DNA from: Dehalobacter sp. DCM
Lineage (GTDB): Bacteria; Bacillota; Desulfitobacteriia; Desulfitobacteriales; Syntrophobotulaceae
NCBI RefSeq assembly: GCF_024972775.1
Contig: NZ_CP092282.1
Span: forward strand, 3,747,525 to 3,811,524
Length of the DNA: 64,000 bases
Direction: 5' to 3'
Made by a program: the position numbers and the translations under genes. The number at the start of each line of letters is the position of its first letter. Positions within the stretch are counted from its first letter, which is position 1. Of the stretch, positions 1 to 64,000 are shown piece after piece. The notes under the pieces were generated by a model that saw only the letters and a list, made by a program, of their open reading frames with translations, was not told where the DNA came from and ran no database searches.

Positions 1-303
1 AACGACTTCGTTTCTTCTTTGGGCGATTTCTTCTTTGGTCGCGTTGGGATGATCATCACCCAAAGCCGGACGCAAACGACTGTTAAAACCGAAATTGCCG
101 CGTCCCCGTGCATTCCAGGACGGCGATTTTTCAAGCATCACCACTTTGGCATTGGCTTCTCTGGCTGAGAGCGTTGCTGCCGCACCGGCTACACCACAGC
201 CGATGACAACGATTTCCGTGTTGATAACTTCTTTGATCTGATCATCGGAAATGGGTGCAGGCGGAACTTCAAATGCGTATTTGGGCTCTTTTTCACAACT
301 CAA
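1..303 (-). CDS. FAD-dependent oxidoreductase, N-terminal part (gene continues beyond window start)
   Basis: Minus-strand TTG start at 303..301 with a GAGGT element upstream. Manual translation is open to position 1 and reads ...TEIVVIGCGVAGAAATLSAREANAKVVMLEKS, a classic FAD-binding Rossmann GxGxxG fingerprint. Not in the ORF track because it runs off the edge. Confidence 0.55.
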   Translation of the reverse strand, partial: MSCEKEPKYAFEVPPAPISDDQIKEVINTEIVVIGCGVAGAAATLSAREANAKVVMLEKSPSWNARGRGNFGFNSRLRPALGDDHPNATKEEIAQRRNEVV

Positions 304-605
304 AATTTTGACACCTACCTCGTTAACAAATTCTTTCTCATAGTTTCATTTTAGCGAAAAAGCAGTGGCATAACTACTGACACTCCGTGTGAATAATCAT
401 TGAGAATTACTACACTTTGTACTAGAATAATACTATCTGAATTGTTTTACTTATAGCACATCATTGGGAATTCTTGAATCTTTCATCTGTTACATTCTCC
501 AAATTACATAAAAAACCAACTCAAAGTTTGTACATCATGTACATTATTCTATTATCCATAAACCGTTCCGGCAATGACGCTAATTCGAAAGGAGACGCAC
601 TAATC

Positions 606-2159
606 ATGGCGATAACACTGCCGATGGTGTTAGACAGAATACCCGGCATTTTACAAGAAAATACAACTCTCTTTAAAAAAAGGAAAACGGACATTCAAGA
701 TATTGCACTACTTCATTTGCCTTGCTCGGAGTACTGGGAAAATCGGCTTTATATCCTGGATGAGAATGCTGATTTTAAGCTATTTCTTAATGATGCTCAG
801 GTATTGCCAAGGAACCTCGTATATATAGAGGAAAATCGCTGTTTCTATACCGGGCAAAACATAGCCCATCCTATCTGTTTATCCGAAACGGGTTTCGAAC
901 AAACGACCTTGCTGACACAGCTCCAGGATGCGCTGTATTATTACCGGAAGATGATGGATGATCTCTTAACCGCGGTTGGCAATGATGCCGGGCTGCAGTC
1001 CCTGACAAATAGGATGGCTTCATATCTCCGTAATCCGATCGCTATTTTTGCCCGGGGTCTCAAATTACTGGCACATTCCCAAAATTATAGAATGACTGAA
1101 AAGTTATGGACGGACACAGAGGAAAAGGGTTATTTGGAGGTCGAGGGTCAATTTTCCGAAGGACTAAAGGAACAGGCAAAGATGAGTGAACACAATACGT
1201 CACCGTTCATCTTTGCTGCGGATTACATGCCCTATCGGATTGCATCCAAAACCATCGTCAGAGGCTCAAACCAAATCGGGGTTTTTCAGGTGATCGAATA
1301 TAATACGCCTTTTTCCCAAGGTATCCTCGATATCATGGAAGTGATGAATATCTACCTGTCCATTGAAATCAATAAAAACGAACTGATTAATTTTAATCAC
1401 GGCATTTTGCATGGGCAGCTGTTTATCGACTTATTGGAAAGGAAAATTGACAGCCTTCAGACGTTAAAAAGTCAAGGCAAATACCACGGCTGGCTGTTCG
1501 CCAAATATACGTTTGTCATGGTGATTAAGCCCATCTCACGCTTTCTGGTGGATGAACAACTGGCTAAAATCCGTAACCAGCTCAATGTGATCCTGCCCTT
1601 CGGCAACTGTCTTGTTTATGACAAAGGGATTGTCGTCATTGTCATCCGTTCTTCCGAAATGCCTTATCCCAGCGAAACGGAAGCACAGCTGTTGTCTCTG
1701 CTCTCCGAATGGCATCTTTGCTGCGGATTAAGCCGATATTCCACCAATTTGCTTGATGTTGCGCTGTTATACGAGCAAAGCCTACAGGCAATTAAGTTTG
1801 GGCTAACTCAAAACTCCGGTAATTATATTTATGATTACTGCCAATTTGCGCTCTATGACTTTTTGGACAGCTGTGTAGCCAACGACAAAATTAGCGCGTA
1901 TTATCACCCGGCGCTTAAAATCCTGGGAGACTACGACAGCAAGCATCGCAGCGCCTTGCTCGCGACACTCCGCACGTATATCCAAAACCACAATAATCAA
2001 ATGTCCACTGCCAAGAAGCTGTTCATCAGCCGCAGTTCCCTACTCTACCGGCTCCATAAAATCGAAAAAATGGCCGCCATCGATTTTGATGATCCAAATA
2101 CGGTATTTCACCTGTTGCTGTCCTTTATGCTTCAGGAATATGCTGGCGTTGAGTCATGA
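606..2159 (+). CDS. PucR/CdaR-family transcriptional regulator
   Basis: ORF-track ORF 474..2159. The C-terminus (LFISRSSLLYRLHKIEKMAAIDFDDPNTVFHLLLSF) is the PucR-type HTH. The ATG at 606 is preceded by GGAG (591-594); the track start at 474 is a TTG with no SD. Confidence 0.7.
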   Translation: MAITLPMVLDRIPGILQENTTLFKKRKTDIQDIALLHLPCSEYWENRLYILDENADFKLFLNDAQVLPRNLVYIEENRCFYTGQNIAHPICLSETGFEQTTLLTQLQDALYYYRKMMDDLLTAVGNDAGLQSLTNRMASYLRNPIAIFARGLKLLAHSQNYRMTEKLWTDTEEKGYLEVEGQFSEGLKEQAKMSEHNTSPFIFAADYMPYRIASKTIVRGSNQIGVFQVIEYNTPFSQGILDIMEVMNIYLSIEINKNELINFNHGILHGQLFIDLLERKIDSLQTLKSQGKYHGWLFAKYTFVMVIKPISRFLVDEQLAKIRNQLNVILPFGNCLVYDKGIVVIVIRSSEMPYPSETEAQLLSLLSEWHLCCGLSRYSTNLLDVALLYEQSLQAIKFGLTQNSGNYIYDYCQFALYDFLDSCVANDKISAYYHPALKILGDYDSKHRSALLATLRTYIQNHNNQMSTAKKLFISRSSLLYRLHKIEKMAAIDFDDPNTVFHLLLSFMLQEYAGVES

Positions 2160-2193
2160 GCGACTTGGGGTTTTTTTTATTATTATATCTTCT

Positions 2194-3651
2194 CTATTCC
2201 TCATCCACTTTTTTTCTTCCTGACTGACAGGCGTTGTCGTCAACGAGCTCTTTAGAAAATTCTACGGAAAGTTCCGTGGGAAATGATTTCTCAGACCGGC
2301 CTTTGCTCGCAGTTCGGTTCGTTTGTAACCCTTGGCTTCGCATCACGATCATCGCAAAAACAGAAGTCACGGCAGTCAGAATAAGTCCTGCGACGAGGCC
2401 TGTTCCCTGTCCCGGTATTAATGGCATGCTGATAATAATCAGGATTAAGCTCACTAAAACGATCCAGCTTGAGTACGGATATCCGGGCATCTGACACTTG
2501 CCCGACGGCGGGCAGCCGTGTTTCTTCCGAAAGCGCAAGTGTGTCGCCATGATGACAGCATAGGTGAAGAGCAGGGCAAACCCGCCGGAACTGATCAGAA
2601 ATAAATAGACTCTGGGGAACAGCAAACCGATACCCAGTCCGGTAAGCATAGTCGCTCCTGAAAACAAAATGCCACGGTAGGGGACGTTGCCTCGGTCTTT
2701 TAGAACAGCGGGCGCCTGCCCTTCCGCTGCCAGAGACCGCATCATTCTGCCCAGTCCGAACATCGCAGCCAACATTGTGGAGAGAATGGCCGTGATGAGG
2801 ACTAAATTCAGAACACTGCCCGCCCAGGTGATTCCCCATCGGTTAAGAGCGGCGACCATCGGACTGAATTCTTCACTTAGACTGGCAGTAGGTACCAGCG
2901 GCAAAAGTACTGTCATTGAAACAACATATAAACCCACCAGAATGACGACCGTTCGAAAAATGGCTTTCGGAACCGTCACGGCAGGGTTATCCGTTTCCGA
3001 TGCAGCGAGTCCGATGATTTCAAAACCCGCATAGGAAAAGATGACAATCAGCATACTGCCTGCGATTCCTTTAAGGCCCGATGCCATGAAAGGTTCCCGA
3101 GCCAATTCCCCAGCGCCTATCCCGTGACCGTTGGCAAATAGCCCCAGGATCAAAAGTAAAGCAACAAGGATAAATGATGCCAGCGCTAACAGCTTAATGG
3201 CAGCAAGACCGCTCTCCAGCTTACTTAATTTATCCGCTCCGAGTAAATTTAGCAGTGTAACCCCTACGATAACAAAACTCCCCAGCAAGGCGACGGATAG
3301 GGCGGGGTACCATTCACGGACCAGGATCGACACAGCAGCAGCCTCACTGGACATCGCTAAAACCATTCCGATCCAATAGACCCATCCGACGACAAATCCC
3401 GCACTTGGGCCAAATGCTTGCGCCGCAAAGGTGCGGAAGGAGCCGACATCGGGATTGGCAACTGTCATCTCAGACAGGGCGAAGAGGGTAAAATAGACAA
3501 TGATTCCTCCCAGAATAAACGCGATAATAATAGAAGGGCCGGCCGCATTAATGGCTACCGAGGATCCCAGAAAAAATGAACCGCCGATGACTGTTCCCAA
3601 GGCCAGCATCGTGAGCTGCCAGGCGGATAATCCATGCGCTTGTTTTTTCAT
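2194..3651 (-). CDS. APC-superfamily amino acid permease
   Basis: 485 aa with about 12 TM segments. The N-terminus (LSAWQLTMLALGTVIGGSFFLGSSVAINAAGPSIIIAFILGG) is the amino-acid permease signature, followed by a long basic C-terminal tail. Confidence 0.85.
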   Translation of the reverse strand: MKKQAHGLSAWQLTMLALGTVIGGSFFLGSSVAINAAGPSIIIAFILGGIIVYFTLFALSEMTVANPDVGSFRTFAAQAFGPSAGFVVGWVYWIGMVLAMSSEAAAVSILVREWYPALSVALLGSFVIVGVTLLNLLGADKLSKLESGLAAIKLLALASFILVALLLILGLFANGHGIGAGELAREPFMASGLKGIAGSMLIVIFSYAGFEIIGLAASETDNPAVTVPKAIFRTVVILVGLYVVSMTVLLPLVPTASLSEEFSPMVAALNRWGITWAGSVLNLVLITAILSTMLAAMFGLGRMMRSLAAEGQAPAVLKDRGNVPYRGILFSGATMLTGLGIGLLFPRVYLFLISSGGFALLFTYAVIMATHLRFRKKHGCPPSGKCQMPGYPYSSWIVLVSLILIIISMPLIPGQGTGLVAGLILTAVTSVFAMIVMRSQGLQTNRTASKGRSEKSFPTELSVEFSKELVDDNACQSGRKKVDEE

Positions 3652-3871
3652 AATACCGTCTCCATGCTCTAAGTAATGGGTGTTAACTTATTATCTCTTG
3701 AAACGCTGAAATCCATTCGAAAACGAGCGCATGGCTGCCAATAACTCTTTTTAATTCCATTCCTCTTGATATTACCGCGTAAAATTCACCTATAAACAGA
3801 ATTGTTCCTGTTGTATCATCCGCAATGATGAACAGAAATGACCGGATGCAATGAAAACCGTAATGAAAGGA

Positions 3872-3904
3872 AATAGACCGCACCCGAAAGGATTACGGTC
3901 TATT
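3872..3904 (-). terminator. intrinsic terminator hairpin downstream of the ECF operon
   Basis: AATAGACCG / CGGTCTATT 9-bp stem with a GAAA-containing loop, followed on the minus strand by TTCCTTTCATT. It sits 68 nt after the stop of the 3973..4515 gene. Confidence 0.45.
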
Positions 3905-3972
3905 TTCTATACCATGACCGCACTGAAGCGGTTCAGGTCATTATTGTAAGTATCCGATTAAACTTAATAGCA

Positions 3973-4515
3973 CTAAGGTGTCACTGTTAATTTCACCGTA
4001 TTCTTACACCATTTGTTCGAGGGCTGCTCTTTTAAGATAGTCATCAGCGGGCCGCTGTTTCCTAAAGCCTCACCGTCCCGATTATATGCAAGTATACTGC
4101 CTTCCGCATTGATCATATCCGGTGTGTACTCGCAGGCATAATCATCTGAAGCGACAGCGGAAACCTTGGTGTACGCCTTCACTCCAGCTGCTTCCAGAAC
4201 TTTTGCCAGCGGGATTCCGGTGTATTCGTATTCCTGCTCCGATCCGTCTTTTTTCTTCATTGTCGCCTTCAAAGTGACTGCCGGAATGGCTCCCAATTCT
4301 TTTTCGGTCAGGGTCACTGTAGCGGATCCGTTAACAACATCGATGGTACAGGCGGGAACACTGCTTCCGGCAGTATCTGCCGGAGCCTGATTATTGTTCT
4401 GGGGCGCGTTGGCATTCGCATCCTGTTTAGCACCGGATGAACAGCCTGTCAGAACCAGTGCCAAAGAGAGCATAAGAACCGGTACAATAAGTAACTTTTT
4501 TGATACCTTGAACAT
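3973..4515 (-). CDS. lipoprotein with one sulfite-oxidase/YedY-like (Oxidored_molyb-like) beta-domain
   Basis: Signal peptide plus lipobox LTGC. The domain core (TGIPLAKVLEAAGVKAYTKVSAVASDDYACEYT...ILAYNRDGEALGNSGPLMTI...KW) resembles the G-[VI]-P-L / DGY / NGE-L / P-RL signature. Start chosen at ATG 4515 (MFKVSKK), 7 nt after GGAGGAG; the track start 4530 lies inside that SD. Confidence 0.6.
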   Translation of the reverse strand: MFKVSKKLLIVPVLMLSLALVLTGCSSGAKQDANANAPQNNNQAPADTAGSSVPACTIDVVNGSATVTLTEKELGAIPAVTLKATMKKKDGSEQEYEYTGIPLAKVLEAAGVKAYTKVSAVASDDYACEYTPDMINAEGSILAYNRDGEALGNSGPLMTILKEQPSNKWCKNTVKLTVTP

Positions 4516-4561
4516 TTCTTTCTCCTCCAAAAAATTATTTTTCTATTTTATTTGGACGAAA

Positions 4562-5386
4562 TCATCCAAAATAAAATGACAATAAGAATAAAATTACAAC
4601 AAGTATTCCCAGCAAAGCGATAACGGCATCTTTCCGGGTGAACAGCAGCGGGGTTAAAAATGTGCGTTTTGGATAAAGGCCAAATGCCCTGCCGTCCATG
4701 GACATACTCAGGGTATCTACCCGATGAATCGTCGTTGCCAGCAAGGGAACTAAAAGATAACGCAGCATGTTCATCAACCGTGTCCAAGAAAAGCCGTCAT
4801 AACGGACACCTTTTAAGCGGACAGCCAAGCGGATCTGACGGAAATCATCCTGGTATCCCGGAATAAAACGCAGTGCGGTAATCAGCATGAATCCCCAGCG
4901 ATAAGGAAGTCCGGCTTGAATCAAGCCCTGAACCAGCTTCATCGGATCGGTCGTGGCCACAAAAAGGAAACTGAGGCCGATGAGGTTTAGAAAACGCATT
5001 GCCAGCGCCAAGCCTTGCCCTAACCCCTCCGACCAGATCCCGAACTGCCATGGCCCAAGTCTGAACTGCCATAGCGGTGCCCCTTGCTGGCGGAAAAGAA
5101 TTTGGATAAGCAAGATAAACGCAGCAAAAAACAGAATGAACCGCAGTTTCCGGAGCCAATACCCCAAGCCTAAACCGGAAGAAATATACCCCATAAGCAA
5201 TATCCCAAGCAGTACAGCCCCTCGCGCCGCTTCGGCACTGATCAGCACCAGGCTGGCAAAAGCAAGCAAGAAACCTACTTTAACCAATGGATGAAGCTCC
5301 TGGATCCAGGAACTCCCCGGTATGAACTTCAGACCGGCCAAATCATCAAATTCCAATAGTTTATTAAAGAAAGACCGCGATTTCAT
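4562..5386 (-). CDS. ECF transporter transmembrane (T) component, EcfT/CbiQ family
   Basis: Polytopic membrane protein with the conserved C-terminal Arg/Gly motifs of EcfT. The start ATG 5386 overlaps the upstream ATPase stop (ATGA), indicating translational coupling. Confidence 0.8.
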   Translation of the reverse strand: MKSRSFFNKLLEFDDLAGLKFIPGSSWIQELHPLVKVGFLLAFASLVLISAEAARGAVLLGILLMGYISSGLGLGYWLRKLRFILFFAAFILLIQILFRQQGAPLWQFRLGPWQFGIWSEGLGQGLALAMRFLNLIGLSFLFVATTDPMKLVQGLIQAGLPYRWGFMLITALRFIPGYQDDFRQIRLAVRLKGVRYDGFSWTRLMNMLRYLLVPLLATTIHRVDTLSMSMDGRAFGLYPKRTFLTPLLFTRKDAVIALLGILVVILFLLSFYFG

Positions 5387-6921
5387 GGCAGGTAAGCCTC
5401 CAAGCCGTTCTCTTTCAACCATGCAAACACATCCCCCGGCGGCGCATCACAGCCAACCCGGCCTTGGTCGATAAACAGCAGGCGATGACAATAACGGGCA
5501 ACCACTTCCGGGTGATGACAGACCATCAGGACGGATCCGCCCCGCTGGCAATGGCTGTATAAGTGCGCCATTAAAAGATCGAGATGGGCGGCATCCTGAC
5601 CGGCCAGCGGCTCATCAAGCAAGAGCAAAGACGGTTCATAAGCTAATACCGACACGGCGCAAAGCCGTTTCTTTTCCCCCATACTAAGCAGGAAAGGCGA
5701 GTTGTCCCGAACCATCGCCAGAGAAAATTCCTCAATCAGTTTCTCCGTAGCCGGCTGAAAATTCATTGCAGGTTTAAGCATTTGGGCCGCCAATATGGCT
5801 TCTTGCCATACGGTCCGCTCTAAGATCTGGTGCCCGGGATTTTGCAGAACCATGCCGATATCCCGGACTCGGGACTGGATATCCGCTGCCGTTATATCCT
5901 GCCCGCGATAAAAAATCTTGCCTTGGTCCGGCCGGCAATATCCTAACAGGGACAAAAACAGCGTTGTTTTGCCGCTGCCATTTGCACCCATCACCGCCGT
6001 AATCTCACCCGGCGCCAGCTGAAACGTGATATCATCCAGAACAAGCCGGCCTCCCCGCCGTACGGTCATTCCCTGAACACACAGCAGTGGGTCGGCTGCT
6101 ATCGGGATATCTGTATGGTCGGCTTCTGTCTTTGCACCACGATTGCGGGCTTTGTCAAACTTCACTTTAGCCTGCAACGAATTGCTCAACGTGTTATCCA
6201 GCATGTCGCGATATACCGGGTTGACCTCCGAAGGGGTGCCGTCTGCCGCGATGCGCCCCTCATGGATAATCAGCATCCGATCAGCCATCGCGATAAACGG
6301 TTCTATCCGATGTTCGACCACGATCACGGTATAGCCGAATTGTTTAACTAACGTTATCAGACTGGCCGTCAAACCGGCTATGCCATCCGGATCAAGATTG
6401 GCCGTTGGTTCATCCAGCACCAAAATCCTGGGCTGCATGGCTAAGATGCAAGCCAGAGCGACGCGCTGTTTCTCTCCTCCCGATAAGCCGGCTACTTCGC
6501 GGTCCCGAAGGTGTTTGATATTCACAATACCGCATACGTCATCCAGCCTTGCTTGGATTTCAGCAGCCGCAAGGCGCAGGTTTTCCAAGCCAAAGGCGAC
6601 TTCCTGGCGCACTGTAAATGTACATAATTGGGCATCGGGGTCCTGCTGGACCAGCCCGGCTATCCCGGCGATTTTCTCCGGAGGGGTACTCTTGGTATTT
6701 TGGCCGTCAACCAGGACATCGCCTTCCATGTCTCCCGGCCAGCCGTAAGGAATAAACCCGCAAAGGGTATAAGCGAGGGTGGATTTGCCGCAGCCGCTAA
6801 GCCCGGTAACGAGGACAAAAGAACCCTCCGCAATGGTTAAATTTATGTTGCTTAGAGCCGGGTGGCTTTTTCCCGCATAGGTAAAGGAAAAATCCCGCAG
6901 TTCGATCATATTCTGTTTCAT
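5383..6921 (-). CDS. ECF transporter ATPase with fused tandem A1-A2 ABC domains
   Basis: Two complete ABC cassettes: GLSGCGKST + LSGGEKQRVALA + LVLDEPT, and GANGSGKTT + LSMGEKKRL + LLLDEP. There is a 4-nt ATGA overlap with the upstream gene. Confidence 0.85.
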   Translation of the reverse strand: MKQNMIELRDFSFTYAGKSHPALSNINLTIAEGSFVLVTGLSGCGKSTLAYTLCGFIPYGWPGDMEGDVLVDGQNTKSTPPEKIAGIAGLVQQDPDAQLCTFTVRQEVAFGLENLRLAAAEIQARLDDVCGIVNIKHLRDREVAGLSGGEKQRVALACILAMQPRILVLDEPTANLDPDGIAGLTASLITLVKQFGYTVIVVEHRIEPFIAMADRMLIIHEGRIAADGTPSEVNPVYRDMLDNTLSNSLQAKVKFDKARNRGAKTEADHTDIPIAADPLLCVQGMTVRRGGRLVLDDITFQLAPGEITAVMGANGSGKTTLFLSLLGYCRPDQGKIFYRGQDITAADIQSRVRDIGMVLQNPGHQILERTVWQEAILAAQMLKPAMNFQPATEKLIEEFSLAMVRDNSPFLLSMGEKKRLCAVSVLAYEPSLLLLDEPLAGQDAAHLDLLMAHLYSHCQRGGSVLMVCHHPEVVARYCHRLLFIDQGRVGCDAPPGDVFAWLKENGLEAYLP

Positions 6922-8009
6922 TGAAGGACAAACCGGCTTACTTTTTGGGCCCAGTAACCACCTTCGTAATTCGCGGCAATTATCCGCAGCGTGGTTTCTT
7001 TCCCTTTATTTTCTGTGAGCAGCATTTTGTCGTCGTTCATGACTTTAGCCAGATCAAACGTCACCTCATAGCCGTCGGTGGCAATAACCTTTAATTCTTT
7101 CGCCTCAGGCAAGGGCCGGGCATCCTTAAGAATAATCCGGACTGGCACACCGGTATAATCCTGCTCCGGTATATGGGTAACCTTGCCGTTGAGGGCTGCG
7201 CTGATTGTTACCTCCTCGCTGGCATACGCTTTTAATCCTGTCTTCATCGGCTGTTCGACTTTTCCTTCGATGCTCAGTACAACACCCTGCCACGGCAGCT
7301 GATAAATATTTTTATAGTAATATATTGCACCGCCTGTAAAAGACAAAAGAATGATAACCGCTAAACCAAGGGACATCCCAGTGAGGATTTTTTTCTTTGG
7401 GGAAACCGTTCGCTCTTTTTCTACCGCAAGCCGTCCCGGCCGCAGTGTCGTTAATAAGGCGAGGGATTGATGCGTCAAATAGCCACCGAAAATCGCCCCA
7501 GAAACTAGTGCAGCCAGGCAGATCAAACCGATATAGACAAAGGAGGCACCTGAAAAATACAGAATTTGAAAAACAATCACATTGGATACAGATGCTAAAG
7601 CACCGGCAATCACCAATGTGGGTAAATTAATCGTTTGTTTGCTTAAGAATATTATTATTTCAATAATTAACCCCTCAATAACGCAAACGAGGACGATGGG
7701 TAGTCCATGCGGGCTGCCGGTAAAAAACTCAACCAATCCTTTAATCAGACCGGCGGCGGCTGCGGCCCCGCGTTTACGGATCAGGCAGGGAACCATTAAC
7801 AACCAGAAAACATGGAGTCCGGCGATAAACTGCCCGGCTCCGAAAGGAACTCCGACCAGGCGATTCAAGATATTGCCGATATAACTGATATATGTACTCA
7901 GAACGCCGCCCAAGCCGCTGATCACAGCGATCATCAGGATATCCCTGCTTCTGCTCTTATAAGTTGTTTGCAGTGGGGGTTGCTCCACCTTATGCTGAGG
8001 CGTCTCCAT
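6918..8009 (-). CDS. ECF S-component-like polytopic membrane protein fused to a C-terminal extracytoplasmic YedY-like domain
   Basis: The N-terminal ~190 aa are hydrophobic with Gly-rich helices and sit in the S-component position immediately upstream of A and T. After a further TM the C-terminus (GVPVRIILKD...ATDGYEVTFDLAKV...GGYWAQKV) repeats the domain seen in the lipoproteins. The start overlaps the upstream stop (TAATG). Confidence 0.55.
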   Translation of the reverse strand: METPQHKVEQPPLQTTYKSRSRDILMIAVISGLGGVLSTYISYIGNILNRLVGVPFGAGQFIAGLHVFWLLMVPCLIRKRGAAAAAGLIKGLVEFFTGSPHGLPIVLVCVIEGLIIEIIIFLSKQTINLPTLVIAGALASVSNVIVFQILYFSGASFVYIGLICLAALVSGAIFGGYLTHQSLALLTTLRPGRLAVEKERTVSPKKKILTGMSLGLAVIILLSFTGGAIYYYKNIYQLPWQGVVLSIEGKVEQPMKTGLKAYASEEVTISAALNGKVTHIPEQDYTGVPVRIILKDARPLPEAKELKVIATDGYEVTFDLAKVMNDDKMLLTENKGKETTLRIIAANYEGGYWAQKVSRFVLQ

Positions 8010-9637
8010 TATTTAACCTCCATTCTTACGACATACCTTGCCCACCGGGCTCCGGCAGACGCGTAAGTATCCCAACCTTCACCCGGGGCGGACGTAGCGG
8101 AACAATCCGCATTATCATAAAGTCCATCGGCAGTTAAGAATACGATACGATAACCGTCCTGCCACTCGGGCGGCTGGCTGCCATTCCATTGGGTAGCCAG
8201 AATCATTTCCCCTTGTGCTTCCTGCCAACCGGCTTTTTCCGGATAGACATTACCGTAAGAATACGTCTGTTGGTAGCCGTCGACAGAGGTTATCACCAGT
8301 GTATTGTTTTCCGTCATACCGCCTACTTTTTCAAGAAGAGCTCGGATCGGGATCCCCGCATACGTTCCGGCGCCGCCGATATTGCCGTACTGGTTTTGGA
8401 AAGAAGCTTTCCCTTCAACCTCGGAAGCGGCAAATAAACCGTCGAAATCTTTGGCTTGCAACACCATGGAACCCGTGGCTCCTGTAACCGTTAGAATATC
8501 TCGCCTCGCCGGCGGATCAAAACGGTTGACTTTAATCGCCAGGGATGTGTTTTCGCTGTTAGCAGTGTTATTGGTGTTATTGGCGTTATCGGCGCTGACC
8601 AACAGCCAGTGATGGTAACCGCCTGCACCCGGCTCAGCATAGAGGTTGGCCCCGCCGCCCCCGCTGGTAATCAACGGCACGCCGTACTGACTGTACTGGT
8701 TAAACAGATGGATATGCCCGTTCATCACCGCCTCAATGTTTTGCTTGTGAAGTTGTACCATTGTTAGAAACGTTTTTGCAGCAGCCGCATCGGTCAGGGC
8801 ATGGTCTTCTTTTGCGCCGCGGGGATCCACAGCAGGGATATGCATAAAAATCATCACTTTTGATTGCTGGGACAGTATACCATTGAGGTAAGCAAATTGT
8901 TCCTGAGACACCGTACCCACGGAATCATCAATGAAAACCAGGGTTTTACCTCCCCATTCAAAATCGTAATGCGCCGGAGCCAGCAATTTCTCATAGAGGG
9001 AGGTTCCGCCGCCTTTGATGTCATGATTGCCCGGAACCGTATAAATCGGGCAAAATAATTGCTGTGCAGTTTGGAGAAAGGCCTTATATTCATCCTCCGT
9101 GCCGCTGGCGGTCATGTCGCCAAGATGAACAACAAAATCCGGCTGCACACGGTTGATCTGTTTGATTGCCCCTTGGAAAGATTCATTGTTGCCCTGGGTA
9201 TCGCCGATCACAGCAAAAGAACCTGCTGTTCCCCACGCCGCAGCGGGCTGAAGCAGGAGTTTCCCTTGCAAACCCTTGGGGATAGCGACCGTAATTTTTG
9301 TGGAAAGCGGCTGTTGGATTTGGACACCGGCTTGCGAAAGGTCGACTGTTCCATGTTCCCCTGTCAAGGAACCCTGCATCTGCTCAGCCGGAACATTGCT
9401 GATTTCAATCCGGCATTTTTGCCTGCTGCTAAGGTCAAACGCAATCACCGGTTGCCAAGCACGGTATACATAGACAGGTATTCCGTCGTCAGCAGGTAAT
9501 GCTGACTGCAGGACTGCCCCTTTGACTTGGGGCGCACGCTCAGAGAGTGAAGACTGGGTAGCTGTTGTACTGCAGCCGAATACAACAAGACAGCATAATC
9601 CAATCAACAACGTTGTTAACAATCTTACTTTTCTCAT
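8009..9637 (-). CDS. lipoprotein metallophosphoesterase (calcineurin-like) with C-terminal YedY-like domain
   Basis: Lipobox VVFGCS. Phosphoesterase motifs GDMTASG, GNHD and GHIH are present. C-terminus: GIPIRALLEKVGG...TSVDGYQQTYSY...ATQWNGSQPPE...GYRIVFL. Confidence 0.75.
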   Translation of the reverse strand: MRKVRLLTTLLIGLCCLVVFGCSTTATQSSLSERAPQVKGAVLQSALPADDGIPVYVYRAWQPVIAFDLSSRQKCRIEISNVPAEQMQGSLTGEHGTVDLSQAGVQIQQPLSTKITVAIPKGLQGKLLLQPAAAWGTAGSFAVIGDTQGNNESFQGAIKQINRVQPDFVVHLGDMTASGTEDEYKAFLQTAQQLFCPIYTVPGNHDIKGGGTSLYEKLLAPAHYDFEWGGKTLVFIDDSVGTVSQEQFAYLNGILSQQSKVMIFMHIPAVDPRGAKEDHALTDAAAAKTFLTMVQLHKQNIEAVMNGHIHLFNQYSQYGVPLITSGGGGANLYAEPGAGGYHHWLLVSADNANNTNNTANSENTSLAIKVNRFDPPARRDILTVTGATGSMVLQAKDFDGLFAASEVEGKASFQNQYGNIGGAGTYAGIPIRALLEKVGGMTENNTLVITSVDGYQQTYSYGNVYPEKAGWQEAQGEMILATQWNGSQPPEWQDGYRIVFLTADGLYDNADCSATSAPGEGWDTYASAGARWARYVVRMEVK

Positions 9638-9707
9638 GGGACTCTTCTTCCAAACTGTTTCTAATTGATTATTCTCACTATTTCCCCATACGCATTAATA
9701 TCCGTAC

Positions 9708-10766
9708 TCATTGCGATATTTTTGGCAGATTCAACAATTTCACCTGCTCGACTTGTTTCATGATGATTGGAGCCTTGTCTGCATTTTGGGCATCGATCAG
9801 AACCAAGGGCGCTTCGCCGTCGCCGAGAATACTGGTGTTTTTCTTATACGCCAGAATAATCTTTTCGTTATAAGACACATCTTGAGATGTATACTCCAGG
9901 ATTTTCCCGTCTTTGGTGATGACCTGAACCGTATAGCCGGAGCGTACAATATCGCGATTCACCGAATAATGCCCGTCGACTTTTTCTCCGCCGTCCACAA
10001 CCGCGACCATCATCCACAGACCCAAGCCCTCATAAACATCCGCCCCGCCATTACTCTTGGGGATTTCAATGGTCTGAACAGGATGCGGTGTTTCGGTGCA
10101 ACTGGCGGCACTTTCATAGGTCGCCCTGTCAATTGTTTTCTCTTCATAACCACTAAGTTTTATCATCCAATCAGCCACGCCTGCTTTGATATTAATGGTA
10201 TCCACCATTTTCACCCAGAGATGGCCGTCACTGATCGGATTGTCCTGGCCAACATAACATAAACGCGGCATCCCTTCACCCACCTCCGGGTCGCTGCAGG
10301 TGATACCCACGATGGCATCTAATTGCCGAACGGTGCCGTTTTTACCGTCTTCCTGGTAGGTCATGATATTCCCGGTAGCTTGCATATAGTCCAAGGTCAT
10401 GGTGTAGCCGTCGGAAGCAACAAATTCAAACGCATCCGATGGTGCCAATTCGATTCCGGCTGCTTTAAAGACGTCGGATAGTTTCGGTCCGCTGATTTCA
10501 GCCGGGCCGACCAACGCACCCGTTGATTTTTTGAATGTTGCAGTTCCTTTAAACTGAGTCAGGCTCTTCAGATCCACCGTCTTCGCGTTGCCGTTGGTGT
10601 CAACGATTTTTATGGTTGTACTTTGCGCTGTCTGGCCCTGATCGGAATTGCCTGCTGTTGCTGTTTGGTCCGTGCCTTTGCTGCACCCAGCGAAAGCAAG
10701 CACCATAATCAGAAGACCTGTTAACATAAACCGGATCCAGCCCCTGAAATTCTTTTCTTTTTTCAT
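9708..10766 (-). CDS. lipoprotein with two tandem YedY-like beta-domains
   Basis: Signal peptide plus lipobox AFAGC. Two repeats: GPKLSDVFKAAGIEL...ASDGYTMTLDY and a second ...SGYEEKTIDRATYESA... copy. Confidence 0.6.
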   Translation of the reverse strand: MKKEKNFRGWIRFMLTGLLIMVLAFAGCSKGTDQTATAGNSDQGQTAQSTTIKIVDTNGNAKTVDLKSLTQFKGTATFKKSTGALVGPAEISGPKLSDVFKAAGIELAPSDAFEFVASDGYTMTLDYMQATGNIMTYQEDGKNGTVRQLDAIVGITCSDPEVGEGMPRLCYVGQDNPISDGHLWVKMVDTINIKAGVADWMIKLSGYEEKTIDRATYESAASCTETPHPVQTIEIPKSNGGADVYEGLGLWMMVAVVDGGEKVDGHYSVNRDIVRSGYTVQVITKDGKILEYTSQDVSYNEKIILAYKKNTSILGDGEAPLVLIDAQNADKAPIIMKQVEQVKLLNLPKISQ

Positions 10767-11041
10767 TTTTCTCCCCCTTAGTTATGTAAATATATCAATC
10801 CTTCTGCAAGGATTGTTCATTAGCATCATGGTTCAAACTACTATCAATCACTCAGATTACTACAATTAATAAACTGATCAATACAACAACAACCTGATCA
10901 ATCCTACTTCAATTATTTTGTGATTAAACAAACTTATTTAATTCTAATAATAACAAATTCTATTATGTTTTCATACCTTTTTCTACCACTGGTTTAAGGA
11001 AAGTTGGTATAATGAAGAGGATTGGAGGTTGACTTGAATTC

Positions 11042-11560
11042 ATGCATATCTTTCTTACCGGTGAAATCCAAGTAGGAAAAAGCACAGTAATAACAAAGAC
11101 ACTTTCGCTGCTAAACATAACCCCAGGAGGGTTCAAAACTTACTTTGGGCCTGACAGAGGGGCAAAAAGCAGGCTGCTCTATATGAATGCCGCGGACAAA
11201 CCACCCGTTTATCATGAAGGAAATGCCATAGCCCGTATGGTTCGGGAAGAAAAACCGGTCATTCTGTTGGAGAAATTTGACGTTTACGGCGCGGAATTAC
11301 TCCGTTCGTCCATGTCCAATGCCCGTTTGATTTTAATGGATGAATGCGGAAATCTGGAGAAGTCTGCCCATATCTTTCAACGTGAAATATTTCGGTGCCT
11401 GGACGGGGATATTCCGGTTTTCGGTGTCGTTAAACAGGACAGTTATGGCTGGACAGACGGTATAAGAAACCATCCCAAGGTCTGTCTGTATACCGTGACA
11501 AAAGAGAATCGTGACTCGCTGCCTTTATTGCTTGCTGAGCAATTTGCGAATTCTATTTAA
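11042..11560 (+). CDS. P-loop NTPase, THEP1-like
   Basis: MHIFLTGEIQVGKSTV Walker A at the extreme N-terminus and LILMDECGNLE Walker B; the 172-aa size is typical. Confidence 0.6.
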   Translation: MHIFLTGEIQVGKSTVITKTLSLLNITPGGFKTYFGPDRGAKSRLLYMNAADKPPVYHEGNAIARMVREEKPVILLEKFDVYGAELLRSSMSNARLILMDECGNLEKSAHIFQREIFRCLDGDIPVFGVVKQDSYGWTDGIRNHPKVCLYTVTKENRDSLPLLLAEQFANSI

Positions 11561-11603
11561 TGTAATGATAAAGCAAATGATTTGGAGCAAACGTTTTTTA
11601 AAT

Positions 11604-13532
11604 ATGACGGATAAAAAAACAAACATAACCCTCGTCATGCTTGTTTATCTGGCAGGCGTTTTTATCGGCGCGCTTGATACCGGAATTGTTACACCCGCCA
11701 GAACGATTATTCAAAATAACCTGTTTGTTGAAGAAAAACTGGGGATTTGGCTGATCACACTCTATACGCTGGCCTATGCCGCAAGCATTCCACTTATGGG
11801 CAAGTTGGCGGATCTATTCGGCCGTAAGGTTGTTTACCTCACCAGTATCTTCATATTCGGCTTGGGTTCCTTATTTTGCGGTTTGGCCCAGGGGTTGGGC
11901 AGTTTTACCGTATTGCTCTTAGCACGCGTTATCCAGGCTATCGGCGGCGGGGGAATTATTCCGCTGGCGACGGCCGAATTTGGGACCTCCATTCCGCTGG
12001 AAAAACGCGGCTTAGCGCTGGGACTTGTCGGCGGGGTTTACGGAATCGCCAACATCCTGGGGGCTTCAGCCGGCAGTGCGATTCTCAGCAGCTTCGGCCC
12101 GGACAACTGGCCATTAATTTTTTATATTAACTTGCCGATTACGGCTTTGATCCTGATTATCGGGGTTATCTGCCTGCCCAATACCAAGCCTGCGGGAGCA
12201 AAAAACATCGATATCTTGGGGATTTCGATTTTAACACTCATGATTCTGGCACTTCTATATGGTTTAAAGAATATCGATTTTCTGCATTTCACAACTTCGG
12301 CGCAACGGTTTTCGGTCTATCCGTTTTTGACCGTTTTTATTTTACTCTTGCCTCTGTTTATTTGGACGGAAAAGAAAGCCGCGGATCCGATACTTAATAT
12401 TTCTTATTTTTCGAATAGGAAAATTGCCATCACCTTTACGCTGGCCTTTATTACCGGCTTTTTGATGATGGGAATGATCTTTGTACCGCAATTTTCCGAA
12501 AATGCACTGAAGATGGCTCCGGGCACCGGCGGTTACTTTGTTATTATTCTTGGCTTATTTGCAGGCATTGGCGCTCCCGTCTCCGGTAAATTGATCGATC
12601 ATTATGGTCCGAGGGTAATTCTTGCCTGCGGGTTTGTACTCTCCATTGCCGGATCTCTTTTTTTAGTTTTCGCCACGGCGAATCACCCCAGTCTGTGGCG
12701 TGTCATTCTCTGTCTGGTTCTCATGGGTTTAGGAACAGGCTTCACAATGGGAACACCATTAAATTATATGATGCTGGAAAATACCACAAAAAACGATGCC
12801 AACTCCGCTCTCGCCGCTCTCTCGCTGGTGCGTACCATCGGCACAACCATCGCTCCCGCAATTATGGTCGCCTTTCTCGCGCAAGCCGGCTTGAACGTTC
12901 AAGCCAACGTCAGAGACCTGCTGCCTCGGGAAATTACTTTACCACCGTTGCCCTATGCTACGGAGTTAACAACAACCATTGACCGTTTGAGAAGTGACCC
13001 CTCAACCAAACGGTATGTCGCTACGGTCTACATGCCGGACCTGTCTTTCCTGCAAACAATTGATATGGATATGAGCAGTGACAGTCCAATTGCTATTCCC
13101 GCCGACGTGTTAGATCGGCTGAAAGCTTCGGACGTAACCACCATCACTGCCAACTGTAAACGTGTTGCCCGCAGCCTGTTCTTCCAAACAACGCCCGAAC
13201 TGGTTGATCGGATTGAGCACGGGATGCAGATTGGCATTGAGGAATTGAATATAAGCATTGCGGAAATCAATCAAAGCCCCACAACGGAATTGACAATTTC
13301 CGTCAGGAACACGCTGCAGGACACCATCGACAAAATGATTGTCCTGCGGCAAGCCATTCCCGGTGCATTTAACGCGGCGGGCGATAATTATTTGTCGTTG
13401 ATAGACCAAAACAAAGGAAGGATTGAACAGGAGTATCAAAGGTTAATGATGATTGGATTTAAGCGTCTCTACCTTTCGGTTTCCATTGCTTCCTTATTAG
13501 GGCTGATTTTTCTGGCCTTTTATCGGAATTAG
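11604..13532 (+). CDS. MFS transporter (DHA2-like, 14 TMS) with ~200-aa extramembrane insertion before the last TM
   Basis: MFS signature (GKLADLFGRKVVYLTSIFIFGLGSLFCGLAQ) plus a hydrophilic ~200-residue block near the C-terminus. The ATG at 11604 (MTDKKTN) is the likely start; the track ORF 11511 overlaps the upstream gene. Confidence 0.8.
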   Translation: MTDKKTNITLVMLVYLAGVFIGALDTGIVTPARTIIQNNLFVEEKLGIWLITLYTLAYAASIPLMGKLADLFGRKVVYLTSIFIFGLGSLFCGLAQGLGSFTVLLLARVIQAIGGGGIIPLATAEFGTSIPLEKRGLALGLVGGVYGIANILGASAGSAILSSFGPDNWPLIFYINLPITALILIIGVICLPNTKPAGAKNIDILGISILTLMILALLYGLKNIDFLHFTTSAQRFSVYPFLTVFILLLPLFIWTEKKAADPILNISYFSNRKIAITFTLAFITGFLMMGMIFVPQFSENALKMAPGTGGYFVIILGLFAGIGAPVSGKLIDHYGPRVILACGFVLSIAGSLFLVFATANHPSLWRVILCLVLMGLGTGFTMGTPLNYMMLENTTKNDANSALAALSLVRTIGTTIAPAIMVAFLAQAGLNVQANVRDLLPREITLPPLPYATELTTTIDRLRSDPSTKRYVATVYMPDLSFLQTIDMDMSSDSPIAIPADVLDRLKASDVTTITANCKRVARSLFFQTTPELVDRIEHGMQIGIEELNISIAEINQSPTTELTISVRNTLQDTIDKMIVLRQAIPGAFNAAGDNYLSLIDQNKGRIEQEYQRLMMIGFKRLYLSVSIASLLGLIFLAFYRN

Positions 13533-13553
13533 AAAAAAGACGTTGCCTTTTCT

Positions 13554-14432
13554 TTATTTCAGGGTGCACATGAATGAATTCTCAGTCCAACGCCTGTACA
13601 GGCAATTAAAGCAGCTTCGAGCGTTATCGTTTATATCTACTGTTTCTTCCGGCACATCCGCTTTATACTTCGGGCAGGCTTCTATACTTGCCCGATCATC
13701 TCCAAACTGTCTCATTTCATTTTTAGCCAGGGTCACCCATTCATTTTGGGAATTAAGTGCTACCAGAAGGACCGGCTTGCCATCATGTAAAACCGGTTTG
13801 GCTTTCCATTTGATTTGTACGTTTTTATCAGGATCTAACGACTGCATATCTATGGTACAAACAGCAAAAATAAGTTCTTCCTGCAGGAGCTGCTCTACGG
13901 TGTAGCTCTCCCCTTTGATTAAGGTCTCAATCCCGCCTTTGACTTCGCCGTCATTGCCGTTTAAGCGTAAGCCCACACCGGCTAAGGCCCCAATGATGCC
14001 TTCACCACTGCCGCCTTTCTCCTCAAGAAACACACCGGTCTCACTGGCAATCTTGTACGCCTGATCTTTGCTTAACACTTCCCATTTAGCCCGAAAACCG
14101 AATTCTATTAGAGCGCGCGGGTTTTTTATGGTTTCCAGAGCGGCGATACAGATGCCGGGGTCGGAGTCAGGAACGCTTTCAGCTCCAAGATAATCAGCCA
14201 GAGTTCCTTTCAGCTGGTCAAAGTATCGATCTCCAATTTCCGCATCAAAACACATCGAGCTATTATGAGACGTATAGGGTACATCCGGATGGAGAATAAG
14301 CTGGTGCCTAGAAATAATTCCGCATTTTCCCCAGCCATTTTGTTCGATAATCCCCGTCATTTCGGAGGCAATCGAACCGGTGCCTTTGGATTCCAGATTA
14401 TCGGTATCGTCAATACATATAAGCAATTTCAT
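13554..14432 (-). CDS. hypothetical protein (N-terminal ICIDDTD..KGTG motif faintly reminiscent of the TiaS/DUF1743 kinase-like domain)
   Basis: 292-aa soluble protein with a Gly-rich middle (GGSGEGIIGALAGVGLRLNG). The family assignment is a guess from the N-terminal motif only. Confidence 0.4.
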   Translation of the reverse strand: MKLLICIDDTDNLESKGTGSIASEMTGIIEQNGWGKCGIISRHQLILHPDVPYTSHNSSMCFDAEIGDRYFDQLKGTLADYLGAESVPDSDPGICIAALETIKNPRALIEFGFRAKWEVLSKDQAYKIASETGVFLEEKGGSGEGIIGALAGVGLRLNGNDGEVKGGIETLIKGESYTVEQLLQEELIFAVCTIDMQSLDPDKNVQIKWKAKPVLHDGKPVLLVALNSQNEWVTLAKNEMRQFGDDRASIEACPKYKADVPEETVDINDNARSCFNCLYRRWTENSFMCTLK

Positions 14433-14442
14433 AATTATCCCC

Positions 14443-15627
14443 TTATTTTCCCGTTCCGCCCGCCAGGTTGGAACTACCTTTAATGTCCTTATATTCCCTG
14501 CCCTCCAAAATCTTGGTTACCTGGGCATCAGACAGTTCATAATGAAAATAGTTTTTATAGAAGTCTTTGGTTTCCGTGCAGATATCAATATCGGCAAACA
14601 AATCAGGATATATGGTTTTAGCTATCCACAGCATGGCTAGCGGGCTTTCAATCGAAGTAGGATGCCCCCACCGAGAAACACCCAGTGGCATCAGGTAAAT
14701 GTGCTTTTCTTTATAGGCTTTGAGATTATGGAGCTGGGTGCTTTTATTGATATAATCCAACACGTCGCCGCCGTTGATGAGAATATACTCGGGGTTGGCT
14801 TCCAGCAATTCCTCAAGGGCAATATAGTGTTTATCAATGCTTAGTTGGGTAGTTTTAGCTCCTTGCGGACCCTGAAAAGCAATGTTCTTTACACCACACT
14901 TGTCTAAAATATCTGCGGAAAGGGTATTAACCGCATCGGTTCTCAGCAGCTCGTTAATGGCATGATAGACTGTTTTCTTCTCACTGTCGGGTATATCTTT
15001 GATCCGGGAATTCACCAGTTCAACCACTGACTGATAATACTTATTGTAGTCCGCTGCTTCTTTCTCCCTGTCGGCAATAGTGCCAAGCATTTCCATAGTC
15101 TTCTTCTGCTGCTCGATATTGTCATAGGCAATAGTAACCACCGGTATACCCAGGTTCGTCAGTTTCTTAACAGTCGCTTCGTCCGTAGTGACTTCAGGAT
15201 TTGCGATCAACACCTCCGGCCTAGGCTGTTTAACAACTTCTTCAATATTCAGGACATTATTGCCTTTGACAATTCTGGCTTTGGAAATTTGGGGATATAT
15301 CTGACAGAATAAATAATCTCTGGTGTTTCCATCAGGAATCGTTACGATCTTATCAACATCGCCATATATAGCGAAGATATGCGTAGCGACTGCAAAAAGA
15401 CTGCCGATATAAGCTGGGTTCTGCTTCACTTTCACTTTGTTGCCATAATAGTCCGTAACAATGATATATCCTTGTTCCGGCGTCAGATCATTCGATTTAG
15501 CGGCTCCTTCCACAGGTGCTTTTGATTGAGAACATCCGGTCAATGAGGCTGATACCAAAAACAAAAAGGCGAGTAATAGTGCTGCAATTTTTCTATTTAT
15601 ACGTTTCTTGTTTGTGTTCGTGCTCAT
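14443..15627 (-). CDS. ABC transporter substrate-binding lipoprotein, class III (Fe-siderophore/haem/cobalamin type)
   Basis: Lipobox LTGCSQ and a FecB/BtuF-like fold pattern. The start at MSTNTN (15627) follows AGGAGG. Confidence 0.8.
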   Translation of the reverse strand: MSTNTNKKRINRKIAALLLAFLFLVSASLTGCSQSKAPVEGAAKSNDLTPEQGYIIVTDYYGNKVKVKQNPAYIGSLFAVATHIFAIYGDVDKIVTIPDGNTRDYLFCQIYPQISKARIVKGNNVLNIEEVVKQPRPEVLIANPEVTTDEATVKKLTNLGIPVVTIAYDNIEQQKKTMEMLGTIADREKEAADYNKYYQSVVELVNSRIKDIPDSEKKTVYHAINELLRTDAVNTLSADILDKCGVKNIAFQGPQGAKTTQLSIDKHYIALEELLEANPEYILINGGDVLDYINKSTQLHNLKAYKEKHIYLMPLGVSRWGHPTSIESPLAMLWIAKTIYPDLFADIDICTETKDFYKNYFHYELSDAQVTKILEGREYKDIKGSSNLAGGTGK

Positions 15628-16444
15628 TCCATTCCCCTCCTGCGCAGAAATCGATAGGAACAACAAAATTAAGTACCTTGTCCCCTTCACTATCTCTAAA
15701 ATTTTTAGTCCTAATTTTAAAAATCTTAGCCATGTTTTCCTGGTTTAACACTTCCGACGGAATGCCTAACGCTTCAAATGCTCCATTTTCCATCAGCGCA
15801 ACCCTGGTTGGGAGGCCTAAGCTTTCAAAAAAATAAGCATGATTGGGGAAGTGGGTAGCCATAATCACCGAAATGTTTTTTTCTTTGGTGATCTTAGCGA
15901 TATATCTGATCACATTGAGTTCATGGCGAAAGTCCAGATGGGAAGTCGGCTCATCAAAAATAATCAGCTCGGCATTTTGGGCAATAGCCCTGGCAATTTT
16001 CACAAGCTGGGCTTCTCCGCCGCTCAATTTGGTATAAACACGGTCTCTGAAATTATACATACCGACGCTGTCCAGCGCGTTTTTTGCAATCGCAAGATCC
16101 TCCGGACCAGGAGATGAAAACATGCCTGTATAGGCAGTCCTGCCCATTAAAACGATTTCCAGCACGGTATAGGGAAACGTCCGGTCGCTCTTCTGGGATA
16201 CGTAAGCAATCTTTTGCGCTTTCTGGGGCGGGGACATCGCTGTAAGGTTCCGGCCGTCAATGGTTATGTTTCCTTCCTCCGGTTTGTTCAGCCCAAGTAT
16301 ACAGTCGAGCATGGTTGTTTTACCACAGCCGTTTGGACCAAAGACACAAAAAACCTCACCTTGTTCCACAGTGAAATTAATTCCGTTCAGAATTTTCTTA
16401 TCATGATAGCGAAAGTGAAGATTTTCAACCTGTAAAGTATCCAT
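15593..16444 (-). CDS. ABC transporter ATP-binding protein (FecE/BtuD type)
   Basis: Walker A GPNGCGKTT, signature LSGGEAQLV and Walker B IIFDEPTSHLD. Confidence 0.85.
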   Translation of the reverse strand: MDTLQVENLHFRYHDKKILNGINFTVEQGEVFCVFGPNGCGKTTMLDCILGLNKPEEGNITIDGRNLTAMSPPQKAQKIAYVSQKSDRTFPYTVLEIVLMGRTAYTGMFSSPGPEDLAIAKNALDSVGMYNFRDRVYTKLSGGEAQLVKIARAIAQNAELIIFDEPTSHLDFRHELNVIRYIAKITKEKNISVIMATHFPNHAYFFESLGLPTRVALMENGAFEALGIPSEVLNQENMAKIFKIRTKNFRDSEGDKVLNFVVPIDFCAGGEWNEHEHKQETYK

Positions 16445-17466
16445 TACCAGCTGCCGCCTCCCTTAGTCCTTTTTAGTATAAGGATAAAAAACGGCCCACC
16501 GATCAAAGCGGTCAATACACCCAGAGGGATCTCAGTGCTTACTATGCTGCGGGCTATTAGATCGACAATTAATAGGAAACAGCCGCCTGCCGAAATACAG
16601 ACAGGCAGTAAAACGCGGTTATCATTACCTACCAGCATTCTAACGATATGGGGAATAATCAATCCGACCCAGCCAATGGTACCGCTGACGCAGACTGCTC
16701 CGGCCGTGGCAATTGCTGTGCAAATAATGATAATTGCCCGGCATATTCCCGTATTCACACCCAAAGTACTTGCTTCTTTATCCCCTAAAGAAAGGACATT
16801 GATCCTCCAGCGAATCAGGACAATTCCTGCCACCCCGATGATAATCGGTATAAGGGCAAAGGACATATCGCTAAAATTAGCCCTCGCCAGGCTGCCCATG
16901 AGCCAAAAAGTAATAGTAGGCAGCTGCTCCATCGGATCGGCCACGAACTTCATAAAAGATATTAAGGCGCTAAAGATCGCCGATATGACCACGCCGCCCA
17001 AAACAAGGGTCACGGTTGGGGCAGAATCATAGATTTTTCCTGCAAAGTAACTCAAAAGCACTGCCAGGATTCCAAAGCAGAAGGCTAAAACATAGGTCAT
17101 ATAAAAGTTATGAAAGATGATAATTCCCAGGCAGGCACCAAAACCCGAACCAGCACTGACCCCGAGCATACCGGAGTCAACCAGCGGGTTCCGAAACATT
17201 CCCTGCAGAGCGCCCCCGCTGATGGAGAGTGCTCCGCCGACGATAAAAGCCAACAACGCCCTAGGCAGCCTGATATCATATATTAATGAATATTCTATAG
17301 CGCGGTCTAAATCTGAATTCCAATTCTGCCCTTGAATTAATATCGACAGTATATCGCTGAAACTCAGATCATACCTGCCGACAAACAGAGAAAACAGAAT
17401 TAAAACCACCGGCAGGACGAAACAAGCGATAGCCAGAATTCTTTTCTGATAGTTCTTACTTAACAT
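16444..17466 (-). CDS. FecCD-family ABC permease
   Basis: About 340-aa polytopic core typical of iron-chelate/B12 permeases. The track ORF extends to 17619; M52 is the probable start. Confidence 0.8.
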   Translation of the reverse strand: MLSKNYQKRILAIACFVLPVVLILFSLFVGRYDLSFSDILSILIQGQNWNSDLDRAIEYSLIYDIRLPRALLAFIVGGALSISGGALQGMFRNPLVDSGMLGVSAGSGFGACLGIIIFHNFYMTYVLAFCFGILAVLLSYFAGKIYDSAPTVTLVLGGVVISAIFSALISFMKFVADPMEQLPTITFWLMGSLARANFSDMSFALIPIIIGVAGIVLIRWRINVLSLGDKEASTLGVNTGICRAIIIICTAIATAGAVCVSGTIGWVGLIIPHIVRMLVGNDNRVLLPVCISAGGCFLLIVDLIARSIVSTEIPLGVLTALIGGPFFILILKRTKGGGSW

Positions 17467-18052
17467 TTTTGTTCCGATGATTGATATAGAGAATAATTGC
17501 CGCTGCAATAATGACAATAGCACCAACGCCAACAATCCACCACACCAATGGATTATTGCCTGCCGGCGCAGAACTGCCGCTTGCTTGGGGGGAAGCACCA
17601 GCTTGTGTAGATGGGACATAGCCCTTTGTGGAGAAAGTATATGTTACTTCTTTCCCCAGCTTCTCACCGCTTTTTGATGTAACATCCGGACTTATAGTAA
17701 TGGTATATTGTTCAGCATCCTTGAGCTCAATAGGTTTAATTACAATGTCATTCCGTTTATCCCTTTCAAGCTGGTCGTCATACGTGATAACTTCAATGGT
17801 AACCGGCTGACCTTTAGAATCAGTCATGGAGAAACAATTTTTATTGTTTTCTGCTACCGTTATATTCGCAATGTTTTTGCTAAAAACAAATTTAATTTCC
17901 TTATTTAGCGGCACATCCTTTTCCCCGTCTGTTATTGTAGCTGAGGAAATCTCTAACGGTGTTTTCTCTTCACCTGCAGCCAGAATCGCCAAAGGAGACA
18001 TAACCAATAATAAGGTCATAATAAAAAAAATAACGATTGAATTTTTGTTCAT
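17456..18052 (-). CDS. secreted Ig-like (SbsA/Big-type) domain protein with C-terminal TM anchor
   Basis: Signal peptide, a beta-rich ~110-aa domain, a Ser/Ala/Gly/Pro linker and a terminal TM plus basic tail. Co-oriented with the ABC importer. Confidence 0.5.
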   Translation of the reverse strand: MNKNSIVIFFIMTLLLVMSPLAILAAGEEKTPLEISSATITDGEKDVPLNKEIKFVFSKNIANITVAENNKNCFSMTDSKGQPVTIEVITYDDQLERDKRNDIVIKPIELKDAEQYTITISPDVTSKSGEKLGKEVTYTFSTKGYVPSTQAGASPQASGSSAPAGNNPLVWWIVGVGAIVIIAAAIILYINHRNKNVK

Positions 18053-18215
18053 TCTCTTTCACCCTTTTTTTGTGTTATTTATAGCTAGAGCGAGGTTGCT
18101 ATTTATTTAGTTTTAATCATATATGTTTGATTTATTATAATTTAGTATTATTATAATTGAATATAGTTATGATAGCATATGACTGTTTGACCAACAAGAG
18201 GTTACGAGAGAAAGG

Positions 18216-18992
18216 TTATTCCAATAAAATATCCAGCATCTTCTTCGGGTTATTTAAGAAGGAGCGCGTGATTTGATAGTGCTCTGTCTCTTCATAGCCT
18301 ACCTGTTCAATTCCGTCTCGAATCTGATAGATCAAAGCATCCGGGTAGGCCATGATGATCGGGGAATGTGTGGCAATGATAAACTGAGACCCTTCGTTGA
18401 TCAGTTCATGCATTCTTGTCAGCAGTGACATCTGCCGCGAAGGGGATAACGCCGCCTCCGGTTCATCGAGTATATAGATACTCTCCCGAGAAAACCTATT
18501 TTGAAAGACCGCGAAAAAAGACTCGCCGTGGGACTGTTCATGCAACGACCTTCCGCCATAGGCATCCTCCAGCATTAAATCTTCCACATTGGACGCAAAG
18601 TTATAAAAGCTCTCCGCTCTGAAGAAAAAACCATCTCTGGGTTTTTTGGCTCCTTTGACAATTTTAATATAGTGATTCAAGTCGGAATGCGTCACTCTGG
18701 AAGCGAAATTGAAATTCTTTGTTCCGCCTTCCGCATTAAACCCGAACGCCACCGCGATCGATTCTAAAATGGTTGATTTTCCTGAACCGTTCTCTCCGAC
18801 GATGAAGGTGACTTTGGGGTGGAAAGACAATCGGTCTAAGTTTTTGATGGCAGGTAAATCAAAGGGGTATTCTGTAAAGGACGGAACCTGCTCCCGGTCT
18901 AATTCAATATAGCGTATGTATTGGGTAAGGTTGTCGCTTTCGCTTTGTGGCAGTAATTTCATCAGCCCAAGCGCGTTTTTCATTTTTTTCAT
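18216..18992 (-). CDS. AAA_21/ABC-type ATPase
   Basis: Walker A GENGSGKST, Q-loop, Walker B YILDEPEAALSP and H-loop IIATHSP. There is no transmembrane partner. Confidence 0.75.
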   Translation of the reverse strand: MKKMKNALGLMKLLPQSESDNLTQYIRYIELDREQVPSFTEYPFDLPAIKNLDRLSFHPKVTFIVGENGSGKSTILESIAVAFGFNAEGGTKNFNFASRVTHSDLNHYIKIVKGAKKPRDGFFFRAESFYNFASNVEDLMLEDAYGGRSLHEQSHGESFFAVFQNRFSRESIYILDEPEAALSPSRQMSLLTRMHELINEGSQFIIATHSPIIMAYPDALIYQIRDGIEQVGYEETEHYQITRSFLNNPKKMLDILLE

Positions 18993-19262
18993 AATTCATG
19001 CCTCGATAATCATTTCATTGATCTTCACTTCCAGATTTTTGATGAGAGCGTTTTCCTTTGCTTTATACTGTGTGAGCTTTTGCAGTGACAACGAAGACTG
19101 ACTGGTATGCTCGAGTTTGTATACATCTTCATTTTCATTATATAATATTTAAAATTATTTTTACCTATTTGGTCTAAAAATAAAGAGCCATCCGGCTCAT
19201 TATTTTTACAAAATTAGCTGTATTTTTTTTCGCTCCACGTCATGACATCTTTCATACATTAA

Positions 19263-19451
19263 TTACAACTGAACATGCTCCAAAAAGACAATATCATACG
19301 TCGTTTCATCAAGATAGAATCGAAAGCGTTCTGTGCTGTTCTTCCGAAATCTAGCTGTATCTTCCTCGCCAATCATTTCCCGAATGGCTTGCCAGACCAT
19401 TAGCTCACCTTTTTTAATTCGTTCACCTTTTTTCTCGAACACATATTGCAT
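19263..19451 (-). CDS. small hypothetical protein (62 aa)
   Basis: ORF-track ORF only; no recognisable motif. Confidence 0.25.
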   Translation of the reverse strand: MQYVFEKKGERIKKGELMVWQAIREMIGEEDTARFRKNSTERFRFYLDETTYDIVFLEHVQL

Positions 19452-19563
19452 GGATTTTCAGTGCGAATACGCCGAATTATTTACAGCAGCCGCAATTACG
19501 AATGGCTATTAAACTAAATTTCTCAATTCAGTTTTTATAAAAGTAATTCACATCCTCGCAAGC

Positions 19564-19809
19564 TCAATCTACTATTGCTTGACGCCGTGATAACGATGAG
19601 TAATTCATCAACCAATAAACAACCATACCGATGATTGGCAGTGAAAATGCAATGCCCAGCCAAAGTAAAGGGGATATTTCTAAAGCGGTTTGTGATAAAC
19701 TTTTCGCGTCCCTATAGACAATGACGGTTAGCGCAATATGTGTAATAATTAAAATCAGGGCCCAAATAATCTGAATCAATACTGTTAAACCAAATATCGG
19801 TGTCATCAT
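19564..19809 (-). CDS. small membrane protein with PLD-nuclease N-terminal-like (PLDc_N) domain
   Basis: Two TM helices with the W..LI....P..G..VYW motif. Confidence 0.5.
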   Translation of the reverse strand: MMTPIFGLTVLIQIIWALILIITHIALTVIVYRDAKSLSQTALEISPLLWLGIAFSLPIIGMVVYWLMNYSSLSRRQAIVD

Positions 19810-20280
19810 TTCTTTCCTCCAATATCTTTATTTACCGCCTTCACGAAACCACATCGGTAGGTTGAGTTCAAATTACATAAAGTAAACTGCAATACCAGCC
19901 AGCAAACAGGGAATTTCAAATAAAAATAAAGCAAAACTAATTTTAGACCGTTTTCTATAGTCTTCGGCATCTGAATAATTTGGATATGAACGTATGTTTA
20001 AATTTATCACCTGCCTTTATAAAAATACTCCCTAGATATTTTTATGCCTAAATCATTCAGAAGAAACCAAAACATGTTCCTTAGACACACGATATCTTTA
20101 TCCAATATTTGTATAATTCTCTTTTAATAGCTTCTTTCCTTTCTTTTCCTACATTTTTATAATATTTTAATCAAGCCATAGCATTATTCTTCCTGATACA
20201 GCAAAAACCGCTTTCGCGGTTTTTATATGTGTATCAGAAAGATATAAATCCATCTGAATATCTTATTTAAGTTTACTTCA

Positions 20281-20796
20281 CTATATCTCCTCACGTCGCA
20301 ATTGCTCAATTTTCCACTGGCATTTCCAGACGATCCTTAACAACGCTAACGTGATAATCCCGAGCAACACTGTTAAAGCACCAATAACAACTTCACCCGT
20401 TTCCATAGCGGCCATCAGCTCCATCAAGAAACAGATGGTTTCAATTACCAAAAAGACGGTGAAAAAACGTTTGATCTTACGGTATTGCGCTATTTTGGAC
20501 TGTGCATCGGTATACATCTCAAAGGGCCCATCGGCAGCCTTTTTGCGCAGGAATACCCATCGCCACCACTGACCGACTACTTCGACGCCGGCCTCCTCCA
20601 TAAACGTGGCATAATCGGTCTTATCGCCATGCCAATTATCCAGTATATCAATCTGATAATTGTATTCGCCGGGTTCACAGGGTACAAACGTATAAAAGCC
20701 GAGGAAAAACTGTTTCAGCGCCCATCCTTCCAAACACATTTTCTGCAGCCAATCTTGCTCGGCATCTTTATCATAATACAATCTGAATTTTAACAT
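20281..20796 (-). CDS. DUF2812-family protein (PadR-associated)
   Basis: N-terminus MLKFRLYYDKDAEQDWLQKMCLEGWAL and C-terminal TM segments. It lies immediately downstream of the PadR gene. Confidence 0.65.
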   Translation of the reverse strand: MLKFRLYYDKDAEQDWLQKMCLEGWALKQFFLGFYTFVPCEPGEYNYQIDILDNWHGDKTDYATFMEEAGVEVVGQWWRWVFLRKKAADGPFEMYTDAQSKIAQYRKIKRFFTVFLVIETICFLMELMAAMETGEVVIGALTVLLGIITLALLRIVWKCQWKIEQLRREEI

Positions 20797-20920
20797 CGTG
20801 TCTTTCCCCCTCTCATCTATCTTAATTGTCTTTATTTATCTTATGGTTTTCATTTATCTTATTGTTTTCATTTTCTTATTCTCTTTGTGGTTTTCGCTAT
20901 TATCGTCTTCTCTCTTATCA

Positions 20921-21280
20921 TCATCGCCCATCCACATCCATCAAATTACTTTGTTCCATCTTTTGTGCGTTGCAAATAAGTTCCTGCAGCCTTTGCACTT
21001 CGTTTTGAAAGACCTCCATACCCCGGCTTGTCAACAGGTATTCTTTTTTCTTTCGGGATTCCTTATCCTCACTGTATAAGCGGATCCACCCTTTGGTCAG
21101 CATGGAGTTAATCGCGCCGTATAAAGTTCCGGGACCTAAAGCGACTCTTCCACCTGTCATCTCATTAATATCTTGGATAATTCCATAGCCATGATTCGGT
21201 GTTCGCACTGCCAATAGAATATAAAACAAAGCTTCCGTCAACGGTGTATTATCCAAACCTCTCATCCTCCGATATATCAT
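20921..21280 (-). CDS. PadR-family transcriptional regulator
   Basis: ALFYILLAVRTPNHGYGIIQDINEMTGGRVALGPGTLYGAINSMLTKGWI is the PadR winged HTH. Confidence 0.8.
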   Translation of the reverse strand: MIYRRMRGLDNTPLTEALFYILLAVRTPNHGYGIIQDINEMTGGRVALGPGTLYGAINSMLTKGWIRLYSEDKESRKKKEYLLTSRGMEVFQNEVQRLQELICNAQKMEQSNLMDVDGR

Positions 21281-21579
21281 CTAACGATATATAATATATC
21301 ACCTTACGATATATCTGTCAATGATATATTATAAACAAAAACAAAAGCCGCCCCAGTCTGGGAAGACCTGAGCAGCTCCATAAAGACAAACTATATTTAT
21401 GAGGGGAAGATGTGATCCCTTCCAGTATGATGCAGGTATTTTTTTGCCTGGCACGCAGTCATAGACATACCCTTAAATGAAGCGATGCCGCTACGAAATT
21501 AACGAAATACGGTGGATAATCTATCGCTTAAAGGTAGATATTAAATATACAGCAACTAAAATACATTCACAAGGGGATA

Positions 21580-21732
21580 ATGTCGATGGATAATAACAAA
21601 AATCGAAACAAAGACAGAGAGAAAAGCAACGCGGAATTGAGAAAAATGAAGCCGAAAGATAATGCGGACGTCGGAATCATCAACGGCGAAAAAATCGGTG
21701 TCCATGACGGCAAGCATGAAAAAAGCAAATAA
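21580..21732 (+). CDS. small (50 aa) highly charged protein
   Basis: Manually translated ATG ORF (MSMDNNKNRNKDREKSNAELRKMKPKDNADVGIINGEKIGVHDGKHEKSK) preceded by AAGGGG 8 nt upstream. It is below the ORF-track size cut-off. Confidence 0.3.
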   Translation: MSMDNNKNRNKDREKSNAELRKMKPKDNADVGIINGEKIGVHDGKHEKSK

Positions 21733-21740
21733 ACTTTTTT

Positions 21741-22196
21741 TTATTTCCCAAACAATTCTCTGATTTTCTTCCAAAGCCCAGTTCCAACCATATTATCGGC
21801 GATCTTAATAATTTCCTGGACTCTGTTCAGGATATCGCCCTCACCGGCCCAATGCCGGCGGACGACCTCCGGATCCGTATTATTGATGATCGCGTCCAGA
21901 ACATAAGCAGCTACCGAGATATCATCAACAAATCCTACCGGGCCTAAAAAGACCTCCGGGATTAAATCAATCGGCGAGACAAAGTAAGCGATGGCGATGG
22001 CCAGCTTGGCTTTGTCGTCTACGTTAACATCTTTGTCAACGGTCAACTTGCACAGAAGATGAAACAAATCGGGGGCAATCAGGATATACTCCGCATATTG
22101 ATTCGTTTTGCCCTCTTCACTGGCGAAATAATCCTTGATCTTTTTCCTCAGGGATTGATAAAAATCAACATGGTCGTTCCGAATGGGATCAGTCAT
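21741..22196 (-). CDS. DUF1232 (YkvA-like) protein
   Basis: Motif DLIPEVFLGPVGFVDDI. The start is probably MTDPI. Confidence 0.6.
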   Translation of the reverse strand: MTDPIRNDHVDFYQSLRKKIKDYFASEEGKTNQYAEYILIAPDLFHLLCKLTVDKDVNVDDKAKLAIAIAYFVSPIDLIPEVFLGPVGFVDDISVAAYVLDAIINNTDPEVVRRHWAGEGDILNRVQEIIKIADNMVGTGLWKKIRELFGK

Positions 22197-22281
22197 GGCA
22201 ATACCTCTTTTCATCTTTTCATTTTTTTATATGTCGCGAGCACCATGGAGGGTGCAATAAGAACGGTGTACCGTGTACCAG

Positions 22282-23649
22282 TCATGTATCCTTCCGCTTA
22301 AGATTGGCCGTGACAGAATTGCTGTTTCTAATAGTATCAGCCATTCCTAATAAAATATTTTTATTATTCAACTCCGGGTTCTGCAAAACCTCTTCCATCA
22401 AATACCTTAGGGTATCGCCTAATCGCTTTCCCGGTTCAAAACCAATCATCCTCAGATCATTGCCATTCACCTTCAAATCCTTCAAGGCTAAAGGTTCTTT
22501 CTGGTTCAAAATACGTTCGACTTCTTTTCTCTGCCTGATGATTTTACTAAAGTCGTGAGGCGGCTTGCTTCCTTGGACATCTGCCAGCTGAAGTGCGAAT
22601 AGATCGTCCAAATTGTCAACGCCGACTCGGGTAATGAACCTTTTTATACTGGCAGTGCGCAGGGTGTCATACCGATACATATGATTATAGACGAGAATTC
22701 CAACTTTCTTCACTGTATCATGATCGAACTTTAAGCGCAACAAAATGTCTCTGGCCATGTCCGCGCCCAGTTTATGATGCTCGTAAAAATGACCAATGCC
22801 ATCTTCACCCAATGAAAATGCTGCCGGTTTCCCGATATCGTGCATTAAAGCCGCCCACCTTAGGGACAACGTATTGGGAACCGCATCCAGAACAAGCATA
22901 GTGTGTTCCAATACATCTTTATGATGATGCGGATTATGCTGATCAAAATCTGCCAGGCTGCAGATTTCAGGAAGGAAATAGCGCAATAATCCGGTTTTGT
23001 ATAAAAGGCTGATTCCCCGGCTTGGGAAATCAGAAATCAATATTTTATTCGTTTCCTCTCGGATTCTTTCCATGCTGATCCATTGAATCCGCTCCCTGTT
23101 TCGACAAAGCGAGTCGTAAACCACGCCATCGATAGTGGCGCCAAGCTGGCAGGCAAAACGAATACACCGCAGCATGCGCAGGGCATCTTCTCTGAATCGC
23201 TCGTCGGCATTGCCAACGGTGTTGATCACGTTCGCGCGAATCGCTTCCTGCCCACAGAATGGGTCGACGATACCCGTTTTCGGATTATAGGCAATCGCAT
23301 TCATCGTAAAATCCCGCCTGGCCAGATCCTCAATCAATGAGGATGAATATTTGATCGTGTCCGGCCGCCGGTTGTCCGAGTATTCGCCATCGATTCGATA
23401 CGTCGTCACTTCAAACGGCTCATGATCCAGCATCACGGTAATCGTCCCATGCTTCAGGCCGGTAGGAATGGTATGGTAATCCTTAAACACAGTGAGCATT
23501 TGCTCCGGCAAGGCGTTGGTGGTAATATCCCAATCCTTTGGCATTACCCCCAAGATCAGGTCACGGACGCAGCCACCCACGATAAAGGCTTCGTATCCGC
23601 TGAACTCTAATATTTCAATAATTCTTTTAGCTTTTGGATTTATAAGCAC
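22282..23649 (-). CDS. cca: CCA tRNA nucleotidyltransferase with HD phosphohydrolase domain
   Basis: Pol-beta head GGCVRD...DWD and HD motif ALMHDIGKP. GTG start with AGGAG 7 nt upstream. Confidence 0.8.
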   Translation of the reverse strand: MLINPKAKRIIEILEFSGYEAFIVGGCVRDLILGVMPKDWDITTNALPEQMLTVFKDYHTIPTGLKHGTITVMLDHEPFEVTTYRIDGEYSDNRRPDTIKYSSSLIEDLARRDFTMNAIAYNPKTGIVDPFCGQEAIRANVINTVGNADERFREDALRMLRCIRFACQLGATIDGVVYDSLCRNRERIQWISMERIREETNKILISDFPSRGISLLYKTGLLRYFLPEICSLADFDQHNPHHHKDVLEHTMLVLDAVPNTLSLRWAALMHDIGKPAAFSLGEDGIGHFYEHHKLGADMARDILLRLKFDHDTVKKVGILVYNHMYRYDTLRTASIKRFITRVGVDNLDDLFALQLADVQGSKPPHDFSKIIRQRKEVERILNQKEPLALKDLKVNGNDLRMIGFEPGKRLGDTLRYLMEEVLQNPELNNKNILLGMADTIRNSNSVTANLKRKDT

Positions 23650-23843
23650 ACGAAACTCCTATACTTCTGATTAGTCAAATCGCTGGGGGATTCAACGGTA
23701 ATTCCCCTGACATCAATGTCCGAACCTACGGTGTTCGTCCCATAAGCATAAGATCCGCTTAAGGTCAGTAAGATAACATGCTTACCGAGATGGGGTTCGT
23801 TTCGGATAAATTGATATTCAGGTTGCTGCAATAACTCTTTCAT
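23640..23843 (-). pseudogene. truncated nucleotidyltransferase (67-aa N-terminal remnant with intact SD)
   Basis: LTLSGSYAYGTNTVGSDIDVRG is the N-terminal nucleotidyltransferase fold motif of ~250-aa proteins. The ORF stops after 67 aa and its last codons overlap the cca start. Confidence 0.45.
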
Positions 23844-24242
23844 GATATTTCTTCCTCTTTAAGGAGAATGTATTACCTTATATGATATCACAAATTAGGG
23901 AATAAGCATCTTTCTCCGTCTATGCATCGCTCCAAGACTGCCGGAGCATACTAAGCATTCATTAAAACAAAACATCATGTACTTCTATTTTTTACCGAAA
24001 CACAGGCCCTTTGTCTTTTTATTTCCTATTTCAGGGATAATTATGAGCATGGTATATTCCCGGGTATTAGTCAACTTGGAAATGTTCCATGAACCTGAAA
24101 ATTTCCTAATAAGAGCAGGTAATTTTACGTTTTGGTTTGCGCTTGCAACCTGGGGCTACTTTAAATTAAACAGTTATATTGAAACAAAACATCATAAGCA
24201 TGAATGTCAGAAGGATTAGAAAAGAGGTATACAGGTTTGATG

Positions 24243-24385
24243 ATCTATTCCAGCCTTTATTGACCTTGCCAATACAGATCAGGCTGCCGTTCCACATATT
24301 GATTGGAATTAACAGACGTTCCCCGGGCTATCGCGGACACCGCCCAATACATATGATCATCGCTTCGGTATCGATATAATTATGG
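24243..24385 (-). pseudogene. rtcB-paralog fragment
   Basis: About 140 nt with ~85% nucleotide identity to 30399..30540 inside rtcB (ccagcctttatt...gatcaggctgccgt...catattgattggaat...cgcttcggtatcgatata). No ORF spans it. Confidence 0.6.
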
Positions 24386-24424
24386 CTATTTGTGATTTAT
24401 TTCACTTAATTAACTTCATCCCTT

Positions 24425-24530
24425 CCTTCAAGGGCAACGTTATCGGAGCCGCGTCCAGAACGAGCAAGATATAATCCAACACATTTTGATGATGACGCCG
24501 ATACTGCTGATCCAGGCGGAGGTTTTACAA
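24425..24530 (-). pseudogene. cca/HD-domain paralog fragment
   Basis: About 105 nt with ~70% identity to 22850..22960 of cca (gcgtccagaac.agca...tgatgatg.cg.at..tgctgatc). No ORF spans it. Confidence 0.5.
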
Positions 24531-24622
24531 ATCGGGAACGTTGGTAAATAAATGGGACAATTGCCCTGGTCTTTTTTATTCAATCGCTTTGAATTACAAG
24601 GGATTTTATTTCGTTATTGTAT

Positions 24623-24638
24623 TGGCACGCTATTTGCA
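24623..24638 (+). promoter_or_regulatory. sigma-54 (-24/-12) promoter
   Basis: TGGCACGCTATTTGCA matches the TGGCACG-N4-TTGCW consensus exactly. It lies 97 nt upstream of the ATG at 24735. Confidence 0.7.
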
Positions 24639-24734
24639 ATATTAGTCTGTGAAACCCAGCGCTGGAGGTTTCCAACAGTTATCTATCAATAATGAAGAAT
24701 GATGAAAACATTATCAGAAAGGAAGGTCGAATCA

Positions 24735-26972
24735 ATGGAAGAAAAAAGCTGGTCATATGCTCAGCATTCCAAACCTTTCAAGTATCAAGAAGGTAATCTT
24801 ACAGTCACTAGGGGTAGTGCCTGGTCAGGACCTGGCTGCCATCTCGGCTGCGGTGTCCTGCTCTATACCGACGAAAACGGTAAACTGGTCAAAGTGGAAG
24901 GAGATCCGGAAAATCCTTATAACGACGGCAGACTTTGTGTTCGATGTCTGAACGTCAATGAAGTGACCAACCACAAAGACCGGCTGCTATATCCCATGAA
25001 ACGTGACCCAAAAGACCGCGGCAAAGATAAATGGGAACGCATCAGTTGGGACGAAGCTTATGACATTATTGTCGAAAAGTTCAATAAAATTAAAGACGAA
25101 TTCGGGGCAGAAACCATTCTCTTTACACAAGGGACTGGGCGCGATATTGCCCAATGGATTTCACGGCTTGCTTGGTCTTTCGGATCACCAAACTATTGCT
25201 ACCATCTTTCTGGTGCAGCCTGTTATCTGCCGCGCGTCGCCGGCATGGCCGTCACCACAGGGGGCTACTGGGTAGCCGATTGTTCACAGCAATTTATTGA
25301 CCGTTATGACAACCCCCAGTATCAAGTACCTGAGACTATGTTCGTTTGGGGTAATTATCCGCTTACCTCCAACTCAGACGGATTTTATGGCCACTGGGTC
25401 ATCGATTTAATGAAACGCGGCATGAAGATTGTCTGCATCGACCCCAAGGTCACCTGGCTGGCTGCCCGTGCGGAAGAGCATCTGCGGGTCCGTCCCGGTA
25501 CCGACGCTGCCCTGGCCCTGGGTATGCTCAATATCATTATCAACGAAGAACTCTATGATAAGGAATTCGTTGAAAAATGGACGCATGGCTTCGATCAGTT
25601 GAAAGAACGGGTACAGGAATACCCTGTGGAAAAAGTCGCTGAAATCACCTGGGTGCCGGCGGAAAAAATCCGCAATGCAGCGCACATTCTGGCAAAAAGC
25701 AAACCGGCGACCATGCAATGGGGACTGGCTGTGGATATGACCAAAGAGTCGCTGCCGGCAAGTCAAGCCATTGCTGCGCTGTTCTATATCACTGGCAATG
25801 CTGATATCCCGGGCGGGATCATTATGCCCCCCGAACTCCTTCCTTACTCCGGCGGTTTCGGCCATGATCTCTTGAGTCCGGAACAGGCAGAAAAACGTAT
25901 CGGTTTAAAAGATTATCCAATCTTCCAGTACGGCTTCCAAATCGCTCAGCCTGATGCCGTTCAAAAAGCACTGGAAACAGATGACCCTTACAAAATCCAT
26001 GCCGGCTGGTTCCAAACCACCAATCCCATTGCCTGTGTTGCCGCTCAGCCGAAGCGTTGGGCCGAAGCAGTCAAGAAACTGGACTTCGTTGTTTTCGTCG
26101 ATATTTTTATGACCCCTTCCATCATGGAAGTCGCAGACATTGTTCTGCCGGCCGCGACGTTCCCTGAGCGCGACGGACTCCGGGTTGGCGACGGTGTACA
26201 AAGAGGCGAAGTCATTAACAAAGTCACCCAAATCGGGGAATGCAAGTCGGACATGCAAATCAACCTCGAACTGGGCAAGCGCTTTAATCCTGCTGCTTGG
26301 CCATGGGAAAATGTCCAGGCAATGTTCTCCGATATTCTGAAACCGACCGGTTTCTCGTTCCAGGAACTTCAGGAAAAAGCGCCGGCCTATATGCCCTTTA
26401 CCTACAAACGCTATGAAAAGGGTCTTTTCAGACCGGATGGGCAGCCCGGGTTTAATACCGGTACCGGGAAAATCGAACTTTATTCTACGTTCTACGAAAT
26501 GGTCGGCCTTGACCCATTGCCCTACTTTGAAGAACCGTCTCCCGGACCGGGCGCCACACCGGAGCTTCTGGAAGAGTACCCGCTGGTGCTCACGACCGGT
26601 GCCCGTATCTGGAGCATGTTCCATTCGGAACACCGCCAAATAGAACGCAACCGTGCTTTCAGACCGGATCCGGAGATTGAAGTTAATCCGGACACGCTCA
26701 AAAAGCTTGGGATCAAAGACGGCGATTGGGTTTGGGTAGAAAACGAACGCGGTCGGGCCAAAAGACGCGTCAAAGGCACTCCGGTAATCGATCCGCGCAT
26801 GTGTTCGTGTGATCACGCCTGGTGGCGGCCGGAAGCAGGCCCTGAAAACCTTTATGATGTTTTAGACCTGAACATCAACAATCTCGTTCCCTGGATTCCC
26901 GGCAAGAGCGGATTTGGTTCCAATTTCAAAACCATGCTGTGCAAGCTTTATAAAGTGAAGGAGGGAGAATAA
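24735..26972 (+). CDS. molybdopterin oxidoreductase catalytic subunit (DMSO-reductase superfamily), cytoplasmic
   Basis: N-terminal Cys motif (CHLGC...CVRC), no Tat/Sec signal, about 745 aa with MopB-like architecture. Start chosen at MEEKSW, 9 nt after AAAGGAAGG. Confidence 0.85.
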   Translation: MEEKSWSYAQHSKPFKYQEGNLTVTRGSAWSGPGCHLGCGVLLYTDENGKLVKVEGDPENPYNDGRLCVRCLNVNEVTNHKDRLLYPMKRDPKDRGKDKWERISWDEAYDIIVEKFNKIKDEFGAETILFTQGTGRDIAQWISRLAWSFGSPNYCYHLSGAACYLPRVAGMAVTTGGYWVADCSQQFIDRYDNPQYQVPETMFVWGNYPLTSNSDGFYGHWVIDLMKRGMKIVCIDPKVTWLAARAEEHLRVRPGTDAALALGMLNIIINEELYDKEFVEKWTHGFDQLKERVQEYPVEKVAEITWVPAEKIRNAAHILAKSKPATMQWGLAVDMTKESLPASQAIAALFYITGNADIPGGIIMPPELLPYSGGFGHDLLSPEQAEKRIGLKDYPIFQYGFQIAQPDAVQKALETDDPYKIHAGWFQTTNPIACVAAQPKRWAEAVKKLDFVVFVDIFMTPSIMEVADIVLPAATFPERDGLRVGDGVQRGEVINKVTQIGECKSDMQINLELGKRFNPAAWPWENVQAMFSDILKPTGFSFQELQEKAPAYMPFTYKRYEKGLFRPDGQPGFNTGTGKIELYSTFYEMVGLDPLPYFEEPSPGPGATPELLEEYPLVLTTGARIWSMFHSEHRQIERNRAFRPDPEIEVNPDTLKKLGIKDGDWVWVENERGRAKRRVKGTPVIDPRMCSCDHAWWRPEAGPENLYDVLDLNINNLVPWIPGKSGFGSNFKTMLCKLYKVKEGE

Positions 26973-26974
26973 GA

Positions 26975-27310
26975 ATGGCTAAGTATGGACTTCTGATCGA
27001 TTACAACTGGTGTACCGGTTGCCATTCCTGTGAAGTAGCCTGCCAAATGGAGTTAGGCCTTCCAGTCGGCCAGTATGGCATTAAACTGACGGAGCTCGGC
27101 CCATGGGAGTATGCACCGGGAAAATGGCAATTGACGTATGTCCCTATTCCCACTGACCAATGCACATTGTGTGATAAACGGGTCGCTATGGGGAAAATCC
27201 CCTCTTGCGTTCAGCACTGTCAGGCAAAATGCATGCAATACGGGCCCTTAGAAGAACTCTCCAAACTGCTGCTTGATCATCCGAAACAGGTACTCTATTC
27301 GTTGGATTAA
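26975..27310 (+). CDS. 4Fe-4S dicluster ferredoxin-type electron-transfer subunit
   Basis: CTGCHSCEVAC and CTLC...CVQHCQAKC cysteine clusters. The gene starts 3 nt after the alpha-subunit stop behind a GGAGGGAG SD. Confidence 0.8.
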   Translation: MAKYGLLIDYNWCTGCHSCEVACQMELGLPVGQYGIKLTELGPWEYAPGKWQLTYVPIPTDQCTLCDKRVAMGKIPSCVQHCQAKCMQYGPLEELSKLLLDHPKQVLYSLD

Positions 27311-27400
27311 GGTTCTGCTGGAACGGGGAAGCGGCCGGCGGTGTACACTCGTCCGCCGCCGAACTCACCCAGCATCCAACTGTACGAAAGGAGCAAAATC

Positions 27401-27790
27401 ATGAACGTGTTGAAACCAATCTTATCCGCTTTCGTTGTCGGAGGAATTTTTTCCGTCATCGGGCAGTTCCTGGCAAACGTGTATACCTCGGCACTCGGAC
27501 CAGGAAATCCATTAATCGACATTTTTACCTTAATCTCACTCGGCCTGATTGGTGCGGTGTTGTATATTACCGGCATCCATCAAAAGATTGAGAAGTTTGG
27601 CGGATACGGGACTATCCTGCCTTTTAACGGCTTTGCCGCCGCCGTAGCAGGTACTTTTTCAACAGCGAAAGCCCAGGCCGGCACTTCTGCTGCGGGAATA
27701 AAAGCAGCCGTATCGCTTGTTGTGTATGTACTGGGTATCGGATCAATTTTAGCGGCAATCGTCGGCATCGTCGCATTTTATACCGTATAG
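27401..27790 (+). CDS. SpoVAC-family membrane protein
   Basis: KPILSAFVVGGIFSVIGQFLANVYTSAL and GTILPFNGFAAAV align with SpoVAC (KNCLYAFFVGGLICVIGQ..., GTLVPITGFANSV). SD AAAGGAG. Confidence 0.75.
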   Translation: MNVLKPILSAFVVGGIFSVIGQFLANVYTSALGPGNPLIDIFTLISLGLIGAVLYITGIHQKIEKFGGYGTILPFNGFAAAVAGTFSTAKAQAGTSAAGIKAAVSLVVYVLGIGSILAAIVGIVAFYTV

Positions 27791-27802
27791 GAGGTTATTT
27801 TG

Positions 27803-28171
27803 ATGTATCTTACAGCGTTTCTTCTTGGCGGTATCCTTTGTGCACTTTTTCAAATATTCGGCATGTTTACGAAGCTTGATCCGCCGCGTGTTCTTATTTT
27901 AGGTGTTGCTATAGGCGGATTGCTGACGCCTTTCGGTATGTTGGCACAACTTGGTCAGTGGGGCGGCGCCGGGCTTACCGTCATGTGTATGGCGGCCGGC
28001 AGTGCCGTGACCGGCACCACGATGGCGCTTCTTGGCGGCAATCCGGTGCCAATTCTGATGATCCTTGGTCTCTTTGTCACTTTGACACTTATCGGGATCG
28101 TAGCAGGCTTAATTCGTGCGGCAGTGACAAAAGATACTGTCGTGAACAATGTACAAAGCGCTAATAAGTAA
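27803..28171 (+). CDS. SpoVAEb-family membrane protein
   Basis: MYLTAFLLGGILCALFQ... parallels the SpoVAEb N-terminus. SD GGAGG. Confidence 0.7.
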   Translation: MYLTAFLLGGILCALFQIFGMFTKLDPPRVLILGVAIGGLLTPFGMLAQLGQWGGAGLTVMCMAAGSAVTGTTMALLGGNPVPILMILGLFVTLTLIGIVAGLIRAAVTKDTVVNNVQSANK

Positions 28172-28387
28172 GACTAAAAAAATTAACGCTTAACGTTTAA
28201 TCAGGATGGCCCGTCAATGTTTTTGCCGGGCCGTCCTAACGCTGATATCCTTATTGGGTACATTATTTTTAATATGGAATTAACGATCGTTATCCTTTAT
28301 AATTAATCATCATCAACGAAATGTTTATATCCTGACCACCCAGCCCGGAATTGTGTTTTTGCCTGTTATTTGGGAGGTGTTTTGTAT

Positions 28388-30139
28388 ATGATTCATTCTT
28401 TCTATAACAAACAAGATATCATATCGACTTCTGAAGTCCATACAGCTATAACTGCGATCAACTTTCAGAAAGAGCTTTTCTTACACAGCCGTAAGAACCA
28501 TGACACAACTTCCTTGTTAAGACCGGAGGTAGCTACTTCATGGAAACGATCCAAAAAATTGAAGATCGACCCAGAAATGCAGGAGCTTGCCCATGCCCTA
28601 AGTGAAAAGGAACTAAACGCACTATTGTACGATAAGCGAACATTTGTAGATCTGACGAAAACTCACCTTTATAGTTTTCTCCCCCTGCTCAATATACCCA
28701 AATGTGCCATTACGATCTTTGACGAAAACGGCACCTTATTAGACGTGTCTGATCCTTATCAACTGCTTCGTCTCAACCCGCACAGTGGTTCAATCTGGAG
28801 AGAAGAAACCGTTGGCACCACTTCGACTTCTCTCTCCATGGAATACGGAAAAATCGTTCAACTATCCGGACCACTTCATTATTGCAAAGCGCTGGAGAAT
28901 CAGTTGGCCACAACGGCACCGGTCTACGATTTAGAGGGAAATCGCTTAGGGATTATCACGATTATTCATCATCTCAGCGATGAGCTGTTTAATGTAGAAA
29001 CCAGCCAGCGGATTTTGCTTTGGATATCCGCTTTGCGGTATATGGTGGAAAGTCAATTCGCCCTGTTAAAACGCAGCTATACTCTGAATGGTGGGGGATT
29101 TGAAGGGAGAAACAGAGAATATCTCCTTCCTATACCGGAAGATCACAACATGCTTGACTGCTATGAAAAAGGGCTAACGGCAAACAGTCCTTTTTCGACG
29201 ATCTTGGGCGAGAGTCCGCAAATCCAAAACGTAATCCGGACGGCGGAACGCTTTGCACCAAGCGAGAGCGGTATTCTCCTTACCGGAGAAAGCGGTACGG
29301 GCAAAGAAATGTTTGCTCAGGCTATTCATCAGGCCAGTGGAAGAAGCGGTCCTTTTGTTGCGATTAATTGCGCTGCTCTTCCCGGCAATCTCATTGCCAG
29401 TGAATTGTTCGGATATGTCGGAGGGGCTTTCACCGGTGCCGAAAATAAAGGCCGCTTGGGGAGAATTGAATTGGCTAAGGAAGGAACTTTGTTTTTGGAT
29501 GAAATCGGCGATATGCCTTTGGAAATTCAGCCAAATCTTCTGCGTGTGCTGGAAGACAAAAAAGTCACACGGTTAGGCAGCAATAAAGACATTCACGTTG
29601 ACTTTCGTCTGATTGCAGCAACTAATGTAGACCTTTTTCAGCTTGTACAGGAGAAAAAATTCCGTGCTGACTTATATTACCGCCTGGAAACACTGCAAAT
29701 GAAATTACCACCACTTCGAGAAAGGGGTCGGGATATTTTGCTGATTGCGAACTATTTTCTGGAGGAAATTTGCACAAAAGCCGGACGGGCACCGCTCAAA
29801 CTAAATAAAGATACGGAAACATTCCTTCTTAAACACGCTTGGCCGGGGAATATCAGGCAGCTTAAAAACGCTATGGTTTACGCTGCAAATATGTGTCAAG
29901 GGCAAGTCATTACGCTGCTTGAGCTGCCTGAAAGCGTTTATCGCGATATGGATATGGCGTTACCAGAAAAAGATTTAGTAAATTTTCCAATGTCTTCTCT
30001 TCAAGAGATAGAACTAAATTCAATAAAAAAAGCTCTGCTTTTATCCGGAAATAATGTACGCGGTGCTGCAAAAGTGTTAGGATTGAGCAAGACTTCCATT
30101 TATCGAAAAATAAAAGAATACAATATTGACATAACGTAA
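28388..30139 (+). CDS. sigma-54-dependent transcriptional activator (AcoR-like N-terminal sensor, AAA+ core, Fis-type HTH)
   Basis: GESGTGKEMFAQAIH and the GAFTGA motif in the AAA+ core. C-terminal HTH AAKVLGLSKTSIYRKI. N-terminal SWKRS-containing sensor domain. SD GGGAGG. Confidence 0.85.
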   Translation: MIHSFYNKQDIISTSEVHTAITAINFQKELFLHSRKNHDTTSLLRPEVATSWKRSKKLKIDPEMQELAHALSEKELNALLYDKRTFVDLTKTHLYSFLPLLNIPKCAITIFDENGTLLDVSDPYQLLRLNPHSGSIWREETVGTTSTSLSMEYGKIVQLSGPLHYCKALENQLATTAPVYDLEGNRLGIITIIHHLSDELFNVETSQRILLWISALRYMVESQFALLKRSYTLNGGGFEGRNREYLLPIPEDHNMLDCYEKGLTANSPFSTILGESPQIQNVIRTAERFAPSESGILLTGESGTGKEMFAQAIHQASGRSGPFVAINCAALPGNLIASELFGYVGGAFTGAENKGRLGRIELAKEGTLFLDEIGDMPLEIQPNLLRVLEDKKVTRLGSNKDIHVDFRLIAATNVDLFQLVQEKKFRADLYYRLETLQMKLPPLRERGRDILLIANYFLEEICTKAGRAPLKLNKDTETFLLKHAWPGNIRQLKNAMVYAANMCQGQVITLLELPESVYRDMDMALPEKDLVNFPMSSLQEIELNSIKKALLLSGNNVRGAAKVLGLSKTSIYRKIKEYNIDIT

Positions 30140-30148
30140 TTATCGGCA

Positions 30149-31357
30149 TTAATCCTCTTCTCCCGCTTTAAAGTTATAGATGGGTTTGATGATCTTGTCG
30201 ATGTCCGCGGTGGGCCCGATATTGTTTACGATATCATCCATATTTTTATAGGCCATTGGGCACTCATCGAGGGTATCTTTATTCACCGACGTGGTATAGA
30301 CATCCTTCATTTGTTTCTTGAATTCGGATAACGTAAACGCTTGTTTGGCCTTCGTCCGGCTCATCAGCCGCCCTGCCCCATGGGGCGCAGAATAATTCCA
30401 GCCTTTATTCCCCTTGCCGATGCAGATCAGGCTGCCGTCCCGCATATTGATTGGAATCAGCAGGCGTTCCCCTGCCTTCGCGGACACCGCTCCCTTACGT
30501 AAGATCATCGCTTCGGTATCGATATAGTTATGGGTGGTCGTGAATTGTTCCACTACGTCGAGCTTCATTCCTTTGACGATCTCCATGACCATGGCTTTAC
30601 GGTTCAATTCGGCAAACTGCTGAACGATTTTCATATCATGGATATAGTCATCAAACAGATTTCCGCTGACATAAGCCAGTGCATAGGGGACATCCGTAAT
30701 CACTTGACTTTTCAGTTCTTTTAAAGCCTTGGCGATCTCTTTATCCCGACCTTCGGCTTTATAGCGGGCAATCAAGGCTTCCAGATCCGGCTTTTCATTT
30801 TGGTTTAACTGTTGGTAACCGGCTTCCTGATAGTATTTGGCTACTTCCAGCCCCAAATGACGGCTGCCCGAGTGCACGACAACATACAAATCGCCTTCCT
30901 GGTCTTTATTGACCTCAATAAAGTGATTGCCTCCGCCTAATGTACCGATACTCTTCTGCGCTCTGTCCAGTTTGACTGCCTTCAGACAGCGCAGCGCCGT
31001 CAGGTCGATCTGTTCGTTATACCGGTGCGGGGTCTCCCTTACGGTATAGCCCGACGGAATGGATTCATAGATCAATTTATCCAGCTTCTGCAGCTCCAGC
31101 CGTTTATTGCTGATCCGGATGGTTTCCATCCCACAGCCGATATCCACCCCAACTAAGTTGGGAACCACTTTATCGGTAATCGTCATGGTAGTGCCGATGG
31201 TACACCCGGCCCCGGCATGGACGTCGGGCATGATCCGGATTTTACTGTCTTTGGCAAATTCCTGGTTGCATAGCGTTGCGATCTGGGACGCTGCGCCTTC
31301 CTCTAGTGTATCTGTAAATATTTTGGCTATATTATATTTTCCTCTAATTTCTTGCAT
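30149..31357 (-). CDS. rtcB: RNA-splicing ligase RtcB
   Basis: Full-length 402 aa with metal-ligand motifs (PDVHAGAGCTIG, HNYI..., HGAGR). Confidence 0.9.
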   Translation of the reverse strand: MQEIRGKYNIAKIFTDTLEEGAASQIATLCNQEFAKDSKIRIMPDVHAGAGCTIGTTMTITDKVVPNLVGVDIGCGMETIRISNKRLELQKLDKLIYESIPSGYTVRETPHRYNEQIDLTALRCLKAVKLDRAQKSIGTLGGGNHFIEVNKDQEGDLYVVVHSGSRHLGLEVAKYYQEAGYQQLNQNEKPDLEALIARYKAEGRDKEIAKALKELKSQVITDVPYALAYVSGNLFDDYIHDMKIVQQFAELNRKAMVMEIVKGMKLDVVEQFTTTHNYIDTEAMILRKGAVSAKAGERLLIPINMRDGSLICIGKGNKGWNYSAPHGAGRLMSRTKAKQAFTLSEFKKQMKDVYTTSVNKDTLDECPMAYKNMDDIVNNIGPTADIDKIIKPIYNFKAGEED

Positions 31358-31445
31358 GGTAAACTCCGTTCTGTTCTTATCACTACATTTGTTTTAATCT
31401 AAAATCCGGCCCCTCATACACGCGCAGCGGGTTGCCGCGGTTCCT

Positions 31446-32564
31446 TTAATCGCTCACTTTTGCCGTCAACAGATGATTCAGCTGTTCGAGCAGAGTACCC
31501 CCGCCAGTCAGGGAAATACTGCCGATCTTATCACAGATCTTCTCCAGGAATTCCAGTTCTTTTAAGCGGTATAGTGTTTGGTTTTCCTCCATCAACTTGG
31601 CTGTATTCATAAGACTCCGGGTCGAAGCGATCTCCTCTCTACGGGTGATGACGTTGGCCTGGGCACGTTTTTCAGCCACCAGTACGGTATTCAAAATATC
31701 TTTAATATCGCCGGGCAAGATAACATCTTTAACCCCGACAAAGACAAATTCGGCCCCGAAAGCAGTACTTTTCTCTCTTAATTTCTCTAGGACAAAAGTT
31801 CCGACTTCTTGCTTTTTCTGAAGCAGGTCATCCAATCGCAACGAACCGACGTATTCTCTTAAAATAAGCTGCAGCATAATGTAAAGCTGTTCCTCGAATG
31901 ATTTGATTTCAAGCACCTGTACGGGATCAACAATTTTATACTGGCAGACAAAGTTCAAGCGTAAGCTGATCTTATCTTCCGTCATGATTTCCTGTCCGTT
32001 CAAATCCAGTTGCTGCTGCCGCATATCCAGATTCCTGACGGCAACCTGAACGGGACTCTTCCAGTAGAAATACTTCCCGGGATTTAGTGTTTTCTGCATA
32101 ACGTTATTGTAATAAAGAATCCCTTTTTCATGGTCGGCAACTTCCCAATAGCTTAAGTATCCCGCCAGCTTCGGGTGATAAAACAACGCCGGTTCGATGC
32201 CGTTTTGGATTTCCGGATTGCGGATATCAATGGTGATAAAATCATGCTGTTTCAACAGCTTCCAGTATGCATATTTACCGGATGGCAGAACATCGATAAA
32301 TTTGCCGTCTTCATAATGGAGCACAAGCTCGTAATCCCGAACATCGATGACTGCAAGCTCCTTCAGCAGCTCGGAATCTTCCAGGAAGAGATTGATATTT
32401 TTACCGCTTGTCTCAAATCGGTTATTAATATCCGTAATTATTACTTTATATCTGCCAAATGGATTGAGGATATATCTTCCTGGTTTCAAGCATTTAACAT
32501 AATTGCCGTCCTTAAATAATAATCCTCTCTCGTCATTTTTAATCCTTACTCTCATAACATCCAC
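31446..32564 (-). CDS. cytoplasmic SPFH/band-7 domain protein with N-terminal triple PGxY beta-repeat extension
   Basis: The C-terminal ~200 aa are SPFH-like (LRLNFVCQYKIVDPVQV..., coiled-coil tail). There is no TM; the N-terminus carries three repeats of KPGRY/PSGKY/NPGKY. Confidence 0.65.
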   Translation of the reverse strand: MDVMRVRIKNDERGLLFKDGNYVKCLKPGRYILNPFGRYKVIITDINNRFETSGKNINLFLEDSELLKELAVIDVRDYELVLHYEDGKFIDVLPSGKYAYWKLLKQHDFITIDIRNPEIQNGIEPALFYHPKLAGYLSYWEVADHEKGILYYNNVMQKTLNPGKYFYWKSPVQVAVRNLDMRQQQLDLNGQEIMTEDKISLRLNFVCQYKIVDPVQVLEIKSFEEQLYIMLQLILREYVGSLRLDDLLQKKQEVGTFVLEKLREKSTAFGAEFVFVGVKDVILPGDIKDILNTVLVAEKRAQANVITRREEIASTRSLMNTAKLMEENQTLYRLKELEFLEKICDKIGSISLTGGGTLLEQLNHLLTAKVSD

Positions 32565-33045
32565 CTCTTTATCTTGACATTGGTTTGAACCTTTTTCGAG
32601 AATCCTTCCCGAAGTTCGGCGGAGTACTGCTTTAGGAGCATAGACCTCCGTTGTTACCGGAATAAATTATGTTTCGGGCATTGCCCGTCATAAATCATCC
32701 CCAAAGTAAGAGCGGATTTGTTTTGATCCGGTATCCGCGTACTGCAAGGCTTACGTTCAGGTGTCCTGAGCAGACCGGCTGTCCAGAACGTAAGGATTCT
32801 CGTCAAAGATTCCTTTTGGCTCCATGAAATTTCTCGATTCTCAGTCGCGTGCTTACCACAGCTTCAGATGTCACTAATCTGACGGGGAGTCGAACCCCTT
32901 TGGTGTTTCTAACCCCTTGCCGGCATACCTCACTCTGAAATTAAGGAGGCACCGTAAGACCCTACCGAAATCTTCGCAATGAATTAGGAACAATTTAAGT
33001 ATATAGGGAAAATTTAGGGCTCTAAAGACAAAAAGTTTGCAACCT

Positions 33046-35350
<2,305 letters not shown>

Positions 35351-35493
35351 CTACTACGGTAATTATAGCATATGCATCCTTATTTGATAGAATCTCTATC
35401 TGATGAGTCCGATTAAAAACTTTTATTGCATTATTCCTTCCTTATCGTTTACAATAAAACCTGCTAAATTTTAGAAAGAGGAGAATTGACAGC

Positions 35494-35676
35494 ATGGAAG
35501 AACAAATTAACAAATTTAACTGGACAGCCTTCATTGAAACCACCGTCGTTAACTTTTTTCAGGAAAATGAAATGGAAAAACTGACTTTGGAAGACGGAAA
35601 AGGGAATAAAGCGAAACTAAGCAGACAAAAAGACAATACGATCAAGGTTGAAAGCACATCGACATCGATGTATTAA
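35494..35676 (+). CDS. small hypothetical protein (60 aa)
   Basis: Good SD (AAAGAGGAG) 8 nt upstream; no motif. Confidence 0.3.
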   Translation: MEEQINKFNWTAFIETTVVNFFQENEMEKLTLEDGKGNKAKLSRQKDNTIKVESTSTSMY

Positions 35677-35796
35677 ACCTGAATTCTCGGATATCTTCTT
35701 CATCCACGGATAAAAATAAGGCTATTAACAAAAACTTGACCTGATCGAACAGATTAACGATAATTTCCTTAAATCAAGGAAAGAAGGGGGTTACAT

Positions 35797-36201
35797 ATGA
35801 TCACGCCTTATATCAACTTTTCTGGACGCAGCGGTGAAGCAATTGCCTTCTATGAAAAGGCGCTGAACGGGCAGGATAAACGGATTATGTATTATAAAGA
35901 TGCGCCGCCAAACCCGGATTTTCCTGTTCCCGAGGCCATGCAGGACTATGTTCTGCACGCGGAGATGACGATCTGCGGAACAAAAGTAAGCTTCAGCGAC
36001 ACACAGCAGGGTGTTGTTGCCGGCGACATGATTTCCCTGGCTCTCAGTTATCCCACGGTGAATGAAGTGACAGAGGCCTTCAATCGTTTAAAAGATGGCG
36101 GCGAGGTTTTGATGGAGCTTTCCCCGCAGTTTTACAGCCGGATGTACGGCTGGGTCAAGGACAAGTTCGGTATCGGCTGGCAGATTATTTGCTTGGAATA
36201 A
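35797..36201 (+). CDS. VOC/glyoxalase-family protein (PhnB-like)
   Basis: 134 aa with the paired beta-alpha-beta-beta-beta pattern (YINFSGRSGEAIAFYEKAL..., GWQIICLE C-terminus). Confidence 0.7.
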   Translation: MITPYINFSGRSGEAIAFYEKALNGQDKRIMYYKDAPPNPDFPVPEAMQDYVLHAEMTICGTKVSFSDTQQGVVAGDMISLALSYPTVNEVTEAFNRLKDGGEVLMELSPQFYSRMYGWVKDKFGIGWQIICLE

Positions 36202-36381
36202 AGAGAAACCTAAGAATATTGTGATTGGCTCCTCTAGTAGATCGACAGTAAACGCTAAAGAAACTGTCATTCTAAGGAGGAGCTTTTTTTATGGGCAATC
36301 TGACAAAAAATTAATAATAATTGAATAAACACCGATAACCTCGTACAATTTGGGTGAGATGCTGTAAAGGAGAAGATCCAC

Positions 36382-37242
36382 ATGTTGAAAAGAACCACTC
36401 TCAATATTAATATTGGACTCATTTTGCTTGGCAATACCCTGTACGCCTTGGCGGTCACCGCTTTTATTCTTCCCGCCGGGTTAATTACCGGCGGGACAAC
36501 CGGCTTAGCCCTCCTGTTTTATCATCAGCTGGCTGTTCCCATTGCCCTGACGGTTTCTGTCTTCAATGTGGCGATGTTTATTTTGGGCGGTGCCGTTCTC
36601 GGGCGGTCATTTGCCCTGAATACGCTGATCAGTACGTTCTACTTTCCGTTCATCCTCGGTGTCCTTCAGCAATTTCCTTCCTTGCAGACCCTGACTTCCG
36701 ACCCCCTGCTTTCAGCGATCTATGCCGGAATGATGATCGGTTTCAGCCTCGGTTTGGTAATTAAAGCCGGTGCTTCCACCGGTGGCATGGATATACCGCC
36801 CCTGGTGCTGAATAATAAAATAGGCATACCTGTTTCCTTCAGTCTGTATGCCTTTGACTTCGTGATTTTGCTCTCTCAAATGTTTTTCGCCAATAAAGAG
36901 CAAGTACTTTATGGGATTCTTCTGGTATTGATTTATTCCGTTGTCCTGGATAAAGTCCTGATCTTTGGTCAATCCCGCACCCAGGTGAAGATCGTCAGCA
37001 CGAAATATGAGGAAATCAACCAGGCGATCATCCAGCATCTGGACAGAGGCTCGACGTTAATCGAGGCTGAAACGGGATACCGCCGGAATGAAAGCTTTGT
37101 TGTCCTTACCGTCGTCTCTAACCGGGAATTGCCCAAGCTCAATCAACTTGTCCTGGCCATCGACCCGGATGCCTTTATGGTAATCAATCGGGTGAATGAA
37201 GTGAAGGGACACGGCTTTACCCTTGACAAGTCCTATAAATAA
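36382..37242 (+). CDS. YitT-family membrane protein (DUF161 + DUF2179)
   Basis: N-terminal 5-TM region with GLITGGTTGLALLF followed by a C-terminal soluble DUF2179-like domain. Confidence 0.75.
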   Translation: MLKRTTLNINIGLILLGNTLYALAVTAFILPAGLITGGTTGLALLFYHQLAVPIALTVSVFNVAMFILGGAVLGRSFALNTLISTFYFPFILGVLQQFPSLQTLTSDPLLSAIYAGMMIGFSLGLVIKAGASTGGMDIPPLVLNNKIGIPVSFSLYAFDFVILLSQMFFANKEQVLYGILLVLIYSVVLDKVLIFGQSRTQVKIVSTKYEEINQAIIQHLDRGSTLIEAETGYRRNESFVVLTVVSNRELPKLNQLVLAIDPDAFMVINRVNEVKGHGFTLDKSYK

Positions 37243-37266
37243 TAAATACCATGTAATTTGTAAACT

Positions 37267-38466
37267 CTATTTAATGCCGAGCGACTTCACTTTGCGATAC
37301 AGGGTAGATTTGCTGAGGCCAAGTATTTCCGCTGCCTTAGCGATATTGTTGCCGGTGATGAGCATCGCGTTCCGTATCGCATTTTCTTCAGCGTTTCTTA
37401 CGGTATATTCCTGATCGACCTCAGCTGATGGTTGATCGATTGTTAAAGAAGGCACATTCTCTTCCACACGGGTTTTACTATTTCTAATTCCACACATCAC
37501 TTCCAACGGCAAATCCTTCGGCAGGATGATATCATGCTCGTAAATGTGCAAGGCATAAATCATCGCATTCTCTAATTGCCGTACATTACCCGGCCAATGA
37601 TAATCCAGTAATTTATATTGGGCATCTTTATCAATCACAGGAACTTTACTGCCGGCAGGGCAGTGTTTCTTTATTAAAAACTTAGCCAGAGAGATTATGT
37701 CTACCCCCCTCTGACGCAAAGGCGGAATATTTACCGTAAGTACGGAAAGACGATAAAATAAATCCAGACGAAATGACCCTTCTTCAACCATAATTTGAAG
37801 ATCTTTATTGGTTGCTGCGATTAATCTGAAATCGACGGGCCGATACTGTTGTCCGCCAACACGTAAGACCTGTTTATTTTCCAACACTCTTAAGAGTACA
37901 GCTTGTGTTTCCAGCGGCATATCGCCGATTTCATCCAGAAAGAGGGTACCACGTTCGGCTAATTCAATCTTGCCCTGGCTCCCGCCTTTCTTGGCCCCTG
38001 TAAACGCGCCTGCGTCATAGCCAAATAACTCACTTTCGATGAGATTCCGTGGTATCGCAGCACAATTCAGAACCACAAAATTCCCTTCAGGGCGGCCCTG
38101 ATTATGAATTGCCTGAGCAAATAGTTCTTTGCCTGTACCACTCTCACCGATCAGAAGGATATTTGCCGAAGATGGCGCAAAACGCTTCGCCAGCTTTTTG
38201 GCTTGAATCATCTGGTCGCTCTCCCCAATGATACTATTCAAGTCAAAACCGGTTTTGAGCCCGTGATTCACAGTCTCTTCATATTCATCATTATCGATTA
38301 TTTCTTTAACTTCCTCGTCATTGGACGGCAGTTCAACATACTCAAAATTTTCTTCTGCTTTCAATTGCGCATCGCATTTAATACAGTTTAATCGTGTTCG
38401 TGGATTTGCTGCGCCACAGTTCGGGCAGACTTTAATTTTAGTAGGCGTCGTCGGGCGAAAGCACAT
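37267..38466 (-). CDS. sigma-54-dependent activator with N-terminal zinc ribbon in place of a sensor domain
   Basis: CPNCGAANPRTRLNCIKCDAQL zinc ribbon, acidic linker, AAA+ core (GESGTGKELFAQAIH, GAFTGA), C-terminal HTH. ATG 38466 follows AGGTGGTG; the track start is a GTG inside that SD. Confidence 0.8.
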   Translation of the reverse strand: MCFRPTTPTKIKVCPNCGAANPRTRLNCIKCDAQLKAEENFEYVELPSNDEEVKEIIDNDEYEETVNHGLKTGFDLNSIIGESDQMIQAKKLAKRFAPSSANILLIGESGTGKELFAQAIHNQGRPEGNFVVLNCAAIPRNLIESELFGYDAGAFTGAKKGGSQGKIELAERGTLFLDEIGDMPLETQAVLLRVLENKQVLRVGGQQYRPVDFRLIAATNKDLQIMVEEGSFRLDLFYRLSVLTVNIPPLRQRGVDIISLAKFLIKKHCPAGSKVPVIDKDAQYKLLDYHWPGNVRQLENAMIYALHIYEHDIILPKDLPLEVMCGIRNSKTRVEENVPSLTIDQPSAEVDQEYTVRNAEENAIRNAMLITGNNIAKAAEILGLSKSTLYRKVKSLGIK

Positions 38467-38524
38467 GGGATTAAACACCACCTGAATTCAATAGGTCTCT
38501 CTAATAATTTATTATACAATAATT

Positions 38525-38716
38525 TTAGGTCATATTCCTAACTAATTTTAAAATAAATTGTGATGTGATAAACCGAGTCCATGAAGGGACCCGGTTTACC
38601 TGGCCAATCCTATTCCTGAATTTATAGTTCCACATAGGACAAACAACTGCCATGACCAGTAGGATGAGTGCAAGATACACTTTGGCAATGTTCTTAAAAG
38701 CCTTAATTTTATTCAT
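38525..38716 (-). CDS. small membrane protein (63 aa)
   Basis: Single TM; co-oriented downstream of the CPBP gene. Weak. Confidence 0.25.
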   Translation of the reverse strand: MNKIKAFKNIAKVYLALILLVMAVVCPMWNYKFRNRIGQVNRVPSWTRFITSQFILKLVRNMT

Positions 38717-38719
38717 TTG

Positions 38720-39544
38720 CTACCACCCTCTGTTGTTCTCCAGCTTTTTGACGTTCATCATCATAGCGATTACGAATAGGATCAGAGCCGTGATGATGCT
38801 TTCCTGGATCGAATATTTGGTCATCACGTCCGTCTGCAAGAATCCGCCCAGAAGGATCGAACTACCGGTGATCGTCCAATGATACAGGATCATTAATTTC
38901 AGGGCACCCCCGGTTTTGATATAAATCATCGTCATAATGACGGCGTGCAGCGTCATGGTGATCAGAATGAGTATAAATGCCGGAATCATAAACTGACCAT
39001 AACTCTTATACCCGATATAATGCATGGGCAGATGCCAGATCTCCCAAATCACACCCAGTATGATCCCGGATTGCAGCGGCGTGAACCTTGCCAGGAGTTG
39101 AGGTAGAATATATCCTCTCCAGCCAAATTCCTCACCAAAGCTGGAGAATAATGGCCAGATTAGACCCATTAGAATTAAAGGTATCGTCAAAGCAAATTGG
39201 TATTCGTGAATCACGCTATGGGAAATCACCGTTGTCAAGATAGTAGCCGACGGTACGATCGCCAAGACAATAAGAATCCGTCGCCTGGCGGTTTTCTTCT
39301 TAAAGTTGGCTATAAGCGCTTCGGTGCCTTCTTTGCCTCGCGTAATTCGGGTAACAATGAACGCAGCGATGCTCGGTGATATATTGCACAATAGCCCGAC
39401 AAGGATAAAAGCCAGTGTCGGTTTATTCACATCCTGGACAAGACCGGAAATGATGAGAGCAAATACCAGCATCCATGTCCATCCAAAGGTTATCAGAAAG
39501 TAAGCGGTGTTCGGTCTTTTTCTTATATACATTATCATTATCAT
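38720..39544 (-). CDS. CPBP-family (CAAX/Abi) intramembrane metalloprotease
   Basis: EEFGWRGY motif 1 and a second HxxxH-type motif in a polytopic protein. Confidence 0.75.
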   Translation of the reverse strand: MIMIMYIRKRPNTAYFLITFGWTWMLVFALIISGLVQDVNKPTLAFILVGLLCNISPSIAAFIVTRITRGKEGTEALIANFKKKTARRRILIVLAIVPSATILTTVISHSVIHEYQFALTIPLILMGLIWPLFSSFGEEFGWRGYILPQLLARFTPLQSGIILGVIWEIWHLPMHYIGYKSYGQFMIPAFILILITMTLHAVIMTMIYIKTGGALKLMILYHWTITGSSILLGGFLQTDVMTKYSIQESIITALILFVIAMMMNVKKLENNRGW

Positions 39545-39944
39545 ACCTCCTATCCGATATTGCTTTTTGCTTCTATCAGCCTTTCTTATCCAGCCGTTTG
39601 ATAAGTACCAACTCCAGATTCATATCCCGAATCTTATTGACAGCAGTTCTTTTCTTTAGATCACTTTTTCAGATAACGTGGGAATGAATAGATTCGTCGC
39701 AAGAATAGGTGGCTTCATCGTTTACTCCCGTCTGGTTTTAAATGAATGGATAGAGGTTGATTTCTCAAAATCTATTATATCAGTTCACGAACCTTTCCAA
39801 TAGTATGAATAAGCCGGCTACTTTATCAGCAAACCGGCTTGCACCTCTAATGACGTTCTATAAACACGCTATGATTGGTTTAACTGTCTATGCTTTTCTA
39901 TGCTCAAATAAACCCTTAATGAATGATTAACGATAATCTACCTA

Positions 39945-41087
39945 TCATAGAAACGATAACTTATGGCCGCTTTCCAGCTGCTGGATCTGTTGCTCTCCTT
40001 TTTCAGCCAGCTCCCGGAATTGATTGATCGTATCCCGCATTCGGGGAAGCGCTTCCTGCTTATAGGTACTGATGGAATCCAGAGCGGACAGCGCATCAGC
40101 AAAAGCACTTTTCAGGGTATCGACGGAAATATTGGCTTCCATCGCTTGTTTATGGATCTCCATTCCCTGTTCCTTGAGCATTTTAGACGTACTGCTGATG
40201 ATATTGTTGGTGGTTTCATTCAGAAGCTGAATCTTTTTTAGGACGATCTTCTGGTTGTAAAGGGCGCTCGCAACGGTCACCGAGATACGCAGAGCTGAAA
40301 TCGTCACATTTTTAGCCCGATCCACACCTCGGATAAGCTCCTTATTGTTGCGGATCACAATTTCGATGGCCATGATTCCCTGTTGGTTGACGACGATCAT
40401 CTGCTGCAGGTCCATGAGGCGTTGGCGGAGAGGGAAGAGTACTTCTTCCGTGATGAATTTGATTTTTTCCGGGTCTTCGTTATTGGCTTTTAGGGTATCA
40501 ACGTGTTTCTCAATCGCCTGATCCATCAACGTACCGAGCTCGATTTCTTTGCGCAGTTTTTTTGTCAGATCCCGCAGGGATTGCTGCTCTATTTCGAGAG
40601 TGGTGTTGTCATTTTTCAAGGTCGTTTTCCCTTTTTCCAGGGAAACGACAATATCGGCAATGGCCGAATCGGCTTTCTCGTATTTTTCAAAATAGGCTCG
40701 GATCGGGTTGAAAATCTTACCGAGAAATCCTGTTTTTGCAAAATCAATGATACTCGGATCAAGATCCTTTAACTCCCGGTGAAGCTCCATCAGGCCTTGG
40801 GCGACGACACCACCCTCGTCACCGTCTTTCGCTAAATTCCCCACGGTGATCTGGAGCAGGGAATTTTTCTCGGAAGAGCTTTTCATTGTTGCTGTCCCGA
40901 AAGTGTCCAGAGACTGCAGGATTTGGCGTCTGCTTTCCAAAGATCCGATGTCCAAAGACATGATTTCGGTGACGTTATTATTGGCTAATGCCTGCAGCTG
41001 GGCCACCTCTTCCGGCACCGGCTGGACCTGTTCAATCACTTCCTGTTTAATGACCGCTTCATTGGCAATTTCCATTGAAAAAGACAT
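39945..41087 (-). CDS. TelA/YaaN-like toxic-anion-resistance family protein
   Basis: About 380-aa all-helical coiled-coil protein of the TelA/KlaA type. The ATG at 41087 (MSFSMEI) follows GAAGGAGG. Confidence 0.65.
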   Translation of the reverse strand: MSFSMEIANEAVIKQEVIEQVQPVPEEVAQLQALANNNVTEIMSLDIGSLESRRQILQSLDTFGTATMKSSSEKNSLLQITVGNLAKDGDEGGVVAQGLMELHRELKDLDPSIIDFAKTGFLGKIFNPIRAYFEKYEKADSAIADIVVSLEKGKTTLKNDNTTLEIEQQSLRDLTKKLRKEIELGTLMDQAIEKHVDTLKANNEDPEKIKFITEEVLFPLRQRLMDLQQMIVVNQQGIMAIEIVIRNNKELIRGVDRAKNVTISALRISVTVASALYNQKIVLKKIQLLNETTNNIISSTSKMLKEQGMEIHKQAMEANISVDTLKSAFADALSALDSISTYKQEALPRMRDTINQFRELAEKGEQQIQQLESGHKLSFL

Positions 41088-41162
41088 GATATGTCCTCCT
41101 TCTTCTTCCTTCACTGTCCTGGCAATCTGTTGATCTATTCTTCAACGATCTGGTTAGTTTTT

Positions 41163-42857
41163 TTACATCTGAGCGTTGAAAAGATTGCCGAGCTGATAGA
41201 CGACATCATCCGTATCGGCATTGATGCTCGCCGCCTCATTAATGTTGGAGATACTCTGCAGTGCCGCAATATCGGCATTGTAGCCGATGGTATAGATGGG
41301 TATCTGATACGCTTCAACTGAGCTTCGGATCTCATCCAGGCTATGTCCCCGATTGGTATCACCGTCGCTCAAGACAAAAATCATGGGCTTCAGATTCGGA
41401 TTGGCCGCCGTCTGTTCCTGAATCATTTGAATGGCCACGGCGATAGCGTCAAACGTTGCGGTATTTCCATTGGCCTCCAGACCATTGACGGCTCCCGCAA
41501 AGTAAGAACGCTGCGTCAAATCAAAGGGTTGAATCGGAAGATTGATCGTCACATCACTGGAATAAGAGATCAAGCCCACGAAGTTATCTTTGCTGATGTA
41601 GTTTGCGCCTTGCAACAAGGAGAGTTTCAGTTTGTTCAGGGGTTCACCGGCCATACTCCCTGAAACATCGGCAATGAAGACGGCACAAATATCTTTGGTA
41701 CCATTTTTCTTTTCTTTCCATAATTTCTGGGCTTTGCTGATCACAGTCCCATTAATCGACCCCAACTCCGGTATATACTCATTCAAATGATTAAACCCGT
41801 ACTCTGTGGCCAATCGTTGATACTTTTCCTGTTTGGCATAGTCAATAAACGCCTTCAGGATCTCCGTTTTTTCTGAAGATAAGCCGCCAATAGCATACAC
41901 CGGGCTGTCATGCCGTACCCCGAAAGGCGTGAAAACGTAATCCGTTTGCAGTTCCGGTAAGTTGGCGTAGGACTGGTATTCCAGGATAAATCCATCCAGG
42001 ACGCCGGACTTGGCTGATTCCCGCATCTGGAGCGTGGTATAGGCCACAAAAGGGATATTTGTTTGGAAGGTCTCAAACCCCTGCACCGCTTTCGTGCTGA
42101 GTAAATCGCTGCTGTCGAAGGTATCCAGGGCCGTCATCAGGAAGTTCAACCCGGTCGAACTGGCAAAAGGGTTCGTGTATCCCATGGCCAATTCATTCTT
42201 CGAAACAGCATCCGTAATGGTTTTGATATTAATGGCGCCGTATTTTTTGATCAGTTCATCATTTTTTGATTTGGAGATCAGGATGCCCGCCACATTGCCG
42301 GTCAACTTCTTCTCCACCAGTTGGGTCTGTACACCCTGAGCTGTAATCATTTCTCCCCATAACTCATTGGAGGGAGAATACGCATCCGGCACATACTTCC
42401 CGGACGTGATGTAGTCGGCAGCTACGCCGGAGGCGATGCCCCGGATTCTGACCGACACCGGTTTTCCGTCGATGGTGATACCGGCATTGTTAAAGTCGGT
42501 CGCGACTTTCGTCAGCCAACCATCCGTCCCACTGCCCGCTTTCTCCGTGGAAGAGATAATTTCCACAAAGGCATCCGTCGTATTATCGACCTGTGCCGGA
42601 TATTTGGAGATATCCGGCAAGGTATCTTTCAGTTCGGCCGTCTCCAGGTCAATCTGTCCCTTGACCAAATCGGCCTGATTTACTCTGATGTCTTTAATAA
42701 TGCTTTCCAGGGCCTTTCCTGCTTTTTCGGCGCTTACCTGGGCATCATCCTTACCTAAGTTCTTTGTCAGTGAAATACCAAAGTAGACAACAGCAAAGAC
42801 AAATACTGCGGCTACCAACAGAATCAGAAACTTTTTGGGTGAACCACCTCGTGCCAC
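41163..42857 (-). CDS. membrane-anchored protein with PBP-like solute-binding domain plus C-terminal vWA domain
   Basis: N-terminal TM. vWA MIDAS motif DVSGSM...SDGDTN. The central region resembles type-2 periplasmic binding proteins. GTG start with AAGGGAAGGG SD. Confidence 0.7.
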   Translation of the reverse strand: MARGGSPKKFLILLVAAVFVFAVVYFGISLTKNLGKDDAQVSAEKAGKALESIIKDIRVNQADLVKGQIDLETAELKDTLPDISKYPAQVDNTTDAFVEIISSTEKAGSGTDGWLTKVATDFNNAGITIDGKPVSVRIRGIASGVAADYITSGKYVPDAYSPSNELWGEMITAQGVQTQLVEKKLTGNVAGILISKSKNDELIKKYGAINIKTITDAVSKNELAMGYTNPFASSTGLNFLMTALDTFDSSDLLSTKAVQGFETFQTNIPFVAYTTLQMRESAKSGVLDGFILEYQSYANLPELQTDYVFTPFGVRHDSPVYAIGGLSSEKTEILKAFIDYAKQEKYQRLATEYGFNHLNEYIPELGSINGTVISKAQKLWKEKKNGTKDICAVFIADVSGSMAGEPLNKLKLSLLQGANYISKDNFVGLISYSSDVTINLPIQPFDLTQRSYFAGAVNGLEANGNTATFDAIAVAIQMIQEQTAANPNLKPMIFVLSDGDTNRGHSLDEIRSSVEAYQIPIYTIGYNADIAALQSISNINEAASINADTDDVVYQLGNLFNAQM

Positions 42858-42872
42858 TTCTTATCCCTTCCC

Positions 42873-43604
42873 TTACCGATAAAATTTGACTTGTTTGATC
42901 AGGTTATTGAGTTCCTCCATACCTGGCATATTTTCAATTGCATTGCTTTCCAGGCTGGTTAATTTAGAAATTTCAAGAAGCAATTTATCGAGTTTCAGCA
43001 GGATTTGCTCGTTTTGCTGTGCTGCGTTGCTGACAAACGCCATGTGGTCGTGATACACACTGAGTTTTTCCTCGCGGAATTCTTCAGACAGTGTTCTTCC
43101 TGCTTTTCGCGTAATGAATATGTAATCTTTTTCATCAAAGGCATTGAGTCGATTGATGATGCCTTTGATATTAATATAGAAAATATCTGTCACTTCGGTG
43201 ACCACGGCCTGAAATTTCTGAAAGCTGATTTCTGTCGGACAGAATTTCTGCTGCAGAACATCCGTAATCGTATCCTGTTTTTCTTCGATTCGCTCAATCT
43301 GCCCGAGCAGTAAATCAATCGTTTCAGCAAAGGTTTTCTTTTGGCGATGCAATCGTAAGGCAGCGGCGCATTCACTGGGAGAATCGAGCTCCTTGGTCTG
43401 AACAATTCTTTCTTTTTCTGTGAGCATTTTGTAATTACCATAAAGGAACAATACAGCACATACAAACACAATGGCGCAGCCCAACGCCGTGGAGAATACG
43501 CTGGCGCCCCCGATTTTCAAGCCGATAAGTCCGGGAGAAAATACGACAATCAACGCCGCAGCAATACCGATGTTCAGCCCAAGCAGTTTGGAGATTTTAT
43601 TCAT
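42873..43604 (-). CDS. XpaC-like (5-bromo-4-chloroindolyl-phosphate hydrolysis family) membrane protein
   Basis: Two N-terminal TM helices plus a helical cytoplasmic domain. Its size and its pairing with a TelA-like gene mirror the Bacillus xpaC-yaaN arrangement. Confidence 0.55.
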   Translation of the reverse strand: MNKISKLLGLNIGIAAALIVVFSPGLIGLKIGGASVFSTALGCAIVFVCAVLFLYGNYKMLTEKERIVQTKELDSPSECAAALRLHRQKKTFAETIDLLLGQIERIEEKQDTITDVLQQKFCPTEISFQKFQAVVTEVTDIFYINIKGIINRLNAFDEKDYIFITRKAGRTLSEEFREEKLSVYHDHMAFVSNAAQQNEQILLKLDKLLLEISKLTSLESNAIENMPGMEELNNLIKQVKFYR

Positions 43605-43880
43605 TCCCAATGTCCATCAACGCTCCTAAAAGGATCGGTTATTTACATCTTTCTGCAAAATTGTATATAAACAACCTTAAATCCAGATTAAAGTTCATTA
43701 TTAGAGATAATTCATCATGTAACTTCCCATTAATTCTCCATCAATCTGTGCATTCCTTTAAAGCATTCAGCCAATTTATGTGCTTTAAGTAAAAAATATC
43801 CGTGTTTATTATATGACAAAAAAATAGACCTGCGACAAAAACGAACGCAGGTCTATATTCAGCTTATATCTTAACTTGCC

Positions 43881-45419
43881 TCAGGTGCCGCAAAAAGTTT
43901 GATAGCCACAGGACGAGGGCCCCGGCATCGCGGCATAATCTGCTTGCTTGGTTGTATGGGCGTACGGATCAGCTAAGACAGCCAGAAGTTCCTCCATGAC
44001 GCTCAAATCGCCTTGATTCGCAGCCGTCAGAGCTTCTTCCACCCGGTGGTTGCGCGGAATGACGGCGGGATTGTTTCTCCGCATCAAGTCATGCTGATCG
44101 GACGCTGTTTCCTGCTGGCGTTTGGTTCTAGCCTGCCACTGCGCATGCCATTTGGCAAATTCCGCTGTCTTCAAAAGAGGATCGCCCTCCGGTTGATTAA
44201 ACGTCAATGACCGGAACGTATTGGTATAATCCGCCTTCTGCTCTTCCATAATCCGCAGAAGATCATGGATCAAGGATTCATCCTCCGGCTCGTGATTGAA
44301 TAGTCCTAATTTCCATCGCATACCGTTCAGCCAATTCGTTTGATATAATCCCTCAAATTCATCGATGGCTTCTTGGGCCAGCTGTATCGCGTTATCCTTA
44401 TCCTCCGCCAAGAGAGGCAGCAATGTCTCCGCAAATCGCGCCAGATTCCAGGCAGCAATGGGCGGCTGGTTGCCGTAGGCATAGCGACCCTGCGTGTCAA
44501 TGGAACTAAACACCGTTGCCGGATCATACGTATCCATAAAAGCACAGGGACCGTAATCGATGGTTTCACCGCTTATGGCCATATTATCGGTATTCATCAC
44601 GCCATGAATAAATCCCACCAGCTGCCATTGGGCAATAAGAGCGGCTTGCCGTTTCACAACCTCCTGGAGCAGGTAAAGATAAGGGTTATCCACAGACAGA
44701 GGCTCGGCAAAATGCCGTTGTAAGGTATAATCGGCTAAAACTCGGAGATCTTCCGGCGTACCCCAGCGGGCGGCGTACTGAAACGTACCGACACGGAGGT
44801 GACTGGCTGCAACCCGGGTCAGAACCGCACCGGGCAGCACGGTGTCACGTATAACGGTTTCTCCGGTCGTCACGACAGCGAGGCTGCGTGTCGTCGGTAT
44901 GCCAAGCCCGACCATCGCCTCACTGATGATGTATTCACGCAGCATCGGTCCCAGGGCGGCTCGACCGTCACCCCGACGGGAATGCGGCGTTTTGCCTGAT
45001 CCCTTCAGTTGAATATCAAAACGCTGACCTCGCGGGGTGATCTGTTCGCCAAGCAGCAAGGCCCGCCCGTCCCCCAACAACGTAAAGTACCCGAATTGAT
45101 GGCCGGCATACGCTTGGGCCAACGGCTCCGCACCTTCGGGAATTTGATTTCCGGCGAAAAGCTCAGCACCCTCACTGTTTTGCAGAACCTCCGTATTCAG
45201 TCCCAATGTTTCGGCCAAGGAGGTATTGAAGATCACCATTTCTGGCGCGCGAACCGGTGTCGGATCCGTCCGGCTGAAAAAAAATTCCGGCAAGCGGGCA
45301 TAGGAGTTGTCAAAATGCCATCCCGCGCTGACGGCAGCTCTCGAATTATTCATCAGATGTTTCATGCTTTTATCCAACATGTTCGTTGTATTTTGTTCTG
45401 TATGGAGTTCCATCATCAT
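43881..45419 (-). CDS. selO: protein adenylyltransferase SelO (YdiU/UPF0061)
   Basis: [13 protein letters not shown] near the N-terminus, GHQFG...GDGRA, the kinase-like catalytic core and a C-terminal region all match the SelO family. The exact start among the first 22 codons is uncertain. Confidence 0.85.
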
Positions 45420-45661
45420 TCTCCTCCCCGGTGCCCATTTCAGCAGATTTTTGAGAATTAATTTGAAAGTTGAATTTGAAATCTATTTTTTAGTATACGG
45501 ATTTCGCTGTTTCATAACCTAGAAAGTTTTGAGAACACACACAATATTAAACAGATTTCATATTAAATTTTACACTTTTTTCAAAGATATGGTTAGTATC
45601 CTTAAGCTAAAAGCGTACATTTTCGGTAGCAGGGTATACTACTTATAAATCAGGAGGAACG

Positions 45662-46939
45662 ATGATGGATACACTGACTTATGAAGAAATATTTGGTCGC
45701 CTTGTCCAAGCCGCTTACCGCGGCAATATCGGTACAGAAATCGCAAAAATTAAGTCGACAGATCAAGCCTATATAAACGAATACATTCATTATGCCCTCG
45801 GTCAGGGGGATCTCAATAAAGTTGTTTTTAAAGTGGATTCCTGTGATGGAGAGTGTTCGGAGAATGAGCATAATTGCGAAGCAGCTTGTTTGTTTAATGC
45901 GATCGTGCGGGATATGGAAGGCAACGTCATGATCCAGGACCGTAATTGCACGCACTGCGGACGGTGCATCGAAACCTGTTCACTCCATCGGCTCGTTGAT
46001 AAAAAAGAATTTATCCCGCTGGTCGATCTCCTGAAATCAAAAGAAGTCCCGGTTTTTGCCATTGTTGCTCCTGCTATCATCGGGCAGTTCGGCGAGGATG
46101 TGACCATGGGTCAGCTCCGGATCGCCTTGAAGCATCTGGGATTCTACGGGATGGTGGAGGTCGCTTTGTTTGCGGATATTCTCAGTCTGAAAGAATCTCT
46201 TGAGTTTGATATCCATGTTAAAACCGATAAGGATTTTGTTCTGACGAGCTGCTGTTGTCCTGTTTGGATCAATATGGTAAAGAAAGTTTACAACACCCTT
46301 GTCCCGCATATATCCCCCTCCGTATCACCAATGGTGGCCTGCGGCCGGGGAATCAAACGTTTGCATCCTGAGGCCAAAGTTGTCTTTATCGGCCCCTGTA
46401 TTGCCAAGAAAGCCGAGGCCAAAGAAAAAGACATTCGGGATGCTGTCGATGCCGTCCTCACATTTGAAGAGCTTCATCAAATCTTTGACGCAACGGGAAT
46501 CGTCCCTTCCGCAATGGAAGATGTCCCCAGTGAGCACTCGTCGCTGGGCGGGAGAATCTATGCCCGGACAGGCGGTGTTTCCAAATCGATCGCTGACACA
46601 CTAAACCGTCTGCGTCCGGAAAAGAGCGTTAAAATAAAAGCGATTCAAGCCAACGGTGTCAAAGAATGCAAAGCGCTTCTTAACACGATTCTGGAGAATG
46701 AGATTACTGCCAACTTCTATGAGGGTATGGGCTGTGTCGGCGGCTGTGTCGGCGGACCGAAGGCAGTGCTTAGTACAGAAGAAGGTACGAAGCGGGTGAA
46801 TAACTATGGCAAAGAAGCCCATGCTCCAACCGCCGCAGATAATTTTTATGTCCTCCATTTACTTCAGGAGTTGGGTATCCATAGTGTCGAGGAACTGTTA
46901 AAAGGTGAAGCGGCTGAGATATTTCACCGGAAGTTATAG
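45662..46939 (+). CDS. [FeFe]-hydrogenase-like protein (2x[4Fe-4S] ferredoxin domain + H-cluster domain)
   Basis: H-cluster motifs L1 TSCCCPVW, L2 GPCIAKKAE (Met replaced by Gly) and L3 EGMGCVGGCVGGP. N-terminal CxxCxxCxxxC pairs. SD AGGAGG. Confidence 0.8.
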   Translation: MMDTLTYEEIFGRLVQAAYRGNIGTEIAKIKSTDQAYINEYIHYALGQGDLNKVVFKVDSCDGECSENEHNCEAACLFNAIVRDMEGNVMIQDRNCTHCGRCIETCSLHRLVDKKEFIPLVDLLKSKEVPVFAIVAPAIIGQFGEDVTMGQLRIALKHLGFYGMVEVALFADILSLKESLEFDIHVKTDKDFVLTSCCCPVWINMVKKVYNTLVPHISPSVSPMVACGRGIKRLHPEAKVVFIGPCIAKKAEAKEKDIRDAVDAVLTFEELHQIFDATGIVPSAMEDVPSEHSSLGGRIYARTGGVSKSIADTLNRLRPEKSVKIKAIQANGVKECKALLNTILENEITANFYEGMGCVGGCVGGPKAVLSTEEGTKRVNNYGKEAHAPTAADNFYVLHLLQELGIHSVEELLKGEAAEIFHRKL

Positions 46940-46952
46940 ACATAAAAATATT

Positions 46953-46980
46953 CCAAATTCGCCACCGGTGGCGAATTTGG
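46953..46980 (+). terminator. intrinsic terminator (perfect 12-bp palindrome CCAAATTCGCCACCGGTGGCGAATTTGG, T-run follows)
   Basis: 14 nt downstream of the hydrogenase stop, followed by ATTCCCGTCTTTTT. Confidence 0.55.
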
Positions 46981-47015
46981 ATTCCCGTCTTTTTCCTGGC
47001 GGTAAAATGAATAAA

Positions 47016-47043
47016 AACTGATCAGCACGTTCCTGCGATCAGT
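47016..47043. terminator. bidirectional terminator hairpin flanked by A5 and T6
   Basis: AAAAACTGATCAGCACG...TGCGATCAGTTTTTT. It serves the convergent minus-strand gene that ends at 47067. Confidence 0.5.
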
Positions 47044-47066
47044 TTTTTCACATATAAGGAGAATTA

Positions 47067-47426
47067 TTATCGTTTATTTTTATCCTTTCTTTTTAGATCT
47101 TTGATCAGCCAGTTAAACAGCGAAACGATGAGAGAGGTCAAAAAGGCTGCAAAGAAGCCATGGATTCCAAGACCCGGCATCCATGCCGCAGTCAGCATAA
47201 TCATCCAGGTATTAATGACCAGGATGAATAAGCCAAGAGTTAACACGTTAAGGGGAATCGTCAGCAGCATAACAACCGGTCGGATAAACAGGTTGATCAC
47301 GCCGAGCAGCAAACCGGCTCCCACCAAGGCGACTGCACTATTGACCGTAATTCCCGGTACGATATATGAAGCGACGACGAGTGCCACAATATTGATTAAA
47401 CAGGTCAAGATCCATTTGCGCATCAT
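47067..47426 (-). CDS. DUF360/YvlD-like (phage-holin-4_2 superfamily) membrane protein
   Basis: Four TM helices with a conserved PG...FIRP motif. Confidence 0.7.
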   Translation of the reverse strand: MMRKWILTCLINIVALVVASYIVPGITVNSAVALVGAGLLLGVINLFIRPVVMLLTIPLNVLTLGLFILVINTWMIMLTAAWMPGLGIHGFFAAFLTSLIVSLFNWLIKDLKRKDKNKR

Positions 47427-47439
47427 TTTGCTCTCCTTG

Positions 47440-47790
47440 TTATACCAAATCTACCTGGATATGCGTTGTATTGACTTCAATATCAATCATTCGGTACTGG
47501 CCTTGAACACGCAATTCCCGAAGAATATCATTGACGGTTTGGATGGTTAAGCTTATTGGCAGGCCTGCGGCATAGTGACGCCATTTATTGGAGTCTCGAT
47601 TAAACCCTGCCTTGCTTTGTCCCGTGTTATGCCTCACCGCCAGTCTAATAATCCGCTCCCAAACCCAGGCAATATCCTGTACGGCCTCCAACGTTTCTTC
47701 CAGAACCCAAACCGGGATCGGAAGAAGCCATTTCCTGCTGTTGTTATGCCGAATGCCGATCAGGAGCAGAAACGATTGACGTGTCGGTTT
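47440..47790 (-). CDS. hypothetical basic protein, start uncertain
   Basis: Track ORF 47440..47898 overlaps the upstream gene by 110 nt. Only the distal ~115 codons can be unique and no ATG lies there, so a TTG or GTG start would be needed. Confidence 0.2.
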   Translation of the reverse strand, partial: KPTRQSFLLLIGIRHNNSRKWLLPIPVWVLEETLEAVQDIAWVWERIIRLAVRHNTGQSKAGFNRDSNKWRHYAAGLPISLTIQTVNDILRELRVQGQYRMIDIEVNTTHIQVDLV

Positions 47791-48214
47791 AGTCGACAAA
47801 TACCTCAACTTTAATCCTTCCTTCTTTCGGGTCATCAACATCGATATCGACAAGTTTGCCCCCACTGGATCCTTGCTCCAATTCTTGAATAAGTTCATTC
47901 AGAAGATATTCGAGATCAATTCCTCTTTTGTCGATTTCCCCTTTGGCTTCCGGCGGAATAAAGGCCATGGCCGCGTTGGCCAGTTTGGTTACGGATTTAA
48001 CCAGATTCATTGGGATATTCACGTTGACTTTGGCTGCTTTCTCTCCATTGACCCGGATCCGTAAAAAACGGTTGGCCAAAATAGATAGAGCCGTATTCGT
48101 TTCAGGTACGCTTTCCTCGATCGCTTTTAGAAGTTCCATTCCTTCTGCTGCCGTGATTTTCCCCTCTTGAATCATTTCCAGGACTTTTAACCTTTCACTG
48201 CTTGCATTGCTCAT
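47789..48214 (-). CDS. SHOCT-like domain protein (YvlB/LiaG-like N-terminal region)
   Basis: ERLKVLEMIQEGKITAAEGMELLKAIE is the SHOCT-like motif. The start at MSNASS follows AAGGTGGAAAGGG. Confidence 0.5.
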   Translation of the reverse strand: MSNASSERLKVLEMIQEGKITAAEGMELLKAIEESVPETNTALSILANRFLRIRVNGEKAAKVNVNIPMNLVKSVTKLANAAMAFIPPEAKGEIDKRGIDLEYLLNELIQELEQGSSGGKLVDIDVDDPKEGRIKVEVFVD

Positions 48215-48308
48215 GATATCATTCCCTTTCCACCTTAGCATTTTATGCCTTAATCCTTTTAGCTTATTACTTTAAATTCTTATTCCATCCCTTTTCTATG
48301 TTGGACTT

Positions 48309-48734
48309 TTATTTTCCAACCTTTTTTAGTCGGCTGGCAGCCTCCTGGGAGGTTATTTCTCCGCGATCCAGCGCATCTAAAATCTCTTTGCGGTTTTCTC
48401 GGTCCTCCTGGGAATCTGTACCAACCTCTACTTTATAACCCAAGGCTTGGATCGCACTGTCTAATCGTCCTCTGACCGTGGGATAGGAGATTCCCAGTTC
48501 TTTTTCCACATCTTTGATATTGCCGCGGCATTTCATAAAAACTTCGATAAATTCGAGTTGATCGGGAGGGAGCAGACAGAATTTACACGGAGCAAACTGC
48601 CCTTCCAACGTCGTGTTACAGTGCATACAGTTCAGTTTGCTCACATGAAGGCTCTGTCCGCAGATCGGACACAAACCCGGCGCTTTGTATTTCGTGATAT
48701 TCACCTCCAAAATGGAACCACTGTTATGTTTCAC
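48309..48734 (-). CDS. DUF2089-family zinc-ribbon/HTH protein
   Basis: CPICG...CMHC zinc ribbon followed by an HTH (ISYPTVRGRLDSA). The start codon is ambiguous: GTG at 48734 or an internal GTG. Confidence 0.6.
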   Translation of the reverse strand: MKHNSGSILEVNITKYKAPGLCPICGQSLHVSKLNCMHCNTTLEGQFAPCKFCLLPPDQLEFIEVFMKCRGNIKDVEKELGISYPTVRGRLDSAIQALGYKVEVGTDSQEDRENRKEILDALDRGEITSQEAASRLKKVGK

Positions 48735-49114
48735 AAGTAAAATATAACAGCCGGAATTAATTTTGTCAATATATATATTAATATTATTAAGTTTATTATT
48801 AAATTATTTAATATTCGAAGACACTAGTACAGTTATTCACCGTCTTATCATAATCGTATTCAGGATAAACCCTAACTCTGTGCCGAGTTATTGAAACGGA
48901 TAATCTCCACACAATTATAATTAGAAATCTAAAATATTTGTACTCCAATATATTCTGCTGCTGTCAAATCAGAGTATACTTAGTACAGGATTTCAGAAAA
49001 GCAACTCTATTTCTCGTACCTATTATTCATTAGTTTACCACCAGCAGCTAATATACCTACATAATAAGGAAGTACCATTAAATCAAAAAAAAGATATGGA
49101 TCAGGAGGACATCT

Positions 49115-50110
49115 ATGAACTTAAGGGAAAACGTTATGGCTATTTACAACAGAAAACAGCCGGATTATTACGGGGATCTGATGGCCGCGCTTGAATTCGT
49201 CATAGACCCGGTATTCGAACGAGATGGAATGATCCCGCAGGATGGGAAAGAACACAAAGATTCGTGGGGTACTGTCAAAATGTTTCTGCCCGGCTCTCCG
49301 GGAGCGCATCCGCATCTAACACCGGAAAATATCGTCATTAAGGACATTGAAAAATGGGAAGAACAGCTCGTCGTACCGACAATCGATGATCTTGACTGGT
49401 CTAAAGCAAGGGCTCAGGCGGCTTCGATCAAAAGAGATGAAAAACTGGCAGCTATCTTTTCTCCGGGAGGCCTTTTTGAACGCAGCCATTTTCTGATGGG
49501 TTTCGAGAATGCGTTAATGAGTTATATGGAATATCCGGATGAAATGAAAGCATTGCTCAGAAAAATTGCCGATTACAAAATAGCTTTTATCAGGAAAGTT
49601 GCTGAGGAATGTCACCCTGATATCATCTTCTACCATGATGACTGGGGTTCCAAACAAAATCTGTTATTACCCCCAAGAGTATGGCGGGATATCATCAAAC
49701 CGCTGCAGAAAGAGATTGCAGATACGATCCATGACTGCGGCATGATCTACATGCACCATGCGGACTGCATATGTCAGCCCATTGTCCAAGACATGGTTGA
49801 GATCGGTGTGGATGTCTGGCAAGGCGTTATCGCTCAAAACGATATCGTCGAAATTCAGCGTATTACTCAGGGGAAGATGGCGTTGGTCGGCGGCATCGAC
49901 GGACCGAAGATTGATATCGAGAACATCACGGAAGAAGCCATTCGGGCGGAAGTCAGACGGGCGATTGATACCTACTGTCCGGCCGGACGTTTCTATCCTT
50001 CTATCCCCAACGGCGTATGTTTCAGAGAATGGAACAACCAAATTGTCATGGATGAACTTGCTTCCTACGGCAAAAAGTACGCCCAGGAACATCCCATCGC
50101 CAATTCGTGA
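49115..50110 (+). CDS. uroporphyrinogen-decarboxylase (URO-D) family protein, MtaA/CmuA-like methyltransferase type
   Basis: 331-aa TIM-barrel pattern with the ENVMAIYNRKQPD N-terminus typical of URO-D-like corrinoid methyltransferases. SD GGAGG. Confidence 0.7.
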   Translation: MNLRENVMAIYNRKQPDYYGDLMAALEFVIDPVFERDGMIPQDGKEHKDSWGTVKMFLPGSPGAHPHLTPENIVIKDIEKWEEQLVVPTIDDLDWSKARAQAASIKRDEKLAAIFSPGGLFERSHFLMGFENALMSYMEYPDEMKALLRKIADYKIAFIRKVAEECHPDIIFYHDDWGSKQNLLLPPRVWRDIIKPLQKEIADTIHDCGMIYMHHADCICQPIVQDMVEIGVDVWQGVIAQNDIVEIQRITQGKMALVGGIDGPKIDIENITEEAIRAEVRRAIDTYCPAGRFYPSIPNGVCFREWNNQIVMDELASYGKKYAQEHPIANS

Positions 50111-50199
50111 TTTTTTTCTCAAGAGATTGAAAAAGCCCCAATCAATGCGTGTACACTAATAAAACTATACGATAAAGCCTCCAGTAAAGGCATAATATG

Positions 50200-50239
50200 A
50201 AACAGCCGGGACTCCTTAAAAAAAGAGCTCTGGCTGTTT
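50200..50239 (+). terminator. candidate terminator after the URO-D-family gene
   Basis: AAACAGCC...GGCTGTTT 8-bp stem with a long loop, followed by GTATTT. Weak. Confidence 0.3.
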
Positions 50240-50422
50240 GTATTTCACTCTGGCAAGAAGACTTCCTGCTACGATTACTCAGGAAACGATTCATTTTTTA
50301 CCTTTTAACAGATTGCGATCGAAAATGACAAAAAACTGACCAAACCGTAAGGACTGACTGGAACATCTTGTCCTGTGACTGACATATGATGGTATTGAAA
50401 AAATTGGAAGGCAGGAGAATCA

Positions 50423-51328
50423 ATGACACCACCTTTTATCACCTACTCAACCTTTCACCGGCTCGGTTTGAATGTCAGAAACCTGAACGCATTACTGTTA
50501 AATACGACAGATGATTTCGAGCTTCACATCATCGATAGCAATTCCCAGGACGGCACCTGGGATTTTATCAAGAGCTTAAGCGACAGCCGGATAAAATCGA
50601 TAACACGGCTGCCGATGAATTACGGTCCAATCTATGCGCTGAACTACAATCTAGCCCGCAGAAAACCCGACCAGTATTTTATTGTTCTTGAAAGTGATGT
50701 CTATCATTATGTCCCGGATTGGATCAGTCGTTTTATGAAGGTGTTTGATATGTTCCCCGATGTTGGGCTTCTGGGATTAGCCCGATCACACCCGTACCCG
50801 GTTTATTATCCCGAAGTATCCCTGCAAGAAAAAAATGGCGTTCAATATCTGCAGTTAATGCACACCGAGGTTGGCAATGTTATGGATTTCGTTCCCGGAC
50901 AATGCCAATTCTTAAGACCGGAGCTCATCGACCTAATCGGTTATTGGAGCGAAGAAAACGGCTACGGAGATGCCGAATTGTCGCTTAGAGTGACTAAATA
51001 CACCCCGTTTAAAGCCGGATACGTTATCGACGTCCCTATCGATATGATTCAGAGTGTTCCCTGTGAATCCTGTGAAGGACGCCCATGGTGTCAGCTTGAC
51101 AAGGTTAATACGACCTGTTTCAACATTTGGAAGAGCAAGCATCGAAATGAATCCTTTGTGTTAACAAACGGTACCCGAAAATATCTGGAATGTTTCGACG
51201 AACTAAGGCAGGGCAAGAGAACAGTCTATTGTGCATCGATTCATGATCCTGATTCCTACAAAAATCACCTCTACCATATGGATTGGGCCCTGGAGAATTT
51301 CGATTACTATGCCAACAATTCCAATTAG
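50423..51328 (+). CDS. glycosyltransferase family 2-like (GT-A fold) protein
   Basis: LHIIDSNSQDGT and ESD (DxD-like) motifs. Moderate support only. Confidence 0.45.
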   Translation: MTPPFITYSTFHRLGLNVRNLNALLLNTTDDFELHIIDSNSQDGTWDFIKSLSDSRIKSITRLPMNYGPIYALNYNLARRKPDQYFIVLESDVYHYVPDWISRFMKVFDMFPDVGLLGLARSHPYPVYYPEVSLQEKNGVQYLQLMHTEVGNVMDFVPGQCQFLRPELIDLIGYWSEENGYGDAELSLRVTKYTPFKAGYVIDVPIDMIQSVPCESCEGRPWCQLDKVNTTCFNIWKSKHRNESFVLTNGTRKYLECFDELRQGKRTVYCASIHDPDSYKNHLYHMDWALENFDYYANNSN

Positions 51329-51346
51329 ATAGAAATAACAAGAAAA

Positions 51347-51628
51347 ATGCCTAAAAAACTAGCCCGTTCTGCTGAGAATATCCGATCTCATGTCGTCGGC
51401 AATTTTGATCGAAGCGATATTGATGTCAGTGAGCTCGGGGACCGAATTATTTTTTATGGGTTAAGGAACAAAAGCTTCTTTCCAACTTTTTATTCTGGAA
51501 TAGACCTGATCGTATCTCCGAACCTTCCTTTTGTCCTGATACCAGGCAAAAACTACGATGGGTTCCCGACAGGTTGTTGTATTGACGCGGCTTTGCACAA
51601 TGTCGGCAAGCGGACAGAAGAAATTTAG
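51347..51628 (+). CDS. hypothetical protein (93 aa)
   Basis: ORF-track ORF 19 nt after the previous gene; no motif. Confidence 0.3.
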   Translation: MPKKLARSAENIRSHVVGNFDRSDIDVSELGDRIIFYGLRNKSFFPTFYSGIDLIVSPNLPFVLIPGKNYDGFPTGCCIDAALHNVGKRTEEI

Positions 51629-51892
51629 ACAAATCTTTAATTTTCAAAAACAAATGAAAGAAAGGGGCTCTGTCATCGGGCAAGCCCTTTCCTTGAAATA
51701 ATTTCTCTTGGAAAAATAACCAAATGAATGAGATAAACCCTGGGCAATCGACGGTTATCTTTTTAAAAACCCTCGTTCTTCATGTGTATATAGGGATGCT
51801 TATTTCATTTTAATAGAGTTGAATGAAGGAAAAACTGTGTTATTGTCGAAATAATGCAAAATTTCAACTTGTGAGTAATGTGGGGGACGAAA

Positions 51893-52759
51893 ATGGAATT
51901 GAAGTATTATAAGATCATTGTTGAATCTTCTCCGAATATGATTTGGAAATCAGGCATCGACGGTAATTGTAATTATTTCAATAATACCTGGCTGGAATTC
52001 ACAGGAAGGACAATTGAACAGGAGTTAGGTGATGGCTGGGCAGAGGGTGTTCATAAAGACGATTTAAAGAATTGTTTGAAAGTTTATCTCGATTCATTCC
52101 ATAATAGACAGCCATTTGAAATGGAGTACCGTCTACTGCGCGCTGATGGAGAGTATCGATGGATTAATGACAGAGGAGTCCCTTTTTTTGAAGAAGGTGA
52201 ATTTAGCGGCTATATCGGAAGCTGTATCGATGTCAACGAAAAAGTTGAAGGGAGACATTTAAAATTCAAAGCCCAAAGGGATGGTTTAACAGAAATCACC
52301 AATCGGGAATACTTTGAAAAAATGTTCCTGCAGGAATTCAAGAAAGCCAAAAAAATGAAATCCCCTCTTTCTATCATTATGATCGACATTGATAATTTTA
52401 AATCAGTGAATGATACATATGGACACCTTGCCGGGGATAAAGTACTTATTGCTCTTGCAAAGACAATACAAAAAGAGATACGAAATATTGACTTGTTTGG
52501 ACGATACGGGGGGGAAGAATTCATCATCGCTTTACCCGAGATTGAAGGCTCGTCGGCTAAGTCAATTGCCGAACGTCTTCGGAAAAAAATCGAAAAAACG
52601 AAAATATCCTATAAAAAACAAGCTCTCCGAGTCACTGCCAGTTTTGGAGCCGCCCAATTATCCGACGAGAAAAATCCAAAAGAACTTTTGGACAAATCGG
52701 ACCAAGCCATGTATTTATCTAAGGGAAACGGTAAAAATCGTGTCACACTTTTTGAATGA
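51893..52759 (+). CDS. PAS-GGDEF diguanylate cyclase
   Basis: PAS fold (IIVESSPNMIWKSGIDGNCNYFNNTWLEFTG...RWINDRGVP) and GGDEF domain with RYGGEEF. Start at MELKYY. Confidence 0.85.
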   Translation: MELKYYKIIVESSPNMIWKSGIDGNCNYFNNTWLEFTGRTIEQELGDGWAEGVHKDDLKNCLKVYLDSFHNRQPFEMEYRLLRADGEYRWINDRGVPFFEEGEFSGYIGSCIDVNEKVEGRHLKFKAQRDGLTEITNREYFEKMFLQEFKKAKKMKSPLSIIMIDIDNFKSVNDTYGHLAGDKVLIALAKTIQKEIRNIDLFGRYGGEEFIIALPEIEGSSAKSIAERLRKKIEKTKISYKKQALRVTASFGAAQLSDEKNPKELLDKSDQAMYLSKGNGKNRVTLFE

Positions 52760-52925
52760 CAAGTACCATGTCAACCCTAAATCCTATATATCCTGACGTC
52801 AGATTTCTTTTAATACTGCGTTGTCATCATTCGCCATACGCTCGGTATGCCTCAATCCTTCGCCTTGTCTTAAAAGAAATCTGCTCATCATTATATTACA
52901 GTTTTTAGGTTGACAAGGTACTGGA

Positions 52926-53711
52926 TTATATCAGCTTCTCCGGAACAAAACGTGCTGCTGCCTTCCGCATCAGTATAAAGTCAATCATAAAGACGACAGC
53001 ACCGAATCCGCCAAGAATAGCCTCATTCAGCACGAACAATCCCGTCATCTGCCCTACCAAAAGTAAAATGACCGGGATAATAATAAACGCGCTAGTTTGC
53101 TGTGCTTCTTGAAAGGTCTTCGCTTTCGCTGAAACGAGAACCATAAAATAGATGGATAGAATCGTCACGGCAGGAGAGACCCATAAGATCAGGATCAACC
53201 ATTTGATGCTGGGAAAAACGATTTTCCCAAAGTACATCCATCCCCCGATATTCATAACGATGCCAAAGACAACGGCAGAAAGCAACGTAATCACAATAGC
53301 CGGTACCGCGGTAGCAACAACCTTGGCGTTAAAGAGCTCGCGGATACTGATCGGGGTATAAAAGAGAGATTCCATGGTTTTATGTTCTTTCTCCCCGACA
53401 AAACTGCTGGCCCCGATGATACTGCCGGACATGATCGGTATCAGGAGAAAAAACACAGGGAACATGTAGTTCAAAGCAATTTCAAAGAGGAGTTGGGCGT
53501 TAGTCAGGTCTGCGAACTGGTCGCCTAAAGCGTTGATCATATAATCCATACCATTAATCGCCGAGACCCCATATCGTGCCCCGATAACGAGGATTAATGG
53601 TAATATCACCATCATGACTACCGGCACAATCAGCATCGGCATGAGTATTTGTTTATCTCCTGTGACCTCCCGAATATCTTTATAGATCATGGCACGCTGC
53701 ATGGCGTTCAT
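52926..53711 (-). CDS. ABC-2 family transporter permease
   Basis: Six TM segments; the 4-nt overlap with the upstream ATPase gene indicates coupling. Confidence 0.7.
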   Translation of the reverse strand: MNAMQRAMIYKDIREVTGDKQILMPMLIVPVVMMVILPLILVIGARYGVSAINGMDYMINALGDQFADLTNAQLLFEIALNYMFPVFFLLIPIMSGSIIGASSFVGEKEHKTMESLFYTPISIRELFNAKVVATAVPAIVITLLSAVVFGIVMNIGGWMYFGKIVFPSIKWLILILWVSPAVTILSIYFMVLVSAKAKTFQEAQQTSAFIIIPVILLLVGQMTGLFVLNEAILGGFGAVVFMIDFILMRKAAARFVPEKLI

Positions 53712-54649
53712 AAAATCACACCCCTCTGAAAACTAAAATATAAATCTTCAAGATTCCAGCGCACTTGCTTCGCTTCATAGACCTTACCGCCACGCGCAAG
53801 AATATCGGCAAGGACCTGAGTGACCTCCGAATCGCCCATGATCGGAATTCGCAGCCTGCCTTCCGGTGTTATTACCGACGCGGCGATCTCCGGGAGTTTT
53901 TCGCCTCTTATTTCCAAGTAGATCTTACTATCCTTTTGTTTTAATAGTTGCTCAAAAGTACCTAAGCCGATGATCTTACCCTCGTGGATAAATCCATAAT
54001 AGGTGCAGATTTCCTCGGCATATTTCAGCTGATGGGTACAGACGAAGACGGTGACGCCTTGGTGCATGGATAGTTTACGGATCATTTGAGTCACGTTCAT
54101 TGCGGCTTCTGGATCTAATCCCGACGTCGGTTCATCCAGAAATAAAACCTTCGGGCTGTGCAGCAGCGCCCGAGCCAGGGACAAACGTCGTTTCATACCC
54201 GTGCTGTACGCTTTCAGCTTCTTGTCCTTAGCGTCAATGATTTCGAATGATTCCAGCAGTTCAAATCCCCGCTTTTGGATAGCCTTATCATTCATCCCAT
54301 GCAGCCTGCCAAAGAACGAGAGATTTTCCATACCCGTCAGGTTTTCGTACATCAAGGCTGTCTCAGTCATTACCCCGCAAAGTTGATGGATACCCGCCCG
54401 ATCTTTTATTATGTCCTTACCCATTACCGTGGCCCGACCGCCCGATGGTTCAAGAATCCCATTAAGCAACCTTACCGTGGTCGTTTTTCCCGATCCGTTG
54501 GGACCCAGGAAGCCGAACACTTCGCCCTGAGCGATGGTAAAGCTGGTTTCATTCAAGGCATACGTACGGCCGTCATAGGATTTTTTCAGTTTATTGATTT
54601 CAATAGCGTTCATTTTCTTCACTTCCCGTTTATCGTTTCCATATTTCAA
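53708..54649 (-). CDS. ABC transporter ATP-binding protein (ABC-2 exporter type)
   Basis: GPNGSGKTT, YSTGMKRRLSLA and LFLDEPTSGLD. The true start may be the internal ATG at 54613. Confidence 0.85.
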   Translation of the reverse strand: MKYGNDKREVKKMNAIEINKLKKSYDGRTYALNETSFTIAQGEVFGFLGPNGSGKTTTVRLLNGILEPSGGRATVMGKDIIKDRAGIHQLCGVMTETALMYENLTGMENLSFFGRLHGMNDKAIQKRGFELLESFEIIDAKDKKLKAYSTGMKRRLSLARALLHSPKVLFLDEPTSGLDPEAAMNVTQMIRKLSMHQGVTVFVCTHQLKYAEEICTYYGFIHEGKIIGLGTFEQLLKQKDSKIYLEIRGEKLPEIAASVITPEGRLRIPIMGDSEVTQVLADILARGGKVYEAKQVRWNLEDLYFSFQRGVIL

Positions 54650-54802
54650 GAGGCACCACCATTATCATGCACGCCATTCAATAATTCAATGATAATTTCC
54701 AATCTAACACGTATGATAATTCCCAACTGACTTTATTCATATAAAAGACGCCTGGATATTTAGGCGCCCCCATAAACGAATAAATGAATACAGCTTGATT
54801 AT

Positions 54803-55897
54803 TTAGCCTGCGATAACCCGATTCTTGCCATATTCTTTGGCCAAATAAAGCAACTGATCGACCCGGCTGATGAGTTTCCGCTTTTCATCCCCTTCGCCAA
54901 ATTCGGTGACGCCAAAGCTTGCTGTGACCTTTCCTGTAACTTTATCATGTTCAATTTCTTCAATAAGTTCTCTGAGCCGATTGGCAATATCCTTGGCAAT
55001 TCTTAGCGTTGTCTTCGGAAGAATGACGATAAATTCCTCTCCGCCCCATCGGGCGACAATGTCCTCTTGTCTGACTGCTGCTTTCACGGTATCAACCATT
55101 TTTACAATGACATCATCTCCCACCATATGGCCGTAGGTATCATTGATGCGTTTGAAATCATCGATATCAAATAAAATAAGAGAAAACGGAACGTGGCCGG
55201 CGCACATTTCATTAAGTATACTATCACACGCTGCTCGATTGGATGCTTTGGTCAAGGTATCTGTTTTAACCAGTATTTCCAGCTGTAATTGCTGTAAGTA
55301 ATTCAACCGTCTTTGTTTTCCGTTTTGATAGATTAACGCACTGATCACAACGATGTGTATGACTAAATAGATTATGAGATTGACTGCAGAACCAATAATA
55401 ACATTGGGAATAGTCCACGGTATCAGCGCGATAAAAATGATAAATAACAAACACGCCGTAATAACATTAAAGATCCACCGGTTAGGTATCATAAACAGAC
55501 ATAATGTAACAATCAACAGATTAAACGCCTCGGACATGATACTAACTGGAGCAAGCTTAACGGCAACGTACTCGTGTAACAGGTAGACGACCAGCGTAAA
55601 AACGAGGATGAGAGGAACGGTCTTCGTCTTATCTTTTGGGTTCGTAAGCAGGACATAAACAATGATCCCAAGGACTAACACGATAATTCGATGAACCAAT
55701 GAATACTTGATGATTACGGCTGTATCAATATCCAGAATAAAGAAGTAGTCCGAGATAAAAAACAGGAGATGCAGGATGCAGAAAATCAGGATAATGTTCC
55801 TGCTTACCCTTATCCCTTTAAAAACTTGATCATCATGATATTCCTTTTCCAGTTTTTTGTCTTTAAATTCACCTAAGCGATTAATGGACTTTTCCAT
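54803..55897 (-). CDS. polytopic membrane GGDEF diguanylate cyclase
   Basis: About 6 N-terminal TM helices plus a GGDEF domain (RWGGEEF). Confidence 0.8.
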   Translation of the reverse strand: MEKSINRLGEFKDKKLEKEYHDDQVFKGIRVSRNIILIFCILHLLFFISDYFFILDIDTAVIIKYSLVHRIIVLVLGIIVYVLLTNPKDKTKTVPLILVFTLVVYLLHEYVAVKLAPVSIMSEAFNLLIVTLCLFMIPNRWIFNVITACLLFIIFIALIPWTIPNVIIGSAVNLIIYLVIHIVVISALIYQNGKQRRLNYLQQLQLEILVKTDTLTKASNRAACDSILNEMCAGHVPFSLILFDIDDFKRINDTYGHMVGDDVIVKMVDTVKAAVRQEDIVARWGGEEFIVILPKTTLRIAKDIANRLRELIEEIEHDKVTGKVTASFGVTEFGEGDEKRKLISRVDQLLYLAKEYGKNRVIAG

Positions 55898-56203
55898 GAC
55901 AACCCATCCTATCGATTTTCAAGTCTTTCTATCTATGTTATCGTCAATTTTCTAAAAAATCTTTCGGTTGATCAAAATAAATACGAATTCCATTTTCCTC
56001 CACTGAGGTCTTGATTGTAACACCATAATATCTTATTGTAGATACAGAAGTAATCATTAATTATTAATAAATTATTGCAGACAATAGTTAGTTACAGACC
56101 ATAAGGATATTTATTATTGACAAAACGGCTTTATCCCCTATGATTAACTTATTTGGATGCTGTATTTGGATGCCGAAATTATTTCGATGAGGATGGTCAG
56201 CTT

Positions 56204-58111
56204 ATGAAAAAAGGCGTAATCCGTTTGATCCTATGTATTTTGATAATAATTACATTGGTCTTAATATCCGCCTGGTACACCCACCGCCAAGAAAACAATA
56301 ATGCCGTCTCTGCGGAAAAATCCGCAGAAAAGATAGCTCTGGTACGCTTGGAGGATGTCGGCCCCGGCGAACATTACAAACTTCAAGAGAACATAGATAA
56401 ACTGATGGTCCTGGCTGATTATCTGCAACAGGAAGGCATCCCCTTTTCTGTCTCATTGATTCCACGCATGGTGGAACCGGATAGAAACTATGATGTTTCG
56501 ATTGGCGACGACACGCCCTATACCCAGCAATTCCTGGCTGCAATGAAAGGCCTGGAACAGAGAGGCGGTATTATCGGAGTCCACGGTTATACACACCAAA
56601 GCGGAAGCAGCCGTAGTGTTGCCGGATATGAATTTTACAGTAAAGCGAAAAATCCGGATGTACCAAACACTTTTACCTACGCCGAAGAACGTGCGGACAA
56701 AGCCATTGCCTTATTTAATCAAGTCGGGATCAAACCGGCCTATTGGGAAACGCCGCATTACAGCGCATCTGCTCACCAACTGGTCGCTTTTCAAAAAAAA
56801 TTCGGTATAATTTATGAAAATAATTACTATTATCCGGAAGCGTGGAAAAGATACGCTGTCCTGAATGAGAATGATCAGTATTACTGCGGTTTGGACGTTG
56901 TGCCTGCTCCCATCGGTCATTTAAACTCACCGGATCGCCTTTCAGCCATGCTGGCTGTCCTGGATGATCCGGAAAAGTCCGGAACACTGGCATCTTTCTA
57001 TGTCCATCCGACTTACGAGTTTCAGTTTATTAAAAAGGTAGAGCTTGAAAACGGTAAAACACAATACGTCTATGATGAAAACTCTCTCTTGCACCAGTGT
57101 GTGCGCGAATTTAAAAGCAGAGGGTATCAGTTTGTGTCTCTGTATTCCCTGGTCGGGTTCGTGCCGGCTCAACGGGAAGAGAAGATTCTGTTTAATCCGG
57201 GTGATGAATTATATGCGGGTCAATTTGTCAAGGGTACTCCGGGGAATTCTCTGCTTGTGTGGAATAAGAAAGCAGATCAGTGGCACATGTATCAGTACAC
57301 CGCACCTTGGTTTGTGCCAAGGGATTTAAAAGCCTTTGCGGATAGGGGAGTCTGGCTAAAAGATTTAGCACTGCCCAAAGGCACAATTCCTTTAACCGGG
57401 TATTTTATTAATAACGCCAGGCAGGACCTCATGCTATTCAACCCGGTTTCGAGGAAAGTCATTCTGGCTGAAAACGACGGCGATAAATTCATTCCCCAGG
57501 ATATGCCGATGACTGCGTTCAATAACTTGAAAAAGGCCCAACCTTTGGCTGGCGACCTGAATGGCGACGGCCTGACTGACCTTTTCCTTTATGACAGAGA
57601 CAATAGCCGAATTGGAACAGCAATCAATACAGGCGGTACCTTCACCGATTTTTCATGGCAGCCCTTTAGTTTGCTTAAAAAAGAAAATCTTCAGCTGACA
57701 GTCGGAGATTATAATGGTGACGGGCGATGTGACATAGTCATCTTGGATCCGGATAAAAATCTAGGATATTTGCTATCCGGGAATACATCAAACAACTTCA
57801 CTCTTGGAGATCGGATAAATAATCAAATCCAGATTAAAGAAGACGAACGTATCACCACCGCCGACGTCAACGGTGATGGCAAGGACGACTTGCTCATTAT
57901 CAACCCGAATGGCCTTTGGCAATATGCCATCTCCAACGGCAGTGAATTTGACTCCGTAAGATCTTACGGCCCATGGGGGCAAGGGAAAGATGAAGCTGCT
58001 CTCGCCGCCGATATTAATGGTGATAACAAGGCCGATCTGGTTATGATCGATCATGCGGCCGGCCGTTACAACATGAATACCGCCATATCCGTTTTGGATA
58101 CGAACTTATAA
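56204..58111 (+). CDS. membrane-anchored DUF2334 (polysaccharide-deacetylase-like) protein with C-terminal FG-GAP repeats
   Basis: N-terminal TM. DUF2334-like core (ALVRLEDVGPGEHY...VHGYTHQ). Four DxNGDGxxD calcium-binding FG-GAP-type repeats. Start at MKKGVIRL. Confidence 0.65.
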   Translation: MKKGVIRLILCILIIITLVLISAWYTHRQENNNAVSAEKSAEKIALVRLEDVGPGEHYKLQENIDKLMVLADYLQQEGIPFSVSLIPRMVEPDRNYDVSIGDDTPYTQQFLAAMKGLEQRGGIIGVHGYTHQSGSSRSVAGYEFYSKAKNPDVPNTFTYAEERADKAIALFNQVGIKPAYWETPHYSASAHQLVAFQKKFGIIYENNYYYPEAWKRYAVLNENDQYYCGLDVVPAPIGHLNSPDRLSAMLAVLDDPEKSGTLASFYVHPTYEFQFIKKVELENGKTQYVYDENSLLHQCVREFKSRGYQFVSLYSLVGFVPAQREEKILFNPGDELYAGQFVKGTPGNSLLVWNKKADQWHMYQYTAPWFVPRDLKAFADRGVWLKDLALPKGTIPLTGYFINNARQDLMLFNPVSRKVILAENDGDKFIPQDMPMTAFNNLKKAQPLAGDLNGDGLTDLFLYDRDNSRIGTAINTGGTFTDFSWQPFSLLKKENLQLTVGDYNGDGRCDIVILDPDKNLGYLLSGNTSNNFTLGDRINNQIQIKEDERITTADVNGDGKDDLLIINPNGLWQYAISNGSEFDSVRSYGPWGQGKDEAALAADINGDNKADLVMIDHAAGRYNMNTAISVLDTNL

Positions 58112-58193
58112 TTCTTAGACTTAACAAATTTTATAACGTAAAAAATCCCGGTAAATGCTAAATCATTCTGCATATACCGGGATTAATTCTTCT

Positions 58194-58964
58194 TTATACG
58201 ACCATATCCTTAAGTGTGATGGTTGGACACTGGTACCGTCCCCATTGCGTCGTTTTATCCTCAAATTGGATAGCCTGATTTGGACACCAATGCATACAGG
58301 CCAGACAAAATTCACAATGATGCTGCCAAGAAGGCGTGTTATCTGCTATCCGGATATTCCCGGCAGCGCAGACCTTTTCACACGTACCGCAGCTATTGCA
58401 CTGGTCATTAAGCCAGAATTTCTTATCGATTTCATAGGGAACGAACTCCGGCCGCTGCCAGCTATCTTGTGTGTCCGTGTCGTCCAGAGTTGGGCTGAAA
58501 GTTGCTTCATTAACAATCTTGGCGATGCCCGCCATCATCTTTTCCTGGATACCGATCATCGTATTCTGCTCAGCTTCTGGGGCCGGTGGATAGAAGACAT
58601 TGAAGTTATCAGGCATTTGAATCTCAAACGTATCCGCCAGGATCAGATTTTTTTCTGCAAGGAGTTGTTTCAATTGGGTGAGCGAACACCCAGAAGATTC
58701 ACCGAAATTTGAAATGGCAAAAACATAGGTAGTCTGATGGGGTACAACGTTTATTTGTCGGACAAAATTCTCAACCAAAAGCGGCACGCCTTCGGCAAAA
58801 ACCGGAAAGACGATGCCGATTTTCTCTGAATGGACAGGAATTTCTTGTGCAACTAATTTGCCGGTGATACGTACAACCTCGGAATCTTTCAGCAAACAGC
58901 AAAGATCCTTAGCGATTTTTAAAGAGTTTCCCGTCCCGGAAAAATAATAAATCGTCGTGCTCAT
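58194..58964 (-). CDS. flavodoxin-like + 4Fe-4S ferredoxin (EFR1-family) protein
   Basis: YYFSGTGNS flavodoxin-like N-terminus and CNSCGTCEKVC...CEFCLACMHWCP ferredoxin C-terminus. Confidence 0.65.
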   Translation of the reverse strand: MSTTIYYFSGTGNSLKIAKDLCCLLKDSEVVRITGKLVAQEIPVHSEKIGIVFPVFAEGVPLLVENFVRQINVVPHQTTYVFAISNFGESSGCSLTQLKQLLAEKNLILADTFEIQMPDNFNVFYPPAPEAEQNTMIGIQEKMMAGIAKIVNEATFSPTLDDTDTQDSWQRPEFVPYEIDKKFWLNDQCNSCGTCEKVCAAGNIRIADNTPSWQHHCEFCLACMHWCPNQAIQFEDKTTQWGRYQCPTITLKDMVV

Positions 58965-59124
58965 AAAACCCTCCCAGTTTATTTTTTCACATGGTATTTA
59001 ATCATCTAACTAATCAGCATATTAAATTATATCGAATCACATCATCTTAGGCAAAATAATTCTGATAAAATGTGGGAAACTAAAACATAATTAATTAAAT
59101 TTAACCATCAGAGGTGAACTTACG

Positions 59125-59640
59125 ATGGATGAACTGCGTATAACCAAATTGAAAAAGTTATATGAATTGGAGAATTTGCTTATCCATTATTACAAATCGC
59201 AATTGTCCGAAAGCGAGGATACGGTGTTTAACAGCGCGTTGACGAAATTTATTAAGACCGATACGGTACACGCAGACTACTTTCATGAGCTATTTCGTGA
59301 ACAGGACATAGAAATTCCGGTAATCACAGCGGCGATAGCCGATATTACCGGAAATCTTGTCGGGGAAGCAGTCGAATTGACGGGGATCGGAAATGTTTGC
59401 CGTATCGGCGTCTCTCTGGAAAATCAAATTGCCGAATTATACGCCGACCTGATTGAAGAAAATCCCTCCTCGAAAATCTTGGATATACTGCTCAGTTACA
59501 AGATTGATAAGGAATTTCATGCGTTATGGCTGCAGCGTTATGGGCAGTTTCTCAAACAACAGAAGACGTGTACCACCAATCTTATTCAAAATGCTATCGA
59601 TGGTCATCCCACGGTGAATATGAATGTACGCTTGATCTAA
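59125..59640 (+). CDS. hypothetical helical protein (ferritin-like?)
   Basis: 171 aa, predicted all-helical, no firm motif. It overlaps the idi stop by 4 nt in convergent orientation. Confidence 0.35.
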   Translation: MDELRITKLKKLYELENLLIHYYKSQLSESEDTVFNSALTKFIKTDTVHADYFHELFREQDIEIPVITAAIADITGNLVGEAVELTGIGNVCRIGVSLENQIAELYADLIEENPSSKILDILLSYKIDKEFHALWLQRYGQFLKQQKTCTTNLIQNAIDGHPTVNMNVRLI

Positions 59641-60149
59641 CTAAAATAGCGGATCACACGTTTCAGGGCTATCGCAAACCAATACGTATATTCTTCCGGT
59701 TTTTTCCTCACCTGATCAGCCAATTGGTCTAGTCGGATCCATTGATAATCGGAAACTTCATCCGGATTGGGGACCGGATCTCGGTTATATTCGCCAATAA
59801 AAACATGGTCGATTTCATTTTCGGTCATCTCTTTATCCAGAGCAACCGTGTATTGAAAAACAAAGATTTCTTTTAATGGACAGGTAAAGCCCATTTCCTC
59901 CATCAAGCGCCGTGTTGCCGCCGACATCAGATCCTCGCCCGGACGCGGATGGCTGCAACAGGTATTCGTCCACAAATCTTCGGAATGGTATTTGGTTGCT
60001 GCGCGTTTATGTATCAGCAATTCATGCTTATCATTAAAAACGAAGATGGAAAAAGCACGATGACGCAAACCTTGACGATGCGCTTCCATTTTCTCCATTA
60101 TCCCGACTTCCCGATCCTGTTCATCCACGAGGATTACCGTCTCTTGCAT
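59637..60149 (-). CDS. idi: isopentenyl-diphosphate delta-isomerase, type 1 (Nudix)
   Basis: LHRAFSIFVFN...LLIHKRAATKYHSEDLWTNTCCSHPRPGE matches the IDI-1 active-site region, including the Cys and Glu catalytic residues. Confidence 0.85.
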   Translation of the reverse strand: MQETVILVDEQDREVGIMEKMEAHRQGLRHRAFSIFVFNDKHELLIHKRAATKYHSEDLWTNTCCSHPRPGEDLMSAATRRLMEEMGFTCPLKEIFVFQYTVALDKEMTENEIDHVFIGEYNRDPVPNPDEVSDYQWIRLDQLADQVRKKPEEYTYWFAIALKRVIRYFS

Positions 60150-60435
60150 TGAATTCTCCTTCTGTTGTCGATGTGATCTCCGCCCTCTGTAATGTTTCTA
60201 TATTATCATGTTCATTCTGTTAATTTCCACTCTAATTATTTGTAATTTGAAAAGGCATCGCGTGTATCTCCTCATATTATTTGTTTTCTTTGCCGCAAAA
60301 ACAGTGTAGAATAGAAACACGAGTGTCGCAAGATATTTGTTTAAAAAACTATCAAACACACGTTCCCATTTGGTCTCTTTTATGTTAATATATGGAATAT
60401 AGATTAACATAATGTTTATCTGGGTGGAGGAAAAA

Positions 60436-61248
60436 ATGGATAACGAGAGGTTTCAAGAACGCGTATTAGAGCAACTTGGTTCTCTTGGAAATAAAATGGA
60501 TCGAATGGAAACACGCCAAGAGAGTCTGGAAGTCAGACAGGACCGATTTGAAGACGTCTTGATGGATCTTCGTACCGGACAGCAGGAACTTCGTACTGAT
60601 GTAAAGGAACTTCAGACCAACGTCCGGGAACTTCAGACTGACGTACAGGAACTTAAGACCGACGTCCGGGAACTTCAGACTGACGTACAGGAACTTAAGA
60701 CCGATGTCCGGGAACTTCAGACTGATGTACAGGAACTTAAGACCGACGTCCGGGAACTTCAGACTGATGTACAGGAACTTAAGACCGACGTCCGGGAACT
60801 TCAGACTGATGTCCAGGAACTTAAGACCGACGTCCGGGAACTTCAGACTGACGTACAGGAACTTAAGACCGACGTCCGGGAACTTCAGACCGATGTCCAG
60901 GAACTTCGTACCGGACAGCAGGAACTCCGTACCGGACAGCAGGAACTCCGTACTGATGTTCAGGTACTTCAAACCAACGTCCGGGAACTTCAGACCGACG
61001 TACGAGACCTTAAATATGGCCAGAAACAAATATGGAACTGCATCGAAACGATTGCTATTAACCAGGAAAACATGCAGCAGGACATAACTACGATGAAAAC
61101 TGACCTCCGGAGTGTCATTCAAAGTCAAGCCCGTGTGGAACATATCCTGACCGGAAAGGTTAAATCTTTATACGATTTTCGGGAATGCCAGATTGAGACA
61201 AATGAGAAAGTCGCCGCCAGACTTGACCGGCTGGAAGCAAAATGCTGA
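60436..61248 (+). CDS. coiled-coil protein built from 14-aa tandem repeats (DVRELQTDVQELKT)
   Basis: Start at MDNERF follows GGAGG. Central region of about 11 heptad-pair repeats; no TM. Confidence 0.7.
   Translation: MDNERFQERVLEQLGSLGNKMDRMETRQESLEVRQDRFEDVLMDLRTGQQELRTDVKELQTNVRELQTDVQELKTDVRELQTDVQELKTDVRELQTDVQELKTDVRELQTDVQELKTDVRELQTDVQELKTDVRELQTDVQELKTDVRELQTDVQELRTGQQELRTGQQELRTDVQVLQTNVRELQTDVRDLKYGQKQIWNCIETIAINQENMQQDITTMKTDLRSVIQSQARVEHILTGKVKSLYDFRECQIETNEKVAARLDRLEAKC
60628..60879 (+). repeat. six near-identical 42-nt direct tandem repeats inside the coiled-coil gene
   Basis: The unit gaacttcagactgacgtacaggaacttaagaccgacgtccgg is repeated head-to-tail with 0-2 mismatches per copy; diverged copies flank it across ~60590-61010. 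Confidence 0.85.
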
Positions 61249-61370
61249 AGTACTTGGTAGGGCCGTACATACATAGTATATACGGCCCCTTTCTCTGTTA
61301 CAATGATATATAATCACGATGTGAATTCAATCGCAGGAAAAAAAAGCAAGTCTTCGTCCCTCTTGTCCCC

Positions 61371-62966
61371 TTATGGGAATATCGCGGTGATGACGCCTGA
61401 CCCGGCCGCATTGCTCGCAGTTGCTCCCGGTACGCTGAAATAGTTCTCACTGACACTATCGAGCGTGTACCCTTCTTTCGGGAATAACGTGACCGTCGCG
61501 GTGTATTGCTGGCCTTCCACAAAGGGATCATCTGCCGGCGTCCACATAATGGCCCCCGTATATTGCTCTGTTTCAGTTATCGTCGTGGCTGGTACCGCAC
61601 CGGGCGTTGGCGGTGTTACTCCTGCGATGACGCCGATATCGATGGGCAAAGCTTCCGGCAGAGCCGGTTCTGAAGCCGGGAATACCGCCGTAATGATGCC
61701 GGAATTCGCTGCATTTTGGGTTGTTGCGCCAGGTACTTTAAAGAAGTTGGCTGCGATCCCTTTCAGAGTGTACCCCGTTTTGGGAACTAAGGTGATGGTT
61801 GCGGTATATTCCGTACCTGCCACATACGTACTGTCCGCCGGTGACCATGTCACGGTGCCTGTGTATTCTTCGGAATAAATCGATGTTACAGGTATAGCTC
61901 CCGGTTCCGGTATGGTTACGCCGAGTATTTCCGGCATGGTGATAACGGTCTGCGTTGTTGGTGTTGTCATATGCGCTTTGACATCGGGATCCATAGAGGT
62001 TATTACCGAGGTGTCCCAAACCTTATCGGTGGTTTTCCCCAGAAGAAGATTCTGGGCGACTTCTTTCGCTGCCTCGCGGTTGACCTCCCAGTAGCTTAAC
62101 CCGTCAAGATTAACGGCATCGCCGGGCAGTGTCTGCGTAACAATCGTTGCTTCTTCGAATGACTTGGCCGCTCCGGCCAGCCTTGTCATATCTTTAAAAG
62201 TTAAGTCTGTCTCTACAGCCTCCAATAATTGCGGAATCAGCTTAGGCAATTTCAGGACCGTCGCGGGCTTTAGCATTTCTTTTGCTACCGCGGTCAATAC
62301 TTTCTGCTGTCGTGCAGTCCTTCCGATATCGGCAGTCGCGTCGTGTCGGAAGCGCGCGTATTGGAGAGCCTTCGTCCCGTTTAATTCTTGTACGCCGGCC
62401 TTCAGATCAATAACTCCGTCCTGCTTATCCCCGGTCTCGTAATACATATCTTTTTCGACATCAATGGTTATTCCGCCCAGAGTATCAATGATGTCCTTAA
62501 AGCCGTCAAAATTCGTCAGAAGATAGCCATTCAGTTTGATGCCCGTCAACTCCGTGACTTGTTTTTTAAGTTCGTCAATATCCCTGAGCATAGGAACCGC
62601 GTTGATCTTGCAATAGCTGTCCGAGCCCGATAGTGTCACGCGGGTATCGCGGGGAATTGACAGCAGAGAAATAATTTTTGTTTCCGGATCGAAGCTGGCA
62701 ACAATGATGGAGTCCGAATTAAATGATGTCGCCCCGGGCCGTTTATCAGCCCCGATCAAAAGAAAACTGACCCGTTTATTCAACGTATCCCCGCCGGGAA
62801 GGGTGTCGCTGCGGAGATAAAACGTCGCAAACGCTGCTGACCCGAGAAGTACCCCAACGATTACCAGTGCTATGATTATGAAAGTTCTTTTCACTTTGCT
62901 TTTCTTTTTTGGTCTCTTGGTTCTACTATCTTTGTTTGTTGCATTCGTGGATACCATTATATTCAC
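61371..62966 (-). CDS. LCP (LytR-CpsA-Psr) family protein with duplicated C-terminal ~90-aa domain
   Basis: N-terminal TM. LCP core (LLIGADKRPGATSFNSDSIIVASFDPETKIISLLSIPRDT). Two C-terminal repeats ending ...GYTL...PGAT..NAA.SG.ITA.FP. GTG start with AGGAG 6 nt upstream. Confidence 0.8.
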   Translation of the reverse strand: MNIMVSTNATNKDSRTKRPKKKSKVKRTFIIIALVIVGVLLGSAAFATFYLRSDTLPGGDTLNKRVSFLLIGADKRPGATSFNSDSIIVASFDPETKIISLLSIPRDTRVTLSGSDSYCKINAVPMLRDIDELKKQVTELTGIKLNGYLLTNFDGFKDIIDTLGGITIDVEKDMYYETGDKQDGVIDLKAGVQELNGTKALQYARFRHDATADIGRTARQQKVLTAVAKEMLKPATVLKLPKLIPQLLEAVETDLTFKDMTRLAGAAKSFEEATIVTQTLPGDAVNLDGLSYWEVNREAAKEVAQNLLLGKTTDKVWDTSVITSMDPDVKAHMTTPTTQTVITMPEILGVTIPEPGAIPVTSIYSEEYTGTVTWSPADSTYVAGTEYTATITLVPKTGYTLKGIAANFFKVPGATTQNAANSGIITAVFPASEPALPEALPIDIGVIAGVTPPTPGAVPATTITETEQYTGAIMWTPADDPFVEGQQYTATVTLFPKEGYTLDSVSENYFSVPGATASNAAGSGVITAIFP

Positions 62967-63152
62967 CCCATTCTCCTTTTGAACATTAAAACCATACCAC
63001 TTCTCCGTGTGGGTATCAAGACTATTTTTATTTTTTATATGATACCTGTATCCATCTTCATTGCAAAAAAAGACCAGTACGGAATAACCGACTGGTCCAA
63101 GATAACTTTCAATCTATTAAAAATGTTCTGCTCATACTTGTTAAAAAAGCAA

Positions 63153-64000
63153 CTACAGTTCAGCAGCTAACTTATCTAAGCGAGCGGATAAACTGGCCAA
63201 CTCCTCAATACTGGCATTGACCTCCTGACTCGCTGCTGCCGTTTCTCCTATGGCGTGTAGTACCTCCTTGGAGGATCCGGTGGTTACCCCGACAGAGCGT
63301 TGGATTTCATTAGTAAGCTCGCTGATTTTGACTACTGTTTTCCGGGATTCTTCGGATAACTTTCTGATTTCATCCGCAACGACTCCAAATCCCTTTCCCG
63401 AATTTCCTGCTCTGGCTGCCTCAATGGCGGCATTGAGACCGAGCATGTTGGTCTGTTCCGCAATCTCTTTGATAAAGGTCATAACTTTGTCGATGTTGTC
63501 GGTTAATTTTTTTACGTTCTGCACTTCGGTATGCAAATGAGTTTGGCTTCGATTGATTTCAGTGGCGGATGCTGTGATTTCTTGCATGGCCGCTGAGACG
63601 CCTGCCAGACCATCACCCAGTTTTCGCGACATTTCTTTCAGATCGGTTGCCAGCTGACGGGGAAGAACTAAGCCCAACGCGGCAATAGCCTCGCCCGAGT
63701 CTTCATCGATCATCGGTGTACAGGTGAGTGAACAGGGAATTCCAAAATAGGATGGATCAATATCGGCTACCACTTCTTTGCCGGTTCTAACCGCTTCCAG
63801 GGCTATTTCATCGGCTTGCTCGCCGATCTTTATATTCTGAACATCAAACTTTTGGGAGCCTTGTTTGTGCCGGTATACTTGCTTATCATTGATAAATAAC
63901 ACGCCCCCCTCGGGCAGAAGGTTGGTCAGAATAGGCGCGTAATATTTGAATGAACTGGCTAAAGGGTGCCTGCGCGGTAAAGCAAAAGCCCAGCTTCCGA
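63153..64000 (-). CDS. methyl-accepting chemotaxis protein (C-terminal signalling domain; gene continues beyond window end)
   Basis: MCP signalling hairpin ([33 protein letters not shown]). The reading frame stays open from 63902 to 64000 on the minus strand, so the real start lies outside the window. Confidence 0.75.

Follow-up and report, generated by a model that had tools for sequence, protein, structure and literature searches.

The operon studied here resembles YkoEDC, a dedicated (group I) ECF transporter in whose S component, YkoE, Glu77 and Gln95 bind the pyrimidine ring and Trp49 stacks with thiamine. The accessory proteins of the operon carry a domain with the SUOX fold, used by sulfite oxidases to bind the Moco pterin and by PruR to bind free pterins. 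PruR proteins bind non-Moco pterins and lack both the Mo-ligand Cys and the hairpin bearing it (PMC11194511). No prokaryotic importer of Moco, MPT or a pterin and no description of the six-gene system were found in the literature searched, and the novelty asserted in the original prediction stands within that searchable literature. Our tentative reading, with a probability of roughly 0.45, is that the operon encodes a dedicated, YkoEDC-type ECF importer that salvages a pterin cofactor of the molybdopterin type, as part of a tungsten/molybdenum-cofactor regulon.

In the window, the 64-kb stretch of Dehalobacter sp. DCM DNA that was analysed, the operon runs on the minus strand from 10766 to 3973 as six co-directional genes (g1 to g6) with overlapping junctions and a hairpin at the end, and encodes the lipoprotein g1, the lipoprotein phosphodiesterase g2, the YkoE-type S component g3, the fused A1A2 ATPase g4, EcfT (g5) and the small lipoprotein g6. 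All six ORFs of the original prediction are present (9708-10766, 8009-9637, 6918-8009, 5383-6921, 4562-5422 and 3973-4530), as are the junctions it had read as TAATG at 8009 and ATGA at 6918-6921 and 5383-5386. The terminator it had placed after the last gene corresponds to a strong minus-strand hairpin at about 3868-3908 (AAAUAGACCG...CGGUCUAUUU, then CCUUUC); another hairpin, at 3911-3938, comes before it. The 111-nt 3' region (3865-3975, minus strand) folds at -33.8 kcal/mol (z = -3.96), with 0 of 200 shuffles folding as well; a simple terminator scan missed the hairpin because a long loop containing an inner stem lies within its outer stem. The leader and promoter region (10767-11041, minus strand) is common to the operon and a divergent NTPase_1 gene, and contains promoter-like sites at 10985-10947, two ATTGATCAG boxes (10894-10902 and 10874-10882) spaced 20 nt apart and a hairpin (10796-10815) immediately upstream of the RBS. 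No operator was clearly conserved when the region was aligned with the corresponding leaders from three relatives, and no Rfam family matched the leader or the rest of the 64-kb window, in agreement with the original prediction, which had recognised no riboswitch in the leader.

The core, already recognised as an ECF module, proved to be of the dedicated (group I) type, with an S-AA-T gene order identical to that of ykoEDC. The 363-aa product of g3 (6918-8009) consists of a YkoE-family S component (PF09819, E 4.6e-20; six helices, aa 20-189) and a truncated domain of SUOX type (aa 244-362, nt 6924-7280); the seventh TM helix that joins them (aa 206-235, nt 7305-7394), not noted in the original prediction, places the domain outside the cell. 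Profile searches with g3 matched YkoE (5edl, E 4e-17) and SorT/SorA (1e-6 to 2e-4), and 5edl was also the top Foldseek match for the S component of the AF2 model (pLDDT 86.7), a YkoE-like fold that bears out the earlier S-component call. In a 90-sequence alignment, the equivalent of YkoE Glu77 (E94) is invariant and that of Gln95 is mostly kept. However, the thiamine-stacking Trp49 is replaced in the g3 family by an invariant His, which fits a heterocyclic ligand different from that of YkoE; the Gly-rich loops PFGAGQ and TGSTHG, together with a His and a Lys, are invariant as well. The 512-aa ATPase encoded by g4 (5383-6921), a fused A1A2 protein comparable to YkoD, has two ABC_tran domains (E 3.5e-56, two stretches) matching the ECF_ATPase_1 and ECF_ATPase_2 models, with TIGR04520 and TIGR04521 at about 1e-94. 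Given the ATGA junction, EcfT (g5; CbiQ family, E 5.8e-24) likely starts at ATG 5386, overlapping the g4 stop (4562-5386), rather than at the first ATG of its ORF, which is open from 5422; GGAGG lies 10 nt upstream of ATG 5386.

The recurrence of the accessory domain within the operon had been noted correctly, whereas its number had not, since five copies rather than four are spread over four proteins (g1 twice, g2, g3 and g6), a degenerate second copy in g1 having been overlooked. An HMM of the g3-fused domain matched only four ORFs in the window, all within the operon. Weak Pfam Oxidored_molyb matches in g2, g3 and g6, and Foldseek matches of the g3 model to the Moco domains of SorA, SoxC, nitrate reductase and YedY, uphold the SUOX/YedY-like assignment made earlier. 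The domain is a truncated SUOX fold without the Mo-binding Cys: as had been suspected, the catalytic Cys is absent, the g3-fused copy having no Cys at all and the family no conserved one. Its HMMER alignment to SorA spans residues 129-222 only, past Cys104 and short of Tyr236, and the SorA segments with Arg55 and Tyr236 have no equivalent in it. Judging from the model, the structural relatives that match it in size are pterin-binding PruR proteins, among them the neopterin complex 7rkb (TM about 0.6 when normalised to the length of the 147-aa target), and like the domain they lack both the Mo-ligand Cys and the hairpin bearing that residue. In sequence searches from the domain PruR gave E > 10, too distant a match for its pterin-stacking Tyr and Trp to be placed on the domain, which counts against the cofactor reading. 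A DGY motif marks the non-fused copies (D in 203 of 203, G in 192 and Y in 175).

The 352-aa lipoprotein g1 (9708-10766) has no Pfam match, and matches the domain HMM at a full E of 1.4e-6 with two partial matches; its copy A (about aa 50-195, nt 10182-10619) keeps DGY and W, and the degenerate copy B (about aa 196-352, nt 9711-10181) has KDGK in place of DGY. By BLAST, g1 aligned with g6 over 1-142 (E 5.6e-10) and 211-331 (E 0.009). For the small lipoprotein g6 (about 180 aa, 3973-4515) the most likely start is ATG 4515, served by a GGAGGAG RBS and lying within an ORF open from TTG 4530; g6 has the lipobox LTGC and a single domain copy (nt about 3976-4368; domain HMM E 4e-8) whose Oxidored_molyb match (E 2.6e-6) passes the Pfam cutoff, and orthologues of 169-185 aa occupy the equivalent position in the closest relatives (L009, L090 and L091). 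The 542-aa lipoprotein g2 (8009-9637), which is 100% identical to a protein of Dehalobacter sp. DCM, begins with a beta-sandwich (aa 37-131) followed by the metallophosphoesterase core (aa 140-348, nt 8594-9220; Metallophos E 2.7e-14); a linker rich in Asn then leads to a C-terminal SUOX-like domain that is large and highly conserved (aa 367-541, nt 8012-8539; Oxidored_molyb match over 422-488, E 0.0017). Its motifs GDxQ, GD, GNHD, H266 and GHxH are invariant or at least 90% conserved among 33 homologues; its AF2 model has a pLDDT of 91.6, and its nearest structures are GpdQ and Rv0805. A g2-type enzyme with an intact active site was found at 39 of 89 loci, archaea among them, and purple-acid-phosphatase-type enzymes substitute for it at no fewer than seven Syntrophomonadaceae-type loci. 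Minimal versions of the system (L007, L045 and L058) have neither the phosphoesterase nor the extra lipoproteins, so these are dispensable for transport.

The fusion of S component and domain is a conserved family, found at 308 loci among 185,579 species genomes, with anaerobic Bacillota and Archaea as hosts. Further domain copies nearly always lie alongside, and a secreted metallophosphoesterase does so at 57% or more of the loci. At 25 of 81 non-redundant loci the homologous operon has a Moco/Tuco riboswitch (RF01055) upstream in the same orientation; 22 others are cut off upstream and 34, about 14 of them archaeal, have no riboswitch. The CM hits in the 12 loci rescanned with Rfam all pass its gathering score. 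All 41 riboswitch copies lack the P3 stem and are thus of the "tungsten" type, a class linked to tungsten cofactor metabolism (Regulski et al. 2008). At the two loci inspected (L045 and L058), an intrinsic terminator follows the aptamer and its 5' arm can alternatively pair with the P1 3' strand, which predicts a ligand-OFF platform, the kind that acquisition genes would be expected to have. RF01055 was not found before the window operon or those of L009, L090 and L091, so the Mo/W link at the window locus comes from orthologues and gene neighbours only. Mo/W functions (PBP_like_2, SBP_bac_11, MOT1, MobB, MoeA and AFOR) predominate among the neighbouring genes: MOT1 lies directly upstream of the same six genes in a 65% relative (L091), ModABC-like genes lie alongside in L065, L062 and L038, MoeA-type insertases adjoin the operon in a Desulfosporosinus relative, and some riboswitch-preceded operons also encode TupABC, ModABC or MOT1. 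Surface proteins of 1400-2100 aa, with a Tuco-type riboswitch of their own, contain the domain alongside PKD domains and Shr-like domains that interact with haemoproteins, and recall Gram-positive haem relay systems. The Mo/W-cofactor link, which the original prediction lacked, is visible from comparative data only, that is, from the Moco/Tuco riboswitch and the Tup/Mod/MOT1 neighbours.

Under the salvage reading, the ligand could be Moco, Tuco, metal-free MPT or a dinucleotide or precursor form. The lipoprotein-anchored domains (two copies in g1, one each in g2 and g6) would capture and shield the labile pterin, and the GpdQ/Rv0805-like g2 may trim phosphodiester- or pyrophosphate-linked forms (e.g. 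MGD, MCD) or remove a phosphate. The ligand would then pass to the domain copy that the seventh helix keeps at the S component's outer surface, and its binding by the S component would be followed by toppling against EcfT, driven by the fused ATPase; in the cytoplasm, MoeA-type insertases could load or reload W or Mo. The original prediction of ligand capture with extracellular phosphoester hydrolysis is strengthened, short of proof, by the PruR relatives and by the co-occurrence of domain and secreted phosphoesterase with the transporter across phyla. Against a cofactor as cargo, free Moco and MPT are very labile and, to our knowledge, their environmental supply is undocumented, and carriers such as the Desulfosporosinus locus keep MoeA and probably de novo synthesis. 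The riboswitch-free operons of the window and its closest relatives and the minimal systems that lack phosphoesterase and extra lipoproteins also count against this reading.

The main rival, in our judgement unlikely, is an unusual high-affinity importer of tungstate, molybdate or sulfidic/complexed W/Mo species of anoxic habitats, in which oxyanions would be bound or released by the SUOX-like domains and perhaps by the dimetal phosphoesterase. The operon is located among Mo/W transport genes, mod, tup and wtp transporters are classic Moco/Tuco riboswitch targets, and the OFF logic fits; riboswitch control would be equally expected for a metal oxyanion transporter, which weighs against the cofactor reading. 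A FecCD-type importer adjoins the operon in the window as well as in L001/L009, and the binding protein of the window's copy has the molybdate/tungstate-binding MolA (3psa, E 1e-15) among its best-matching solved relatives. The invariant loops, His and Lys offer the S component a possible anion-binding site, and metal ions already have ECF transporters (Cbi, Nik). Tungstate and molybdate can also occupy metallophosphoesterases as analogues of phosphate, which likewise counts against a cofactor. However, we know of no ECF system that carries an oxyanion, the SUOX fold binds pterin rather than free molybdate, and the oxyanion-binding folds (ModA/TupA, Mop) are missing from the accessory proteins. 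In L043/L027, where one riboswitch-controlled operon encodes a TupA-like ABC system and the MOT1 molybdate transporter followed by MPE-S-AA-T, the system would be a third oxyanion transporter, and such redundancy with Tup, Mod or MOT1 at the same loci favours the cofactor reading. A conserved phosphodiesterase, predicted to be catalytically intact, and giant receptor-like surface proteins are also hard to explain for a free anion.

It is considerably less probable that the ECF module works outwards, delivering Moco, Tuco or MPT made in the cytoplasm to Sec-exported SUOX-like lipoproteins with a redox or sensing role outside the cytoplasm. A precedent for export by ECF-type modules is Listeria RibU/EetB/FmnA, which supplies FAD for extracytosolic flavinylation. 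All three candidate lipoproteins have a hydrophobic leader ending in Cys (FAGC in g1), of Sec/lipoprotein rather than Tat type, so any cofactor would need to be loaded outside the cell, where the S-fused domain could serve as first acceptor; genes of Moco-using proteins also lie behind some Moco riboswitches. However, the missing Mo-ligand Cys and Arg55/Tyr236 segments make an enzymatic role unlikely, the ligand-OFF platforms inspected have the wrong sign for a cofactor consumer, and co-transcription with metal uptake systems points to acquisition. Least probable is import of thiamine/HMP or another pterin-like or unrelated micronutrient (folate, queuosine precursors, haem, corrinoid) with a secondary Mo/W association, for which the YkoE-family S component and gene order, the JGI name of homologues ('ABC-type thiamin/hydroxymethylpyrimidine transport system permease'), the nearby Shr-like haem-receptor domains and Peripla_BP_2/FecCD systems and the non-Moco pterins of PruR (PMC11194511) can be cited, but against which stand the Trp49-to-His replacement, a neighbourhood dominated by Mo/W genes and the absence by Rfam of TPP, THF, preQ1 and cobalamin riboswitches from the window and 17 related loci, where RF01055 was the only family found.

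If the operon does salvage a molybdopterin-type cofactor, it would represent an uptake route for the tungsten/molybdenum cofactor that, judged by the searched literature, would be new for prokaryotes.

The operon comprises six ORFs that run in a single direction on the minus strand of the window, from 10766 down to 3973. The first gene, g1 (9708-10766, 352 aa), encodes a lipoprotein, and g2 (8009-9637, 542 aa) encodes a lipoprotein metallophosphoesterase. These are followed by g3 (6918-8009, 363 aa), an S component fused to a repeated domain; g4 (5383-6921, 512 aa), a fused A1A2 ATPase matching the ECF_ATPase models TIGR04520/04521; g5 (ORF 4562-5422, 286 aa), the EcfT component; and g6 (ORF 3973-4530, 185 aa), a small lipoprotein. 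An HMM scan with Pfam and NCBIfam models, one of the checks proposed with the original prediction, returned matches to Metallophos (g2), PF09819 (g3), ABC_tran twice (g4), CbiQ (g5, E 5.8e-24), and Oxidored_molyb. The T component and the two ATPase domains share the operon with the S component, with overlapping start and stop codons, and the sequence reads as originally described at the junctions, with TAATG at 8009 and ATGA at 6918-6921 and at 5383-5386. The last of these junctions, together with a GGAGG 10 nt upstream, places the start of g5 at 5386, and g6 most likely begins at the ATG at 4515. The leaders of g1, g2, and g6 are of the lipoprotein type, and the terminal hairpin originally noted for the operon corresponds to a stable hairpin at approximately 3868-3908 (fold z = -3.96).

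The S-component fold anticipated for g3 is borne out by the PF09819 match (E 4.6e-20), by six helices in the AlphaFold model, and by YkoE (5edl) as the first Foldseek match, in a list that also includes RibU and 4huq_S. With YkoEDC, the group I thiamine/HMP system of B. subtilis, the operon shares the S family PF09819, a dedicated ECF module, and the gene order S, fused A1A2, T; YkoE (5EDL) is the top match by sequence (E 4e-17), and the Foldseek alignment of g3 on it gives E 1e-7 and TMt 0.77. However, identity is only ~24%, and the operon's S component has an extra TM helix (TM7) and an extracytoplasmic SUOX-like domain. The operon also lacks YkoF, adds a secreted phosphodiesterase and domain-bearing lipoproteins, and has relatives whose riboswitch is of the Moco/Tuco rather than the TPP type. 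The residues of YkoE that bind thiamine are Tyr46, Trp49, Glu77, Gln95, and Asp131 (PMC5037267). According to a HMMER alignment with 5edl and to conservation within the family, Trp49 is replaced by an invariant His (His66 in g3) and Tyr46 by Ala, whereas the equivalent of Glu77 is kept as E94; the position of Gln95 is Q in most members and E112 in g3. The TPP riboswitch RF00059 was not found by Rfam in the window or in 17 related loci, where only RF01055 and tRNAs were detected. Annotation as a thiamine/HMP importer was rejected on the grounds of the changed binding residues and the Moco/Tuco type of the riboswitch.

The repeated domain, a truncated sulfite-oxidase (SUOX)-like fold of ~115-170 aa, is confined to g1, g2, g3, and g6 within the 64-kb window, as determined by pairwise BLAST and by an HMM of the S-fused domain, which was chosen because g6 as a query gave only 4 homologues, too few for a useful model. 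The original prediction had counted four such domains; its recurrence in four proteins holds, but the copies number five, g1 having two. The second copy of g1 has lost the DGY motif, which is elsewhere near-universal (D in 203/203, G in 192/203, and Y in 175/203 non-fused copies), and S-fused copies carry an invariant Trp. Matches to Oxidored_molyb (PF00174) were weak in g2, g3, and g6, exceeding the Pfam cutoff for g3 and g6, and were partial (profile positions 60-161 and 14-130 of 169). The domain profile matches SorT/SorA over SorA residues 129-222, with a further weak match to 70-91; the aligned part lies after Cys104 and ends before Tyr236, and the SorA segments holding Cys104, Arg55/His57, and Tyr236 have no counterpart in the domain. 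No operon protein matched Mo-co_dimer in Pfam, the SUOX dimerisation domain being absent. As for the catalytic Cys, whose absence had been raised as a check, the g3 domain has none at all, and neither the S-fused nor the metallophosphoesterase-fused domains show a conserved Cys. The SUOX molybdoenzymes (SorA, SoxC, YedY/MsrP, sulfite oxidase, and nitrate reductase; PF00174) are linked to the domain by Pfam, profile, and fold matches, but they carry Tat-type leaders, whereas the domain proteins have leaders of the Sec/lipoprotein type. A genuine secreted SUOX enzyme was rejected, since the Cys and the active-site segments are absent.

The AlphaFold models are confident, with pLDDT 86.7 for g3 and 91.6 for g2. 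In the g3 model, the six helices of the S component lead through a basic loop into a seventh TM helix (206-235) and then a beta-rich domain (244-362), which this last helix would place outside the cell, beside the lipoproteins; with a pTM of 0.68, the orientation of the fused domain relative to the S component is uncertain. Searched against the PDB, the g3 model matched, after YkoE, the Moco domains of SorA, SoxC, nitrate reductase, and YedY, and also PruR (7kou, 7kos, 7rkb, and 7kom; E 1.6e-4 to 7.5e-4, TMt 0.58-0.62 on a 147-aa target), 7RKB being the neopterin complex. PruR (7KOU, 7KOM, 7RKB) is a periplasmic pterin-binding protein of Agrobacterium, Vibrio, and Klebsiella, with a degenerate SUOX fold in which a bound free pterin lies between a Tyr and a Trp (PMC11194511). 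Both PruR and the operon domain are stand-alone, extracytoplasmic degenerate SUOX folds of similar size, with no Mo-ligand Cys and a truncated Cys hairpin. In contrast, PruR is a protein of Proteobacteria that signals to DcpA (a diguanylate cyclase/phosphodiesterase), whereas the operon domain is tied to and clustered with a transporter in anaerobic Bacillota and Archaea. The operon runs place genes for ECF components, phosphoesterases, and Mo/W functions beside the domain, with no DcpA-like gene found among them. The two share no detectable sequence similarity, PruR being absent from the PDB entries that a profile search recovered at E<=10. PruR has a PW motif and contacts pterin through N102/Y104/W160 (A. 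tumefaciens). The DGY motif and the invariant Trp of the S-fused copies are candidate counterparts of these contacts.

The product of g2 is predicted to be a class III/GpdQ-like metallophosphodiesterase. In sequence, it is 100% identical to a protein from Dehalobacter sp. DCM, of the family Desulfitobacteriaceae. Its dimetal motifs GD(146)xQ, GD(174), GNHD(203-206), H266, and GH(308)xH(310) are invariant or nearly so (at least 90% across 33 homologues), with a Gln in motif I where most relatives carry His, and its closest solved relatives are the diesterases GpdQ and Rv0805. Counted by its catalytic core only, without the C-terminal domain, the g2-type phosphodiesterase occurs in 39/89 loci, archaea among them, and a purple-acid-phosphatase-type enzyme replaces it in at least seven loci of the Syntrophomonadaceae type. 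In the homologous loci L015, L028, L029, L031, L046, L054, and L059, it is a secreted Pur_ac_phosph_N + Metallophos protein of 430-540 aa, encoded one or two genes upstream of the dom186-S pair. A scheme of dephosphorylation, import, and rephosphorylation by a conserved cytoplasmic kinase encoded 3' of EcfT was also considered and set aside; a gene of ~230 aa occupies this place in many loci and is heterogeneous, and the gene 3' of EcfT varies among APH/RIO1-like, HAD, DUF364/DUF4213, and unrelated products.

The family of S components fused to this domain is modest in size and broad in range. The fusion is full-length in hundreds of protein clusters, with 308 loci among 185,579 species genomes and 96 matches at E<=1e-30 among 1.84 billion cluster representatives. 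The hosts are strict anaerobes, including Syntrophomonadaceae, Pelotomaculum, Dethiobacteria, Desulfosporosinus, Anoxynatronum, Thermovorax, and Thermotogota among bacteria, and Asgard lineages, Thermoplasmata, and Methanobacteriota among archaea. Operon maps were drawn for 89 loci, mostly MAG contigs with ORFs called by a simple in-house procedure. The order of S component, fused A1A2 ATPase, and EcfT (S-AA-T) is retained in practically every locus that extends far enough to reveal it, usually preceded by at least one protein with 1-4 copies of the domain, from lipoproteins of 150 aa to S-layer-anchored proteins of 1000-2100 aa. The exact six-gene order of the window recurs in three loci, L009 (Desulfosporosinus), L090, and L091 (64-70% identity). 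Some family members of ~450-460 aa (P0187-P0202) contain two profile stretches, which suggests S-component fusions with an extra copy of the domain. TrmO_N, DUF389, DUF364/DUF4213, HAD, and APH/RIO1-like genes also recur beside S-AA-T. In L004 (3467-4415), L028, L054, and L061, MotA_ExbB + DUF2149 pairs lie amid SLH-anchored domain proteins, which may point to energy-driven capture at the surface in some Gram-positive lineages.

The association with molybdenum and tungsten is provided by regulation and by gene neighbourhood. In two distant MAGs, Rfam detected the Moco/Tuco riboswitch RF01055 immediately 5' of the operon, and a covariance model built from these two aptamers found 41 copies in the collected loci; its E-values are rough, owing to a quick calibration, and the matches were confirmed by Rfam, all copies in the 12 loci also scanned in this way being above the gathering score. 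A same-strand aptamer lies upstream of the cluster in 25/81 non-redundant loci, mostly at <=300 nt from the first gene, while 22 loci end before the upstream region and ~14 of the remaining 34 are archaeal; since many contigs are truncated, these counts are lower bounds. All 41 copies lack the P3 stem, and the P3-less class has been linked to tungsten-cofactor metabolism (Regulski et al.). Downstream of the aptamer in L045 and L058 lies a terminator, the 5' arm of which is alternatively able to pair with the 3' strand of P1, and this platform is a ligand-OFF design. Large surface proteins of 1400-2100 aa with SUOX-like, PKD, Fn3-associated, CHB_HEX_C, and Shr-like HID domains are encoded in L065 (14241-19985), L038, L062, L027, and L043, under a P3-less Moco/Tuco riboswitch of their own immediately 3' of the ECF operon.

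No riboswitch had been recognised in the leader of the window itself, and none was found there at the Rfam gathering score or at E<=10. Likewise, the covariance model gave no match in the window with default filters, or in the close relatives L090 and L091 with filters off. The riboswitch is a feature of 25/81 loci of the family and not of the window, and the Mo/W link for this clade, which has no riboswitch, rests on its neighbours. Alignment of the leaders of the window, L090, L091, and L009 revealed no clearly conserved operator, only a promoter-like TTGACA/TATAAT shared by the three relatives. Two ATTGATCAG boxes, each with a palindromic TGATCA core, are found in the leader of the window at a spacing of exactly 20 nt (10874-10902, minus strand), and a GC-poor 8-bp hairpin lies just 5' of the g1 RBS (10796-10815, minus strand). 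These elements, which are not obviously conserved in the three aligned relatives, may be an operator or attenuator replacing the riboswitch of other lineages.

A census of 132 further co-directional neighbours was headed by PBP_like_2 (8), SLH (8), purple-acid-phosphatase-type phosphoesterases (8), and SBP_bac_11 (7), with MobB, MOT1, and DUF364/DUF4213 each in a few loci. Riboswitch-controlled operons of L043/L027 run in the order TupA-like SBP, permease, ATPase, MOT1, phosphodiesterase, S, AA, T. L065 has ModABC-like genes and DUF364 ahead of a riboswitch and S-AA-T, followed by a second riboswitch that governs a surface protein of 1761 aa containing PKD, Shr-like HID, and SUOX-like domains. 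Within the clade of the window, the genes upstream of the operon encode MOT1 (directly adjacent) in L091, Fer4_11/NrfD in L090, and AFOR, a radical-SAM protein, and MoeA in Desulfosporosinus (L009). Between the AFOR/ferredoxin and radical-SAM/MoeA genes of L009 lies an RVT_1 ORF (2002-2946) that is probably a group II intron. Taken as a family, the system belongs to a W/Mo-cofactor acquisition regulon.

Elsewhere in the window, a second transporter operon 3 kb from the ECF operon (13554-18052, minus strand) encodes a Big_5 lipoprotein, a FecCD permease, an ABC ATPase, a Peripla_BP_2 protein, and a 292-aa protein resembling TiaS-TCKD / methanogenesis marker 11. MolA (HI_1472, 3psa, E 1e-15), the molybdate/tungstate binder of a type II importer, is among the best solved relatives of the Peripla_BP_2 protein. 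The FecCD operon directly adjoins the ECF operon in Desulfosporosinus (L009, 13274-17534), a Peripla_BP_2/ABC pair precedes the ECF operon in Desulfuribacillus (L001), and the two operons may form a W/Mo acquisition island. Haem or corrinoid uptake, which was considered because of Shr-like_HID, Peripla_BP_2/FecCD, and MotA_ExbB/DUF2149 neighbours, is unsupported, as the sole riboswitch found is of the Moco/Tuco type and the binding protein of the window is no less similar to MolA than to BtuF or siderophore binders. Divergent from the ECF operon is an NTPase_1 gene (THEP1-like, PF03266; 11042-11560, plus strand), whose 3' end overlaps a DHA2-type MFS efflux ORF (11511-13532); an NTPase_1 gene also lies close to the orthologous operon of the 70% relative L090 (4789-5316, minus strand). 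A bis-MGD-type molybdopterin oxidoreductase gene near a sigma-54 activator (24699-26972 and 28370-30139, both plus strand) indicates that the organism uses Mo/W-pterin enzymes. Moco biosynthesis genes were not found among the top families elsewhere in the window. Five other Dehalobacter genomes have been reported to carry a cluster for molybdopterin biosynthesis while lacking the MPT synthase MoaD/MoaE, although Mo/W formate dehydrogenases are expressed (PMC4751268); these five species were not among the top ECF matches.

The reading we favour, to which we assign a probability of roughly 45%, is that the operon imports a molybdopterin-type pterin, where ligand binding, the substrate of the phosphodiesterase, and the direction of transport are what we infer. 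Several features argue for it: the accessory domain has the only fold known to hold the Moco pterin or free pterins; the S component is kin to one that binds a heterocyclic vitamin, with the Glu/Gln pair kept and the stacking residue altered; and the system is recurrently accompanied by a secreted phosphodiesterase or phosphatase, a pairing also known from the salvage of other phosphorylated or dinucleotide cofactors. Moreover, the large receptor-like surface proteins would suit a scarce, labile, and possibly protein-bound ligand, and some operons already hold two oxyanion transporters. In the proposed mechanism, the secreted phosphodiesterase would trim the cofactor ahead of uptake, and a surface relay of cut-down Moco-binding domains would feed the ECF importer. 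Such a relay could resemble the Isd NEAT and Shr haem systems of Gram-positive bacteria, in which several surface-anchored copies of one ligand-binding domain feed an importer, Shr-like HID domains being present in some related loci, and g2 would follow the logic of vitamin salvage enzymes such as NadN for NAD, a secreted phosphoesterase acting ahead of uptake. These are analogies; the folds and ligands are unrelated and no homology is claimed. Somewhat more tentatively still, the system could be the first in prokaryotes to take up the Mo/W cofactor or the pterin part of it, supplied by the surface relay and the trimming phosphodiesterase.

An unprecedented ECF importer of an oxyanion or metal species would fit the regulatory and neighbourhood data equally well, given that ModABC, TupABC, WtpABC, and MOT1 share the riboswitch regulon and often the same or an adjacent operon. 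However, those transporters belong to the SBP-dependent type I ABC or MFS classes rather than having an ECF S component, and the accessory domains here have a pterin-binding and not an oxyanion-binding fold; we regard this reading as the main rival, though rather less likely than pterin import. Outward delivery of the cofactor to the lipoproteins is improbable, because the riboswitch is of the OFF type and the catalytic residues of the domain are missing.

Cells are generally held to depend on their own synthesis for Moco. The claim that the operon is novel has stood, as no description of this system was found in full-text searches of the literature. The same searches returned no prokaryotic Moco/MPT importer, and the only uptake biology that they turned up concerns C. 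elegans. A 2013 survey of riboswitch regulons assigned to the Moco motif only "molybdenum & tungsten transporters" and Moco biosynthesis, and a review of June 2026 calls pterin transport across bacterial membranes unknown. The parts are of known kinds (an ECF module, a SUOX fold, and a metallophosphoesterase), and it is the substrate class that is probably new. Members of the family are currently mislabelled as a thiamine/HMP permease or a "molybdopterin-dependent oxidoreductase". If the substrate were a metal species, the operon would represent the first oxyanion-type ECF transporter and a new role for the truncated SUOX fold. If molybdopterin-type pterins are imported, strict anaerobes such as syntrophs, Dehalobacter, and archaea of the Asgard and Thermoplasmata lineages might be cross-fed with Moco, Tuco, or MPT that neighbouring cells release, as occurs with B12. 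A riboswitch-controlled ECF importer with pterin-fold capture domains is a concrete, testable candidate for cofactor salvage and cross-feeding in anaerobic consortia, such as those of syntrophic fatty-acid oxidisers, dehalogenating cultures, and Asgard archaea, with their W/Mo-pterin-dependent formate dehydrogenases and aldehyde oxidoreductases.

Follow-up and report, generated by a model that had tools for sequence, protein, structure and literature searches.

The 64,000-nt stretch of the Dehalobacter sp. DCM genome analyzed here (hereafter, the window) includes a region, positions 23640-24700, that is probably a nonfunctional rearrangement scar. The data indicate that a contiguous accessory tRNA/RNA-repair operon was split by a self-contained module, and that debris, probably of duplication and erosion, was left at the site. 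The region is a genuine pseudogene mosaic and represents an ordinary kind of genomic scar. An earlier note on this DNA had reported three decayed pieces within 1 kb, and these are real: blastn E-values, shuffle controls, and Pfam matches all place them far above chance.

An RNA-repair operon split between rtcB and RlaP

Two halves of an operon are present on the minus strand of the window. The upstream half (31446-35329) encodes, according to Pfam, a WYL/WCX regulator (35329 to 34043), a WCX protein (34053 to 33055), and an SPFH/Band-7 protein (32564 to 31446). Its last gene is now rtcB (30149-31357), which is intact and encodes a 402-aa RNA 3'-phosphate ligase (Pfam RtcB, E 9e-64). The last gene of the broken operon is cca (22282-23649), which is likewise intact and encodes a CCA-adding tRNA nucleotidyltransferase of 455 aa with an HD domain. 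The Pfam domains found in this protein are PolyA_pol, PolyA_pol_RNAbd, HD, and tRNA_NucTran2_2, and the protein is 100% identical to one of Dehalobacter sp. DCM and 78% identical to its counterpart in Desulfosporosinus sp. OT. Between the rtcB stop codon (30149) and the spacer that precedes RlaP (23859) are 6289 nt that include five oppositely oriented genes. The operon, WYL-WCX-SPFH-rtcB ... RlaP-cca, is therefore split in its rtcB-RlaP spacer by 6.3 kb, and its rtcB-RlaP-cca portion is neither contiguous nor complete, with RtcB and Cca at full length and RlaP truncated.

The closest available locus, that of Desulfosporosinus sp. OT (L081), is 76%-85% identical at the nucleotide level and has no interruption. 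It carries an intact, contiguous rtcB-RlaP-cca behind two WYL/WCX regulators, and the two regulators of the window are 76% and 74% identical in amino acid sequence to this pair upstream of the L081 rtcB. The two rtcB genes can be aligned without gaps over all 1209 nt (84.5% nucleotide identity, dN/dS 0.06), and the full-length cca is 76% identical in nucleotide sequence to that of L081 (dN/dS 0.11). The order WYL-like, WYL-like, SPFH, rtcB, RlaP, cca is also intact in a second locus, L036. Homology to L081 ends at the rtcB stop codon and restarts 16 nt before the RlaP ATG. No genome above 78% cca identity was present in the databases searched, and the relatives among the matches listed in the genome contig scan stood at 39%-45%. 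A further locus, L083, contains an orphan RlaP and a 55-aa cca stub that are 97% identical to L081 at the nucleotide level, and it represents an independent erosion of the same cassette. No RlaP or rtcB debris was found upstream of the orphan cca of L091.

The earlier note overlooked this split of the resident operon, in which rtcB and RlaP-cca were once adjacent and now have a 5.6-kb module between them.

A truncated RlaP gene upstream of cca

An open reading frame of 67 codons (23640-23843, minus strand) occupies the orthologous RlaP position immediately upstream of cca. The predicted protein matches Pfam families RlaP (PF10127, E 1.3e-6) and NTP_transf_2, of which PF10127 is the "RNA ligase-associating Pol-beta" nucleotidyltransferase family. 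Codons 1-56 are homologous to full-length RlaP, which has 332 aa in L081, and are 78.6% identical in amino acid sequence to L081 residues 1-56. Approximately 790 nt (codons 57 to ∼322) have been deleted, and 11 codons in another frame then lead into the start of cca. A ribosome-binding site (GAGGAAG) is located upstream, and the TAA stop overlaps the GTG start codon of cca by 10 nt. In this respect the earlier description of a nucleotidyltransferase N terminus with a Shine-Dalgarno sequence and a stop overlapping the cca start was accurate.

In blastn comparisons, positions 23859-23677 are 77% identical at the nucleotide level to L081 positions 9003-9185. The homology starts at 23859, which corresponds to L081 position 9003, 29 nt past the L081 rtcB stop. 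A 16-nt remnant of the rtcB-RlaP spacer (23844-23859, minus strand), which carries the RlaP ribosome-binding site, forms the right-hand edge of the 6.3-kb interruption. No second RlaP was found elsewhere in the 64-kb window. An ORF of 79 aa after rtcB (29910-30149, minus strand) was considered as another RlaP remnant and rejected; it has no Pfam match and no similarity to RlaP of L036, L069, or L043, and it lies antisense within the activator gene described below.

The 67-aa ORF is the RlaP of the resident operon with an internal deletion. Over 165 nt, it has accumulated 10 unique changes, and its L081 orthologue also has 10. The stub therefore shows no acceleration, unlike the rtcB and cca fragments described next, which suggests that the RlaP deletion is younger than these fragments.

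Decayed fragments of rtcB and cca

Positions 23640-24700 were compared by blastn with the rest of the 64-kb window, which was the part of the genome covered in the comparison with resident copies. Positions 24247-24406 match resident rtcB at 30395-30554 (84.5% over 161 nt, E 2.5e-44), and positions 24432-24512 match resident cca at 22864-22944 (75.3% over 81 nt, E 4e-10). These values are close to the ∼140 nt at ∼85% to rtcB and ∼105 nt at ∼70% to the HD region of cca that the earlier note had given. Both matches are plus/plus, and so both fragments are on the minus strand, as are their parent genes. Their scores are 189 for the rtcB fragment and 62 for the cca fragment, versus shuffle maxima of 27 and 25, respectively. 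Chance similarity is excluded by these shuffles and by the E-values.

The rtcB fragment (rtcB', 24247-24424, minus strand) corresponds to rtcB codons 262-321, and the cca fragment (cca', 24425-24517, minus strand) to cca codons 232-264, which are the start of the HD domain. They adjoin directly with no filler at the junction AAGG|AAGG (24428-24421), and the earlier note had likewise described two juxtaposed minus-strand pieces. In addition, blastn revealed that the 13 nt at 24234-24246 (minus strand; equivalent to 30183-30195) are identical to sequence in rtcB codons 388-392; their score of 26 exceeds the maximum of 23 in 2000 shuffles. Because this tail is collinear with the main rtcB' piece, an internal deletion of ∼198 nt (codons 322-387) is implied.

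Both reading frames are destroyed. Besides the 198-nt internal deletion, rtcB' has three in-frame stops and two 1-nt indels, and it represents ∼65 of 402 codons; cca', with one stop codon and 9 nt deleted, represents 33 of 455. The 158-nt core of rtcB' is 85.4% identical to resident rtcB, 75.3% to L081, and 66.5% to L036. In a three-taxon count, 10 sites join the fragment with resident rtcB, versus 3 and 0 for the alternatives, and the fragment branch carries 14 unique changes compared to 4 on the resident branch (158 nt). These counts argue that rtcB' is a faster-evolving sister of resident rtcB. Over 88 nt, cca' is 72.7% identical to resident cca and 70.5% identical to L081, with 13, 8, and 10 unique sites for fragment, resident, and L081, and informative sites of 0:2:1. 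On these numbers, cca' could predate rtcB'. Changes on the fragment branches are scattered over codon positions and lean toward GC to AT (13 vs. 6). Significant homology, destroyed frames, and faster change than the functional copies all point to rtcB' and cca' being pseudogene fragments.

Two further possibilities were considered for these sequences. A hidden intact gene in another frame is not present, since the small ORFs at 24179-24379 (plus), 24440-24583 (minus), and 24552-24692 (plus) have no Pfam match, and the only ORF with homologues (23977-24219, plus) stops before the rtcB' tail and is itself truncated. On this count and on that of chance similarity, the earlier note withstands the challenges that it had raised against itself, given the E-values, the shuffles, and the Pfam search of ORFs. 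The fragments also do not form the repeat pair of a diversity-generating retroelement (DGR), because the mismatches are not adenine-specific (C to T, G to A, T to A, A to T, and others are seen) and indels occur as well.

The order of the fragments, cca' followed by rtcB', joins a 3'-truncated distal gene head-to-tail with a 5'-truncated proximal gene on the same strand. In the operon the genes run the other way, rtcB, RlaP, cca. The proposal that a cca-like/rtcB-like paralog cassette once stood here and was deleted does not fit this arrangement, which is instead that of a head-to-tail junction such as a partial tandem duplication of the resident operon would produce. The broader claim of past duplication and loss of an RNA-repair module holds for rtcB' and cca', which are decayed duplicates, but not for the 67-aa stub, which is the resident RlaP.

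A membrane-protein gene fragment and adjacent filler

Positions 23974-24219 (plus strand) contain the C-terminal half, ∼75-80 aa, of a member of an uncharacterized multipass membrane-protein family. The fragment is truncated at its 5' end and retains an open frame (ORF 23977-24219). A word-indexed protein search gave zero candidates for this 80-aa ORF, whereas an exhaustive HMMER search found six homologues (E 2.3e-13 to 1.2e-4, 31%-41% identity). The fragment always matches the C-terminal part of these homologues, which are 94-218 aa long. It retains all seven invariant residues, and the N-terminal conserved NYG...PIxW block is missing. Its source gene is absent from the 64-kb window. The earlier characterization of the region as a graveyard of RNA-repair fragments is apt for the rtcB', cca', and RlaP pieces, but this membrane-gene piece, which the note missed, fills most of the remaining space.

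An 18-nt direct repeat is associated with the fragment. One copy, ATTAAAACAAAACATCAT (23961-23978, plus strand), is located exactly at the 5' truncation point, and the other, ATTGAAACAAAACATCAT (24178-24195, plus strand), is within the 3' end. The repeat pattern occurs twice in the 64-kb window versus 0.03 occurrences expected. No matching inverted repeats were detected in a repeat search confined to the scar.

Approximately 100 nt of filler (23860-23960) separate this fragment from the RlaP spacer. Positions 23844-24240 had no match in phage genomes and were no more similar to the rest of the window than were shuffled sequences. On the minus strand, the filler carries TG-A-TATCAT, an extended -10-like motif (23890 to 23882) that is 44 nt before the ATG of the RlaP stub and is the sole such motif upstream of the stub and cca in a lenient scan. 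From its sequence and location, we infer that this candidate might serve as a promoter. No consensus sigma-70 promoters or intrinsic terminators were found in 23500-24800.

A sigma-54 molybdoenzyme module

The 6.3-kb block consists of a 5.6-kb self-contained module (24521-30139) and ∼660 nt of debris, which comprise the cca'/rtcB' fusion, the plus-strand membrane-gene piece, and the ∼100 nt without a match. The module begins with a regulatory region (24521-24698, plus strand) that contains, besides a conserved upstream sequence, the sigma-54 promoter TGGCACGCTATTTGCA (24623-24638), the sole such match in the window versus 0.03 expected by chance. The corresponding module of Desulfitobacterium chlororespirans (L084) has TGGCACGGGATTTGCA at the equivalent position. 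The module genes (24699-30139, plus strand), as defined by Pfam, encode a 745-aa molybdopterin oxidoreductase (likely true start 24735), a 4Fe-4S protein (ferredoxin; 26975-27310), two SpoVAC-like membrane proteins (27341-27790 and 27800-28171), and a 589-aa sigma-54 activator (28370-30139) whose stop codon is 9 nt from that of rtcB. The same gene set is present in L084 and partly in L086.

DNA homology to L084 and L086 covers positions 24523-30132, with cca' and the rtcB stop as its immediate neighbors. The oxidoreductase is 88% identical in amino acid sequence to that of L084, where the gene order is the same and the flanking genes are unrelated, and it is 61%-70% identical to proteins of Gordonibacter, Ellagibacter, and Adlercreutzia. 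All five module ORFs carry metabolic or regulatory Pfam domains and no transposase or integrase gene was found among them, which speaks against a transposon, an insertion sequence, or an integrase-borne island. Regulation of the RtcR type was also considered and rejected. The only Pfam domains of the activator are Sigma54_activat, AAA lid, and HTH_8, with no RtcR/CARF domain; at the DNA level, it is most similar to the activators of the L084 and L086 modules (69%-74% nucleotide identity); and the promoter faces the oxidoreductase gene. The sigma-54 promoter and activator belong to the molybdoenzyme module and not to RNA repair, and their proximity to rtcB is an accident of insertion.

Origin of the scar

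Bacterial pseudogenes are lost piecemeal through deletional bias. The history that we favor starts from an ancestor of this Dehalobacter genome with a contiguous operon for the WYL regulator, WCX protein, SPFH protein, RtcB ligase, RlaP nucleotidyltransferase, and CCA-adding enzyme. A partial tandem duplication of this resident operon would have created the cca'::rtcB' junction, and the molybdoenzyme module would then have taken the place of the RlaP of the first copy and of the 5' portion of cca'. Deletions and AT-biased mutation would have eroded the remainder. Later, the loss of ∼790 nt inside the surviving RlaP would have produced the 67-aa stub with its stop overlapping the cca start. A tandem duplication should leave the remainder of its unit, here the RlaP of the first copy and the 5' portion of cca', between the copies; neither is present, and the module sits there. 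We infer the order of events, since the databases searched yielded neither an intact operon nor a tandem duplicate as an intermediate state. As a consequence, RlaP function would have been lost, rtcB and cca would remain intact under purifying selection, and the stub would be at most an upstream ORF ending on the cca start. Separated as it is from the operon promoter, cca presumably must be transcribed from within the scar.

This duplication-erosion account requires at least five events, which counts against it. Fewer would be needed if the module had been inserted into the rtcB-RlaP spacer in one step by template-switching repair (MMBIR/FoSTeS-like), with patches of cca, rtcB (twice), and a membrane-protein gene copied as filler and no full tandem duplication. 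All foreign DNA is indeed in one block, from the rtcB stop to 16 nt before the RlaP ATG, for which a single insertion site is enough. The patches are short (13-180 nt), adjoin without filler, and have sources 2-7 kb away, and 18 nt from the 3' end of the membrane fragment recur at the 5' breakpoint of that fragment. However, the two rtcB pieces keep the order and orientation of the parent gene, the pattern expected of a simple internal deletion; the window contains no source of the membrane fragment; the AAGG|AAGG junction retains both copies of the tetranucleotide rather than one; and the RlaP deletion is clearly a separate, later event. To our knowledge, such a mechanism is undocumented for this bacterial group, and we consider this explanation unlikely. 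It is more doubtful still that rtcB' and cca' are xenologues, relics of a second cassette acquired horizontally from a close donor rather than products of resident duplication. The cassette is mobile, with RlaP-cca pairs in phage-like contigs L082 and L093; Desulfosporosinus sp. OT provides the only close counterpart among the sequenced genomes searched; and cca' is about equidistant from resident cca and L081. Yet rtcB' and resident rtcB share their 10 derived sites against L081 and L036, so the donor would have to be nearer to the resident than any known sequence, and the reversed cca'-rtcB' order would still demand a head-to-tail array.

A role for the fragments themselves was also weighed. 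They might have been kept as a new cca promoter or leader, or plus-strand 24220-24520 might yield an antisense RNA against rtcB mRNA. The plus strand of the rtcB' region is 85% complementary to rtcB, including perfectly matched stretches as long as 24 nt. A terminator is not predicted in the interval from the membrane-fragment ORF to the antisense side of rtcB', and cca is under purifying selection and yet cut off from its operon, such that it would be transcribed from somewhere within 23860-24520. Against this, the rtcB' branch changes at ∼3.5 times the rate of the resident gene and carries stops and indels, and a consensus scan found no sigma-70-like promoter on either strand. A structured RNA or known RNA family in 23640-24700 is not supported either: there is no Rfam match at E ≤ 1, and the folding energies on both strands are no better than those of shuffles (z = +1.47 and +1.39). 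Retention for function is the least probable of the explanations considered. Hardly more credible is a co-opted mosaic in which a 23860-24520 transcript provides both the sole promoter/leader of cca and a plus-strand antisense RNA that pairs with rtcB mRNA; if true, expression of rtcB and cca, the RNA-repair genes that survived the operon split, would be coupled in this way. Within the favored history of duplication and erosion, the membrane fragment, with its open frame and invariant residues, or the unaccelerated RlaP stub could nevertheless be expressed and useful.

Implications

An 855-bp "intergenic" region is hereby explained almost base by base, although the value of this is mainly bookkeeping. 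Annotators should treat two ORFs, the nucleotidyltransferase of 67 aa and the membrane protein of 80 aa, as remnants. The locus offers a natural case of rtcB-RlaP-cca minus RlaP in which RtcB and the CCA-adding enzyme are still under selection. Together with the erosion at L083, it suggests that this module is dispensable piece by piece and often reshuffled. The scar is also a compact example of module insertion with duplication debris that could be used to test template-switching versus duplication-erosion models, provided that sequences of closer relatives become available.

Comparison with known systems

Homologues of the module oxidoreductase in Desulfitobacterium and Eggerthellaceae are named in the sources only as "molybdopterin-dependent oxidoreductase" or "anaerobic selenocysteine-containing dehydrogenase." A link to catechol dehydroxylases may exist.

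In the rtcB-rlaP-rtcA operons of Pseudomonas, RlaP extends damaged RNA 3' ends by one or two nucleotides ahead of ligation (PMC12776372), and in phages, both RlaP and CCA-adding enzymes are counted among the RNA ligase partners that restore ends (PMC7824862). The operon described here resembles RtcB-RlaP operons in that rtcB is followed by RlaP, and L081 and L036 have the intact rtcB-RlaP-cca form. It differs in that only 56 homologous codons of RlaP remain, 6.3 kb of DNA splits the operon, the product of the third gene is a CCA-adding enzyme instead of RtcA, and WYL/WCX regulators are present instead of RtcR.

In the Rtc system of E. coli and Salmonella, rtcBA is controlled by RtcR, a CARF-domain sigma-54 activator (PMC4012209, PMC7790460). 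As in that system, rtcB here adjoins a gene for a sigma-54 activator and is near a canonical -24/-12 promoter. However, this activator lacks an RtcR/CARF domain according to Pfam, its gene is convergent with rtcB, and the gene under the promoter is that of the oxidoreductase, which lies on the other strand. The sigma-54 promoter beside rtcB is unrelated to Rtc regulation.

The region shares its stops, frameshifts, AT-biased fast branch, internal deletion, and head-to-tail join with bacterial pseudogene remnants and tandem-duplication junctions, from which there is no essential difference. What is unusual is that debris of at least three genes, on both strands, is packed into ∼660 nt at the edge of a module.

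Decayed gene pieces at the seam of a split operon

At this locus a metabolic module has broken up an accessory operon for RNA repair, and four defunct gene fragments mark the seam. An earlier note had attributed RNA-repair gene fragments at this place to the duplication and loss of a cca-like/rtcB-like paralog cassette. That account is partly right, but it falls short of the split operon and of the four-piece mosaic described here.

Positions 23640–24700 were compared with the remaining window by sensitive blastn. The stretch 24247–24406 is 84.5% identical to 30395–30554, inside the gene for a 402-aa RtcB (E = 2.5e-44), and 24432–24512 is 75.3% identical to 22864–22944, inside a cca gene of 455 aa (E = 4e-10). 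Local-alignment scores for these fragments, termed rtcB′ and cca′, are 189 and 62, respectively, versus shuffle maxima of 27 and 25. Both retain the parental orientation (minus strand), and in the frame of its parent gene each is broken by stop codons and indels. Thus, the rtcB-like and cca-like pieces are present as the earlier note had proposed, with lengths and identities near those it gave.

The debris spans ∼660 nt (23860–24520), beyond the edge of the inserted module. On the minus strand, cca′ codons 232–264 align at 24517→24425 and are directly abutted by rtcB′ codons 262–321 (24424→24247). Directly adjoining the latter are 13 nt that match rtcB codons 388–392 exactly (24246→24234, minus strand). 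Their score exceeds all 2000 shuffles, and the match implies an internal deletion of 198 nt in rtcB′. The ∼245 nt past this tail were first thought to be empty, but an ORF on the plus strand there (23977–24219) gave six homologues in an exhaustive HMMER search (E = 2.3e-13 to 1.2e-4). All six matches are to the C-terminal half of hydrophobic proteins of 94–218 aa. The alignment keeps seven of seven invariant residues and lacks the conserved N-terminal block, and no N-terminal part of such a gene is present elsewhere in the window. This ORF is a fourth gene fragment, on the opposite strand and with no relation to RNA repair. The ∼100 nt that make up the rest of the scar (23860–23960) carry no gene assignment.

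Copies of an 18-nt direct repeat lie at the 5′ breakpoint of the membrane-protein fragment (23961–23978) and at its 3′ end (24178–24195). They are identical at 17 of 18 positions, and the pattern occurs twice in the window versus 0.03 expected; the repeat is also significant against shuffles. It could stem from template switching or a small duplication, or represent a site of the att type.

The remaining piece is a 67-aa ORF (23843→23640, minus strand) that matches the N terminus of Pfam RlaP (PF10127, E = 1.3e-6) and also NTP_transf_2. It retains a ribosome-binding site, and its stop codon overlaps the GTG start of cca, in agreement with what had been read as a nucleotidyltransferase N terminus with these features. 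The stub may serve as an upstream ORF that terminates over the start of cca. Inside the 3′ end of cca (22300–22416, minus strand), an Rfam match to group-II-D1D4-3 scores 22.6 bits against a gathering score of 32 (E = 0.38); it is below threshold and probably due to chance.

The intact cassette in related genomes

RlaP, a member of RtcB operons, extends damaged 3′ ends of RNA by one or two nucleotides (PMC12776372), and the end-restoring partners of phage RNA ligases include RlaP and CCA-adding enzymes (PMC7824862). A Dehalobacter sp. DCM protein matches the window cca protein at 100% identity; the next best match is from Desulfosporosinus sp. OT (78%), and all others are at most 63% identical. 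The Desulfosporosinus locus (L081) has the contiguous order WCX-domain protein (428 aa), 335-aa protein, rtcB (402 aa), RlaP (332 aa), and cca (448 aa), with a 44-nt spacer between rtcB and RlaP and with cca overlapping the RlaP end. Orthologues of its upstream pair are found in the window at 35329→34043 (76% aa identity; Pfam WYL and WCX) and 34053→33055 (74%; WCX), followed by an SPFH gene and then rtcB. In an Anaerovoracaceae MAG locus (L036), the full order is unbroken: two WYL-like proteins, SPFH, rtcB, RlaP, and cca.

At the DNA level, the window and L081 are 84.5% identical across all 1209 nt of rtcB and 76% identical in cca. Over its first 56 codons and the 16 nt that precede them, the RlaP stub shows 77% identity to the start of the L081 RlaP gene. 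The window rtcB, RlaP, and cca are thus orthologues from one cassette that is contiguous elsewhere.

A metagenomic, Desulfosporosinus-like contig (L083; Ga0209639_1000896, 7636–8822) carries an intact orphan RlaP gene that is 97% identical to L081 over RlaP at the nucleotide level. Of cca, the contig keeps ∼55 codons from the 5′ end and no more, and rtcB is absent. Here the same cassette has broken up independently, which shows that its erosion recurs. RlaP–cca pairs also occur in two phage-like contigs (L082, 7806–10102; L093, 3929–6210), and phages appear to carry the pair along. The former contig is rich in small ORFs and encodes an NAD-dependent DNA ligase and GmrSD; the latter has Mu Gam, SLT, and AAA_24. 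Distant cca homologues (57%–58%) reside in housekeeping contexts. Taken together, the erosion, the phage-like contigs, and the housekeeping setting of distant cca genes mark the cassette as accessory and mobile.

The inserted molybdoenzyme module

Homology to the Desulfosporosinus locus ends at the rtcB stop codon (30149–30151) and restarts at 23859, an interruption of 6289 nt where that locus has its 44-nt spacer. Most of this interval is taken up by five plus-strand genes encoding a molybdopterin oxidoreductase, a small 4Fe-4S protein, two SpoVAC-like membrane proteins, and a sigma-54 activator. The pairing of a molybdoenzyme with SpoVAC/SpoVAEB-like small membrane proteins is unusual. The closest match to the oxidoreductase, at 88% identity, comes from Desulfitobacterium chlororespirans, where the same gene set (L084) is flanked by unrelated genes. 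Those of Gordonibacter, Ellagibacter, and Adlercreutzia are 61%–70% identical. In a second molybdoenzyme locus (L086), the activator is on the other side, and DNA homology starts at window position 24523 and takes in the DNA that precedes the sigma-54 promoter. The similarity to the activator genes of both loci stops at 30127–30132, next to the activator stop codon at 30139. Given these limits, the module extends over 24521–30139, with its own promoter included.

That promoter (TGGCAC-N5-TTGCA, 24623–24638) is the sole such site in the 64-kb window; a search with TGGCAC-N5-TTGCW gave no second promoter anywhere in it. The D. chlororespirans locus has TGGCACGGGATTTGCA at the equivalent place. 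The longest oxidoreductase ORF begins at 24699 and encodes 757 aa, and most close homologues have 745 aa. Since the D. chlororespirans start is equivalent to the ATG at 24735, which is preceded by the ribosome-binding site AAGGAAGG, the 757-aa ORF probably overextends the gene by 12 codons. The activator gene converges on rtcB, and 9 nt separate their stop codons (30137–30151). This gap has no room for a terminator, and each transcript would run into the other gene.

Origin and age of the fragments

Sites were counted in three-way alignments with an outgroup. In the 158-nt core of rtcB′, 10 sites group the fragment and the resident gene against L081 and L036, whereas the alternative groupings have 3 and 0. 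Unique changes number 14 on the fragment branch, 4 in the resident, and 20 in L081. From these counts, rtcB′ is a copy that arose in the lineage of the resident gene after that lineage split from the Desulfosporosinus cassette, and it has evolved about 3.5 times faster since copying. The 88 nt of cca′ give a star-like pattern, with 13, 8, and 10 unique sites, that would fit the same event, as cca evolves faster (dN of 0.16 versus 0.055 for rtcB). Changes on the fragment branch show an excess of GC→AT (13 versus 6), with every type present. The RlaP stub and its L081 orthologue have equal numbers of unique changes (10 versus 10 in 165 nt), so the deletion of ∼790 nt that disabled RlaP is much younger than the rtcB′/cca′ debris.

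The order cca′ to rtcB′ is the opposite of the operon order. A distal gene truncated at its 3′ end and joined head-to-tail to a proximal gene truncated at its 5′ end points to a partial tandem duplication, which would have yielded rtcB-RlaP-cca(1–264)::rtcB(262–402)-RlaP-cca. Next, the module would have taken the place of RlaP in the first copy and of the 5′ part of cca′. Deletions within rtcB′ may then have occurred, along with the insertion and truncation of the membrane-gene piece, and the internal deletion in RlaP would have come last. This is the most likely history, and as a whole it would need several events. A single insertion in which template switching copied short patches from nearby genes is leaner, and it fits the short patches that abut as well as the single site of insertion. 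We nevertheless consider it improbable: It explains the collinear rtcB pieces no better than deletion does, and the later RlaP deletion falls outside it. Horizontal acquisition of a second cassette is less likely, as rtcB′ is sister to the resident rtcB. Genomic scars of this kind are already well understood.

Expression of the separated genes

The resident genes are full length, with dN/dS of 0.11 for cca and 0.06 for rtcB. Because fragments of <200 nt at the same locus already have stops and indels while these genes are intact, cca and rtcB seem to have been under selection ever since the break. If cca is selected yet severed from its operon, then a promoter should be needed inside the scar. 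No consensus promoter or terminator was found in the scar, and the sole candidate is an extended −10-like element, TGATATCAT (23890→23882). No sign of a function emerged for the debris: There are no Rfam families in the scar at E ≤ 1, folding does not exceed that of shuffles on either strand, and the fragments show no retroelement-type mutation pattern.

In Escherichia coli, the Rtc system is regulated by RtcR, which contains a CARF domain (PMC4012209, PMC7790460). In contrast, Pfam detects no RtcR/CARF domain in the module activator, whose N-terminal ∼277 aa are without a Pfam domain. Since the sigma-54 promoter belongs to the module and the activator differs from RtcR in this way, the promoter beside the debris is unrelated to Rtc regulation. 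The window also encodes a second sigma-54 activator (37267–38481, minus strand; 404 aa), with an AAA+ domain from residue 84 and little or no sensory domain. A conserved WYL/WCX pair precedes rtcB in three genomes (window 33055–35329, minus strand; L081 5217–7497; L036 4210–6418), which suggests WYL-type sensors, not RtcR, as the regulators of this type of cassette.

Follow-up and report, generated by a model that had tools for sequence, protein, structure and literature searches.

A predicted Gordonibacter-type catechol dehydroxylase operon with a SpoVAC/SpoVAEb-like gene pair in Dehalobacter sp. DCM

Described relatives of the locus

Catechol dehydroxylases of the Gordonibacter type, represented by Dodh, Cldh, Gp Hcdh and Eadh1/2/3 (Maini Rekdal et al., eLife 2020, PMC7028382; PMC11585353; PMC11887054; PMC12771579), are cytoplasmic two-subunit enzymes that carry neither a Tat signal nor a membrane anchor (PMC7028382, PMC11887054). 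Cldh and Dodh are 45% identical to each other (eLife supplementary file 2c, PMC7028382), and the MFS transporters of dehydroxylase clusters have been proposed to bring the substrate of the cytoplasmic enzyme into the cell (PMC12771579). A second system to consider is the SpoVAC–SpoVAD–SpoVAEb dipicolinate transport complex of endospores, in which the C and Eb proteins form the membrane path for this aromatic dicarboxylate (Gao et al., Genes Dev 2022, PMC9186386; Yu et al., mBio 2026, PMC13059800).

We analysed a 64 kb stretch of DNA from Dehalobacter sp. DCM, referred to here as the window. Five co-oriented genes on the plus strand follow a −24/−12 element and encode a molybdoenzyme catalytic subunit (alpha), a small Fe–S protein (beta), two membrane proteins (one SpoVAC-like, one SpoVAEb-like) and a σ54 activator. 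The operon is flanked by unrelated housekeeping genes and, beside the candidate SpoVA-like pair, contains no transporter gene. The initial annotation had listed these elements, and all of them were confirmed in place. Its interpretation stands in part: the anatomy is correct, and a combination of this enzyme family with SpoVA-family proteins seems not to have been described, as a full-text literature search found no paper linking SpoVA proteins to catechol dehydroxylases and no such link in the eLife 2020 supplements that were searched. That Tat signal and membrane anchor are both missing, which it had pointed out, is normal for the Gordonibacter-type class. The new element is the SpoVAC/SpoVAEb-like pair, while the enzyme class has already been described.

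The locus shares with the Gordonibacter-type clusters a MopB subunit of ∼745–790 aa without a Tat signal (at 42–48% identity to Dodh/Cldh), a co-encoded small Fe–S protein, the W-S-G-P-G-C-H signature together with the Mo-ligand cysteine, a dedicated regulator adjoining the genes and a transporter gene in the cluster, which here would be the SpoVA-like pair as a predicted transporter. It differs in its host (a Bacillota relative of organohalide respirers rather than gut Coriobacteriia), in its regulator (a σ54 enhancer-binding protein, bEBP, with a −24/−12 promoter rather than a membrane LuxR-type protein) and in its membrane proteins (a SpoVAC/Eb-like pair rather than an MFS transporter).

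Enzyme subunits and their regulation

Alpha (24735..26972, plus strand) is a bis-MGD (MopB) catalytic subunit of 745 aa with matches to Molybdop_Fe4S4 (PF04879), Molybdopterin (PF00384) and Molydop_binding (PF01568). Its start was corrected to 24735, and the exact 745-residue sequence is that of WP_337985532.1 from Dehalobacter sp. DCM. In agreement with a cytoplasmic location, there is no Tat motif at the N-terminus, where only 34 residues, without an RR pair, precede the Fe–S motif. Alpha shares 46% identity with Cldh, 42% with Dodh and 48% with a third sequence of the eLife alignment, as well as 88% with a Desulfitobacterium chlororespirans protein and 69% with a G. urolithinfaciens protein. 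Because its identity to Cldh and Dodh falls in the range that separates these two enzymes from each other, it can be placed within the known class, and in a tree of 94 relatives it lies inside the dehydroxylase clade, nested among Gordonibacter paralogues. For the enzyme, the reading of the initial annotation is thus largely overturned.

Beta (26975..27310, plus strand; 111 aa, Fer4-family matches) is a small electron-transfer protein. Residues Cys13, Cys16, Cys19, Cys23, Cys63, Cys66, Cys78 and Cys82 are invariant among 88 small-beta homologues, which fits the two predicted [4Fe–4S] clusters. Judged by Pfam content, identity and tree position, the two subunits fall into the described class of Gordonibacter-type catechol dehydroxylases, and the enzyme in itself is not unusual.

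The best solved relative of alpha is the acetylene hydratase of Pelobacter acetylenicus (PDB entry 2e7z, E = 4e-101), with which it shares an N-terminal Fe–S domain and a cysteine ligand to the metal; Cys163, the counterpart of acetylene hydratase Cys141, is invariant in all 94 relatives. Alpha and beta might accordingly be some other enzyme of the acetylene-hydratase-related branch, a hydratase or a transhydroxylase for instance, that acts on a non-catechol substrate. We regard this as unlikely. The position of the catalytic Asp13 of acetylene hydratase is taken by His36, which is again invariant in 94/94 relatives, and its first Fe–S cysteine (Cys9) is replaced by Gly32. Acetylene hydratase is reported to be a single-subunit, non-redox enzyme, whereas the redox partner beta is consistently co-encoded here, a small beta following nearly every related alpha (80 genome loci). 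The large subunit of pyrogallol transhydroxylase matches alpha with an E value of only 2e-8, and the nesting among Gordonibacter paralogues also speaks against such an enzyme. On the other side, the family has only a handful of characterised members, none of them closer to alpha than 48% identity, and the eLife authors call environmental homologues, including those of Desulfitobacterium, putative only (PMC7028382).

The σ54 promoter element upstream of alpha, TGGCACGCTATTTGCA (24623..24638, plus strand), is the only match to the consensus TGGCAC-N5-TTGCW in the 64 kb window, with a chance expectation of 0.11; at least one match was present in 10 of 100 shuffled windows. It is kept in place upstream of the D. 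chlororespirans orthologue while the flanks diverge, is conserved upstream of orthologues in L003/L004, L005 and L098 and, elsewhere in Bacillota, also precedes related alpha genes (L012, L014, L027, L028, L033, L037 and L094). The rpoN gene does not lie within the window. Phylogenetic footprinting points to a candidate upstream activator site at 24534..24559 (plus strand), which consists of two direct GGGA(A)C(A) repeats with a spacing of ∼20 bp and lies roughly 78 bp before the −24 GG. Both the repeats and the distance between them are retained in five distinct upstream regions (the window, L003, L005, L012/L098 and L014) with diverging surroundings.

The co-oriented downstream gene (28388..30139, plus strand; likeliest start ATG 28388) encodes the bEBP, a σ54 enhancer-binding activator of 583 aa with Sigma54_activat (4e-66), AAA_lid_14 and HTH_8 domains. 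As in activators of the DhaR/AcoR type, the AAA+ σ54-interaction domain has a readable GAFTGA motif and is followed by a C-terminal Fis-type HTH. The N-terminal 269 residues have no Pfam match, in which they differ from this type, although they match the DhaR N-terminal sensor region (PDB entry 4lrx, E = 1e-7). At many loci of Bacillota, full-length relatives (E = 1e-220 to 1e-263) adjoin related alpha genes; the other bEBP of the window scores 2e-165 only. By this sequence comparison, the activator is a member of a cognate bEBP subfamily that accompanies dehydroxylase genes in Bacillota.

A G+C-rich hairpin (28203..28237, plus strand) directly follows the structural genes and precedes the activator gene. 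The predicted RNA fold of 28172–28300 has an energy of −34 kcal/mol (z = −3.5 versus shuffles). The hairpin has no U-tract, and a consensus terminator scan made no call there; it may serve as a terminator or as a processing or stability element.

The SpoVAC/SpoVAEb-like proteins

The SpoVAC-like gene (27401..27790, plus strand) most likely starts at ATG 27401, giving a protein of 129 aa that is 100% identical to P0121, and the SpoVAEb-like gene (27803..28171, plus strand) at ATG 27803, giving a protein of 122 aa. Both match PF03862, with 50.6 and 33.2 bits, respectively, at a cut-off of 25; the canonical C and Eb proteins of locus L096 score 133 and 126 bits. The AlphaFold2 model of the SpoVAC-like protein (pLDDT 91) has four transmembrane helices and a short helix, and the models of C and Eb together provide eight transmembrane helices as two four-helix halves, the Eb-like protein being the partner half of the predicted conduit. 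Natural C–Eb fusion proteins exist (model pLDDT 93, pTM 0.88), one of them directly behind an alpha–beta pair (L105), and show that C and Eb make up a single unit.

As in the spore complex, two paralogous four-helix PF03862 proteins are encoded together and would make up one membrane unit, and the known cargo of that complex, dipicolinate, is a small aromatic acid. The differences are substantial. The SpoVAD plug, SpoVAA/AB/AF and the NJ2 cap are all missing, whereas the canonical operon of L096 places SpoVAD between C and Eb. The SpoVAC-like protein belongs to a distinct subfamily of 126–130 aa, clearly apart from the true SpoVAC proteins of 147–157 aa. Both proteins miss the equivalog cut-offs by a wide margin, with scores of 44 for SpoVAC (cut-off 164) and 35.5 for TIGR02839 (cut-off 131). 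Unlike spoVA genes, the pair occurs in catabolic operons, also in non-sporulating Actinomycetota, and as natural fusions.

These features bear on another explanation of the pair, namely that the host is a spore-former in which ordinary sporulation spoVAC and spoVAEb genes lie by chance beside those of a molybdoenzyme. The name of the Pfam family, the product name given by NCBI ('SpoVA/SpoVAEb family sporulation membrane protein') and spore formation in relatives such as Desulfitobacterium would fit. We give this explanation almost no credence: it is contradicted by the sub-cut-off scores, by the separate short subfamily and by the absence of SpoVAD, SpoVAA and SpoVAB from the locus. Moreover, the module is found in Gordonibacter and Raoultibacter, which are non-spore-forming according to their species descriptions, and the pair has no relation to sporulation.

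Genomic contexts and proposed role of the pair

The Eb-like gene directly follows the C-like gene wherever sequence beyond the latter is available. In most informative loci the pair adjoins catechol dehydroxylase genes, in most loci directly after beta, and the alpha–beta–C–Eb module is conserved across two phyla, from Desulfitobacteriaceae to Gordonibacter among the Coriobacteriia. Other contexts include a pyrogallol-hydroxytransferase (pyrogallol-transhydroxylase)-like enzyme (L086), a 4-hydroxybenzoyl-CoA-reductase-like enzyme of the xanthine oxidase family (L104) and a CoA-transferase/acyl-CoA dehydrogenase/flavoprotein operon without any Mo enzyme (L085 and L097), so that the pair is not the dedicated partner of one enzyme. 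It is absent from the 85%-identical orthologue L005, from sister loci at 64–69% identity and from most of the alpha family, and by this distribution it is dispensable. Because it is missing from L005 and accompanies unrelated enzymes, the pair is probably not an enzyme subunit.

A related proposal is that the pair acts as a cofactor-less membrane dock or as a quinol-oxidising anchor like NrfD or DmsC (eight helices, no haem) that binds the otherwise soluble enzyme to the membrane, supplies beta with electrons and couples dehydroxylation to energy conservation. Anchors of the NrfD type have eight transmembrane helices, the number that C plus Eb reach as two four-helix halves, and the genes mostly lie directly behind beta. 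Each context found for the pair contains redox enzymes with small Fe–S or flavin partners, which makes a generic electron-input role possible. In Gordonibacter a two-subunit dehydroxylase supports ATP production with no membrane link named (PMC11585353). Even so, we consider an anchor rather unlikely. The models of the C-like and Eb-like proteins do not resemble an NrfD-type anchor; the C-like protein has no conserved His or Cys and the Eb-like protein has no conserved His and one largely conserved cysteine (Cys13, 12/14 sequences). The pair is absent from L005 and most of the family, the electron partners differ between its contexts, and small-molecule passage is the only known function of the SpoVA family (PMC9186386, PMC13059800).

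The pair could also be a membrane sensor that reports external substrate to the regulator, or a stress or mechanosensitive release valve. In Bacillota it is a neighbour of the regulator gene, membrane-bound LuxR sensors serve the catechol dehydroxylases of Coriobacteriia (PMC11585353), and one report links SpoVAC of C. difficile to mechanosensing dipicolinate release (PMC5156672). Such a role is very unlikely in our view, as regulators of two unrelated types, bEBP and LuxR/GerE, accompany the pair, no adjacent regulator is visible in the L097 and L104 operons, and the bEBP has a cytoplasmic sensor region of its own.

We slightly favour a self-contained, substrate-inducible catabolic or respiratory module with the pair as a vegetative, SpoVA-like conduit for an aromatic substrate or product; the transport reading is based on gene context. 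Using its DhaR-like N-terminal region, the activator would sense an aromatic inducer, bind the candidate GGGAC repeats ∼80 bp upstream and open the σ54 promoter. The resulting transcript would yield a cytoplasmic catechol or polyphenol dehydroxylase in which alpha, with its Mo-bis-MGD site and one Fe–S cluster, reductively removes a phenolic hydroxyl using electrons fed by beta through two [4Fe–4S] clusters. The SpoVAC/SpoVAEb-like proteins would assemble as one eight-helix membrane unit that imports the aromatic substrate, exports the product or does both, much as sporulation C/Eb do with dipicolinate but without the SpoVAD plug.

The same position, directly downstream of beta and in the same orientation, is taken by an MFS transporter in two sister loci (L009 and L021). 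This transporter is of unrelated fold and family, with 12–14 helices in one chain compared with 4 + 4 in the two chains of the pair. An MFS gene lies within 3.5 kb in 0/13 pair-bearing alpha loci and in 12/41 pair-less loci. This mutual exclusion is statistically weak because the loci are related and 29 of the 46 well-flanked alpha loci contain neither kind of gene. The gene layout of L010 is like that of L009 and L021, the two loci in which the MFS transporter was identified.

A cytoplasmic molybdoenzyme of the Gordonibacter type

The region contains five co-oriented genes on the plus strand and no competing conserved open reading frames. The first (24735–26972) encodes a MopB catalytic subunit of 745 amino acids (alpha), the start of which is fixed at 24735 by exact matches to proteins of Dehalobacter sp. 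DCM, the organism they identify. It is followed by the genes for a 111-amino-acid Fe–S protein (beta; 26975–27310), a SpoVAC-like (C-like; 27401–27790) and a SpoVAEb-like (Eb-like; 27803–28171) membrane protein and a sigma-54 activator (bEBP; 28388–30139), with spacings of 2, 90, 12 and 216 nt, respectively. Each domain named in the initial annotation is borne out by Pfam and NCBIfam. A G+C-rich hairpin (28203–28237) lies between the stop codon of the Eb-like gene and the activator gene. It is stable (z = -3.5 relative to shuffles), lacks a U-tract and may serve to end, attenuate or stabilize the transcript; the activator gene is presumably co-transcribed with the structural genes. An Rfam scan of 23600–30600 at E values of up to 1 gave no match, so that the leader contains neither a Moco riboswitch nor one of another kind. 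Scans for sigma-70 promoters and terminators returned fewer matches than shuffles, and the intergenic regions gave nothing useful.

Alpha is a three-domain MopB subunit comprising Fe4S4, molybdopterin and MGD-binding domains (PF04879, E = 1.5e-9; PF00384, E = 5e-34; PF01568, E = 2.5e-18). Its N-terminus, MEEKSWSYAQHSKPFKYQEGNLTVTRGSAWSGPGC, has no RR motif and no hydrophobic core. The best solved relative is acetylene hydratase (PDB entry 2e7z; E = 4e-101), while the match to pyrogallol transhydroxylase is far weaker (E = 2e-8). Acetylene hydratase is a single-subunit non-redox enzyme with a catalytic Asp13 beside the Fe–S residue Cys12. In alpha the position of Asp13 is taken by His36, which is invariant in 94 of 94 relatives. 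A further invariant residue is Cys163, which aligns with Cys141, the metal ligand in acetylene hydratase. As the catalytic aspartate is replaced by an invariant histidine, alpha is not an acetylene hydratase, an identity that is also ruled out by the presence of a beta subunit.

Close homologues of alpha are found in Desulfitobacterium (88% identity) and in Gordonibacter, Ellagibacter and Adlercreutzia (64–69%). Dodh and Cldh are characterized catechol dehydroxylases of the Gordonibacter type, and their sequences were taken from the alignment file of Maini Rekdal et al. (eLife, 2020). Alpha is 46% identical to Cldh, 42% to Dodh and 48% to a third sequence from that study, while the identity between Dodh and Cldh is 45% and that of either to acetylene hydratase 24–26% (PMC7028382, supplementary file 2c). 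In a simple neighbour-joining tree of 94 relatives built on BLOSUM distances, alpha nests among Gordonibacter paralogues, and the NCBIfam equivalogs of other MopB enzymes all score far under their cut-offs. The placement among MopB clades that the initial annotation had proposed as a check thus puts alpha with the characterized catechol dehydroxylases and not with any of the other clades.

The Fe–S motif of alpha (residues 30–71) is non-canonical in that the first cysteine of C-x2-C-x3-C is Gly32. This glycine is part of a W-S-G-P-G-C-H signature that is common to Dodh and Cldh. Cys71, three residues past Cys68, is found in just 52 of the 94 relatives. A small beta subunit is encoded 3' of almost every related alpha in the 80 genome loci, and its eight cysteines, which are enough for two [4Fe–4S] clusters, are invariant across 88 homologues. 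Enzymes of the Gordonibacter type combine a catalytic subunit of ∼750–790 amino acids that lacks a Tat signal with a small 4Fe–4S protein; they are regarded as soluble cytoplasmic complexes, and their genes adjoin those of MFS transporters and LuxR-type regulators (PMC7028382, PMC11585353, PMC11887054, PMC12771579). No NrfD-like gene is present in the operon. The lack of a Tat signal and of a membrane anchor, which had been considered odd at first, is therefore the rule for this family. As judged from its sequence, alpha–beta adds a member to an enzyme family already known, one from a new host group and with a different kind of regulator. Its predicted reaction would be the reductive removal of a hydroxyl from a catechol.

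The structural genes (25000–27500) have a G+C content of 50–52% versus 42–46% in the flanks, and alpha proteins from Bacillota and Coriobacteriia share 69% identity; the two observations are compatible with horizontal transfer of the module. The annotated flanking genes of the window (CCA-adding enzyme, RtcB, SPFH, WYL, YitT, TelA, SelO, an Fe-hydrogenase-like ORF and a lone URO-D-like ORF) have no functional link to the operon, and no Moco-biosynthesis genes were found among the annotated ORFs of the window.

The sigma-54 promoter and its activator

The element TGGCACGCTATTTGCA at 24623–24638 is the one place in the 64-kb window that matches the sigma-54 consensus, with 0.11 expected by chance. 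It has the form TGGCAC-N5-TTGCA, with the -24 GG and -12 GC at consensus spacing. In Desulfitobacterium chlororespirans, the alpha of which is 88% identical, TTGGCACG..ATTTGCA is kept in register despite a diverged upstream region, and a -24/-12 element also lies 5' of related alpha genes at further compared loci (L005, L012, L014, L027, L028, L033 from Sporomusa, L037, L094 and L098). This comparison with orthologues supports the element as a real promoter. An inverted-repeat activator site had been anticipated upstream, where only two short weak palindromes are present. The conserved feature in an alignment of six upstream regions is instead a block with two GGGA(A)C(A) direct repeats about 20 bp apart (24534–24559), ∼78 bp upstream of the -24 GG, and these repeats are a candidate binding site for the activator.

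The activator contains an AAA+ sigma-54 interaction domain (PF00158, E = 4e-66), in which GGAFTGA is readable. Its N-terminal sensor region has no Pfam match and resembles the sensor domains of DhaR (PDB entry 4lrx, E = 1e-7). Full-length relatives (E = 1e-220 to 1e-263) adjoin related enzymes in many Bacillota loci, while the other bEBP of the window reaches just 2e-165 against the same activator profile. The sensor region therefore belongs to a subfamily that accompanies these enzymes from locus to locus. The substrate-specific regulators adjacent to the described Gordonibacter-type enzymes differ from this bEBP in being membrane-bound and of the LuxR type, and GerE/LuxR regulators are also found where Coriobacteriia orthologues share the module. 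On this reading, the enzyme family would in environmental Bacillota be under sigma-54/bEBP control with a recognizable promoter and a candidate operator, which could be used to find inducers and hence substrates.

The second bEBP in the window (37267–38481, minus strand, 404 amino acids, Sigma54_activat and HTH_8) hints at the use of sigma-54 by this organism; rpoN was not found among the annotated ORFs of the window. Its ∼45 N-terminal residues are 49% identical (E = 2e-10) to a free-standing 46-amino-acid Zn-ribbon protein (L003:11480–11620). The gene for this small protein lies 3' of the Eb-like gene in D. chlororespirans. L005 has it too, Gordonibacter urolithinfaciens has a version of 74 amino acids, and the window has no free-standing copy. 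As a module, the Zn-ribbon may have a regulatory link to these operons. Upstream of the operon, some loci contain a divergent AbpE_bact-like gene together with an ORF of 65–69 amino acids (L003:6691–7635, L004:184–1128 and L098:963–1898). In L005 the equivalent position is occupied by a minus-strand ORF of 244 amino acids (905–1636). Neither gene has a counterpart in the window.

Sequence and distribution of the SpoVA-like pair

Both membrane proteins pass the PF03862 cut-off of 25 bits (50.6 bits for C-like and 33.2 bits for Eb-like), but fall far short of the sporulation equivalogs (44.4 versus 164 for SpoVAC, TIGR02838, and 35.5 versus 131.1 for SpoVAE, TIGR02839). For comparison, C and Eb from a canonical spoVA operon (L096; SpoVAA–C–SpoVAD–Eb) reach 133 and 126 bits on PF03862. 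In sporulation operons SpoVAD is encoded between C and Eb together with other spoVA genes, whereas no SpoVAD accompanies the window pair and the C-like and Eb-like genes are only 12 nt apart. The NCBI product name of both proteins is still 'sporulation membrane protein'.

A search with the single C-like sequence gave 13 relatives, and the wider set was obtained from profile searches. These cleanly separate ∼80 clusters of 126–130 amino acids (E = 1e-23 or better) from true SpoVAC (147–157 amino acids), for which E values begin at 1e-12 and run to 1e-6. The family is small: when 1.84 billion representatives were searched exhaustively with HMMER, just 534 clusters were returned at E values of up to 1e-3, 138 of them at up to 1e-10. 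About 30 matches are proteins of 250–300 amino acids with two matched stretches, the N-terminal half being C-like and the C-terminal half Eb-like. These natural C–Eb fusions include P0261, P0265, P0268, P0270 and ∼25 others, and P0261 is encoded directly 3' of a 746-amino-acid alpha and a 110-amino-acid beta (L105:3278–4087). Wherever the sequence extends 3' of a C-like gene, the C and Eb genes are adjacent.

AlphaFold predicts four long helices and one short helix for the window C-like protein (pLDDT 91) and eight long helices for a C–Eb fusion (pLDDT 93, pTM 0.88). The adjacency of the genes, the fusions and the confident fusion model suggest that C and Eb would act jointly as one membrane unit. 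An NrfD-like fold is not seen in these models. Membership of the NrfD/DmsC-type anchors, which entails this fold and an obligatory co-occurrence with the enzyme, is rejected. The C-like proteins have no conserved His or Cys and carry a Q-K-I-E loop motif. The Eb-like proteins have no conserved His and one largely conserved cysteine, Cys13 (12 of 14 sequences). Elsewhere in the pair, conservation falls mostly on glycines.

Our forward survey started from alpha and covered 80 genome loci together with loci fetched by exact look-up. Besides the window, D. chlororespirans (L003/L004), a Desulfitobacterium metagenome-assembled genome (L025) and G. urolithinfaciens (L001) have the complete alpha–beta–C–Eb module, all within one alpha subclade with at least 64% identity to the window alpha. 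The same subclade also includes loci that lack the pair. L005, with an 85% identical alpha, contains alpha, beta, the small Zn-ribbon gene and a bEBP and no trace of the pair, which is also absent from the 64–69% identical loci of G. pamelaeae, Gordonibacter sp. 28C and related strains (L009–L011 and L013). An MFS_1 transporter is encoded directly 3' of beta on the same strand in L009 and L021, and L010, laid out like L009, is a candidate for the same arrangement. A radical SAM gene occupies the position of the pair in L006 and L007. As read from these loci, the enzyme can persist where the pair has been lost, and a classical transporter takes its place in some sister loci.

The reverse survey started from the C-like protein and combined a metagenome scan with eleven look-ups of exact sequences, of which two started from fusion proteins. 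Gordonibacter-type alpha–beta genes lie directly upstream of the C-like or fusion gene in L087, L089/L099, L090–L093, L098, L100 and L105 and ∼3 kb upstream in L101–L103, with alpha identified by sequence reading in L103. In L094 alpha is downstream of the pair and has its own -24/-12 element. The pair also accompanies other enzymes. In L086 (2512–6772) a pyrogallol-hydroxytransferase-like alpha (PDB entry 4v4c, E = 8e-141) and a long beta are followed by the pair and a bEBP, with a BcrAD/BadFG-type ATPase gene upstream. In L104 (1–5802) a distant C/Eb-like pair directly follows a xanthine-oxidase-family enzyme and precedes ThiF-like and Zn-ADH genes. This enzyme consists of a Fer2 subunit, a large FAD/pyridine-nucleotide subunit and a Mo subunit that is nearest to the alpha subunit of 4-hydroxybenzoyl-CoA reductase. 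In L097 (1–8317) and L085 (3460–8594) the pair resides within a beta-oxidation-like operon without a Mo enzyme. This operon encodes a 3-hydroxyacyl-CoA dehydrogenase, an SDR, a thiolase, a family III CoA-transferase, an acyl-CoA dehydrogenase that resembles acryloyl-CoA reductase or cyclohexanecarbonyl-CoA dehydrogenase, an FAD_binding_2 flavoprotein that resembles flavocytochrome c or vinylphenol reductase, and two ferredoxins. We read the pair as a putative accessory unit which was taken up on repeated occasions by operons that serve the cytoplasmic transformation of phenolic or alicyclic/aromatic acids. It is not confined to endospore-forming Bacillota: the same module is present in G. urolithinfaciens and a subfamily member in Raoultibacter phocaeensis, and related modules occur in uncultured Coriobacteriia loci with LuxR regulators.

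Possible roles of the pair

What becomes of dietary polyphenols and catecholamine drugs is shaped by cytoplasmic catechol dehydroxylases. The route by which the substrates of these enzymes reach the cytoplasm is guesswork, with MFS proteins as the current candidates. An MFS gene is found within 3.5 kb in none of the 13 pair-bearing alpha loci versus 12 of the 41 pair-less loci, an exclusion that is no more than suggestive, since the loci are related and 29 of them have neither kind of gene. No second transporter gene is present in the window operon, the neighbours of which are unrelated. The only known function in this family is the passage of dipicolinate, a small aromatic dicarboxylate, via the C/Eb complex (PMC9186386, PMC13059800). 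The contexts in which the pair occurs, its dispensability, the MFS gene found in the same place, the lack of a conserved histidine, the dipicolinate precedent and the absence of another transporter from the operon together favour a role as a conduit for substrate or product, which we consider somewhat more probable than the alternatives combined. In this proposal the substrate, the direction of its transport and the operator are inferred.

The main rival to a conduit is a membrane dock or electron-input module. In its favour, every context in which we found the pair is a redox operon, and a two-subunit Gordonibacter enzyme has been reported to support ATP formation (PMC11585353). Such a role seems unlikely to us. 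Rated lower still is the specific proposal that the pair does more than transport and supplies the membrane connection so far missing from the 'soluble' dehydroxylases of the Gordonibacter type, as an eight-helix cofactor-less module that would dock alpha–beta and couple polyphenol dehydroxylation to quinol oxidation or ion movement. It would explain how a two-subunit cytoplasmic enzyme can give rise to ATP formation, and the dipicolinate machine of sporulation would then descend from, or have given rise to, a respiratory accessory.

If the pair is indeed a conduit, it represents a second, unrelated class of candidate transporter in catechol dehydroxylase clusters, which is open to direct test in the existing expression and genetics system of G. 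urolithinfaciens (PMC9734109, PMC11887054). The biology of the family would then be broadened by a vegetative C/Eb branch that has no SpoVAD plug, is sometimes a single chain and is present in gut Actinomycetota that do not sporulate. Such a branch would also provide a simpler system for studying the movement of a small aromatic acid by the C/Eb core. To our knowledge, SpoVAC and SpoVAEb have so far been studied solely as the endospore dipicolinate path. Our full-text literature search, which is not proof for all literature, found no mention of a vegetative SpoVAC/Eb pairing in work on catechol dehydroxylases and no publication that joins SpoVA terms with these enzymes or taxa. In the supplements of the 2020 eLife study, RNA-seq tables among them, none of the annotations reads 'sporulation', 'SpoVA' or 'stage V' (PMC7028382).

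A radical SAM protein of ∼423–425 amino acids recurs 3' of alpha–beta in Coriobacteriia, with or without the pair (L001:9847–11118, L006:3328–4602 and L007:8957–10231). At another locus, a radical SAM gene heads the list of genes induced by DOPAC in the RNA-seq data of the eLife study (PMC7028382).
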